In this document: positions 1 to 32,000 of the stretch, in pieces
Numbering within the stretch: position 1 is the first letter of the stretch
How the letters are laid out: the number at the start of each line of letters is the position of its first letter
Assembly: GCA_964577555.1 (NCBI GenBank)
Contig: CAZNZM010000003.1
Span: 74,047 to 106,046 of the forward strand
Direction: 5' to 3'
DNA: 32,000 nt
Source: an uncultured archaeon
GTDB taxonomy: Archaea > Iainarchaeota > Iainarchaeia > Iainarchaeales > Iainarchaeaceae
Made by a program: the position numbers and the translations under genes
Notes under the pieces: generated by a model
Told to the model about the DNA's origin: nothing
Seen by the model: only the letters and a program-made list of their open reading frames with translations
Database searches by the model: none

Positions 1-346
1 CGTCAAGACAAGCCACTTTTTTGTCAATAAATGTTTTTACTCCGTAGATTGAAATAGGCGGAACTCCGCCGACTTCATAACCAGTGATTTTTAGAACTTC
101 TGATGGCGTGGCAAGGCGAACGTCTGTTACATTTAAAAGTTTTTTAATTTTTGCGAAATCTATTTTGTTTTTGCCGAGCAAAATAACCAACAAAGGCTCG
201 GATTTTGAGTCTATAAGAAGTATTGATTTGGCAACAGGCAGTTTTGAGGATATAAAATTAGATGCTTGTTCGAAACTCCCGGCTTTTCCCGGCACAAAAA
301 ATATTTTGGCTGACAACTTATTAACTTCAATGAAATCTTCAAGCAT
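1..346 (-). CDS. YbaK/ProX-type aminoacyl-tRNA trans-editing (deacylase) domain protein; N-terminal about 115 aa only, gene runs off the window start
   Basis: My own minus-strand translation from the ATG at 346-344 is open to position 1: MLEDFIEVNKLSAKIFFVPGKAGSFEQASNFISSKLPVAKSILLIDSKSEPLLVILLGKNKIDFAKIKKLLNVTDVRLATPSEVLKITGYEVGGVPPISIYGVKTFIDKKVACLD. The TGY-x-x-GG-x-x-P segment is typical of the YbaK/ProX editing fold. It is missing from the ORF track because it has no stop in the window. The listed + ORF 84..350 is its antisense shadow. Confidence 0.6.
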   Translation of the reverse strand, partial: MLEDFIEVNKLSAKIFFVPGKAGSFEQASNFISSKLPVAKSILLIDSKSEPLLVILLGKNKIDFAKIKKLLNVTDVRLATPSEVLKITGYEVGGVPPISIYGVKTFIDKKVACLD

Positions 347-380
347 GTGAAAACCTTTATTGAAATTTCTATGAAAGAAA

Positions 381-390
381 ATATAAATCT
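381..390 (-). promoter_or_regulatory. Candidate archaeal TATA box for the YbaK-like gene
   Basis: The minus strand reads AGATTTATAT about 35-45 nt upstream of the ATG at 346. This is weak evidence in so AT-rich a genome. Confidence 0.25.
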
Positions 391-400
391 GATATTAAAA

Positions 401-751
401 TTTTCAATTTTTTTTATATTTTTGTCAGACGTTTTTTTTGCTAGGCGTTTTTTTTGTCATTTTTCTTTTTTTTTAATTCTTTTTTTTTGCGAGCCAGTTT
501 TTTGTTATTTTTTTGTTCTATTTTTTTTGGCTTTGTTATGATTGTTGTTTTTTTTTGTTTTTGCGAGCCTTTTTTTTAGTTTTTTTTGAATTGTTTTTTT
601 ATTTAAAATAAATTTTTTTTGTGGCTTGGTTTTTTTTGGTAATTATTTGTAACTATTTTTTTAATTTGTTTTTTTTGAGCCAGTTTTTTTTACAATTTTT
701 TTCATGATTTTTTTGAACGTTTTTTTAATTTTTTTTGTGATTTTGTTTTTT
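401..751 (+). repeat. Oligo(T)-tract array A (non-coding spacer between the metK stop and the YbaK-like promoter)
   Basis: About 350 bp of + strand T6-T10 runs, mostly closed by G. Interspersed words: GCGAGCCA (489-496), GCGAGCC (563-569), GAGCCAG (677-683), T8-GTCAT (443-460) and GTGGCTTGG (621-629). The only ORFs are Phe-rich or Lys-rich low-complexity artefacts. Confidence 0.6.
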
Positions 752-1915
752 TTATTTTTTGGCTTCTTTTTGTAGGGTTTCAACCATGTCGGTTTTTTCC
801 CATGTGAATTCAGGTTCGTTCCTGCCAAAGTGTCCATACGCTGAAGTTTTGCGATAAATTGGCCTTTTAAGATCTAATTTTTTTATTATTTCAGCCGGTC
901 TGAAGTCAAAAATTTTTTTTATTATTTCTTCAAGTTTTTCATCAGGCAATTTTCCTGTATTATAAGTATTGACATAGATTGAAACAGGTTTTGAAATGCC
1001 TATTGCGTATGCTATTTGGATTTCGCATTTTTCCGCAAGCCCTGCAGCTACAACATTTTTTGCAACGTATCTTGCGAAATACGCTGCGCTTCTGTCTACT
1101 TTACTTGGGTCTTTTCCGGAAAAAGAGCCCCCTCCATGGTGTCCTATTCCTCCGTATGTGTCTACTATGATTTTTCTTCCTGTTAATCCTGAATCTCCTA
1201 CTGGTCCGCCTATTACGAATCTTCCTGTCGGATTGATGTAATATTTTGTTTTTGAATCGATCCATGTTCCGCAAACAGGTTTTGCTATTTTTTCAATTAT
1301 TGTTTTTTCTATTTCATCATGTTCCACTTCTGGCGAGTGTTGAGTGCTTATGACAATAGCATCGATTCTTTTTGGCTTGCCGTCAACATATTCGACAGTT
1401 ACTTGGCTTTTTCCGTCTGGGCGCAGCCATTTTATTTCGTTTTTTTTTCTTGCTTCTGAAAGTCTTTTAGTGAGTTTGTGAGCCAAGTCTATTGGAAGAG
1501 GCATTAGTTCGGGGGTTTCGTTTGTTGCATAGCCGAACATCATTCCTTGGTCTCCTGCTCCTTGTTCCTTGTCAATGCCTGACCCTTCATTTACTCCCAA
1601 TGCTATATCGTGGCTTTGTTCTGAAAGAGAAATAAGAACGGAACATGCATCCGCATCAAAACCATATTCGGGTTTATTGTATCCTATTTCTCTTATGGTG
1701 TTTCTGACTACGTTTTGAATATCAACATAAGTATTGGTTGTTACTTCGCCAAATACGAGTATTAATCCTGTTTTGGTTGAAACTTCCACTGCTACTCTTG
1801 AATTAGGGTCTCCTGCTATCATTTTGTCAAGAATTGCATCTGCTATTTGGTCGCACATTTTATCAGGGTGTCCTTCTGTTACCGATTCCGAAGTGAAAAA
1901 ATATTTTCTTGCCAT
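752..1915 (-). CDS. metK: S-adenosylmethionine synthetase (methionine adenosyltransferase), bacterial/eukaryotic MetK type
   Basis: 387-aa ORF with hallmark MetK motifs: [28 protein letters not shown] and [23 protein letters not shown]. An SD-like GGAGAGG (minus strand, 1921-1927) lies about 5 nt upstream of the ATG. Confidence 0.95.
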
Positions 1916-1987
1916 TCAAACCTCTCCTACTTAAAAAGCTTTGAAAAAATAAAATCAATTCATTTAATAATATTTTCTGTATGTTTA

Positions 1988-2001
1988 ATTCAAATATGAA
2001 T
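1988..2001. promoter_or_regulatory. Inverted repeat ATTCA-N4-TGAAT in the metK / HTH-CBS divergent spacer (candidate operator)
   Basis: ATTCAAATATGAAT is read directly, 21 nt upstream of the regulator ATG at 2022 in a 106-bp divergent intergenic region. A short palindrome in AT-rich DNA could arise by chance. Confidence 0.2.
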
Positions 2002-2021
2002 ATTGTTTTTTTGGTGTTTGA

Positions 2022-2591
2022 ATGTTGCCTGAAATTTCGGAAATTAAATCTTTGAGGAAAAAAGCCAAAATGACGCAGGCTTTTATTGCTGAAAAGACCG
2101 GTGTGAGCCAGTCGCTTATTGCAAAGATAGAAGCTCAGAAAGTTATGCCTGCTTATGACAAAGCCAAAAAATTGTTTGATTTTTTTGAAAGTGTTGTCCC
2201 AAATCAAGAAAAAGTTGCTTCGGATTTTATGACAAGAAAAGTTGTTTCAGTAAAGCCTTATAACAATGTAAAAGAGGCTGTTAAAATAATGAAAAAATAT
2301 GCTGTTTCTCAATTACCAGTGATAGATGATGACAAAAATCTTGGGGTGGTGTCTGAAGAAAATTTGCTGAAAATAATTAATTCGGACAAGGATATGGATG
2401 CCGCTAAAAACATGCTTGTTCAGGATGTGATGTCCGAAGCCATGCCGATTGTGCAAAAAAACACGCCATATCATGTTCTTTCAAGCCTTTTGGAATATAA
2501 TAAAGGTGTTTTGGTCGGGGAGAAAGGGCGTATTATAGGGATTATAACAAAATCTGATTTGTTGAATGCGGTTATTGAAAAAACAATGTAA
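2022..2591 (+). CDS. Transcriptional regulator: N-terminal XRE/Cro-type helix-turn-helix fused to a CBS-domain pair
   Basis: 189 aa. The HTH segment is KMTQAFIAEKTGVSQSLIAKIEAQK. Two CBS-like units follow (DFMTRKVVSVKP...VSQLPVIDDDKNLGVVSEENLL and DVMSEAMPIVQKNTP...GVLVGEKGRIIGIITKSDLL). GGTG lies 5 nt upstream of the ATG. Confidence 0.8.
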   Translation: MLPEISEIKSLRKKAKMTQAFIAEKTGVSQSLIAKIEAQKVMPAYDKAKKLFDFFESVVPNQEKVASDFMTRKVVSVKPYNNVKEAVKIMKKYAVSQLPVIDDDKNLGVVSEENLLKIINSDKDMDAAKNMLVQDVMSEAMPIVQKNTPYHVLSSLLEYNKGVLVGEKGRIIGIITKSDLLNAVIEKTM

Positions 2592-2653
2592 ATATAATTT
2601 AATAGAGAAATAATAATTTTTGTTTTGCAATATGTTGAATTAGAGGTATTTTT

Positions 2654-4150
2654 ATGAAAGTATTAATAATAGGGGCTGGTGTGGGCGGCATGGCAACTGC
2701 CTGCAGGCTTGCGCGTCTTGGATGTGAAGTAGAGATATATGAAAAAAAAGAAAAGGTTGGTGGAAGGCTTTCGAATTTTGAAAAATCAAATTTTCGGGTT
2801 GATGCTGGGCCTACTTTGCTTTTGATGCCTTGGGTGTTGCGCAGAGTGTTTACAGACCTTGGTAAAAAAATAAATGACTATTTGGAGTTAACCAAACTCC
2901 ATCCGGTATACAAAATATATTTTGAAGATGGCATGGTGATTTCTCCTTATTCTGAAAAGCAAAAGATGTTTGATGAAATCTCTAAATTTTCAAAAAAAGA
3001 CGCAGAAGGATATTTGCGCTATCTTGCTGACTATAAAAAGTATTATGAAATTGCTTTGAAAGAATTTATTGAAAAGAATTTTAATTCTCCGTTGGATATG
3101 CTTACTCCAAAAGGCATAATTTCTTTGATCTCTGGCGGAGCTTTGCGTGATTTATATTCAAAGACTGGCGACTACTTTTCTGATCCGCGGGTTCGCATAG
3201 TTTTTTCTCTTCAGTCAGTATATATTGGCGCGGCGCCTACTAAACTTCCAGCGGTTTACGGATTAATACCTTACGTAGAATTTACTGAAGGAGTTTGGTA
3301 TCCAAAAGGCGGGCTTTATTCGATAGCTGAAACTTTGGCATTGTTATGCAAGGAATTTGGAGTTAAGATACATACTAAAAAACCTGTAAAAAAAATAATT
3401 GTGGAGAATAGCGTTGCAAAAGGGTTACAGCTTGAAGATGGAAAAATAGTCCTTGCTGATGCTATAATTTCAAATGCAGATTTGCCTTATACTTATCTTC
3501 ATCTTTTGGATGAAGAAGATCGTTTACATATGCCTGATTCAAAAGTAAAGTCGCTGAAAACTTCTTGCTCCGCATTTATGATGTATTTGGGGTTAAAAGG
3601 CAAAGTAGATTTGGCGCATCATTCTTTTATTTTGCCAAATGATTACTTGAAAACATTTGAGGATATATTTGAAAGAAAAGTAATGCCAAAAAAACCAGGG
3701 ATTTATGTGGCCAATCCATGTTCACACGACAAGACATTGGCTCCACGCGACAAAAGCATTATTTATGTATTGGTTCCTGTTCCTAATTTGCTGTCGGGGA
3801 TTGATTGGAAAATAGAGGCTCCAAGGCTTCGTAAGCAAATTATTCAAAAGCTTGAAAGTATTGGCGTAAAAGATTTAGAAAAGCGTATTGTTATGGAAAA
3901 GATATTTACCCCTTTGGATTGGAGGGACTCTTTTGGGCTTGAAAATGGAGCTACTTTTGGCCTTTCACCGGGACTTTTCCAGTCTGCGGCGTTTCGGCCT
4001 TCCAATAAAGACAAGAAAATAAAAGGACTTTATTTTGTCGGTGCCAGTACACATCCAGGTAGTGGCATTCCTATAGTTCTTTTATCAGCAGAGTTGATGG
4101 AAAAAAGATTCAAAGAAGATTTTGGGTTGAAAAATAAAGGAGATGAATGA
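2654..4150 (+). CDS. crtI: Phytoene desaturase (CrtI family FAD-dependent oxidoreductase)
   Basis: 498 aa. N-terminal dinucleotide fold KVLIIGAGVGGMATACRLARLGCEVEIYEKKEKVGGR. C-terminal CrtI-type motif GLYFVGASTHPGSGIPIVLLSAEL. GAGGT SD before the ATG. Sits in a crt gene context. Confidence 0.9.
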   Translation: MKVLIIGAGVGGMATACRLARLGCEVEIYEKKEKVGGRLSNFEKSNFRVDAGPTLLLMPWVLRRVFTDLGKKINDYLELTKLHPVYKIYFEDGMVISPYSEKQKMFDEISKFSKKDAEGYLRYLADYKKYYEIALKEFIEKNFNSPLDMLTPKGIISLISGGALRDLYSKTGDYFSDPRVRIVFSLQSVYIGAAPTKLPAVYGLIPYVEFTEGVWYPKGGLYSIAETLALLCKEFGVKIHTKKPVKKIIVENSVAKGLQLEDGKIVLADAIISNADLPYTYLHLLDEEDRLHMPDSKVKSLKTSCSAFMMYLGLKGKVDLAHHSFILPNDYLKTFEDIFERKVMPKKPGIYVANPCSHDKTLAPRDKSIIYVLVPVPNLLSGIDWKIEAPRLRKQIIQKLESIGVKDLEKRIVMEKIFTPLDWRDSFGLENGATFGLSPGLFQSAAFRPSNKDKKIKGLYFVGASTHPGSGIPIVLLSAELMEKRFKEDFGLKNKGDE

Positions 4151-4156
4151 TTTGAA

Positions 4157-4465
4157 ATGTGGTTTTATTATTCCGCTTATCTTGTTCTGGTTTTTTTTTC
4201 TTCTGTTTTGATCTCAAAAGTAGCTTGCTTGGAAATCAGTACTAAAAGATTTTTAAGAGCGCTTTTTCCTGTTTTTGTTATTTTTGTTCTTTGGGATGTA
4301 GTGGCTGTTGAGCGTGGGCATTGGAAATTCGGTTTACAATATATGACTGGAATTGTAATATGGAATCAGCCTTTGGAAGAATTATTTTTTTTTGTAGTAA
4401 TTCCTTATTTTTATGTTGTGATATGGGAAGTGGTTAAAAGAAATTTATTTGGCGTAAAGAGTTGA
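4157..4465 (+). CDS. crtYc: Lycopene cyclase domain protein, heterodimeric type, subunit 1 (CrtYc-like)
   Basis: 102-aa polytopic membrane protein with the lycopene-cyclase-domain motif PLEELFFFVVIPY. It lies directly after crtI and overlaps the next small membrane ORF. Confidence 0.75.
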   Translation: MWFYYSAYLVLVFFSSVLISKVACLEISTKRFLRALFPVFVIFVLWDVVAVERGHWKFGLQYMTGIVIWNQPLEELFFFVVIPYFYVVIWEVVKRNLFGVKS

Positions 4466-4749
4466 TTTTTATGGAATACACTGTTTTTTCTTTTGTTTCT
4501 GTTTTGATTTTCTTTTATATTTGTTTGATGGTTAAGCTTCCTGCAAAGTTGCTTCTCATTGCAGGTTTTATTGTTGTTTTTTTTCAACTTATTTTTGATA
4601 ATATTATGACTGCTGTAGGTCTTTGGGTTTTTGACTTTTCGCATACAATTGGTTTAGCAGTTCCTTTTATTCCTGTTGAAAACCTTGTTTTCGGGCTTGC
4701 TTTGATGCTGGCTACAATAAGTTCTTGGGAAGCTAATAAGAATATTTAA
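4462..4749 (+). CDS. crtYd: Lycopene cyclase domain protein, heterodimeric type, subunit 2 (CrtYd-like)
   Basis: About 92-95-aa membrane protein with PVENLVFGLAL (P-x-E motif). The TTG at 4462 overlaps the crtYc stop (TTGA). An alternative ATG start is at 4471. Confidence 0.7.
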   Translation: MIFMEYTVFSFVSVLIFFYICLMVKLPAKLLLIAGFIVVFFQLIFDNIMTAVGLWVFDFSHTIGLAVPFIPVENLVFGLALMLATISSWEANKNI

Positions 4750-4754
4750 AAAAT

Positions 4755-5651
4755 CTAAGTTAAAGAATCAGAAATTTCAGGCTGACTAAAAACTTCAAAT
4801 TTTGACTTTTCCACAAAATCTAAAATTCTGGAATATGTGCTGGCGGACATTGCTATTGCAAGTTGTAAATCTTTTGGAATGAGTGATATTCCTGAAAGAG
4901 AGAGGTGGTAATAATGGCGTGCTCTTTGGCATTGCAATGCAATTAGTTTTCGAAAAGAATCTTTCTTGTTTTCAGGCATATTTGGTTTTATGTGTGAAGG
5001 TGAAAGATTGTGGGCTTTGAGATCTTCAATGGGTAAGTATACTCTGCCAATCATGCTGTCTTCGGCAATGTCGCGTATTATGTTAGTTAGTTGCATTGCT
5101 ATTCCAAGATAAATTGCATGTTGTTTTGCTTTTTGTGAATTTACATCCATTACTTTAAGTAGCATAATCCCTACAATTGAAGCAACCGAATAACAATAAT
5201 CGCGCAATTCTTTGAAATTAAGCATGTTTTTATGATATATATCTGAAGATACTCCTCGTATTAAAGTTAAAGGATATGATTTAGGGATTCCGTATTTTAT
5301 GGCTGTTTCAACAAAAGCTCTTATTATTGGGTCATTACTGTATGCGCCTTTATAGGAAAATAGTAATTCTTTTTTCCATTTAGCCATATTTTCAAGTCGC
5401 ACATTTGGCGGATCGTTGCCTTCATCTGCAATGTCATCGGTTTTTCTGCAGAAGGCATAAACCGCCCAAAAAGCTTTTTCCTTGTCTTTTGGGAGTACTT
5501 TTGATGAAAAAAAGAAAGTTTTAGATTTCTTTTTTAATATTGACTTGCAGTGATGGAAATCTGAATCTGTTGCATGTGTTTCAATTGTTTGCTTTTTGGC
5601 ATTTTCTTTTTTTATTTTTAATTCCAGCTCGTTGTTTTTTTGATTTTTCAT
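4755..5651 (-). CDS. crtB: Phytoene synthase (squalene/phytoene synthase family)
   Basis: 298 aa with two Asp-rich motifs: YAFCRKTDDIADE and TNIIRDIAEDSMIGRVYLP. Convergent with crtYd, with a 5-bp gap. Confidence 0.9.
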   Translation of the reverse strand: MKNQKNNELELKIKKENAKKQTIETHATDSDFHHCKSILKKKSKTFFFSSKVLPKDKEKAFWAVYAFCRKTDDIADEGNDPPNVRLENMAKWKKELLFSYKGAYSNDPIIRAFVETAIKYGIPKSYPLTLIRGVSSDIYHKNMLNFKELRDYCYSVASIVGIMLLKVMDVNSQKAKQHAIYLGIAMQLTNIIRDIAEDSMIGRVYLPIEDLKAHNLSPSHIKPNMPENKKDSFRKLIALQCQRARHYYHLSLSGISLIPKDLQLAIAMSASTYSRILDFVEKSKFEVFSQPEISDSLT

Positions 5652-5895
5652 GGTTTCACCAATTTTATAAAATCGGACAAACTTTCACTATCTAAAATTA
5701 TGTATTTTTAGCAACCGTGGCCTTTATAAATTACTTTAAATATCTGATTTTTTTTTGCAGGTTATCTAAAATTTAAAGAGTTTTTTTTATATTTGTTTTC
5801 GGTTGTTTAGATATTGTTTTCCAAAAATTGAAAATTAAACAGTAAAAATTTATAAAAAGCAGGGCTTTTAAGCGCTTTTTTTTAGCAGAATCTAA

Positions 5896-5917
5896 AAAAA
5901 ACAATATATTTAAATAT
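5896..5917 (+). promoter_or_regulatory. Candidate BRE/TATA promoter of the surface-protein operon
   Basis: A-rich stretch followed by ATATATTTAAATAT (5904-5917), about 50 nt upstream of the ATG at 5963. An AGGTGG SD lies at 5952-5957. Confidence 0.3.
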
Positions 5918-5962
5918 GTAGAATATCACTATTTAATAGTAATGAATTAATAGGTGGGGGTA

Positions 5963-8755
5963 ATGGAAAAGAAGTCACTTTTTACGGTAATTGCATTTAT
6001 AATTTTTGGAGCGATTTTTAGCTCTAATAGTTTTGCAACAGTCAATAATCCTCCAACAATTTCTGGGCTTGAAACTGTAATAACTCTAATAAATGGCGGA
6101 CAAGAACTAGGGATTTTTGACTTGTATGAACTTGCTTCTGATGTGGAAGACGCTGATTCTGATTTGATTTTTGCTATTTTATCTCAAACAAACCAGAGTC
6201 TGGTTAATTGCTATATTGACACTAATAGATATGTTAGTTGTGATGCCCCTGCAAGGAATCGTGTAGGAAAAAACACTGTCACAATATCTGTAACAGATAG
6301 TGATGGTGCAACGGTATCTGATTGGTTTGATTATTACGTGTTAGGCGTGCCGGAAAACAATAATCCTCCTGTGTTGGCAGGCATACCTGATTTTCAATTT
6401 CCAGTAAACACAGGTTCAAAGCCGAATCTTGTTGACCTTTGGAGTTATGCTGCAGACGTTGAAGATAGCGATGGCAATCTGACTTTTACAATATTGCAAC
6501 AAACAAATTTTGAATTAATGCCGTGTATAATTAATTCTAATAGATATGTGTCGTGCAATCAGCCTGCCAGAAATCAGTCAGGCACAAACACAATCACAAT
6601 ATTGGTCAGGGATAGGAATGATGAATATTCCAGCGATACTTTTGAAATAAGAATAACAAGTAACAATAGCGACAATGCTAATGCCCCAATAATATCCAAC
6701 CTTCCAAACATAAATATTAGAGAAAATTCAGGAAGCAGGGATAGGCTAGTGAATTTGTTTGATTATGTCAGCGACTCGCAAAACACTGATGAACAACTCA
6801 GGTATGAATTAATTAATCAAACCAATCAAAACCTGATAAACTGTTTTATACAATCAAACCAATACATTAGTTGTGATTCTCCAAGACCGAATCAAACAGG
6901 AATAAACACGTTGACTATCAAAGTAACAAATACCAACAATCAATTTGCCACTGCAACACTTGCAGTTTATGTAAATCCTTATACAGGTAACAGAACGCCG
7001 CCTTCAATTTCAGGTTTGGGAACATATGAAATACAAGAAAATTCTTCGGCACAAAATAGAATAATAGATTTGTATCGTTATTCAAGAGACAACGAAGACA
7101 GCGTTTCCCAACTAACTTATAGAATAGTCAGCCAAAGCAACACAAATCTGATTTATTGTAGAATAACCGACAACAGGTATGTAAGTTGTGATGCCCCAAG
7201 GTCAAATTCAAGAGGCACAAGCACCTTATTGATTGAAGTGGAAGACCAAGATGGGCAAAAAGATGATGATATACTTACCATAGAAGTAACATCTGACGGC
7301 ATGGGAATTTGTTCAGACATAAGAATAATAACCGAAACAGTTTATATGAACGAAGATGACGTAGAAAATGTGACTTTCAAAATAATGAACAGGGGGCAAG
7401 CTGATTTTATTATTCAAGAAGTCCAAACAAGCGATGACAGCCAATACATGAGAATAACCGATACGCAATATGATGACATAGTTGAAGCCGACGACGAAAT
7501 TGATTTGGATTTGGAAATAGAAACCGAGAGATCTACAATTAGCAGGGACGCTATAGGCTATATACAAATAAGTGGCAGGTTTGATAATGGGGCTACTTGT
7601 TCGTTCAATGACATAGGACAAGCAAGTTTCAGGGTAAGAATTAATTCTGGATCAAGCAACAGTTCAAGTGCGTGTTCAGACATAGAACTTGAAGTTATGG
7701 ATGTGGAAATACCTGAAAACAGGGTAACTTCACAAGAATTCGTTATTTTTAACAATAGCACCAGAGACTTTGACATAACCAATGTAGAAGTAAGCGAATC
7801 AAGTTCATATTTTAGTGCAAACGTAATAGATGAACCAAGTTCGGTTGATTCCGATGAAAGCGAAAAAATAATAGTTTCATTTGACGCAAGGCAGGTTTCG
7901 GGCGATAGAACAGATACTGCAAGATTGAGGGTTTCAGGAAGGTTCAGCAATGGAAGAACATGTGTTCTCAGCAGCATAAGTGAATCATTTGATGTAACAA
8001 TCAAAGATTCGTCTTCAACAACGCCACAAGAAAACATGGATGCTGTCTTATTCAGCACAACACCACAATTAGTTGCATTAAAGGTTGGCGAATCAAAATC
8101 GGTTTTAATCAATATAATTAACAACACCGGCCTGAATCAGTGTTTTTCATTCAGCGCTTCAGGCAATAATGTGTTTTCCGCGGAAAGCACTAAAACGACT
8201 TTCTGCTTGCAGAATAATCAAAGCGATTCAATAATAGTAAAATTGATTGGAAAAAAACAAGGAAATGGAACCTTGCTGACAACACTTGCTTACGCTGACA
8301 AAATAAAGGAAAAGCCTGTTTTGGTTGAAGTGCAAGGAACTACAAGCCAGGCTGAACAAATTTTGATAAATATTTCAGCACCTGCTGAAATATCCGGAAG
8401 TGGAAAAATAACAATTCAAAATACCGGCAAATCCCTAAAAAATGTTAAAATAACGGCTTATAATCTTCCAGAAGGCGTACAAGCTCAATCATTAACAAAA
8501 AATGCTTTTGCAACAGGCGAAAAATTGGAGGTTGAAGTAAAAACAAATTTCAACGGCAAAGCCGAAGGTGTAATAAGAATTGAATCGGATGAGGGAATAA
8601 AAAATATTCCTGTTTCATTTGAATCAAAAGCGTCACAAACAAGCGCAGGAACCGGTTTGCTGAATTTGGCAGTAATGGCAGGAACAGGAATTGTTCTGTT
8701 GGTAATACTTGGGCTTGCAATATTGGGAATAATAAATGTAATAAGAAGAAATTAA
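5963..8755 (+). CDS. Large secreted, C-terminally membrane-anchored surface protein: signal peptide, 4 tandem cadherin-like about 105-aa repeats, 2 about 121-aa repeats, Ig-like domains, TM anchor
   Basis: The ORF track gives 5954..8755 from a GTG. I prefer the ATG at 5963 because AGGTGG lies 5-6 nt upstream. Signal peptide MEKKSLFTVIAFIIFGAIFSSNSFA. C-terminus AGTGLLNLAVMAGTGIVLLVILGLAILGIINVIRRN. Acidic, Asn/Ser/Thr-rich beta-type composition. Confidence 0.85.
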   Translation: MEKKSLFTVIAFIIFGAIFSSNSFATVNNPPTISGLETVITLINGGQELGIFDLYELASDVEDADSDLIFAILSQTNQSLVNCYIDTNRYVSCDAPARNRVGKNTVTISVTDSDGATVSDWFDYYVLGVPENNNPPVLAGIPDFQFPVNTGSKPNLVDLWSYAADVEDSDGNLTFTILQQTNFELMPCIINSNRYVSCNQPARNQSGTNTITILVRDRNDEYSSDTFEIRITSNNSDNANAPIISNLPNINIRENSGSRDRLVNLFDYVSDSQNTDEQLRYELINQTNQNLINCFIQSNQYISCDSPRPNQTGINTLTIKVTNTNNQFATATLAVYVNPYTGNRTPPSISGLGTYEIQENSSAQNRIIDLYRYSRDNEDSVSQLTYRIVSQSNTNLIYCRITDNRYVSCDAPRSNSRGTSTLLIEVEDQDGQKDDDILTIEVTSDGMGICSDIRIITETVYMNEDDVENVTFKIMNRGQADFIIQEVQTSDDSQYMRITDTQYDDIVEADDEIDLDLEIETERSTISRDAIGYIQISGRFDNGATCSFNDIGQASFRVRINSGSSNSSSACSDIELEVMDVEIPENRVTSQEFVIFNNSTRDFDITNVEVSESSSYFSANVIDEPSSVDSDESEKIIVSFDARQVSGDRTDTARLRVSGRFSNGRTCVLSSISESFDVTIKDSSSTTPQENMDAVLFSTTPQLVALKVGESKSVLINIINNTGLNQCFSFSASGNNVFSAESTKTTFCLQNNQSDSIIVKLIGKKQGNGTLLTTLAYADKIKEKPVLVEVQGTTSQAEQILINISAPAEISGSGKITIQNTGKSLKNVKITAYNLPEGVQAQSLTKNAFATGEKLEVEVKTNFNGKAEGVIRIESDEGIKNIPVSFESKASQTSAGTGLLNLAVMAGTGIVLLVILGLAILGIINVIRRN
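6044..7300 (+). repeat. Four tandem coding repeats (312-318 nt, about 105 aa each) of a cadherin-like domain with a conserved Cys pair
   Basis: Units start at 6044, 6356, 6674 and 6989. Shared pattern: NNPP-x-ISG(L/I)-x13-(I/V)-(D/N)-L-x2-Y-x2-D-x-ED-x4-L-x-(F/Y)-x-I-x2-Q(T/S)N-x2-L-(I/V)-x-C-x-I-x2-N-(R/Q)-Y-(V/I)-S-C-(D/N)-x-P-x2-N-x2-G-x-(N/S)-T-(I/L/V)-T-I-x-V. A fifth copy is at the N-terminus of the 711-aa protein (about 9673-9966). Confidence 0.85.
7310..8020 (+). repeat. Two tandem about 121-aa coding repeats (C-S-D-I ... SGRF-x-NG-x-TC)
   Basis: Both units begin with the identical 12-mer TGTTCAGACATA (7310 and 7673). Both contain (I/V)SGRF(D/S)NG(A/R)TC about 85 aa later. Confidence 0.75.
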
Positions 8756-8809
8756 GGCGTAATTAAGGCGTTGATTAAAAATATTGAATCAAGTAATAAG
8801 TGATATTTT

Positions 8810-9607
8810 ATGGGAATAAAGCCACTGATAGCAATAATGACGATATTGCTTGCAAGCATAGCAGCAAGCCAAATTGTTGGATTTCAAGATACAATCTCTA
8901 TAGGTGAAACTCCTTACGAATACATATTTCATGTAATAAACAATTCTAATGAACAAAAACCATTATTGATTGAATATCATTTTCCTGTAAAATATGAAAA
9001 AATAAGCCAACCTGTTTTTATAGAGCCACAAACCCAAGAACAAATAAAAATCAAAATTTATCCTTCAAAAAAACTTGAAGGTTCAACATATGTAGGCACA
9101 ATAAAAGTCCAAATAGGCAGCGAGTTCGCAGAAAAAAATCTTATAATGGAATTCAAAAAAGAAAACAAGTGCACGATAAAGCCAGAGGCAGAGTTTGATA
9201 GTTCAGGCAGCGTAAAACTAAAATTGGTAAATCCATCTTATAATCAAAAGTCAATTGAATTAAAATCCATTAAAGGCCCAAATGATTGGGAGATAATTGG
9301 TGACAAAAATTTTATAATAAACCCGAACGAAATCAAAGAAACAAGCACAAAAATAAAAATGAAAACAACTTATTCAGGTTCTGTTGTATTTGTATTCTCA
9401 TGCCACAACGAAGAAATATTAGCAGAAGCCAAAATAGAGCACTTTGAAAAAGATGTTTTGCAACAAATTACTGGGTTGTTTACTGCAAGCCAATTCAAAA
9501 TTGATGCCACGTCTCTTGCAATTAATTTGCTATTAGGCATAGTGGCTGCAATACTTTTATTGGCTTTCATAGCAAGGTTAACAAAGTTTTATATGGTGAA
9601 AAAATGA
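8810..9607 (+). CDS. Secreted protein with C-terminal TM anchor (function unknown; beta-rich, Ig-like)
   Basis: 265 aa. Signal peptide MGIKPLIAIMTILLASIAASQ. C-terminus ITGLFTASQFKIDATSLAINLLLGIVAAILLLAFIARLTKFYMVKK. Its stop overlaps the next start (ATGA at 9604-9607). Confidence 0.75.
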   Translation: MGIKPLIAIMTILLASIAASQIVGFQDTISIGETPYEYIFHVINNSNEQKPLLIEYHFPVKYEKISQPVFIEPQTQEQIKIKIYPSKKLEGSTYVGTIKVQIGSEFAEKNLIMEFKKENKCTIKPEAEFDSSGSVKLKLVNPSYNQKSIELKSIKGPNDWEIIGDKNFIINPNEIKETSTKIKMKTTYSGSVVFVFSCHNEEILAEAKIEHFEKDVLQQITGLFTASQFKIDATSLAINLLLGIVAAILLLAFIARLTKFYMVKK

Positions 9608-11739
9608 AAACCCTAAATGCAATCCTGTTAATAGTTTTGTCAATATTTTCCTGTAGCTTTGTGCAATCCTCGAATAATCCTATATTTGAAGGGATTCCTG
9701 ATATTTCAATATATGAAAACTCCGGCAAATTGCAAAAAATAATTAATCTCAATCAATATGCGACAGGAGAAGAAATAAACCCTCTAAATTATGAAATAAC
9801 AAGACAAACAAACAATAACCTTATAGATTGTTTTATTGAGGAAAACATATTCGTAACGTGCAATGCACCACAAAAAGATTCAATAGGAATGTCTTCAATA
9901 ACCATAAAAGCCACTGATAGTAATGGAGCTTCAAAAGAGGATACTTTCAACATAGTAATATCAAAAAGATTGGAGCCTAAAGAAACAATTGTTGTTCTTG
10001 AAAGAAAAAAGGTAAGCTTGGCTCCAGGCACTTCAATAGCAATAATGTTTGAGGCTACAAACAATACTGGCGAAAAAGAATGCTATGAAATAAATTCAAA
10101 ATTGCCTAATGAAGACTTGACAGAAGTAGAAATAAAACCTGCAAAAAATCAATTTTGCATTGAAGATAAACAAACAATCCAATTTTCAATTTTCATAAGC
10201 GCGTTTGAAAGCGCAAGAACAAAAACTTATTATCCTACTTTTAACATAATTTCTTCCAAAGGACCAACAATAACACAAAACCTTGAAGTGGATGTATCAA
10301 ATACTAGCAACTTTTTAAGCATTGAAAGAGCAAGCGGTTATTTTGTATGTAAAAATCCGTATAAACAGAAAATACAATTGGATTTTCAAAACAACATTGG
10401 AAACGATGCAGGTTCAAGCCAGGAATTCAATTTGTCAGCAAGCAATCCTGTTCTTCTTCCTGAATTTGAGTATCCTAAAATAAGTTTAAGGCCAAGCGAA
10501 CAAGTGGGAATTGGGCTTATGATAAACACAAATCCTGGAACTGCATTTGGAGAATATGCAATAAAAATAACTGCTGAAAACAAAGATTACAAAATAAAAA
10601 GGGAAATAAAAATCAATTTGATTGAATGCGAAGAAGACATAATTGATGTCTATATAAATCCTGAAATAATGGATTTGAAGAAAGGGCAACAAAAAACTGC
10701 AATAATAACCATTTTCAATAAAAGCAAAGAAGAACAGGAAGTATTTGTTAATTCGGAAGGGGATTTGGAAAATAAAGTTGAATCTGTTTTTATAAAATTA
10801 AAACCGCAAGAACAAAAGAAAATAAATTTGGATATAAAAGCAAGGGAACAGGACGAAAAAGGAGAGTATGATTTGATTGTTTATGTTTGGAATTCAAAAG
10901 AAAGTGAAAAGAAAAAAATACAAGTGAATGTTCGTGCAGAGCACAATATAGAATTGGAAATATCTGGCAATGACTATCAAAGAAATATGATTGTTCAAGG
11001 GGAAAACAAAGTATTTGAGTTGACAATTTACAATTATGGGGATTATGAAGAAACAATTAAAGCTTCAGTAAAAGAATTTGGCGGGATAAAAGCAAAACTC
11101 TCGGAAGAAAACTTTAAAATCAAAAAAAACAGCAGCAAAAAAATATATGTTGCAATTACCCCTGGTTATGAAGTTGTTCCAGGAAATTATGAAGTGCCAA
11201 TAACAGCAAGGTCTGATAGTGATGGCGCCAGTCAAAATCTCAAAATAACGATTGTTAAAGCAATGCAAAAAATTGATTTGGATATTGTATCTTATCCTTT
11301 GCAAATAGAAGCGGTTCAAGGGCAAGAAAAGGAAATAAGCCTTGTAATAAAAAACAATTTGCCAAGCGAAGTAAAAAATGTAATAATTTCCATCGCAGAA
11401 AATGGAAAATATTTTATAATGCAGCCAGTGGCAATTGAAAGGCTTAATGGATTTGAATCAGTTGAAATTAAGGCTGGAATACAACCAATTGAAAGCCTTG
11501 AAGATGGAGTTTATCCTGTTAAAATAGAAATAATTTCAAATAATTTTAAAAAAAGCCAAGAAATGGTAATTAAAGTGGAAAGAGAAAAAATTTCGCAAAA
11601 ATTGGCTACTCCTGCAACAGGGCTTTTCAGCCTGACAAGTGGTGGCATAATATTGTCGGCGATAATAGTTTTGATAATAGCAATCCTTGCAGGAATAGGC
11701 GCCAATAAACTTATGCAGGGAAAACCGAATACAACGTGA
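9604..11739 (+). CDS. Secreted, C-terminally anchored surface protein: one cadherin-like repeat plus several COG1470/NEW3-like (CARDB-type) beta-sandwich domains
   Basis: 711 aa with signal peptide MKTLNAILLIVLSIFSCSFVQS. Segments such as AFGEYAIKITAENKDYKIKREIKINL and VPGNYEVPITARSDSDGASQNLKITIVK resemble the (P)G-x-Y-x-(I/V)-x-(I/V)-x-A motif of archaeal COG1470-type envelope proteins. C-terminus ATPATGLFSLTSGGIILSAIIVLIIAILAGIGANKLMQGK. GGTGA SD before the ATG. Confidence 0.85.
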   Translation: MKTLNAILLIVLSIFSCSFVQSSNNPIFEGIPDISIYENSGKLQKIINLNQYATGEEINPLNYEITRQTNNNLIDCFIEENIFVTCNAPQKDSIGMSSITIKATDSNGASKEDTFNIVISKRLEPKETIVVLERKKVSLAPGTSIAIMFEATNNTGEKECYEINSKLPNEDLTEVEIKPAKNQFCIEDKQTIQFSIFISAFESARTKTYYPTFNIISSKGPTITQNLEVDVSNTSNFLSIERASGYFVCKNPYKQKIQLDFQNNIGNDAGSSQEFNLSASNPVLLPEFEYPKISLRPSEQVGIGLMINTNPGTAFGEYAIKITAENKDYKIKREIKINLIECEEDIIDVYINPEIMDLKKGQQKTAIITIFNKSKEEQEVFVNSEGDLENKVESVFIKLKPQEQKKINLDIKAREQDEKGEYDLIVYVWNSKESEKKKIQVNVRAEHNIELEISGNDYQRNMIVQGENKVFELTIYNYGDYEETIKASVKEFGGIKAKLSEENFKIKKNSSKKIYVAITPGYEVVPGNYEVPITARSDSDGASQNLKITIVKAMQKIDLDIVSYPLQIEAVQGQEKEISLVIKNNLPSEVKNVIISIAENGKYFIMQPVAIERLNGFESVEIKAGIQPIESLEDGVYPVKIEIISNNFKKSQEMVIKVEREKISQKLATPATGLFSLTSGGIILSAIIVLIIAILAGIGANKLMQGKPNTT

Positions 11740-13145
11740 AAAATATGCGAAAAAATTTTTTTTCCTTGATAATAATGTTGCTTTTATTAGGGTTTGCTAA
11801 TTCAGAATATTTTGAAGGAAATTGCACAATATCTTTGCAGCCATGTGAAATAACAAGCTTTAAAATTCAAATCTGCAATGATACAAAAGAAAGCAAGGAA
11901 TACAATCCATTCATAATAGGTAATTCAAGTTGGGTTAAAACAGTGCCTGAATCTTTGAATGTGATGCCTGGTGCTTGCGGTAAAATAACAATATTTGCAA
12001 CTCCAAGTTGTTTGGTAAAAAAAGGAGAATATGATTTTGAAGTTGGTGTTAAAGAAATTGAAAGTGTAAAAAAAACTTGTAAACTTAACATTTTAAGTAA
12101 TTCTGCGCCAAAAATTTCAATTCAACCAAGTTACTTGTTTGCAAATAAATGTGGTAATGCGAACTTTTTGATTAACTTGAAAAACAACGAAAGCAAAATT
12201 TCAAGAGTATTGATTGTTTTGCAGACAAATCCTGAAAATATTGTTGGGTTTCCAAGCCAGGAAGTGCTTTTGCGTGGAAACGAAGAAAAAAGCATTCCTG
12301 TGAATTTGGCAATACCTTGTGAAACGCAATTGAAAGAGTTGAATTTTAATGCAACAGCGGTATTGCAGAACAATCAAAAGAGCATTGCTGTTTCATTGAT
12401 AAAAATTTTGGAAGAACATCAAATTGACAGAGAACAAAGCGTTGAAAGCCGAAATATTAACAATGGTTTTGAAGAAGGGGAGTCATCATACAATATTAAT
12501 GCCTTTGAAATCAATCAATTTTTTGAACCTGGAATTGAAATATCAAAAACAGATTTTGTGGAAAAAATTTGTTTAGGAGAAGATAACTTTGTGGATTTAA
12601 TTGTGCATAATAAAACTTCTCAAACATTTGTTGGAAATGTTCGCATAAAAGGCGGCGAAGCTGTTGTGGCAAAAGACACTATTGAAATAAATCCTGGTTC
12701 TAATTCTGAAATAAGATTAATAGTAAATCCGAAAATCACTAGTCATAAAAAATTGCCGTTTAAGAAAAATTTGACAATTGTATTGTCTTCGGGTTATGTA
12801 AGAATAGAAAAGGATTTTACTTTTGATTTTTTGAATTGTTATGTGGGAAGTGAAGGCGTATCAGTTGAAAATTCCCGAGAAGAAGTAAATAAAATTGACT
12901 ATGGGTTAATTAAAGATAATAACGGGCAATCAAACAATGTTGGTGACAAAAATTTGTTTGACGCTAACAAGTTGCAAGGCTTTGACAAAAACTCTAATGT
13001 ACAAAAATTGTTGACTGATGCAATGGCTAATTTGGTAAATAAAACTTTTGGCTTTGCTTCAAAACCTGTTTATTTTTTTGCATTTCTCATTGTGATAACA
13101 ATTGTGGTTATTTTTGTTTCAATTTATAGAAAAATCAATGAATAA
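11736..13145 (+). CDS. Secreted, C-terminally anchored protein (unknown; beta-sandwich-like domains)
   Basis: 469 aa. The GTG at 11736 overlaps the upstream TGA; an alternative ATG at 11745 gives MRKNFFSLIIMLLLLGFANS as signal peptide. C-terminal TM plus basic tail: KPVYFFAFLIVITIVVIFVSIYRKINE. Confidence 0.8.
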   Translation: MKNMRKNFFSLIIMLLLLGFANSEYFEGNCTISLQPCEITSFKIQICNDTKESKEYNPFIIGNSSWVKTVPESLNVMPGACGKITIFATPSCLVKKGEYDFEVGVKEIESVKKTCKLNILSNSAPKISIQPSYLFANKCGNANFLINLKNNESKISRVLIVLQTNPENIVGFPSQEVLLRGNEEKSIPVNLAIPCETQLKELNFNATAVLQNNQKSIAVSLIKILEEHQIDREQSVESRNINNGFEEGESSYNINAFEINQFFEPGIEISKTDFVEKICLGEDNFVDLIVHNKTSQTFVGNVRIKGGEAVVAKDTIEINPGSNSEIRLIVNPKITSHKKLPFKKNLTIVLSSGYVRIEKDFTFDFLNCYVGSEGVSVENSREEVNKIDYGLIKDNNGQSNNVGDKNLFDANKLQGFDKNSNVQKLLTDAMANLVNKTFGFASKPVYFFAFLIVITIVVIFVSIYRKINE

Positions 13146-13219
13146 ATTATTTTGAAATCTTTTGGCAGACATGGTAAAATTAGTTAGATTGGCCGAATAT
13201 TTTGTTTGCTTGTTTGTCT

Positions 13220-13240
13220 TGCCAAAAATTTGGCATTTTT
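13220..13240 (+). terminator. Hairpin plus T5, candidate terminator of the surface-protein operon
   Basis: TGCCAAA-AA-TTTGGCA followed by TTTTT, about 75 nt after the stop at 13145. Archaeal termination mainly needs oligo-T, so this call is weak. Confidence 0.3.
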
Positions 13241-13305
13241 GCACCCTAAAACAAGAAGTCATTTTCATAAAAAAGTTTTTTTTCATGGCTTGCGGCAATG
13301 AAAAG

Positions 13306-13314
13306 ATATTTAAA
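13306..13314 (+). promoter_or_regulatory. Candidate TATA box (ATATTTAAA, preceded by AAAAG) for the downstream ncRNA
   Basis: Read directly. It places a transcription start near 13335-13340, just upstream of the GC-rich structured segment. Confidence 0.35.
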
Positions 13315-13339
13315 CAATAAGTATGATTTTAGTTAATTG

Positions 13340-13445
13340 TATTGGGAGTTAAGGGGGTAAGCTATACTGCCATGGGTTGTTGAAATCCAGCTCCGGACGG
13401 GAAACGGAGTCGGCAGATCCCTGGCTTACCTCTTGCATTTTTTTT
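13340..13445 (+). ncRNA. Candidate structured small RNA of unknown class (about 95 nt) ending in a T8 terminator
   Basis: The core 13353-13432 is about 57% G+C in a roughly 33% G+C context. Nested helices read by eye: P1 GGTAAGC 13356-62 / GCTTACC 13424-30 (extendable by G.U and G-C); P2 CTGCC 13367-71 / GGCAG 13412-16; hairpin TGGGT 13373-77 / ATCCA 13385-89; hairpin CTCCG 13391-95 / CGGAG 13405-09. T8 at 13438-13445. There is no ORF. Confidence 0.45.
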
Positions 13446-13526
13446 GTTAATCGCTAATTTTTTGATTTATTAAATTTTTTGCATGTTTTTTTTATATGTG
13501 GTTTAAATTTGTTAAAAGCTTTTTGA

Positions 13527-13643
13527 GCGGAGATGGCTGAGTGGTCCAAAGCGCACGCCTGGAATGCAATTTTAAAAATTTGTGAGATTGCCTTGTCAGC
13601 GTGTTCCCGAAAGGGAGCATGGGTTCGAATCCCATTCTCCGCG
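13527..13643 (+). tRNA. tRNA-Ser (anticodon GGA), class II with long variable arm and a 33-nt canonical intron (13565-13597)
   Basis: Acceptor GCGGAGA / TCTCCGC. T arm ATGGG-TTCGAAT-CCCAT. Variable arm TCCC-GAAA-GGGA. Anticodon stem CACGC / GCGTG, with spliced loop CTGGAAA. The intron forms a bulge-helix-bulge motif (see findings). CCA is not encoded. Confidence 0.85.
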
Positions 13644-13861
13644 TTTGTTTTTATATAAAAGCAAATTGTCGAATCATATATAATAGTTGTAGTGTCTGTT
13701 TTTTGTGGCATGAATGCTTTCAAAGATTTTTAAAGCTTGTAAGCAAAAAATGGTAAAGCTAATTAATTTCTGAGGTTTTGATTTTGGCAGGTCTTAGATT
13801 ATTTTTTTGTTCGTATTTTGGAAAATATGCAAAACGAAATTATTAATAATAGTTAAATGAT

Positions 13862-14077
13862 TTGGTTATTATGGTTGATAAAAAATCTCCTCAATTGTCT
13901 CCATTAAGTAGAATTACGTTGGGTCTTAATAGAGAAGGTCAGGGGTTGTTTGGCCCATTTTTAGGAAGGTTTACTAATAAAAAATATTCCGGTTCAGAGC
14001 CAAAAAATAGATTGCCTGGTGTTACACCTAAAAAGAGGGGGCGTCTTGGAAAATTTTTTTCAAGGCTTGCTAAATAA
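13862..14077 (+). CDS. Small basic hypothetical protein (68-71 aa)
   Basis: ORF from TTG 13862 or ATG 13871: MVDKKSPQLSPLSRITLGLNREGQGLFGPFLGRFTNKKYSGSEPKNRLPGVTPKKRGRLGKFFSRLAK. It is richer in G+C than the flanks and is followed by T-rich sequence. I recognise no family. Confidence 0.3.
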   Translation: MVIMVDKKSPQLSPLSRITLGLNREGQGLFGPFLGRFTNKKYSGSEPKNRLPGVTPKKRGRLGKFFSRLAK

Positions 14078-14256
14078 TTAATTTATTTGAAACTTTTGTT
14101 TTTGTTGTTAAATGTAAAATTTTTTTATTCTGATACGCTATTTTTTGTTTTGTGTTTTTTTATTAGAGTAGCTTTAAGAGTTTTTAGTATTTGTCAAAGT
14201 AAAATCAAAATTGGCTTGTTTTTTTTGTAGGACAAATTGTTTGTTGAATGTTAATT

Positions 14257-15033
14257 TTAAAGGCACCCTGCTTTTGCAAAGTCTGTCGCTTTGAGGTCGT
14301 ATAAATATTCAATGTATTGGGTTTTATCTAGCCATATAGTTAGTTTCAATTTGCCAGGCGAATTTCCGATGAACAAGTATGGTGCCTGTTCTCTTGCCAT
14401 GTCTTTTTGGTAAATTTCAATTGGTTTTCCTGCTTTGACTGTGAATTTGTATGAATTTTTTGTTTGAACGCTGTCAGTGATTTCGCCTATTTCTGATTTC
14501 AAAGTGAGTGTTTTGGTATAGGAAAAATCTGTTGTGCCTGTGTTTTTCATGTTTATTATTTTAATTGCCAATCCTTGTTTTCCGTTAAAATTTGGTGCGC
14601 AGAAGAATACTAATGATTCTATTTTTATGTTTTCAAGTTTGGTTGCTGTTGGTTCTGGTTTTGGTTCGCAATTGCAATTTTTGCATATTTGGTTTGTTGA
14701 GCAATCGGAATCGGTTTCACATTGTTCTGAGTCGTCTTTTTTTCCGTCGCCGCATATTGGAGCGGTGGCTTTGTTTTTGTTTTCGGTTTGTGTTTGTTCT
14801 TCTTGTTTTTTTTCTTTTGGTTCGTTGTTTGATTTTATGTTTTCTTCTTGGTTTATTTTGTCTATTATAGGGGTTTCGTCAGTTATTGGTTTTATTTCAG
14901 TGGTTTGGTTTTTGTTTTCTGAATCCATGAAAAAAACAACAAAACCGGTAATTGCTATGACTCCTACAAGTGCAATGAATAAGAATACAAATGCGACAAT
15001 TAAGCCAATCGCGATTAATTTGTCTTTGTTCAT
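14257..15033 (-). CDS. N-terminally anchored extracellular protein with acidic/Lys-rich linker, Cys-rich CGDG module and C-terminal beta domain
   Basis: 258 aa. TM segment LIAIGLIVAFVFLFIALVGVIAITGFVVFF. Low-complexity linker. Cys-rich module CGDGKKDDSEQCETDSDCSTNQICKNCNC. Confidence 0.75.
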   Translation of the reverse strand: MNKDKLIAIGLIVAFVFLFIALVGVIAITGFVVFFMDSENKNQTTEIKPITDETPIIDKINQEENIKSNNEPKEKKQEEQTQTENKNKATAPICGDGKKDDSEQCETDSDCSTNQICKNCNCEPKPEPTATKLENIKIESLVFFCAPNFNGKQGLAIKIINMKNTGTTDFSYTKTLTLKSEIGEITDSVQTKNSYKFTVKAGKPIEIYQKDMAREQAPYLFIGNSPGKLKLTIWLDKTQYIEYLYDLKATDFAKAGCL

Positions 15034-15110
15034 AATTAGAATATTGTAATATGTGATAGTATTTAATAGTTTTTATAATCCGGTTTTTTTACTATTTAAT
15101 GCGTGTTGGC

Positions 15111-15207
15111 GCCCTTGTAGTATAGGCTGGATAGAATGCAAGGTTCCGGTCCGTTTTGGTTTTCGGGGGATTACCTTGAGACCCGGGTTCAAATCCCGGC
15201 AAGGGCT
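15111..15207 (+). tRNA. tRNA-Arg (anticodon CCG) with a 23-nt canonical intron (15150-15172)
   Basis: Acceptor GCCCTTG / CAAGGGC. T arm CCGGG-TTCAAAT-CCCGG. Anticodon stem CAAGG / CCTTG, with spliced loop TTCCGGA. The D stem is weak (G.U, U-A, A/A, U.G). The intron forms a bulge-helix-bulge motif. CCA is not encoded. Confidence 0.78.
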
Positions 15208-15219
15208 TTATTATTGTCA

Positions 15220-16011
15220 TTAAAAATAAAATGATTCTATTTTTCCGGTTTCTGGAGAGTATGCTAAGAATCTGAAATTGTTGAATAAATTGTTTTCTTT
15301 TTTTGGCATTCCTGTGAATTCCAAATCGTAGGAAATTAACATTATTTTGGCTTTGTCATAATCTCCGCCGAATTGTTTTAAATATTCGCCTGCAGTAATT
15401 TTTCCTAATAATTCCATTGCATTCATTTCTCTTTTTCTAATTATTTTATATCCGACTCTTTGAAATAGATTAAGAAATCTTTCCAGAAAAACATCAGGAG
15501 CATATGCTTTTCCGTTATTGACAGCTATTGCGTGTTGAGTTGCTATTCGCAATAATGGAATGGCTAAACCGCGTTTTTCAAAAAGATTTAGTATAAGGTG
15601 AGCCATGTCATTAGGATCGCAATTGACAAAATTTGTTGTACTTTTTTCTTTTCCTGATTTGCCAAGTTTGAAAATTATTAATCTGTTTTTCATTGGGTCA
15701 AATCTAACAGTATATATTTCTCCATCTAAAATTACTGGCATTACTAATTTTTCTCCGCTTGGCAAAAAGTTTTCAAAAAAAATTGGTTTTTCGCCGAAAT
15801 AAAACACCATTTTGCCTTTATTGAATGCCGCTTCCCTTTCTTTTATTGGCGCGATTTCCAAGAGTTGGGCTGGTGTGACAAATTGTAGGTATTTTCTTTT
15901 CAACCAAAGGCTTTTCAATATTCTGCGATTTTTTTGTCTTTCCTTAACATTACCCCCTTTTCCAAGGATTTGCCTTATTGTTTCGTCTGGCAAAAATCTT
16001 TTTTTTGGCAT
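15220..16011 (-). CDS. Hypothetical cytoplasmic protein (263 aa), no recognisable family
   Basis: Long ORF with non-repetitive composition and a basic N-terminus (MPKKRFLPDETIRQILGKGGNVKERQKNRR). An AT-rich TATA-like sequence lies about 25 nt upstream, so the mRNA may be leaderless. Confidence 0.7.
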   Translation of the reverse strand: MPKKRFLPDETIRQILGKGGNVKERQKNRRILKSLWLKRKYLQFVTPAQLLEIAPIKEREAAFNKGKMVFYFGEKPIFFENFLPSGEKLVMPVILDGEIYTVRFDPMKNRLIIFKLGKSGKEKSTTNFVNCDPNDMAHLILNLFEKRGLAIPLLRIATQHAIAVNNGKAYAPDVFLERFLNLFQRVGYKIIRKREMNAMELLGKITAGEYLKQFGGDYDKAKIMLISYDLEFTGMPKKENNLFNNFRFLAYSPETGKIESFYF

Positions 16012-16109
16012 AAATAAACTACTTTCTATATTAAAAAATAATTATGGCTTTTTTTGGCTAAATTCTATTTTTTTATTAGAGCTTTTTGGCTGGTTTAATA
16101 TTTTGTGTT

Positions 16110-17186
16110 TTATTTTTCTTTGAATTTGCCGTTTATTATTTCTTCTCTTATTTTTTTCAATTCTGCATTAACAAAGAATAGGTTGTGGTAACTCAGATAT
16201 TTTCCAGCGTTTTCTTCTTTTGTTTTAAAAAGGTGGTGTAAATATGCTTTAGAATAATTTTTGCAAACCATGCATTCGCATTTTTTGTCTATCGGGTTTT
16301 TGTCGTTTTTGAAAACTGCCGAACCAATGTTTATGTTCCCTTTATGCGTGAAAGCTCTTCCATGTCTTGCTGTTCTTGTCGCAAAGCAAGAGTCGAAACA
16401 ATCCACGCCTAGCGAAACTGCTTTTCTTATGTCTTCTATTGAACCTACTCCCATCAGGTATATTGGTTTGTCTTTTGGAAGCATTGGCAGTGCATTGTTT
16501 ATTGCTTTGTACATGTTTTCTTTTGTTTCTCCTATTGCCAAACCGCCTATGGCGAAACCGTCAAAGCCGAGAGATGATATTTGTTTTGCGCTTTTTTCTC
16601 TTAATGGCTTGTGTGTTCCTCCTTGGCATATTCCGAAAAGCAGTTGGTTTTTTTTGTTGTGGGCTTCAATGCATCTTTTAGCCCAGCTTGTTGTTCTTTG
16701 TACTGCTTCTTCAATTCTCTTTAGTGGTTCTCCTGCTTTTGGAACATCGTCAAGGCACATTGCAACGTCTGAACCTATTTTTTCTTGTATTTTGATTGAG
16801 TATTCTGGCGTGAAAAGGTTTTTTTTTCCTGTAAATGGGTTTCTGAAAGTTACTCCTTCGTCGGAAAGCATTAGTCTGAATTCGTCGCTCAATACTTGGA
16901 ATCCTCCTGAGTCTGTAAATATTGGTTTTTCCCATGAAATGAATTTGTGAAGTCCGCCAAAATCGTTTATAATTTCAACTCCTGGTTTTAATGAGAGTAT
17001 GAATGCGTTGGATATTATGCATTTTGTGCCAATTGCTTTTAGTTCGTCCATTGAAACGTGTTTTACTGATCCTTTGGTTGCTACAGGCATGAAAAATGGT
17101 GTTTCAATGGTGCCGTGTTGTGTTTTTAGCAATCCGGCTCTGCCACTATTTTTGTCTGTTTCTGCTTCTATTTTGAAAGTTTGCAT
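16110..17186 (-). CDS. tgt: tRNA-guanine transglycosylase, catalytic (TIM-barrel) domain only, bacterial/eukaryotic Tgt-like sequence type
   Basis: 358 aa with motifs FMPVATKGSVK, TDSGGFQV, GFAIGGLAIGE and GVDCFDSCFATRTARHGRAFT, plus the zinc site CECMVCKNYSKAYLHHLFK. There is no C-terminal PUA-type extension. Confidence 0.9.
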   Translation of the reverse strand: MQTFKIEAETDKNSGRAGLLKTQHGTIETPFFMPVATKGSVKHVSMDELKAIGTKCIISNAFILSLKPGVEIINDFGGLHKFISWEKPIFTDSGGFQVLSDEFRLMLSDEGVTFRNPFTGKKNLFTPEYSIKIQEKIGSDVAMCLDDVPKAGEPLKRIEEAVQRTTSWAKRCIEAHNKKNQLLFGICQGGTHKPLREKSAKQISSLGFDGFAIGGLAIGETKENMYKAINNALPMLPKDKPIYLMGVGSIEDIRKAVSLGVDCFDSCFATRTARHGRAFTHKGNINIGSAVFKNDKNPIDKKCECMVCKNYSKAYLHHLFKTKEENAGKYLSYHNLFFVNAELKKIREEIINGKFKEK

Positions 17187-17221
17187 TTGTATTAAGCTGG
17201 TATTAATATAATTTAAAAATT

Positions 17222-17971
17222 TACTAGTCGTCTTTTGCCTAACGTGTTTGTTTTTCTTATAAAAAAATTTTCAAATACATTTGCAATTTTTTTGTGTAGG
17301 CTTTGCAAGTCGTTTTTTTAATTTTTGTCATTTTTTTTGATATTTTTATTTTAAAAGTTCAAATCTTTTTGTTTTGGCGAGCCGAGTTTTTTTGTCTTTT
17401 TTGGCAGGTGTTTTTTTGTCAATTTTTTTTGTAATTTTACTTTTTTTCTTAATTTATTTTTTTTAAATTTATTTTGTTTTTGTCTTTGTTTTGGCTGGTT
17501 GTTTTTTTTTGTTTCTTTTTTTTGAGTTGTTTTTTTAGATGTTTGTTTTTGTAAGCTGTTTTTTTGTTTTTTTGTGAGCCAATTTTTTTTGTCATTATTT
17601 TTTTTTGAATTCTTTTTTTTGTCAATTATTTTTTGTCAAGTTGTTTTTTTTATTTTTTTTTAATTTTTTTGCTTGTTTTCAAGTCGATTTATTTTTTAGA
17701 TGTTTTTTTTGTCTTTGGCTTTGGTTTTGTCACGCCAGCTTTTTTGTTTTGTTTTTTTTTTTTGTATTTGGGATTTGGTTTGTACCCCCATCATTTTTTT
17801 TTTTTTTTTTTTGTTGTTTTTTTTGTGAACCGTTTTTTCTAATTTTTTTTGCTTTATTTTTTTTGTTATTTTCAGTGTTGTGTTTGTTTTTTATTTGCAA
17901 TTTGTTTTTTTTGCTAACTGTTTTTTTTGACAATTTTTATTTTTTTTATGAGTTAATTTTTTTTGTTTGTT
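17222..17971 (+). repeat. Oligo(T)-tract array C, the largest (750-bp non-coding spacer)
   Basis: By manual count, roughly three dozen + strand runs of T6 or longer, including T19 (17794-17812) and T12 (17752-17763). Words: GCGAGCC (17377-83), GTGAGCCA (17574-81), GTGAACCG (17825-32). T-run+GTCA(T/A) occurs at about 17323, 17411, 17583, 17613 and 17629. T8-GTCTTTGGCTTTGG at 17703. T-run+AGATG at about 17530 and 17692. Confidence 0.65.
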
Positions 17972-18976
17972 TTATTTGTAAAGCATGCCGTAGTACATGT
18001 TTTCTAATATTGCCCAATATTCTATTCTTTTTCCTGTTGAAGGATCTATTGGCATTTTTTCACTGACAAAATATTCTGGCGGAAAGGAGTAATATGCTAC
18101 TCTTTCTCCTAGTCCTGTGGCAACTATTGCTGGGAATTCTCTTCCAAGTTGGTATTTTTTTTGTTCAAGCCAAAAGTATTCTTTTGGTGGTTCGGTTACG
18201 ATGTTTGAACCGTAATCCAAAACTGCAAGGGTTTTTTGGTACGCGTCGGTGTTTATTTTTACAATGGAAAAATCGCCGTAAAGTTTTAGGTTTTGGGATA
18301 TTCCAAGGGTAAGCCGGTCGTTTTGGTTTAAGACATTCAAAAACCCTGTGTAATCATCGTTGCATTCTTTTATTTCACAGTAATTTCCAATGTATTCAAC
18401 GCCAAGAACGTAATCAAAAGAAACTTGTTTGTTGCCGCTTTTTCTTGCCCAAGGGCTTATGAATGATTCTGAACCTCCTTTTTTTCTTTCTGAATATTTT
18501 AAAAAGTAATTTTTGTCGGATTCGAATTCAGGAGCCGTTGTTCCTGCGTTTCCTATCCAAACAAGTTTTCCTCCATGATTGACGTATTCTTCAAACATTT
18601 TCAATTCGCTTATGCTCATTTCTCTTGCTTTTTCGACAATAACTAATTGGTGTTGTTGGAGCATAGGCAAGGTTACCAATTCTATGTCTTTTAAAGTTAT
18701 GTCTGCCCTGAATTTTGGCGATCTCAATGTTTCGTAAAGAAAATCAGGGTCTCCTATTCCTTCTTCTCCGCTAACTATAAGTATTTTCGGTTTTCCGTTG
18801 GAAATTATTCCGTAATATAAGTCGCATAAGGTAGGGTTGTATGCTCCGCACGAAATAATGTTGAAATGTATGAAGATAAAAAACAGTGTGAATAGTAGTA
18901 TTAAAAGTATTAAAATGTTGATTGCTATGTTGTTTTTTTTTGGTTGGGTTTTTAATTGTTCATTTGGATAAGTCAT
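17972..18976 (-). CDS. N-terminally anchored extracellular protein; possible class-I glutamine-amidotransferase-like (ThuA/DUF4159-like) fold
   Basis: 334 aa. TM segment IAINILILLILLFTLFFIFIHF. The pattern KPKILIVSGEEGIGDPDF ... QHQLVIVEKAREMSISELKMFEEYVNHGGKLVWIGNAG resembles flavodoxin-like GATase1/ThuA modules. The fold assignment is tentative. Confidence 0.7.
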   Translation of the reverse strand: MTYPNEQLKTQPKKNNIAINILILLILLFTLFFIFIHFNIISCGAYNPTLCDLYYGIISNGKPKILIVSGEEGIGDPDFLYETLRSPKFRADITLKDIELVTLPMLQQHQLVIVEKAREMSISELKMFEEYVNHGGKLVWIGNAGTTAPEFESDKNYFLKYSERKKGGSESFISPWARKSGNKQVSFDYVLGVEYIGNYCEIKECNDDYTGFLNVLNQNDRLTLGISQNLKLYGDFSIVKINTDAYQKTLAVLDYGSNIVTEPPKEYFWLEQKKYQLGREFPAIVATGLGERVAYYSFPPEYFVSEKMPIDPSTGKRIEYWAILENMYYGMLYK

Positions 18977-18989
18977 ATTATAGGAACTA

Positions 18990-19203
18990 CTGATGCTTAA
19001 TTAATTTTTTCGTATTTTGGCGTTTTGCATGGATTTTTTGTTTTTGGTTTTTATAAAGTGTTTTGTTGCTTGAGCTAATACAAACCATTTTTTTTATTTT
19101 TTTTTATGTTTTTTTTTTAATTTTGTGTTTTGGTTGTTATGGTTGGTTAAGCTAGTTTTTTTTGTTGTTTTAAATCAAGGTTTGTTGGTCTTTTTATTTT
19201 TTT
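18990..19203 (+). repeat. Oligo(T)-tract array B (short spacer between the 1122-aa gene stop and the 334-aa gene promoter)
   Basis: T6-T10 runs closed by G or A, for example CATTTTTTTTATTTTTTTTTATGTTTTTTTTTTAA at about 19087-19120. It lacks an exact GCGAGCC word. Confidence 0.45.
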
Positions 19204-22200
19204 TTAATTTGAAAAGCATGTGTTGGCGTTGAATCCTTCGTTGGATAGGTTGTTTAGTTTGTCTCTGAAATTAGAGATTATTTCTTGTTCGTTCCAGTAT
19301 ATTCCTACGTTTAGAGGTGCTTTTGAGTATCCTTGTTCGATTGTTCCGTATGCTATGCATGTTTGTTCGTTTTCTATTTTGTTTAATGTATCGCTTATTG
19401 TCCATAATGCTTGGCTTGGGTTGTCGAGTGTGATTTCAGTATCTGTTCCTTTTATGTATCTTGCACCGCTGATATTTCCATTGTCATTTAATGTTGGAAC
19501 GTATATTACTCCTTGGTTTTGGCAGGCGTTTTTTATTCTTATTTGGTCGCCTTTACTTGGGGCATAAAGTATTGTTTCAAGAGCAATGTCGTTTTTGGAA
19601 GTGCTTTCCCTTCCAAATACATATATTACGCGTGTGTTTTCCAATTCTTTGGCTATGTCGCATTTTGGGCCAGTGTATGAGCTTAGTTGTGAGTCTGTTC
19701 CTATTAGTTCTGGCAATGGTTTTCGAGTGTCAAGATCGTTGCATATCGGGGTTTCATCTTTTAGATATGCTATTTCCACTAGCCTTGCAAGACTTGGGCC
19801 TGCATCTATGCTTCCTTTGCTATCTTTTATAATGTATCCCATGGCGTTTTTTTTGCCATCGTTTTCTGCTTTGAAAATTATTGGTATTGGCAGCGAGGCA
19901 GCGAATGTCATGGAGTATTCTGGGGTTTGGTTGTTTGTTTCTTTTTTTGAGATTGAAAGTATTTTTCCTGGTTCGTTTTTGCTTAAACTTATAAAGTCGT
20001 TTTTGCGTTCTACTTCAATTATTGCAATTGGTTTGGAGTCGTTTGTTGTTGGAATTGTATAAACGTCAAAGTCGTGCCTTTCGTTCAATATAAAAAATGG
20101 GACTTGGCTGTTTTGGTTTTTTAGTTTGAAGCCAACTCCGTAGCCGTCTCTATGCAATACGTCTCCGGTTTTTCCAACGTAGGCGTCGATTGGCAGATAG
20201 TATAGCAGGTTTGCTGGGAATTCTTCGTCAGTTATTTTTGTGAATTTGACTAATATTTTTGCTTTTGGGTTTCCTTCATTATCAAATAATTTTTGGAATT
20301 TTGAATCGTCCAATTCAAACGAAATTGTAATCAAGTATTTTCCTGGTTGGAGTATTGGTTCTGGCGTTGAGAATACAAGCCTTGTTTGGTCTTTGAAATA
20401 TTTGTCCCAGGACATTTGTTTGGCGTTTCCTGTAGTATAGTATTTGATTATTTGTGCTTGGTTGTCAAAAAATCGTTCACGCATAAAGGCGTCAAAGTCG
20501 TTTCTGAAGTCTTGAGAAAAGCCGTCTCGCATCATATAAACTGGGAAAGATAGTTTAGAATTGGCTTGTGCAATGTTTCCTTCAGATATTAAATCGTTTA
20601 TTGTGTTGAGTTTTTTTATTAGCATTATTGAAAATTGTGTTGAATCGCATACGTTATAATTGCCTAAATTGTCTGGAGAACAAAAGTTTTCTGAAATGTT
20701 GTTGGGTCTCCATTCGTATTTTATTTTTGGTTTTACGTCTTTGCCTGTAAATGCAGTATTTCTGCCTGTTGAAATAATAGAGCCATCAAGTTCTCGGCAT
20801 ATGCCTGCTGAAACGGCTTTGATTTCAATCATGTATTTTTCCTTGTCAATCCAAGCCAAATTTGTATTTGTTATTATTGGCTCGTCAGTTATTACTTTTC
20901 TTGAAGATGTTCTTCCGTAAACTCTTGCACTGTTTGGGTTTTCTTGTATTATAAAAATTTCGGTGTCGTTGCTTGCTATTCTTTGTCCTAAAGTGTTAGT
21001 AGTGAATTTTTCTCTTGTTAATGTATTTGTGAAGCTGACTTTTCCGATTGTGAAAGAAACCATGCCGTGGTTGCCAATTGGAAGTTCAGGTGAGAACAAG
21101 CCAAGGTCTTTTGTACCTTCAAAAATATTGATTGTTGCTTTTTGTAATGGTGTTTCGGCTTTTGTATAGCTTTGAGGTCCAAAAGAGATGTCAATAATTC
21201 TGTCTTGAACTGTTTCTCCGTCAAAAGTTTTTCCTATGCGAAAGAAATCGCTTTTGTAATTGTTGCCTATACTTGGATCATTTACTCCTATTATGCCTTC
21301 CATTTTCCAAGTGTAATTTTTGAATGTTTTGCCTTCTGGGTCTATTTCCCCTGGAACAGTGAATTCTGCTAATAGTGATTCTTCTATGTCGCCTGTGTGT
21401 GAATTATTGTAATATTTGAGTGTTTCTGGTTTGTTGCATGCGTCGCCAGAATTTGGAACGGCTACGCTGTGAAAGCTTCTTGACACCACTAGTCTTCCTG
21501 TTTCGTCATAAATTTCAAAGAAATGAACTGGGACGCCGTATGATGTTGTTTCGGGGCTGTCGTTGCAGAATTGTGCGTAATATTTTTTTCCAGGTTCTAC
21601 TTGGAAACTTCCTGTTTTTAAAAATGGGGTGATTGCAATTGCGTTTACCGTGAATTCCACGTCCATATTGATTGGCTCTATTTTTTTTCTTGAATCGGCT
21701 GTTTTTACCCCGTATATGTCTGAATATGTTATTTTTAGGGATAGTTGTTCTTGTTGTGGTGAAACGTTTGGTCTTTGAGCTGTTGCTTTCATTTTCAAAA
21801 TATAACTTGCGTTTCTGCCTAATTCCAAACCTGGTTTGAAATCTGGAAAACTGCAATCTTTCAAATACCCTCGCGAACCTCCGGTGCTGCAAAAACCTTC
21901 TGCGGGTTCCACGCTGTCTATTTTTATATCTACGTTGCTTTCATTTTTTACTTCCCAGAAGAAATTCACTTCTTTTTCCGTTTCGTTTCCCCAAATGCTT
22001 TTAAGCAATCCTATTGTGTTGCTTTTTGCTGGTTTTATGCTTATTTGTCCTGGCACTACTATTATTTGTATATCCGCGTATTTTACCCAGTCATTAGGGT
22101 TTGTCGGATTTGCATTTATTTTTCTTGTGTATTCTATTCTGAAATCATATGTTCCGGCTTGGTTGAAAGGCAATGATTCCAAATAATCAGTTTTGATTCC

Positions 22201-22572
22201 ATGCAATACGTTTCCTCCGTCGCATGCTTCGGCGTTTGTAATTTCATAGCCTTTTATCCATTCTTCTTCGGTTCCAAGCCCTGTTATTTTTACGACTTTT
22301 AAAGGCATTTTGACTTCTCTTCTTGCGCCATCCACGCATTGGTCTATGTATGTTGAAATGTTTGTCAGTTTTAGTTTTGTTCCTTCTGGCACAACAAATG
22401 TGCGTTTATTGTTGTTGGATGTTATTTCTTTGAATTCAGGTGTAAAAGTTATTGTCATGGATGGCGATGTATTGATTTCAAAGTAATGGCAGTGCCTGCC
22501 TGCAAAAACAGGTGAAGAAAATAGCGTTAGGATTATTGGCAATAATAATGCAATTGCTTCAAAGCGTTTCAT
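19204..22572 (-). CDS. Very large secreted protein (about 1122 aa), Cys-containing, no membrane anchor, no recognisable domain
   Basis: The ORF track extends to 22599. I prefer the ATG at 22572 because AGGAGG (minus strand, 22580-22585) lies 7 nt upstream and the product starts with a signal peptide, MKRFEAIALLLPIILTLFSSPVFA. It overlaps the upstream gene by 14 nt. Confidence 0.85.
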   Translation of the reverse strand: MKRFEAIALLLPIILTLFSSPVFAGRHCHYFEINTSPSMTITFTPEFKEITSNNNKRTFVVPEGTKLKLTNISTYIDQCVDGARREVKMPLKVVKITGLGTEEEWIKGYEITNAEACDGGNVLHGIKTDYLESLPFNQAGTYDFRIEYTRKINANPTNPNDWVKYADIQIIVVPGQISIKPAKSNTIGLLKSIWGNETEKEVNFFWEVKNESNVDIKIDSVEPAEGFCSTGGSRGYLKDCSFPDFKPGLELGRNASYILKMKATAQRPNVSPQQEQLSLKITYSDIYGVKTADSRKKIEPINMDVEFTVNAIAITPFLKTGSFQVEPGKKYYAQFCNDSPETTSYGVPVHFFEIYDETGRLVVSRSFHSVAVPNSGDACNKPETLKYYNNSHTGDIEESLLAEFTVPGEIDPEGKTFKNYTWKMEGIIGVNDPSIGNNYKSDFFRIGKTFDGETVQDRIIDISFGPQSYTKAETPLQKATINIFEGTKDLGLFSPELPIGNHGMVSFTIGKVSFTNTLTREKFTTNTLGQRIASNDTEIFIIQENPNSARVYGRTSSRKVITDEPIITNTNLAWIDKEKYMIEIKAVSAGICRELDGSIISTGRNTAFTGKDVKPKIKYEWRPNNISENFCSPDNLGNYNVCDSTQFSIMLIKKLNTINDLISEGNIAQANSKLSFPVYMMRDGFSQDFRNDFDAFMRERFFDNQAQIIKYYTTGNAKQMSWDKYFKDQTRLVFSTPEPILQPGKYLITISFELDDSKFQKLFDNEGNPKAKILVKFTKITDEEFPANLLYYLPIDAYVGKTGDVLHRDGYGVGFKLKNQNSQVPFFILNERHDFDVYTIPTTNDSKPIAIIEVERKNDFISLSKNEPGKILSISKKETNNQTPEYSMTFAASLPIPIIFKAENDGKKNAMGYIIKDSKGSIDAGPSLARLVEIAYLKDETPICNDLDTRKPLPELIGTDSQLSSYTGPKCDIAKELENTRVIYVFGRESTSKNDIALETILYAPSKGDQIRIKNACQNQGVIYVPTLNDNGNISGARYIKGTDTEITLDNPSQALWTISDTLNKIENEQTCIAYGTIEQGYSKAPLNVGIYWNEQEIISNFRDKLNNLSNEGFNANTCFSN

Positions 22573-24274
22573 TTTTTTGCCTCCTTGCAGACAAAGCAAT
22601 TAGAACTAATAAGACAATTATGATTGCGGCAAGTATGATAAATTCAAATTGAACACTGAATTGTTCTTTGTAATTTTCAATTTGTGTGCTTGATTCTTCT
22701 TCACATGTTCCTTTACAGCAAATTCCTTTTTCTGATGCAATGTCAATTTTGTTTCCGTTGCATTTTGTGTTTGATTCGCAAAGCACTCCGCCAAGTTCGT
22801 TGCACGATTTTGGTTTTTCAACTGTTAAATCTATTTCTTTTGATATTTGTTTGTTGTTTTTGAAGTCGTTTACAAGCACTAAATATTTTTTTCTTTCAAT
22901 TGGGTAATATTTTTCAAGGCAATTGCCGGAATCGAAAGATTCATAATATCTTTCTAGGGAATTTTCTGCTTCAACAACCGAAATTGACAAATTAATGTCT
23001 TCTTCGTTGCCGTTTGCTGCAAAGCCGCAAGCCTTTATTTTGAGTTCTGATGGCTCTGAAAAAATCGTTTCAAGCCTGATTTCTCCCTTTTTTCCGTTAT
23101 AATCTGTTTCTATTGGAAATATTTCAAAGCAATACTTGTCGTGGGTTGTGTTGTCTTTTTCTATTGCGCTGCATACTGTGAATTTTTGGTATGCCAAATC
23201 AGGCGTGAAATTTGCGTTTATTTCTTTTTCAATTTCTTTGAATTTTAAAGCAGGTATGTGTTGTTTTCCTTCGAATATTTTTTTTGCGTCTTTTTCTATC
23301 CAAATTGAAACGTTGAAATCGTAAAAATCCGGTTTTGTGTAATGGTCCGGAGAAGAGCCTATTAATGCATAAATTTTGACTGGTTTGTTTGGTTTTAATT
23401 CATCTCCATAAAAAGCCATTTTTTTTATTTTTGCGGTGGGTCCTTCAACTATTGCTCTATTTCTGTAAAGCGAGATTGTTTTGCCGTCTTTGTCCATTAA
23501 CTCTATTCTGATTGCGTATGCGCCTGGCATTGCTGGTGCTTTGAGTGTTAAATTGACTTGTTTTTCTTCGTTGGCTTCCAATTCAAGGTTTGTTTTTGCT
23601 TCTGTTAAAAATTTTTCGCATGCTGTGTCGTCCCAATCGCATAAACCAGTCCAAAGAACAAGGTTTTGTAATTTTTGATTTGACTGGTTTTTCAAGAAAA
23701 TTTTACCTTCAATGTTTTGTTCTGGTTTAACCCAAGTTCCGATTGGTCCTGTGTCTCCGTTGAATTCTGTTTTTGTTCTTATTATGGTTGCGTTAGGGAA
23801 AGAGCCTGTTCCTTGTACTTTGAATTCTTTTTCAACAGGGTTGAGGAAAATATGAGGTATTCCGGTTATTGGGGATCTTTTTGTTTTGAAGTATGCTAAA
23901 ATAGTGTAAGTTCCTTCTTTGATATCTTTTGGCAGTGGGATTTCAAATGGGATTTTTTTTTCTTGGTTGGGCAACAATGCTATTGGGAACTTTTTTTCAA
24001 GGAAAATGTTTCCATTGTCTGAGAGTTGGGATGGATAACTTATGCTGCCTTTTGGTCCTGAAGCGATTTCTACAATTATTTCAGAATCATAAAATCCTGC
24101 TGAATCAGAATTGCCTGCTCTAAAATATCCTTTTAAATTTTCTCCCGCCTTGAGATTGTCTTTTTCAAGGTTTATTTCTACAAATCCTGTAAAAAATATG
24201 CTGGCTGATTGGGTTGGCATTGCCGAGAGAATCAGGATTATAATGCACATTGTTTTTGCAAAATAGGTTGCCAC
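22559..24274 (-). CDS. Secreted protein with CARDB-like beta-sandwich domains, C-terminal Cys-rich module and TM anchor
   Basis: 571 aa. The GTG start directly abuts the upstream TAA (TAAGTG). Signal peptide MATYFAKTMCIIILILSAMPTQSAS. C-terminal module CNELGGVLCESNTKCNGNKIDIASEKGICCKGTCEE, then FIILAAIIIVLLVLIALSARRQK. Confidence 0.85.
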   Translation of the reverse strand: MATYFAKTMCIIILILSAMPTQSASIFFTGFVEINLEKDNLKAGENLKGYFRAGNSDSAGFYDSEIIVEIASGPKGSISYPSQLSDNGNIFLEKKFPIALLPNQEKKIPFEIPLPKDIKEGTYTILAYFKTKRSPITGIPHIFLNPVEKEFKVQGTGSFPNATIIRTKTEFNGDTGPIGTWVKPEQNIEGKIFLKNQSNQKLQNLVLWTGLCDWDDTACEKFLTEAKTNLELEANEEKQVNLTLKAPAMPGAYAIRIELMDKDGKTISLYRNRAIVEGPTAKIKKMAFYGDELKPNKPVKIYALIGSSPDHYTKPDFYDFNVSIWIEKDAKKIFEGKQHIPALKFKEIEKEINANFTPDLAYQKFTVCSAIEKDNTTHDKYCFEIFPIETDYNGKKGEIRLETIFSEPSELKIKACGFAANGNEEDINLSISVVEAENSLERYYESFDSGNCLEKYYPIERKKYLVLVNDFKNNKQISKEIDLTVEKPKSCNELGGVLCESNTKCNGNKIDIASEKGICCKGTCEEESSTQIENYKEQFSVQFEFIILAAIIIVLLVLIALSARRQKNETL

Positions 24275-27200
24275 TTAATCAACTCCTTTATAGTAATCTT
24301 CAATTGTAATTAAAAAGAATGGATCTTCTAGGTTGTTTGTCAGGCCTGTGTTGGAAAGTATCAGTATTTCTTCTCTTGAGTTTGGGGTTTTGTTTATTTG
24401 CAATGGTGTTATATTGAGTTTTCTTGTGAATTTGTTGGCAAGGTCATTGTAAGGGTATGATTTGTTCAGGTTGTTTTCAGCTGGATCTTCTAGGCCTGTG
24501 TATGCTTTGTTTATTATGGCTACTTTCTCTTTGCCGTTTAAGAAGTCAAGCGTGTATTTGTTGTTGAGTTCGTCGCCCGCAAGCATTTCTGGGTTAATGC
24601 GTGTTATTACTAGTCTTGCTGTTTCGTCGTTAATTATAACTTTTACTATTCCTGCTCTATAAATTTTTGTTTCGCCTTTGTATTTTGCCAAAACATAAAT
24701 CGGGTGTATCCCTAATTGCTTATTGGATGATACGTTGAAAGTCGCTTTGTTTCCAGGTGTTAGCGTAATAGGTTCTGATTCGTTTAATGTTTCCGAAAGC
24801 CTTGTTATTGAATCTTTTATCACTATGTCGCTTTCCGTGTCTTTTGCAAGTTTTATTTCTATTTCTTTTTCGCATTCGTTTTGTATATTAAAATTGGTTG
24901 TATTTTTTCTTTGTATTTGAAGGATTAATTCATTTTCTATTTCTGGTGTTTCATTGTTTTCTTTTGAAAATTTTACGCATTGTATTGTTTCTTTTTGCGG
25001 CAAAGGGATTGACACGGTTTGCAATTCTGCGCTTGCGGTTTTATAATTTGGCAGTTTTTCAGCTTTAACAATTATTTTTTTGCCGCTTTCAAAAGGCGGC
25101 ACCGTCAAATTTACTATTCCTGAATTGTTTGTCAGGTAATTTGTGTTTTTTGATATTTGCGTGTCCGGGTCTTGAGGGTTTTCATACATTTTTATTTCGG
25201 CTTCGTTTATTGGGTTGTTTCTTTCATCTTTTGCGGTGGCAAGAACCATTGTTGTTATTCCTGCAGTGATTGTAGTTGGTTGCAGTGTCAGTAAAATGTT
25301 TTTTAATCCTTCAACTGCTAAATTGGCTATAAATGTGTCTCCTTTGGTTCCAAGGTTCAAGCTTAAATTCAAGTCTGCTTCTTGCAAAGGTTTTTTTGCA
25401 ACGAATTCAACTCTGTATTCTTGTCCTGTTATTTGTTGGTTTGCGCCGAATTCTCCTATTGTTCTCTCGTTTCCAACAGTTATTTCAAGGGGGTTTAAAG
25501 CGTTTTTGTTTTTTACTGTCATTTTGACGTTTGAATAGCTTTTTCCTGATAAATTCAAAAGCGAGTATGTTAACGTATATGTTTTTCCTTCAAGCAGCTT
25601 GTAAATTTTTTGTTCTTCCAGCGGAATGGTTCTTTCTTCATCAATCAAATTTACTGATGTGAAAACGATTCCGCAATTAGATTTGCATATTGGGGCATCA
25701 AGTCTTGCACTCCAAAAATATAATTCTCTTGGTTTTGGTTTAAATGTTTCAACACCGTTAATTGTTCCTTTTGCACCCCAGCGCATTTCTATGATTGTAT
25801 CTGGTTTTTGTGTTTCTGGAATTTCTTTTATTTTTACTGCCGCTGAAATTATGTAAGTGGTTTTTTCGGATGTGCCTAATGAAATTACTGCTTGTTTAGC
25901 GTCGCCAGAGGTTATGGAACAATCAGCATAGTCGTTTTCAGGGTTGAAGCATCCTGAATAAACCACTTCTGTTGATGCCGCATTTATTCCTGTTATTACT
26001 ATTTTGCTGTCATTGGAGTTTGTTTGGTTTTGAAGCCCGGCTCTGAAAACCGCTTTGAGGTTTTCTATTTTGTCTCCTGTTTGAAGCCTGAATTTGAAAA
26101 CGTATTTTTTTCCTGATTCTATTTTGTCTGCAATTCTTCCATCTTCTTTGAAAACGTTTTCCAATTCTATTTTGAATTCTGGATTTGCTGGGGGTTCTGG
26201 CAGTTTGACAAGTGTTACTGTTTCTATTTTTTTTACGTCTGGTTCTATTGTTATTTGTCCTGTTTCAGTTTTCAAATACCCGTTTTTTTGTATTATTAGT
26301 TTTGGTTTTGCATCTACTTTGAATTTTACTGATTCTGTCAATCCGTTGTTTTGAGTGATTTTTTTGGCTAGTTCTTTTCCGTTTATTGAATCTATGAAAC
26401 TGACGTTTGCACTTTGCACTGCTTTGCCGTCAACGTCAACTACTTTGACTGCCAATTCGCCGTTAGCCAGTACAATGGTTATTGGCAATTCTAGAGTTCT
26501 GCCTGGTCTGAGGTCTGCTTTTGCCGATTTGCCTGTGTTTTTTGCACCATCCACGTATTTCACTGCTTCTGCGTAATAATTGCCCGGTGGCATGTTGTTT
26601 GCTTCAAATATTCCGTTTGAATCGGTTTCGCCTTCAACGAAAATAATTGGGTTGGATTTTTCATAAATAGCCACGCTTGCGTTTGGTACGCTCTTTCTTG
26701 AATAGTCATTGACAATTACTTTGATTTTGCCCGAGTTAGATTGTTCAGCTTTTTCGATTTTGATTTCTTGCGGCTGTGTGCTGTCAATTGGTTTGAGATC
26801 TAAATGCGGTATTATTTTTCTGACATATTCTGGGTGGCTTGCTATTGCTGAATAGTTTTTGTCAGGTTCCAGGTTTATGAAAGAGACAATTCCGTCAGAG
26901 CCAGATGTTTTTAATACGCCTGAGTTTTGCAAGCCGATTATTAGGTTTGTATTGACTCCTTCTACTGCTGTTGAGGATTTTTTGTCAATAAATTTCAAGA
27001 GTGCCTTTTTTGCATTGTTTGGTTTTTCCAAGAGTATTTCTATTGTTTTTGTGTTTCCTTCTGAAAATTCAGCAGCTCCTATTGTGAATTCGTTGCTTTG
27101 TCCTATTGTATAACCTGTGTTTTCTGGAGGAATTGCTTCTGCAATATAAGTTCCGAGTGGGACGTTTGGAATTATTTTGGATCCGCTGTCGTCTGTGTAG

Positions 27201-28183
27201 CCTCCGTCAATTATTGTTATGCCGTTAGATTTTATTTTGATTTTTGTTCCGCCTATGCCTGTAAGCAGTGTTTTGTCTTTGACGCTGACTCTTAAAGTTG
27301 CATTGATTTTCTTTTTTGAAAGCCTGATTACTTTTGTCCCTTCAAATGATGCCAAGTCGATTAATTCTCTTGCATCGTTGAAACCGGTTGCAGAAACATT
27401 TATTGTGAGCATTCCGCAATTTGATTGCACTGAAATCCTGTGGTTTGGTCCGTTGCCTCTTATTGGCGAGGGTGAAATTCCTGAATTGTTGCATGAAAAT
27501 GTAAGGCTTACATTGACGTTTGGCGCTATTAGATTGCGCTCCTCGTCCCTTAGCTCTATTCCTATTTGTTTCACTTTTGTTTCTTCGTATTTTTTGAGTT
27601 TTATGCGGTAAAGTTTTTCAGGTTGTATATCCAATACATCGGCGTATTTTTTGAATCTGTTGTCATCAACCGAAACATTGATTTTTTTTCCGTAAAATTC
27701 GGTTGTGAATTCCCCGCTTGCATTTGTTTTTTTTGTTTCAGTTTTTTTTCCAAGAGAAAAATTAACTGATATGTCTTTGACTGGCTTGTTTGCTTCATCG
27801 GTTACGATGAATTTTGCCGGGCTTTTTGTAAAACCGAAAAATTTCAATATTGGGTCAAAAATCGTTTTTAAGATGTTGCCAATGGGTTCAAGTGGCCCGC
27901 CTTTTTCGAATAATTTTATTATTGGCGAAAGTGTTTCTGCAATGAATTTTACAACTGGTTCAAGTGGTCCGCCGTGTCCGCCAAAAAATAGAAGCAGAAG
28001 CAAAGAAACTACGAAAAGAAAAAATAGGATTACTAGTATGAATGATGGAAAGTATTTGTCAATTGGGTCGATTATATTGTATATTGGGATTTTTTCGTTT
28101 GCTTTGTCAAGTAGTTCATAATACTTGTCTTCAAAAAAATAATAAACTTCTTTGATTTGTTGTATAAGGTCCTCCAATGCCAC
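24275..28183 (-). CDS. Giant N-terminally anchored envelope protein (1302 aa) with about 6 tandem carboxypeptidase-regulatory-like (transthyretin-fold) domains and a long uncharacterised beta-rich C-terminal region
   Basis: GTG start at 28183. A cytoplasmic segment of about 45 aa is followed by TM FPSFILVILFFLFVVSLLLLLFF and a duplicated GGPLEP juxtamembrane motif. Repeats include IKVIVNDYSRKSVPNASVAIYE...GETDSNGIFEANNMPPGNYYAEAVK and LRVSVKDKTLLTGIGGTKIKIKS...YTDDSGSKIIPNVPLGTYIAEA. Confidence 0.9.
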   Translation of the reverse strand: MALEDLIQQIKEVYYFFEDKYYELLDKANEKIPIYNIIDPIDKYFPSFILVILFFLFVVSLLLLLFFGGHGGPLEPVVKFIAETLSPIIKLFEKGGPLEPIGNILKTIFDPILKFFGFTKSPAKFIVTDEANKPVKDISVNFSLGKKTETKKTNASGEFTTEFYGKKINVSVDDNRFKKYADVLDIQPEKLYRIKLKKYEETKVKQIGIELRDEERNLIAPNVNVSLTFSCNNSGISPSPIRGNGPNHRISVQSNCGMLTINVSATGFNDARELIDLASFEGTKVIRLSKKKINATLRVSVKDKTLLTGIGGTKIKIKSNGITIIDGGYTDDSGSKIIPNVPLGTYIAEAIPPENTGYTIGQSNEFTIGAAEFSEGNTKTIEILLEKPNNAKKALLKFIDKKSSTAVEGVNTNLIIGLQNSGVLKTSGSDGIVSFINLEPDKNYSAIASHPEYVRKIIPHLDLKPIDSTQPQEIKIEKAEQSNSGKIKVIVNDYSRKSVPNASVAIYEKSNPIIFVEGETDSNGIFEANNMPPGNYYAEAVKYVDGAKNTGKSAKADLRPGRTLELPITIVLANGELAVKVVDVDGKAVQSANVSFIDSINGKELAKKITQNNGLTESVKFKVDAKPKLIIQKNGYLKTETGQITIEPDVKKIETVTLVKLPEPPANPEFKIELENVFKEDGRIADKIESGKKYVFKFRLQTGDKIENLKAVFRAGLQNQTNSNDSKIVITGINAASTEVVYSGCFNPENDYADCSITSGDAKQAVISLGTSEKTTYIISAAVKIKEIPETQKPDTIIEMRWGAKGTINGVETFKPKPRELYFWSARLDAPICKSNCGIVFTSVNLIDEERTIPLEEQKIYKLLEGKTYTLTYSLLNLSGKSYSNVKMTVKNKNALNPLEITVGNERTIGEFGANQQITGQEYRVEFVAKKPLQEADLNLSLNLGTKGDTFIANLAVEGLKNILLTLQPTTITAGITTMVLATAKDERNNPINEAEIKMYENPQDPDTQISKNTNYLTNNSGIVNLTVPPFESGKKIIVKAEKLPNYKTASAELQTVSIPLPQKETIQCVKFSKENNETPEIENELILQIQRKNTTNFNIQNECEKEIEIKLAKDTESDIVIKDSITRLSETLNESEPITLTPGNKATFNVSSNKQLGIHPIYVLAKYKGETKIYRAGIVKVIINDETARLVITRINPEMLAGDELNNKYTLDFLNGKEKVAIINKAYTGLEDPAENNLNKSYPYNDLANKFTRKLNITPLQINKTPNSREEILILSNTGLTNNLEDPFFLITIEDYYKGVD

Positions 28184-28210
28184 GAAAAAACCCCGCTTTT
28201 ATTTTGGACT

Positions 28211-28225
28211 CTTAAATAAAGGGTT
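28211..28225 (-). promoter_or_regulatory. Candidate TATA box of the giant-protein operon
   Basis: The minus strand reads CCTTTATTTAAGAG about 28-35 nt upstream of the GTG at 28183, implying a short or absent leader. Confidence 0.3.
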
Positions 28226-28289
28226 ATAAAGTATTTAAAGTAATTTATGGTTGTTTAATAGCTTAAAAATCGTTTTTTCTTTGTTTTAC

Positions 28290-28660
28290 GTTATTTAAGT
28301 CATTTTTTTCACTTTTAAAAAAATCAAAATTTTTGTTGTCTATTTTGGTAGTCGGCTTTTGGAATTTTTTTCGCCAAGCCAATTTTTGTATTTTTTTTGT
28401 CTTTGGTTTGGTTTTTTTTTGCGAGCCATTTTTTTTTAGTCATGTTTATTTTTTTTTTAATTAAAATTGTTTTGTTTTTTTTTGATTTTTTTTTATTTTG
28501 ATATTTGCGGACTTTTTTTGTCATTTTTTTTGTTTTTGCCCTGTTTTTTTTGTTATCTGATTTTTTTATTTTTTAATTTTTGAATTTTTTTTTAGATACA
28601 GATTATTTTTTTGTCTTTGTCTTGCTTTTTTGTTGTTTTTCAAACTAAACTTTTTTATAT
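28290..28660 (+). repeat. Oligo(T)-tract array D (inside the about 500-bp divergent promoter region)
   Basis: T7-T10 runs with CGCCAAGCCAA (28371-81), T8-GTCTTTGGTTTGG-T9-GCGAGCCA-T9-AGTCATG (28391-28444), GCGGAC-T7-GTCAT-T8-G (28508-28533) and T9-AGATAC (about 28586-28600). Confidence 0.6.
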
Positions 28661-28681
28661 TTTAATATCCTAGTTAATGAA

Positions 28682-29773
28682 ATGAAAATTGAAAGTAAGT
28701 TGCTTGCGAAGCCGGAAGATGTTGTTCCAACCACGCCGAAGTTCAGGGTCAGGGGTGTTTTTAACCCTGCGGCTATAAGGTTGAAGAGTAAAAAAATACT
28801 TCTTTTGGCAAGAGTGGCTGAAACTCCTTTTCATGGTGAAAAATATTTTATTGCGCCAAGGTTTGCCGGCAAGTCAAAGACTAAAATTATAATGGAAAAA
28901 ATTTTGAGAAAAGAAGGCAAATTCAAAGAAAATTATTTTCTCTTTGATTCTGAAATTGCTAGGTTGCCTACTATTTCTCATTTGAGAAAGATTTTGCTTG
29001 ACGAGTCTGGCATGAATGTTGAAAAGATTTCCAACAAACCTGATTTTATGGGTTTGGAAAATGATGGGGATTTTGGCGTTGAAGATCCAAGGGTTACTTG
29101 TTTTAAAAAAGAGGGTTTTTGTGCAATGACTTATGTTTCTGTTTCAATGTACACTGGCGTCTCAACTTCTCTTGCAATTACAAAAGACCTTAAAAATTGG
29201 TCTCGTGAAGGAATAATTTTCAGGCAACAAAACAAGGATGTTGTGATTTATCCTGAGAAAATAAATGGTTATTATGTTGCTTTGCATAGGCCTGAAGGTA
29301 CGATGATTTTTGACAAGCCGAGAATTTGGCTTTCTTATTCCAAGGACTTGGTGTTTTGGGGGCGGGACAAAGCAATTATGAGTCCGCGGAAAGGGTGTTG
29401 GGACGGTTTAAGGATAGGTAATGGGAGCGTTCCGCTTAAAATTGATGATGGTTGGCTCGAGTTTTATCATGGGGTAAGTCTTTCCGATCAAAACAATCCG
29501 GATTCTCAAAAAATTTATTGTGCAGGTGCGGTAGTATTTGACTATAAGGATCCTTCCAAGATTTTGGCTCGTTCTCCTGCAAAAAAGCCTTTGCTTTCGC
29601 CTGAACAAGATTATGAAAAATCAGGTTTTGTCAGCCATGTTGTTTTTCCTACTGCCGCTTTGCTTGACTCTGACAAAAAGCATGTTTTGGTTTTTGGCGG
29701 AGGCGGAGATTCTTCGATTTTTGTCAAGAGGCTTGCCCTCAATGACGTTTTGAACTCGTTGGAATGGAGTTAG
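28682..29773 (+). CDS. GH130-family glycosidase/phosphorylase (PH1107-related, DUF377 beta-propeller)
   Basis: 363 aa with motifs VFNPAAIRLKSKKILLLARV, GVEDPRVTCF, KDVVIYPEKINGYYVALHRP, WDGLRIGNGSVPLKIDDGWLEFYHGV and SGFVSHVVFPTA...VLVFGGGGDSSIFV. Confidence 0.8.
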   Translation: MKIESKLLAKPEDVVPTTPKFRVRGVFNPAAIRLKSKKILLLARVAETPFHGEKYFIAPRFAGKSKTKIIMEKILRKEGKFKENYFLFDSEIARLPTISHLRKILLDESGMNVEKISNKPDFMGLENDGDFGVEDPRVTCFKKEGFCAMTYVSVSMYTGVSTSLAITKDLKNWSREGIIFRQQNKDVVIYPEKINGYYVALHRPEGTMIFDKPRIWLSYSKDLVFWGRDKAIMSPRKGCWDGLRIGNGSVPLKIDDGWLEFYHGVSLSDQNNPDSQKIYCAGAVVFDYKDPSKILARSPAKKPLLSPEQDYEKSGFVSHVVFPTAALLDSDKKHVLVFGGGGDSSIFVKRLALNDVLNSLEWS

Positions 29774-29820
29774 CTATAAATACATCTTGTGCAACAAATT
29801 CTTATAGGTGAAAAATTACG

Positions 29821-32000
29821 TTGGTTTCATCTGCAAGAAAATATCTGATTTTATCATCTTATCCTCCTCGTGAGTGCGGGATTGCGACTTTCACTAAAGA
29901 CCTCTCGGATTCTATACAAAAAAGGTTTGGCAATTCGCTTGTTTCTAAAATCGCGGCTATCAATGAATCAAATTATGTGCTTAGGACTTATCCTAAAAAA
30001 GTTTCAATTACTTTGACTGAAAATGATATTTCAAGTTATGAGGCTTTGGCAAAAAAAATAAATCGTATGAAGAATGTTGAAGTGGTGAATATTCAACATG
30101 AATTTGGTTTGTTTGGCGGTCTTTTTGGCAGTTATCTTTTGACTTTCATGGAGCTTTTGAATAAAAAAATAATCACGACGTTGCATACTGTTCTTGAAGA
30201 TCCTAAACAGGAAATGAAAGAGGTTGTGAGGCGAATATTTGAATTAAGCGATAAAGTAGTTGTTATGACTGAAAATGCAAAGGAAATTCTTGCAGACCAC
30301 TATCAAGTTGATGTTTCGAAGGTTGAGGTGATTCCTCATGGCGTGCCTGCAATTAGTTATGAAAAAAACGAGAATGCTAAAAAGAAGTATGGTTTAAAGG
30401 GCAAGACAGTTCTAATGACTTTCGGCATGCTTAGCAAAGGAAAGTCGCTTGAAACTGTAATAAACGCGTTGCCAAAAGTTGTCAAAAAATTTCCAAATGT
30501 GGTTTATTTGATAGTTGGGCAAACCCACCCTGTTGTAAGGCAAAAAGAGGGCGAGTCTTACAGAAACATGTTGAAAGAATTGGTTGCTCATCATAATTTG
30601 GGTGATAATGTCAAGTTTCTTGACAAATATTTGACTTTAAAAGAAATAATAGAGTGTTTGCAGATGGCTGATATTTATCTTGCGCCTTCTTCTGATGCAA
30701 GGCAAATATGCAGTGGCACGGTGAGTTATGCCATGGGCGCTGGAAGAGCCATAATAGCGTCAAAAACGAAGTATAATGGAGAGGTTTTGGCTTCAAAAAG
30801 GGGTATTATAATAAAAGAAAATGATCCTGATGCTTTTTCAAGAGCCATAATAAGGTTGCTTAAGAATCACGAGCTAAGGGCTGTATTGGAAAAGAATGCT
30901 TTTGAGTATAGCAGAAAAATGACTTGGCAGAATGTTTCTACTAAATATTTCAATGTGATTCGTTCTTTGAGCCAATTTTCAATAAGCGAATTTGGAAAAT
31001 TGCCTAAGTTTAATTTTAAGCATTTTTTTAGAATAACTGATGATTTTGGCATGATACAATTTTGCAATTATACTACTCCGGACATTGAAAGCGGTTATAC
31101 TCTTGATGACAATGCAAGAGCTTTGGTTGTTTCAAAGAAAGCGTTTGAATTGTTTGGCTACAAAAAATTTGTAAAAATGGCGGACAAGTTTTTGGATTTT
31201 GTTGATTATTGTTATGAAAGCGATGGAGTAATACACAATGTCGTGAATTATAAAAGAGAATATGCTGATGATATTGGAAGCGAAGATAGTTATGGTAGGG
31301 CTTTGTGGGGGCTTGCGGAAACGGTTGAGTCTAACATGCCGTTGCAAATCAAGGAAAAAGCCAAGGCAATACTTTCCAAGTATATAAAAAGCGGAATTGA
31401 AGTCAGTTCTCCGAGAGCCGAAGCCGATTCTCTTATTGGATTGACAAAAGTAATGGATCATTTTCCATCGGAAGCAGAAACACATGAAAAATTATTGGAT
31501 TCTTTGATATGCAAATACAACGATTCAAAGGATGAAGATTGGAAATGGTTTGAAAGTTATTTGACGTATGCTAATGGCAGAATACCTGAAGCTCTTTTTG
31601 AAGCGCATAAATTTGACAAGTCTGGCGAAGCGAAAAATATTGCAATTGAATCAATGGATTTTTTGACTAAAATTCTTTTTATTGAAGACAAACTTTTTCC
31701 AGTTGGACAAGAAAAATGGTATCATCGCAAAAGCGAAAGGTCAATGTTTGATCAACAACCAATAGAGGCTTCAGTGATGACAACCGCTTATATTAAAGCT
31801 TTTGAATCCACTGGGAACCAAATTTATATGAAAAGAGCCCATGACGCGTTTGATTGGTTTTTAGGCAAAAATGCGCATCATTTGATGGTTTATGACGAAG
31901 CAAGTGGAGGATCGTTTGACGGAATAACGCGCAATGGTGTTAATGCAAATCAAGGTGCCGAATCAACAGTGTCTTATTTGCTTGCAAGGCTTTCTTTTTG
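29821..32000 (+). CDS. GT4-family glycosyltransferase fused to a C-terminal alpha-helical (six-hairpin-like) domain; 3' end beyond the window
   Basis: My own translation from the TTG at 29821 (AGGTGA SD at 29806-29811) is open to the window end. It reads MVSSARKYLILSSYPPRECGIATFTKDL ... LMTFGMLSKGKSLETVINALPKVVKKFPNVVYLIVGQTHP ... ADIYLAPSSDARQICSGTVSYAMGAGRAIIASKTKYNGEVL, a GT4 retaining-transferase pattern. A helical region of more than 330 aa follows (DDNARALVV...YGRALWGLAE...). It is absent from the ORF track because it has a non-ATG start and no stop in the window. Confidence 0.8.
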   Translation, partial: MVSSARKYLILSSYPPRECGIATFTKDLSDSIQKRFGNSLVSKIAAINESNYVLRTYPKKVSITLTENDISSYEALAKKINRMKNVEVVNIQHEFGLFGGLFGSYLLTFMELLNKKIITTLHTVLEDPKQEMKEVVRRIFELSDKVVVMTENAKEILADHYQVDVSKVEVIPHGVPAISYEKNENAKKKYGLKGKTVLMTFGMLSKGKSLETVINALPKVVKKFPNVVYLIVGQTHPVVRQKEGESYRNMLKELVAHHNLGDNVKFLDKYLTLKEIIECLQMADIYLAPSSDARQICSGTVSYAMGAGRAIIASKTKYNGEVLASKRGIIIKENDPDAFSRAIIRLLKNHELRAVLEKNAFEYSRKMTWQNVSTKYFNVIRSLSQFSISEFGKLPKFNFKHFFRITDDFGMIQFCNYTTPDIESGYTLDDNARALVVSKKAFELFGYKKFVKMADKFLDFVDYCYESDGVIHNVVNYKREYADDIGSEDSYGRALWGLAETVESNMPLQIKEKAKAILSKYIKSGIEVSSPRAEADSLIGLTKVMDHFPSEAETHEKLLDSLICKYNDSKDEDWKWFESYLTYANGRIPEALFEAHKFDKSGEAKNIAIESMDFLTKILFIEDKLFPVGQEKWYHRKSERSMFDQQPIEASVMTTAYIKAFESTGNQIYMKRAHDAFDWFLGKNAHHLMVYDEASGGSFDGITRNGVNANQGAESTVSYLLARLSF

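Follow-up and report, generated by a model that had tools for sequence, protein, structure and literature searches.

How did a spacer between two minus-strand genes of an archaeon come to hold several hundred base pairs of oligo-T runs, almost all on one strand, and does this DNA do anything for the genes beside it? The question is raised by array C, an intergenic T-rich array of a Candidatus Iainarchaeum-like DPANN archaeon. The genomes of DPANN archaea are small and compact, and one would not expect about 6% of 40 kb to consist of fast-changing, one-strand oligo-T arrays. There are at least five of these, all T-rich on the + strand. Four of these arrays, array C among them, lie in the window, i.e., the whole stretch of 32,000 nucleotides that was analyzed.

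Extent and composition of array C

The gap that contains array C spans positions 17187 to 17971 (785 bp). Downstream of the array lies tgt (16110 to 17186, minus strand), encoding a queuine-type tRNA-guanine transglycosylase (TGT; Pfam PF01702, E = 5.8e-138), and upstream lies a gene (17972 to 18976, minus strand) for a 334-amino-acid protein that is predicted to have a membrane segment at its N terminus and falls in no Pfam family. The position of the latter gene is kept in a sister species. The initial annotation had placed the array between the stop of the 334-aa gene and the tgt promoter, and the coordinates agree with this. The 785-bp spacer consists of 500 T, 117 A, 108 G and 60 C (64% T). 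Where roughly three dozen T runs of six or longer and almost no A runs had been estimated, we counted 35 T6+ runs and a single A6+ run on the + strand. The extent first proposed (17222 to 17971) had to be narrowed: it does contain a real array, but the lineage-specific core covers only 17296 to 17951 (+ strand; about 656 bp of T7-9 runs split by short, mostly G-initial words), the rest being conserved flanks. These limits were given by BLAST against the sister locus (L206), in which the alignment stops at 17295 and restarts at 17952, the core being missing from the sister.

On the tgt side, the promoter-proximal spacer of tgt (17187 to 17295, minus strand) aligns with the sister spacer and is the putative tgt promoter region; a TATA-like element, TTTAAATTATATTA (17204 to 17217, minus strand), was read from the sequence 17 nt before the tgt ATG. 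The same segment carries the sole minus-strand oligo-T of the spacer, a T7 at 17261 to 17267, which is the single A6+ run of the + strand; the sister has A5 at the aligned position (T5 on the minus strand). This T7 may terminate transcription of the 334-aa gene, in which case array C would lie inside the 3' untranslated region of that gene. On the opposite side, the alignment with the sister delimits a conserved 3' flank of the 334-aa gene (17952 to 17971, + strand) carrying AATTTTTTTTGT. Array C is bracketed by AATTTTTTTGT (17284 to 17294) and the AATTTTTTTTGT of this flank, for which the sister has one AAATTTTTTGT only.

Repeat units and word vocabulary

Every copy of the composite unit listed in the initial annotation was found at its position. 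In array C, these are GCGAGCCGAG-T7-GTC (17377 to 17396, + strand), of which an identical 20-mer occurs in the sister's array at locus D, GTGAGCCAA-T8-GTCA (17574 to 17594, + strand), and a degenerate unit, GTGAACCG-T6-CTAA (17825 to 17842, + strand). The 7-mer GCGAGCC had been reported four times, with an expectation of less than one copy per window; it occurs exactly four times in the window, always on the + strand and always within arrays, and 0.89 copies would be expected. Its enrichment over the whole window is modest (at least 4 copies in 3 of 100 shuffles), array B2 has no copy, and the other arrays have only one or two exact copies each. GGCTCGC has zero copies in the window. Within the arrays, observed counts lie far above first-order Markov expectation for AGCC (11 versus 1.5), GCCA (13 versus 2.8), GTCA (12 versus 2.1), GAGCC (6 versus 0.25), and CGAGCC (4 versus 0.01), and for each of these five words the observed count was reached in 0 of 300 Markov simulations. 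The word vocabulary of the arrays is strongly nonrandom.

The block T8-GTCTTTGG(C)TTTGG, described as common to arrays C and D, is present in both. Unit spacing, described as irregular, ranges from 6 to 47 bp with a mode near 12. The lengths of the T runs are bimodal, with a T8 peak and no decay, and peak at T7-8 in the arrays. The proposal that array C is neither a CRISPR array nor a fixed-period satellite stands on both counts, but the array is partly satellite, owing to its nested tandem duplications. Tandem Repeats Finder returned periods of 53 bp (2.3 copies, 80%), 31 bp (2.3 copies, 84%) and 28 bp (3.1 copies, 76%), arranged head to tail as in other tandem repeats; these periods are local and nested, and no one period runs through the whole array. 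The 53-bp repeat (17703 to 17821, + strand; 2.3 copies, 80% matches) includes a T19 run.

Other arrays of the family

Array A (395 to 751, + strand) extends from the metK stop to the promoter of a ybaK-like minus-strand gene. Array B2 (18977 to 19203, + strand) is short, lies between the minus-strand genes for a 1131-aa protein and the 334-aa protein, and consists of expansions that flank a conserved core on both sides. Array D (28263 to 28645, + strand), the sole array also found in the sister species, lies between the divergent promoters of a 1302-aa surface-protein operon and of a GH130 gene; compared with the outgroup, this is the junction of an inversion. Array E (on L084), 4 kb beyond the window, lies between convergent genes, immediately 3' of a + strand gene. 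Of the five arrays, three have tandem neighbors, one has divergent and one has convergent neighbors. The arrays had been described as ending just upstream of a minus-strand TATA box; this applies to the four in-window arrays, which end about 70 to 100 bp upstream of a minus-strand promoter, but not to array E with its convergent neighbors.

Arrays at different loci share sequence in register. A block of array C (17472 to 17600, + strand) is paralogous to array E (L084:17010-17135), with a 42-nt exact match at 17503 to 17544 and about 130 bp of colinear similarity. Against a unit-shuffle control, this block has z = 4.5, with its score reached in 0 of 100 shuffles, and the similarities of the C-E and A-E pairs lie above all 100 unit-order shuffles.

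Comparison with the sister species and more distant relatives

The sister species has about 86% DNA identity to the archaeon that bears array C (hereafter the host), 95% protein identity in TGT, and a matching local gene order. It has only one of the five arrays, and its promoters are intact. Its spacer at the array C locus measures 114 bp versus 785 bp in the host, that of array B2 78 versus 227 bp, and that of array A 103 versus 405 bp, while at the fourth locus that has no array in the sister the spacer is 9 bp versus 501 bp. At locus D, the sister carries an array with the same polarity and the same words (GCGAGCC and T7-GTCA). Further out, neither arrays nor GCGAGCC occur in an outgroup genus of equal A+T richness, a search of 1.21 Mb of sequence from relatives gave 0 matches to the unit pattern, and nothing like the arrays was seen in the synteny around tgt in 80 GTDB species, where the few stretches rich in T or A are coding regions of low complexity. 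On these sequence comparisons, the array family is known only from the host species and its sister. A metagenome-wide scan for T7-GCGAGCC-N0-3-T6, in a collection outside of which the host's samples fall, gave 82 matches, with 0 in a T-rich array. The best-looking of them is a bacterial hairpin terminator, GGCTCGC-T7-GCGAGCC-T6. The array blocks that are shared between loci had no match in IMG/VR viral contigs, and nothing pointed to an origin from viruses or mobile elements. Other trial patterns were far too common on viral contigs.

Three outcomes had been named at the outset as speaking against the initial annotation: no motif enrichment, an assembly artifact, and no conservation in any relative. 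None of these was obtained, since the words are enriched, the assemblies agree, and the words recur in a relative at one locus where both species have an array.

Turnover and reliability of the assembly

The arrays change quickly. Between strains of the sister species, which have 23 differences in 4930 bp of flank (99.5% identity), the locus-D arrays cannot be aligned past the proximal 95 bp or so. In the host, four assemblies of the strain over about 31 kb differ by one SNP and one 53-bp unit only, both inside array C. The 53-bp indel is exactly one unit of the tandem repeat at 17703 to 17821: one contig (L001) has the deletion there, and another (L002) ends there, at the T19 run. Copy number is polymorphic in that the 53-bp unit is present or absent within a strain and the sister arrays are scrambled between strains. 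The 53-bp difference within the strain may instead be an assembly collapse.

Comparison with independent assemblies showed arrays A (JGI 3300043177) and B2 and D (JGI 3300037501 and Logan SRR12686701) to be base-for-base identical. That the array is an artifact of low-complexity reads might be suspected from the assembly that stops at the T19 run, the one without the 53-bp unit, and the sister contigs that break repeatedly within the locus-D array. We give this next to no credence, given that the independent assemblies, from three different samples, agree fully wherever they cover arrays A, B2 and D and the greater part of array C.

Likeness to known systems

Several identities were tried for array C and rejected. 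As a structured RNA, it folds no better than shuffled controls (z of -0.30 for the minus strand and -0.17 for the + strand), and Rfam had no match in the spacer. As a coding sequence, it offers open frames that are poly-Phe or poly-Lys artifacts, and the length of the indel, 53 bp, is not divisible by 3. The word GCGAGCC-A-T(n) was considered as a copied tRNA 3' end with its terminator; this found no support, as the two tRNAs of the window have other acceptor stems and GGCTCGC does not occur. Repeat finders returned only degenerate T-rich families (60 to 85% identity, irregular spacing) rather than CRISPR, and no cas genes lie nearby. CRISPR arrays consist of constant-length direct repeats (about 24 to 48 bp) and unique spacers of similar length; the arrays described here resemble them in having repeated short words amid variable intergenic archaeal DNA, but have neither a constant-length repeat nor unique, similar-sized spacers.

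A closer likeness is to micro- and minisatellites, cryptically simple sequence and contingency loci, with which the arrays share low complexity and nested tandem duplications, together with unit copy-number change in the population, reshuffling between strains, and contig breaks. Unlike satellites, they have no one fixed period and form a family dispersed over at least five loci with multi-unit blocks in common; unlike bacterial contingency loci, they lie outside the promoter core and the reading frame, the sites at which contingency tracts work. Poly(dA:dT) tracts of eukaryotic promoters (yeast, Plasmodium, Dictyostelium) are likewise indel-prone dA:dT runs near promoters in an A+T-rich genome. 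The present arrays, in contrast, consist of many short T7-9 runs with conserved G/C words and uniform strand polarity, belong to an archaeal host, and in one case have no adjacent promoter. Like REP/BIME elements and MITEs, they represent a clade-specific, short intergenic unit that is clustered and variably present between close relatives, but they have no palindromes, hairpins or terminal inverted repeats, their unit is mostly homopolymer, and all copies seen keep to one orientation.

Origin of array C and alternative explanations

We lean towards reading array C as clade-specific, hypervariable, noncoding simple-sequence DNA produced by slippage and inter-array copying, and as most likely not a conserved regulatory element. 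The proposed unit has a T7-9 run and, after it, a short, usually G-initial word from a small vocabulary (GTCA..., G(C/T)(G/A)AGCC(A/G) and GGC...). As suggested by the pattern of variation, length would change through replication slippage or unequal exchange between adjacent units, and multi-unit blocks would be copied into other T-run spacers by homology- or microhomology-guided processes, e.g., gene conversion or template switching. A strand rich in T could grow only as one rich in T, and this rule, together with the contig-wide G+T richness of noncoding DNA on the + strand, would account for all arrays being T-rich on that strand. Of the 14 intergenic gaps of the window, 12 have more G than C and 11 have more T than A, irrespective of gene orientation, and the sister species shows the same trend. 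The explanation is weakened in that five of five arrays on one strand would arise by chance in 1 of 16 cases, and five arrays are too few to tell a replication-linked cause from coincidence. The nested 28-, 31- and 53-bp periods, the two-sided expansions of array B2, and the direct repeat of array C are consistent with growth by duplication.

As for transcription, array C would, as a side effect, present about 35 consecutive archaeal oligo-T termination signals on the + strand, and antisense transcripts are therefore predicted not to cross it. The minus strand would meet no such signal until the conserved T7 at 17261 to 17267, and transcription of the 334-aa gene probably runs on through the array, giving a long A-rich 3' tail and leaving the tgt promoter undisturbed. 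The comparative data weigh against an indispensable role of the arrays, because four of the five are missing in the sister and the shared one is scrambled between 99.5%-identical strains. Several observations count against the simple-sequence reading. GCGAGCC and T7-GTCA are kept in both species despite full reshuffling, to which concerted evolution or binding-site selection can give rise; the T8-peaked run lengths would fit selection for efficient termination signals; and about 6% of 40 kb in a streamlined DPANN genome is much DNA to be carried for nothing.

The initial annotation had offered stacked terminators, chromatin exclusion or bending, and binding sites as explanations. In the first of these, the arrays would be selected one-way barriers, whose stacked oligo-T runs stop + strand transcription, antisense or read-in, with near certainty and let minus-strand transcription pass. 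As a description of the expected effect on archaeal RNA polymerase this is correct, and it agrees with the roughly 35 T6+ runs on one strand versus almost none on the other, with their length peak at T7-8, and with array E lying directly 3' of a + strand gene. In Methanococcus, moreover, termination efficacy grows with the number of U tracts, to which aCPSF1 binds (PMC8716108). Archaeal oligo-U/oligo-T terminators, both intrinsic and dependent on aCPSF1/FttA, resemble the arrays in T-run length, and more tracts make for stronger termination, but they normally comprise one or two U4+ tracts plus the termination factor aCPSF1 (PMC8716108). Because one or two tracts are enough in known terminators, 35 are far beyond need; known terminators also have one to a few sense-strand tracts within about 30 nt of the gene end, whereas array C has about 35 over 650 bp. 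Tracts of the kind expected of a terminator (T4-8) are present many times over on the + strand, and a position just downstream of a gene is found for array E only. Both neighbors of array C are minus-strand genes, and the tracts of arrays A, B2 and C, unlike those of known terminators, are antisense to both neighbors, have no preceding + strand gene, and are missing at the orthologous sites of the sister. Four of the five arrays are dispensable in the sister with identical gene neighbors, and array D sits between divergent promoters, where no flanking transcript would cross. T5+ runs downstream of clade genes are not sense-enriched either; at 574 gene ends of relatives, the counts are 387 versus 324, hardly sense-biased, and the idea of T runs as sense-strand terminators in the clade found no support. 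Termination as the reason for the arrays received no positive support, and we regard a selected barrier as unlikely, though worth keeping in mind. An effect on chromatin, in which poly(dA:dT) arrays exclude histones or chromatin proteins near promoters and array length tunes the expression of neighbors in the manner of a contingency locus, would fit the ends of the four in-window arrays some 70 to 100 bp upstream of minus-strand promoters, the differences between near-identical strains, and the large secreted proteins and glycosyltransferases among the neighbors. We hold it to be improbable: array E has no adjoining promoter, the runs lie outside the promoter core, the site where homopolymer length is known to switch expression, and the neighbors include housekeeping genes (metK and tgt). 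The histone-exclusion proposal obtained no positive support, with four of five arrays missing from a sister whose promoters are intact. The bending version fails because there is no helical phasing at 10 to 11 bp: a periodogram of arrays A, C, D and E against a unit-shuffled control gave z of -1.0 to +1.2 at 10 to 11.5 bp, by which phased A tracts were rejected.

Two further alternatives are a binding factor and a mobile element. If the arrays were site clusters for a factor recognizing GGCTCGC/GCGAGCC or T-run-GTCA, e.g., a nucleoid, replication or priming protein, one would understand why GCGAGCC and its relatives are strongly overrepresented in arrays, in one orientation and flanked by T runs, and why the words persist in both species amid reshuffling. 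The motif is enriched and kept across the species; the hypothesized factor gained no positive support, there are only one or two exact copies per array and none in B2, spacing is irregular, and the orthologous spacers of the sister work without the words. A binding factor is not needed, since the common descent of units accounts for the recurrence of words, and we consider site clusters highly improbable. Insertion of a nonautonomous mobile element (MITE- or REP-like) that lands in T runs and duplicates its target would explain presence and absence between the species at four loci, the AATTTTTTTGT direct repeat that brackets array C and is single in the sister, and the colinear blocks common to copies at different loci. 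The bracket could equally be produced by expansion in place, however, and the copies vary in length between 227 and 785 bp with only partial colinearity, array B2 consists of several separate expansions about its conserved core, no transposase was seen in about 40 kb, and the shared blocks lack an IMG/VR match. A MITE with inverted termini was rejected, as there are no terminal inverted repeats or hairpins and the inverted matches are trivial pairings of A runs with T runs. We judge an inserted element very unlikely.

Implications

If the simple-sequence reading holds, such DNA can undergo explosive growth in one species and leave the sister species compact, and the arrays offer a test case for distinguishing tolerated junk from a regulatory device. 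They are natural constructs in which dozens of archaeal termination signals point the same way, and genomes that are otherwise collinear differ in whether they carry them. The arrays so provide a ready test of how oligo-T tracts, aCPSF1 and the chromatin of archaea behave in the face of extreme poly(dA:dT). A bolder interpretation, to which we assign a small chance, is that the family represents a new archaeal intergenic repeat, a T-run/GCGAGCC/T7-9/GTCA module that spreads in a single orientation and is kept as an orientation-specific transcription barrier, or as a fast-mutating tuning knob for neighboring promoters, those of surface-protein and glycan operons included, in a DPANN archaeon that depends on another organism, with the conserved G/C word as a putative landing site for a protein. 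In practical terms, such arrays break short-read assemblies and draw spurious gene calls. The JGI annotation has lysine-rich "genes" of 48 to 63 aa within array C.

Array C is a genuine, strand-polarised array

The TGT protein encoded in the window was at most 72% identical to those of GTDB species representatives, and the organism is a DPANN archaeon near Candidatus Iainarchaeum. Two JGI samples (3300037501 and 3300043177) and Logan run SRR12686701 also contain this DNA. Array C lies in a 785-bp spacer (17187-17971) between the start of tgt (16110-17186, minus strand; PF01702, E = 5.8e-138) and the stop of a minus-strand gene for a 334-aa protein (17972-18976). The spacer contains 500 T, 117 A, 108 G, and 60 C. 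The initial annotation had described about three dozen T6+ runs, nearly no A runs, and irregular unit spacing; we counted 35 T6+ runs and one A6+ run, with T-runs in the arrays starting 6 to 47 bp apart (mode of ~12), and every listed copy of the unit (a T-run plus a short G/C-containing word, e.g., GCGAGCC or GTCA) was found in place. That description was a good one and is here confirmed and sharpened.

Outside array C, alignment of the window to the other assemblies gave zero differences over ~31 kb, arrays A, B2, and D included. Array C itself showed two, a G>T at 17524 and 53 bp missing from the 3300037501 contig, which correspond to one unit of a 53-bp tandem repeat at 17703-17821 (Tandem Repeats Finder). 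The 3300043177 contig terminates at a T19 run of array C. Since the other assemblies match outside these two differences, the array is genuine.

Several identities were rejected for array C. Repeat finding excluded a CRISPR array, as the initial annotation had held, and a MITE with inverted ends was also rejected. A folded RNA was dismissed (folding z-scores of -0.30 and -0.17; no Rfam match), and searches of viral contigs for the array sequence returned no match. The proposed DNA bending by poly(dA:dT) tracts failed, as T-runs lacked 10- to 11-bp phasing relative to a unit-shuffle control. Coding function was rejected as well, the open frames being artefacts of homopolymers and the indel measuring 53 bp. 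JGI calls genes of 63 and 48 aa here (17449-17625 and 17730-17933, minus strand; 9307-9498 and 9592-9738 of the 3300037501 contig), whose frames translate to lysine- and asparagine-rich strings and are almost certainly spurious.

The arrays form a family with shared words and polarity

At least five arrays occur in ~40 kb of the genome, jointly ~6% of its DNA, and each is 58 to 64% T on the + strand. Arrays A (395-751), B2 (18977-19203), and C lie between tandem minus-strand genes, array D (~28263-28645) between divergent genes, and array E (16763-17263 of contig L084 from the same organism, 4 kb past the window) between convergent genes, so that polarity tracks the chromosome strand rather than gene orientation. 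The rule placing array ends upstream of a minus-strand TATA box holds for the four window arrays but not for array E. Of the 14 intergenic gaps in the window, 12 have more G than C and 11 have more T than A; cumulative GC skew climbs monotonically, and the same tendencies appear in the non-coding DNA of a sister species. Because five arrays would fall on one strand by chance 1 time in 16, a replication-linked cause is a lead and not a result.

The word GCGAGCC had been expected less than once in the window and noticed only outside coding DNA. All four copies are indeed on the + strand within T-rich spacers, against 0.89 expected, and its reverse complement has no copy in the whole window. This window-wide excess is modest (3 of 100 shuffles attain four copies). 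Within the arrays, enrichment over random controls is strong: AGCC (11 observed/1.5 expected), GCCA (13/2.8), GTCA (12/2.1), GAGCC (6/0.25), and CGAGCC (4/0.01) reached their observed counts in none of 300 simulations under a first-order Markov model of the arrays themselves. The base following a T-run is G in 63% of cases. T-run lengths are bimodal with a peak at T8 (T6, 13; T7, 20; T8, 32; T9, 13), whereas those in coding DNA fall steadily.

Arrays C and E have a 42-nt exact block in common, within ~130 bp of colinear similarity. Relative to 100 shuffles of unit order that retained T-runs and vocabulary, the C-E (z = 4.5) and A-E (z = 4.3) scores each exceeded all shuffles; A-D and D-E scores were marginal. 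These results point to multi-unit blocks copied between loci 18 kb apart and indicate arrays related by descent.

Arrays differ in presence between close relatives

The sister species, known from JGI 3300010938 and two further samples, has TGT and MetK 95% identical to those of the window, DNA ~84 to 87% identical, and the same local gene order. Its spacer at the array C locus is only 114 bp. The alignment runs to 17295 and resumes from 17952; therefore, the DNA flanking the 334-aa gene on its 3' side and the tgt promoter region, with a predicted TATA-like element, TTTAAATTATATTA (17204-17217, minus strand), are conserved, and 656 bp are extra here. The extra DNA is flanked by AATTTTTTTGT and AATTTTTTTTGT, in place of which the sister carries one AAATTTTTTGT. 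Likewise, the sister has 103 bp versus ~405 bp at array A, 9 bp versus 501 bp at array E, and 78 bp versus 227 bp at array B2, where the expansions flank a conserved core on both sides. No T- or A-rich non-coding stretch was present in ~33 kb of its main contig.

A search for the same words in related genomes succeeded in the sister, at locus D. All four of its GH130 contigs start 76 to 270 bp upstream of GH130, within T-rich DNA of the same + strand polarity and vocabulary; the three longer ones each hold two GCGAGCC copies plus GAGCC and T7-GTCA. The 20-mer GCGAGCCGAGTTTTTTTGTC is common to this array and array C. Between two sister strains, only 23 of 4930 positions in the flanks differ, and their locus D arrays are unalignable past the ~95 bp adjoining the GH130 promoter.

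In 42 kb of the next relative, JAWANB01 (GC 0.32), arrays and GCGAGCC were both absent. There, GH130 and the gene for a large Big_1-like surface protein are co-directional and 42 bp apart (L422:9955-11140), whereas the two are divergent in the window (28184-28681) and the sister, placing array D at the junction of an inversion in the clade that unites the window and the sister. Across 1.21 Mb around tgt of 80 other species, the unit pattern had no match. One T-flanked GCGAGCC outside the lineage, the single background match inspected (L385:4575-4620, an unrelated metagenome contig), belongs to a hairpin terminator of bacterial type, AAAAAAAAGGCTCGC-T7-GCGAGCC-T6, as its 3' arm, which fits chance matches to the motif being common in public data.

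Origin and possible roles of the arrays

We class the arrays as a dispersed, clade-specific, strand-polarised family of simple-sequence or minisatellite DNA made of terminator-like units. On balance, we lean towards hypervariable simple-sequence DNA in which an oligo-T unit is combined with a few mostly G-initial words. We observed presence or absence across species of the same local gene order, inter-strain scrambling, a unit-sized population indel, nested tandem duplications, and inter-locus blocks. The array that both species carry at locus D dates the family to their split or earlier; since then, it has expanded into at least four further spacers in the window lineage. Arrays may change by slippage or unequal exchange within themselves, blocks could move between them by homology- or microhomology-guided copying, and polarity might be inherited from T-run seeds on an already G+T-rich strand.

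A selected one-way transcription barrier is an unlikely alternative, slightly weakened by T5+ runs downstream of genes in relatives being hardly sense-biased (387 versus 324 over 574 gene ends); these runs lean antisense in the sister and the outgroup. Less likely still is chromatin exclusion or the tuning of expression, and we give little credence to a mobile element and slightly less to a putative cluster of binding sites. These alternatives stay alive because the G/C words survive while the arrays are totally reshuffled, T-run lengths peak instead of decaying, and the arrays are much DNA for a streamlined genome, all of which speaks against a purely neutral reading. We consider an assembly artefact very unlikely. 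Most probably, the arrays are unstable DNA that lacks a conserved role, and the comparative sequence data make an indispensable role unlikely.

An effect on transcription is nevertheless predicted. In archaea, one or two U4+ tracts act with aCPSF1 in termination, which improves as tracts are added (PMC8716108); on this basis, the effect of array C would be one-way, and its + strand should be impassable. The minus strand of the spacer lacks oligo-T before a T7 at 17261-17267 (T5 in the sister), so the 334-aa gene probably acquires an A-rich 3' tail of ~700 nt, leaving the tgt promoter intact. Such arrays are unusual in a DPANN genome and serve as a natural experiment.

Other features of the window

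A ~95-nt structured element closing in a T8 run (13345-13435, + strand; MFE of -39.8 kcal/mol, z = -2.8, 3 of 200 shuffles as good) is nearly invariant in the sister, where flanking coding DNA is ~84 to 87% identical. It matched no Rfam family at E <= 1 and is a candidate for a small RNA missed by annotation, a short way upstream of an intron-containing tRNA gene (13527-13643, + strand, 117 nt). Rfam detected only this tRNA, and ARAGORN only a second intron-containing one, tRNA-Arg(CCG) (15111-15207, + strand, 97 nt). MetK (752-1915, minus strand), with three bacterial S-AdoMet synthetase domains, and TGT, a queuine-type enzyme ~45% identical to Clostridia homologues, are both bacterial-type, consistent with old gene transfer into DPANN archaea. 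A carotenoid cluster (2654-5651; phytoene desaturase, two lycopene-cyclase halves, and phytoene synthase) is absent from the sister, in which the HTH-CBS gene adjoins a 930-aa surface-protein gene; 3.3 kb have thus been gained or lost between these close relatives. Finally, two long operons (19204-28183, minus strand; 5954-13145, + strand) encode very large secreted or membrane-anchored proteins, the longest 1302 aa, whose only domain matches, to Ig-like or Big domains, are faint, and the gene order of both is kept in the sister species and the outgroup.

Follow-up and report, generated by a model that had tools for sequence, protein, structure and literature searches.

Genes for a probable split version of the giant stalk-and-head surface proteins of Iainarchaeota

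A way of life that depends on contact with other cells is generally assumed for DPANN archaea and, to our knowledge, almost no DPANN surface protein has a known function. Bacterial giant adhesins of the RTX/Bap type, such as MpIBP and LapA, are fixed in the envelope at one end, extend through a long series of β-sandwich domains and finish in a distinct module at the far end. Adjacent genes of Sulfolobales code for SlaA, a large secreted glycoprotein, and SlaB, which is smaller and has both a signal peptide and a transmembrane (TM) segment at its C-terminus (10.1101/2023.10.27.564410). The surface proteins of cultivated DPANN archaea have been described as large, glycosylated and Ig-rich, anchored or not, and without matches to characterised families; MJ1_0160, MJ1_0707 and others of Nanobdella aerobiophila are putative Ig-like surface or S-layer proteins, and a role in envelope formation or host contact was proposed for proteins of this type (10.1101/2023.10.27.564410). 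The S-layer protein named for Iainarchaeota in a preprint is A0A2G9N319, an MSTP-like protein. Closest to the locus described here are giant proteins of Iainarchaeota (Diapherotrites) which NCBI annotates only as 'carboxypeptidase regulatory-like domain-containing protein' (for example MBI2530172.1, here P0198, 2823 aa); our literature searches found no description of this giant-protein family.

We analysed a window of 32,000 nucleotides of a metagenomic contig from an archaeon of the Iainarchaeota (Diapherotrites, DPANN), in which a minus-strand block of 10 kb contains four open reading frames (genes 1 to 4, Table 1), all located where the initial annotation had placed them. These genes are real, since full-length homologues occur in the same order in at least 12 other lineages. 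The NCBI-annotated giants are true homologues of the block, with which they share an N-terminal motif (N-motif), a TM anchor, a transthyretin-like stalk and a C-terminal head. They differ from it in being single polypeptides encoded amid housekeeping genes, with no neighbour resembling the 571-aa or 334-aa proteins, whereas the block has separate stalk and head genes, a head protein whose N-terminal half is unrelated to theirs, and an extra anchored protein encoded in between. The N-motif with its TM helix, the β-sandwich array and the C-terminal head module are thus all present in the window, but instead of forming one polypeptide they are divided over two genes, 1 and 3, on either side of gene 2. 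The design logic is that of the RTX/Bap adhesins without homology to them: the block has neither RTX repeats nor a T1SS signal, and it is anchored by a TM helix at the N-terminus in the single membrane of an archaeon. Its likeness to the Nanobdella surface proteins is one of general description; these belong to another phylum and lack the N-motif and the head signature.

Genes 1 to 3 are, as read from their junctions, a translationally coupled trio. The stop codon of gene 1 is directly followed by the start codon of gene 2, which has AAGGAG 8 nt upstream, and the open reading frame of gene 3 (19204-22599) yields 1131 aa from a TTG start or 1122 aa from the ATG at 22572, which lies 14 nt inside gene 2 behind an embedded Shine-Dalgarno sequence. 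Both junctions had been described in this form before, and hydropathy supports the topologies claimed for all four proteins, whose N-termini are Sec-type signals (MKRFEAIALLLPIILTLFSSPVFA|G) or long signal anchors. The claim that none of the four has a catalytic domain also held in Pfam and NCBIfam scans. The T-rich arrays said to bound the block do exist, but they do not mark its boundaries, since similar arrays also occur at 419-748. We found no PilB- or PilC-like genes in the window, and neither class III signal peptides nor nearby assembly ATPase and platform genes, by which an archaeal type IV pilus would be recognised. Paralogy between the block and a first envelope locus was also considered and rejected, as none was found.

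Table 1. Features of the block, all on the minus strand, with positions in the window.
Feature	Position	Strand	Description
Putative archaeal promoter of the block	28184..28240	-	TTTATAA 28230-28224, 47 nt upstream of GTG; sequence inspection
Gene 1	24275..28183	-	ORF of 1302 aa, GTG start; putative N-in anchored stalk subunit
N-motif and single TM	27962..28183	-	cytoplasmic motif aa 1-45; TM helix aa 40-74, the single hydrophobic stretch (hydropathy)
Five transthyretin/CarboxypepD_reg-like β-sandwich repeats	26255..27814	-	aa 124-643; iterated HMM, Pfam
Stalk C-terminal ~640 aa	24278..26206	-	no curated family; aligned in split and fused relatives
Gene 1/gene 2 junction TAA-GTG	24272..24277	-	direct sequence reading; predicted translational coupling
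Gene 2	22559..24274	-	ORF of 571 aa, GTG start; putative extra anchor/adaptor
Cys-rich knot of gene 2	22703..22804	-	six Cys within aa 491-524, conserved in family
C-terminal TM anchor of gene 2	22577..22666	-	aa 537-566, then RRQK; hydropathy
AGGAGG Shine-Dalgarno of gene 3	22580..22585	-	embedded in gene 2 end; direct sequence reading
Gene 3	19204..22572	-	ORF of 1122 aa from ATG 22572; putative secreted head subunit
C-terminal head module	19207..20847	-	aa ~576-1122 of the 1122-aa protein; Cys-rich, α/β plus β
Gene 4	17972..18976	-	ORF of 334 aa; N-anchored ectodomain with predicted ThuA/GIFT fold

The N-motif at the start of the 1302-aa protein (YY..EDKYY.LLDK.N..IPIY.IIDPIDK) has no Pfam match, and is present in 45 of 150 family representatives, all of them 1976 to 2823 aa long; in loci L010-L060 almost every giant has it. 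With phmmer, giants of more than 30 loci were matched at their N-terminus, and the motif is 60% identical across 43 aa to that of P0112, a relative of 2189 aa. The suggestion of about six transthyretin-like domains was borne out by an iterated HMM built on ten orthologues, which delimited five repeats in a row and a sixth at aa 981-1056; Pfam recognised CarboxypepD_reg (8e-19) as well as Big_1, SdrD_B and SpaA, and the same β-sandwich families are found in the fused relatives P0112 and P0118. The C-terminal part of about 650 aa had been thought to lack homology. It does lack a Pfam match, but it is conserved in both split and fused relatives, aligning with the counterpart in locus L002 and with P0112 through about aa 1233-1300. 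Full-length orthologues are 30-36% identical to the 1302-aa protein, which carries 23 N-glycosylation sequons (13.8±3.3 expected, 0-2 in cytoplasmic neighbours), and paired conserved Cys are present in the surface proteins; both features, like the fast evolution of the three proteins described below, argue for exposure at the cell surface.

The 1122-aa protein has an N-terminal signal-like sequence as its sole hydrophobic stretch according to hydropathy. In its AF2 model (pLDDT 85.5) the N-terminal half is all-β, and whole-chain Foldseek searches returned only Ig arrays with TM below 0.12. A word-index search recovered one relative (88% identity), so that an exhaustive HMMER search was needed, which returned 12 full-length clusters and at least 311 clusters in all. 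The earlier view that this protein has no homologues thus holds for curated families only. Defined at 50% identity by this sequence search, the family comprises at least 311 clusters, almost exclusively from Iainarchaeota. Its members, 480 to 2823 aa long, have in common a head module of ~530 aa at the extreme C-terminus, followed in most representatives by no more than 30 aa, and no family representative with this module has a C-terminal TM segment. The module is marked by the motifs YCD[SA]TQFS, DGFSxDFRxDF, LYYLP[IF]DG...RxGYGVGF and FWWN, and by invariant residues (C592, W621, C631, C642, D643, Q646, F647, D683, D688, D692, P794, G800, R808, Y811, G812 and C944). Neither Pfam nor NCBIfam, scanned with 16 head modules, nor PDB sequences, searched with profiles, yielded a match beyond scattered single-member noise.

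Hydropathy predicts for the 571-aa protein an N-terminal signal-like stretch in addition to its C-terminal TM segment. The Cys-rich knot noticed by the initial annotation is kept across the family (SC...GG.LC..GE.C.G...CC.G.C), which numbers only 16 clusters, and this C-terminal part survives even in the 219-aa version of locus L004. Pfam searches with the family gave only subthreshold β-sandwich matches, without CARDB or PEGA, and its profile matched no PDB sequence. Among the loci scanned, the sole position of the 571-like gene in the split form is between the stalk and head genes, and fused P0112 contains no counterpart of it. Since it occurs between stalk and head only in the split form, the 571-aa protein probably serves as an adaptor or additional anchor. 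The family is not strictly tied to the stalk and head, since a distant homologue (L063), with no stalk gene upstream, is coupled to an unrelated 1190-aa protein that lacks the head module.

Many relatives encode a single protein of 2,000-2,900 aa made of N-motif, TM helix, β-sandwich stalk and head module. The N-terminal 1195 aa of P0112 align with aa 4-1233 of the 1302-aa protein (E 6e-87), and a search of the whole library aligned the same chain also with residues 607-1074 of the 1122-aa protein (E 6e-35). This fusion recurs in loci L010-12, L023-25, L029-31, L033, L038 and L056, and in 53 long representatives. Two architectures dominate, namely N-motif plus TM helix (45 representatives, median 2341 aa) and signal peptide only (49 representatives, median 1115 aa), and L028, L029 and L034 show genuine two-gene forms, where the head is encoded downstream and starts with a signal peptide of its own. 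This is a multi-copy family: a MAG carries several members, and pairs of paralogues occur in tandem. The genome scan, which used alignment A3 because alignment A2 was too divergent, found the order stalk, 571-like, head kept in at least 12 other lineages, with conservation over the full length at 30-43% identity, so that the trio evolves fast relative to TGT (63-65% in the same comparison). All split loci belong to one syntenic clade. The split form is not a simple collinear fission, since hhalign detected no relation between the N-terminal half of the 1122-aa protein and the region that precedes the head in fused giants (probability 0.1). An apparent split of the giant in L001 was also rejected, the break being a run of N in a scaffold gap.

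Since they are fused in many relatives, genes 1 and 3 represent the stalk and the head of one surface protein family, and we consider it probable that the block is a split, multi-gene version of the Iainarchaeota giant stalk-and-head surface protein. In the single-chain form, a cytoplasmic N-motif of ~45 aa and an N-in TM helix would be followed by an extracellular stalk of transthyretin/Ig-like domains and a Cys-rich head, which would sit at the membrane-distal tip. In the clade of the window, the anchored 1302-aa stalk and the 1122-aa head would be made as separate proteins, the latter with its own predicted Sec signal peptide and its own β-sandwich N-terminal half ahead of the head module. 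Encoded between them is the clade-specific 571-aa protein, predicted to comprise signal peptide, β-sandwiches, six-Cys knot and C-terminal TM segment. Coupling of the three genes would probably keep their products in matched amounts. On the outer side of the membrane these may join without covalent bonds, so that an anchored stalk would bear the head and the 571-aa protein, serving as adaptor or second anchor, would hold a head that has no anchor of its own. Such a structure would most likely display the head for adhesion or for contact with other cells or substrates. The multi-subunit surface structure proposed initially is therefore retained for genes 1 to 3, for which fusion, placement of the 571-like gene and coupling argue for one functional unit, but not for the 334-aa protein; its base, partner and cargo or tip do not stand as worded, and are better recast as stalk, extra anchor and head.

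Tentatively, and on balance unlikely, the head module could be a new docking or oligomerisation domain that mounts secreted family members on anchored stalks, possibly one that binds or lyses a host envelope. Elsewhere in the family the module is joined to PKD/dockerin, VWA and apiosidase-like regions, which together with the β-sandwich arrays could be the payloads of an Iainarchaeota-specific display system, and the three-gene operon of the window could be its fully dissociated form.

A quite unlikely alternative is an envelope of the S-layer type, in which the 1122-aa protein would be a SlaA-like canopy, the 571-aa protein a SlaB-like stalk, and the giants extra pillars co-assembling through their C-terminal modules. 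A big secreted and a smaller C-anchored subunit encoded side by side do resemble SlaA/SlaB (10.1101/2023.10.27.564410), tight coupling to a large protein encoded downstream recurs in the distant 571 homologue, and a C-terminal module common to anchored and unanchored proteins would fit co-assembly; Ig-like domains and many sequons are also features of both systems. This likeness is of the works-like kind only: profiles A2, A4 and A5 match no solved chain, SlaA and SlaB included, neither protein was among the top 50 Foldseek PDB matches, and no S-layer family of Pfam was matched. Moreover, the block has an additional N-anchored giant and belongs to a multi-copy family, which is unusual for a main S-layer protein, and the partners of the head module make it look more like a display family. 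The named Iainarchaeota S-layer protein A0A2G9N319 is set apart from the block by its description, and we found no MSTP-like (DUF1608) Pfam family in the four proteins or in family members.

It also appears rather improbable that the block encodes three or four independent surface proteins which are merely co-transcribed after local fission, domain shuffling and insertion and form no complex. The family is highly modular, since it comes as one, two or three genes and its N-terminal partners vary, and the unrelated N-terminal half of the 1122-aa protein would fit such a history. Conserved gene order alone is weak evidence against it, since GH130 and TGT, which flank the block, are kept as well in the single clade that contains all split loci. 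However, a fusion that recurs in many lineages, like that of stalk and head, classically points to a functional link, the overlapping or abutting reading frames have been retained, the unanchored head protein needs retention at the surface, and the 571-like gene was never seen apart from a large downstream partner.

For the 334-aa protein, the initial guess of a ThuA/GATase1-like fold was well founded. Hydropathy places a TM helix at aa 14-45, so that the anchored protein would expose an extracellular domain, and the AF2 model (pLDDT 93.6) matched ThuA-like 4pxy in Foldseek (E 4.6e-8, TM 0.47/0.62; 4pxy, 4jqs and 4e5v at E 5e-8 to 1e-5, probability 1.0), the GIFT domain of IFT52 (5fmr, E 5.9e-6) and GH42 domains. 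The class I glutaminase-like fold of ThuA, GIFT (GldG, IFT52) and GH42 domain B is thus matched, whereas none of the ThuA, DUF4159, ABC_transp_aux or GATase families of Pfam reached its curated cut-off, and the weak matches to ABC_transp_aux (13.6 bits, cut-off 34.7), IFT52_GIFT (12.4, 27.2) and GldG (10.8, 389.85) all fall on aa 99-159. Unlike these relatives in fold, the protein has its own membrane anchor, an extracellular location, extra β-strands (aa 209-296) and two Cys pairs (C43, C51, C200 and C205, its only conserved Cys). By inspection, the nucleophile-elbow Cys of the amidotransferase triad is absent, strand 137-141 being followed by GNAGT (consensus GDAGT).

Gene 4 probably encodes a conserved neighbour and not a subunit, since the family of the 334-aa protein, with 91 DPANN homologues, extends far beyond the block and elsewhere occurs by itself, mostly next to Sec61β; the protein would be a separately transcribed, widely conserved DPANN envelope protein that lies downstream by chance in the syntenic clade, where GH130 and TGT are neighbours conserved to the same degree. 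A four-subunit machine with this protein as integral base or partner of the giants, as the initial annotation had it, would fit the retention of the gene behind the head gene in six of seven testable split loci (L001, L002, L004, L013, L016 and L017) and the co-occurrence of its subfamily of more than 50% identity with the split form, but is very unlikely given the 227-nt spacer with a TTTATAA box between genes 3 and 4 (0 to 860 nt in relatives), its absence within 5.7 kb in L014, the homologues of at most 40% identity that stand alone and adjoin Sec61β in four of five loci (L003, L008, L064 and the P0090 locus), the MAG CAZHNO01 in which fused giants (L042, contig 1) and a homologue (L003, contig 2) are unlinked, and a near-housekeeping rate of evolution (54-59% identity against 30-43% for the other three) without sequons.

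Giant DPANN surface proteins are an already known kind, of which the split, multi-gene form is a new variant. The family is marked by three signatures, namely the cytoplasmic N-motif, the β-sandwich stalk and the uncatalogued C-terminal head module, and its members come as fused proteins or as sets of two or three genes. The split form is a natural test of stalk-head association, and it offers the head on its own, in a soluble protein of 1122 aa that would be tractable for expression, for the search for binding partners and for structure determination. Should the head prove not to be a docking or host-binding domain, the family would be one more lineage-specific cluster of surface glycoproteins; if it is such a domain, it would give a handle on the cell-cell interaction of Iainarchaeota.

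All four minus-strand open reading frames proposed in the initial annotation were found in place, and the block that they form is a real, conserved gene cluster. The TAA of gene 1, which codes for a 1302-aa giant, directly abuts the GTG of gene 2 at the junction 24275/24274, with an AAGGAG motif eight bases upstream, and ATG 22572 of gene 3 lies 14 nt within gene 2, behind an AGGAGG at 22585-22580; both junctions had been read correctly from the sequence. Simple hydropathy reproduced the proposed topologies, namely one transmembrane (TM) segment in the giant (aa 40-74), a signal-like N-terminus plus a TM segment (aa 537-566) in the 571-aa protein, a signal-like N-terminus alone in the 1122-aa protein, and a TM segment (aa 14-45) in the 334-aa protein. 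The giant matches the Pfam domains CarboxypepD_reg (8e-19) and Big_1, and an HMM iterated over ten orthologues resolved six transthyretin-like repeats, the approximate number predicted. Pfam returned subthreshold β-sandwich matches for the 571-aa protein, weak ABC_transp_aux and IFT52-GIFT matches for the 334-aa protein and no match for the 1122-aa protein, and an NCBIfam scan of the four proteins added nothing beyond this. The giant carries 23 N-glycosylation sequons (13.8±3.3 expected). Just past its TM helix, at aa 70-115 (window 27839-27976), lies a duplicated GGPLEP...K(F/T)I(A/F) amphipathic insert that is missing from the orthologue at the related locus L002 (39-residue alignment gap).

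Coordinates of the genes of the block, of the repeats of the giant and of the sites where related genes adjoin Sec61β
Feature	Location	Strand	Description
Gene 1	24275-28183	-	ORF, 1302 aa, GTG start
Gene 2	22559-24274	-	ORF, 571 aa, GTG start
Gene 3	19204-22599	-	ORF, 1131 aa from TTG; 1122 aa from ATG 22572
Gene 4	17972-18976	-	ORF, 334 aa
Transthyretin-like repeats of the giant	aa 124-173, 298-368, 395-460, 488-558, 578-643, 981-1056	-	Iterated HMM, ten orthologues
Site of the 334-family gene, L003	9732-10936		Divergent from Sec61β
Site of the 334-family gene, L008	9614-10927		Divergent from Sec61β
Site of the 334-family gene, L064	7729-8945		Divergent from Sec61β
334-family gene, P0090 locus			Divergent from Sec61β

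No homology had been recognized for the 1122-aa protein, and a word-index search found a single relative, whereas an exhaustive HMMER search returned 311 clusters. About 12 of these are full-length homologues (33-42% identity); the others match over aa ~576-1122 only. This shared portion, referred to here as the head module, occupies the extreme C-terminus of proteins of 480-2823 aa, followed in most by a tail of 0-30 aa, and many of the long ones also match the giant. For instance, the 2189-aa protein P0112 aligns with aa 4-1233 of the giant (E 6e-87), shares 60% identity over 43 aa with its cytoplasmic N-terminal motif, and also matches aa 607-1074 of the 1122-aa protein. The same fusion of a giant-like stalk to a head was found by phmmer among six-frame ORFs of 60 loci, in L010-12, L023-25, L029-31, L033, L038 and L056. 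With a family profile, the head module was located at the C-terminal end of 53 proteins exceeding 1900 aa. Of the 150 best representatives, 45 combine the N-terminal motif with a TM segment (median 2341 aa), 49 have a signal peptide only (median 1115 aa), and none has a C-terminal TM segment. The products of genes 1 and 3 correspond to the two halves of a single protein family. Since nothing comparable to the N-terminal half of the 1122-aa protein could be detected in the fused giants, the split form is a modular variant and not a clean fission. Genuine two-gene forms occur at L028, L029 and L034, where the head gene codes for its own signal peptide; the fused giants are solitary among housekeeping genes.

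Tandem pairs of divergent paralogues are common among the fused giants (L029, L031, L033, L038, L041, L042, L045, L056 and L060), and with 2,300-3,000 aa each they account for 14-18 kb of the coding capacity of genomes of ~1 Mb. At L001 (2137-2146), the giant of an 88%-identical relative seems split into gene calls of 563 and 759 aa, an assembly artefact, as ten N of a scaffold gap separate the two calls. On a 9.6-kb contig binned as the CPR bacterium 'Candidatus Falkowbacteria', a 1625-aa protein (L043, 157-5034) also contains part of the head module (E 8e-12), which reflects either an error of binning or a transfer between ultra-small archaea and bacteria.

The AlphaFold2 model of the 1122-aa protein (36-sequence alignment; mean pLDDT 85.5) is all-β in the N-terminal half (aa 29-576) and α/β plus β, with pLDDT around 90, in the head module. 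Residues C592, G610, W621, C631, C642, D643, Q646, F647, D683, D688, F689, D692, P794, G800, R808, Y811, G812 and C944 are invariant in the module, whose partners in other proteins are PKD plus dockerin, VWA or an apiosidase-like region. The block carries an uncatalogued C-terminal domain.

The 571-aa protein belongs to a small family of 16 clusters whose conserved core lies at the C-terminal end and consists of a β-sandwich, a knot (SC..GG.LC..GE.C.G...CC.G.C) and the TM segment; a 219-aa version at L004 retains this part alone. In the loci scanned, the gene was found solely with a stalk gene on one side and a head gene on the other, and no counterpart of the protein was found inside the fused P0112. 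At L063 (10001-15135), from a MAG labelled 'Aenigmarchaeota', a distant homologue overlaps by 4 nt a downstream gene for a 1190-aa protein devoid of the head module, without a stalk gene upstream. Partnership with large secreted proteins may be a general trait of the family.

Beyond the observed homology, fusion, architectures and folds, we infer that the products of genes 1-3 assemble. The complete protein is a stalk anchored N-in that bears a distal head; in the clade of the window, stalk and head would be separate products of an operon with translational coupling, and the C-anchored gene 2 product is most likely the tether or adaptor of a head that would otherwise lack an anchor. The family is exposed, fast-evolving, sequon-rich and multi-copy, which favours adhesion or contact over a housekeeping wall. 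We consider this scheme of anchored stalk, separate head, tether and adhesive function moderately probable. An S-layer with the 1122-aa protein as SlaA-like canopy and the 571-aa protein as SlaB-like anchor would fit the topology pattern reported for archaeal S-layers (10.1101/2023.10.27.564410), but it seems rather unlikely given the lack of similarity to solved chains, the multiple copies of the family, and the different, MSTP-like protein that a preprint gives as the Iainarchaeota S-layer protein. Equally doubtful is co-transcription without a complex: the stalk-head fusion and the conserved coupling speak against it, and the modularity of the family and the single syntenic clade speak for it.

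The multi-part surface structure first envisaged holds for genes 1-3, whose stalk and head are fused in relatives, and its extension to gene 4 was probably wrong. The suspected ThuA-like fold of the 334-aa protein was itself borne out, as its AlphaFold2 model (61-sequence alignment; pLDDT 93.6) matched in Foldseek ThuA-like proteins (4pxy, E 4.6e-8), the GIFT domain of IFT52 and, in GH42 enzymes, the class I glutaminase-like domain. It has no Cys at the nucleophile-elbow position, and its conserved Cys residues form two pairs, as expected of an extracellular domain. Several features argue that the protein is probably not a subunit of the surface structure. Its family is wide (91 detected members across DPANN); homologues above 50% identity follow the split block, those at 40% or less are solitary, and in the MAG CAZHNO01 the fused giants and a homologue lie on separate contigs. 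In the split clade, conserved neighbours also include GH130 and TGT, and the identity of the 334-aa protein (54-59%) is near that of TGT (63-65%; 30-43% for the three surface proteins). Gene 4 is also set apart by a 227-nt spacer of its own, in which a TTTATAA box occurs. A four-subunit machine that includes it is, on these grounds, very unlikely.

Homologues of gene 4 are divergent from Sec61β in four distant DPANN loci and lie among other genes at L006; the Sec61β neighbourhood hints at a role of this ThuA/GIFT-fold family in secretion or envelope biogenesis. Three of the four loci have an Ile/Val-type tRNA synthetase gene upstream and an unknown gene of ~280 aa downstream; L008 has a 600-aa gene.

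JGI metagenome contig 3300037501 Ga0394875_0000993 (50.6 kb) has the gene order of the window and codes for a protein 100% identical to the 571-aa protein. Almost all homologues of the block proteins are from 'Candidatus Iainarchaeum' or Diapherotrites MAGs, and those of the 334-aa protein from several DPANN lineages. Housekeeping genes surround the block (MetK, TGT, tRNA-Arg, GH130). The tRNA-Arg(CCG) at 15111-15207 (+) was called at 97 nt, a length suggesting an intron, which would fit an archaeal origin. On this archaeal contig, the S-adenosylmethionine synthetase at 752-1915 (-) matches MetK-type domains (S-AdoMet_synt N/M/C), which are of the bacterial/eukaryotic and not the archaeal type. 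At 2654-5651, a squalene/phytoene synthase gene near a flavin amine-oxidase-type gene, which we take to be possibly phytoene desaturase-like, suggests carotenoid/isoprenoid modification. The first envelope locus (5954-13145, +; 933, 265, 711 and 469 aa, with Big_9, HYDIN-like Ig and NPCBM_assoc-type matches) is kept alongside the block at L001, and no sequence relation was found between its proteins and the four of the block. The T-rich arrays said to bound the block are present, but they are a property of the spacers of this genome and not of the block, since similar arrays occur at 419-748. Plus-strand T-tracts with a loose 13-17-nt period fill the long intergenic spacers at 419-748, 17411-17979, 19088-19131 and 28383-28591, in units such as TTTTTTTTGTCAW; TTTTTTGYSAR occurs 10 times (2.6 expected), and the coding strand of the adjoining minus-strand genes is A-rich in these tracts.

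Bacterial adhesins of anchor-extender-tip design and the SlaA/SlaB pair resemble the block in design without homology to it. Its true relatives are the Diapherotrites giants, labelled at NCBI merely as 'carboxypeptidase regulatory-like domain-containing protein', and the literature searched contains no account of the family, its N-terminal motif or its head module. The block is a split version, with an extra anchor, of giant β-sandwich surface proteins known in DPANN archaea, and would be of greater interest should the head module turn out to serve docking or host binding.
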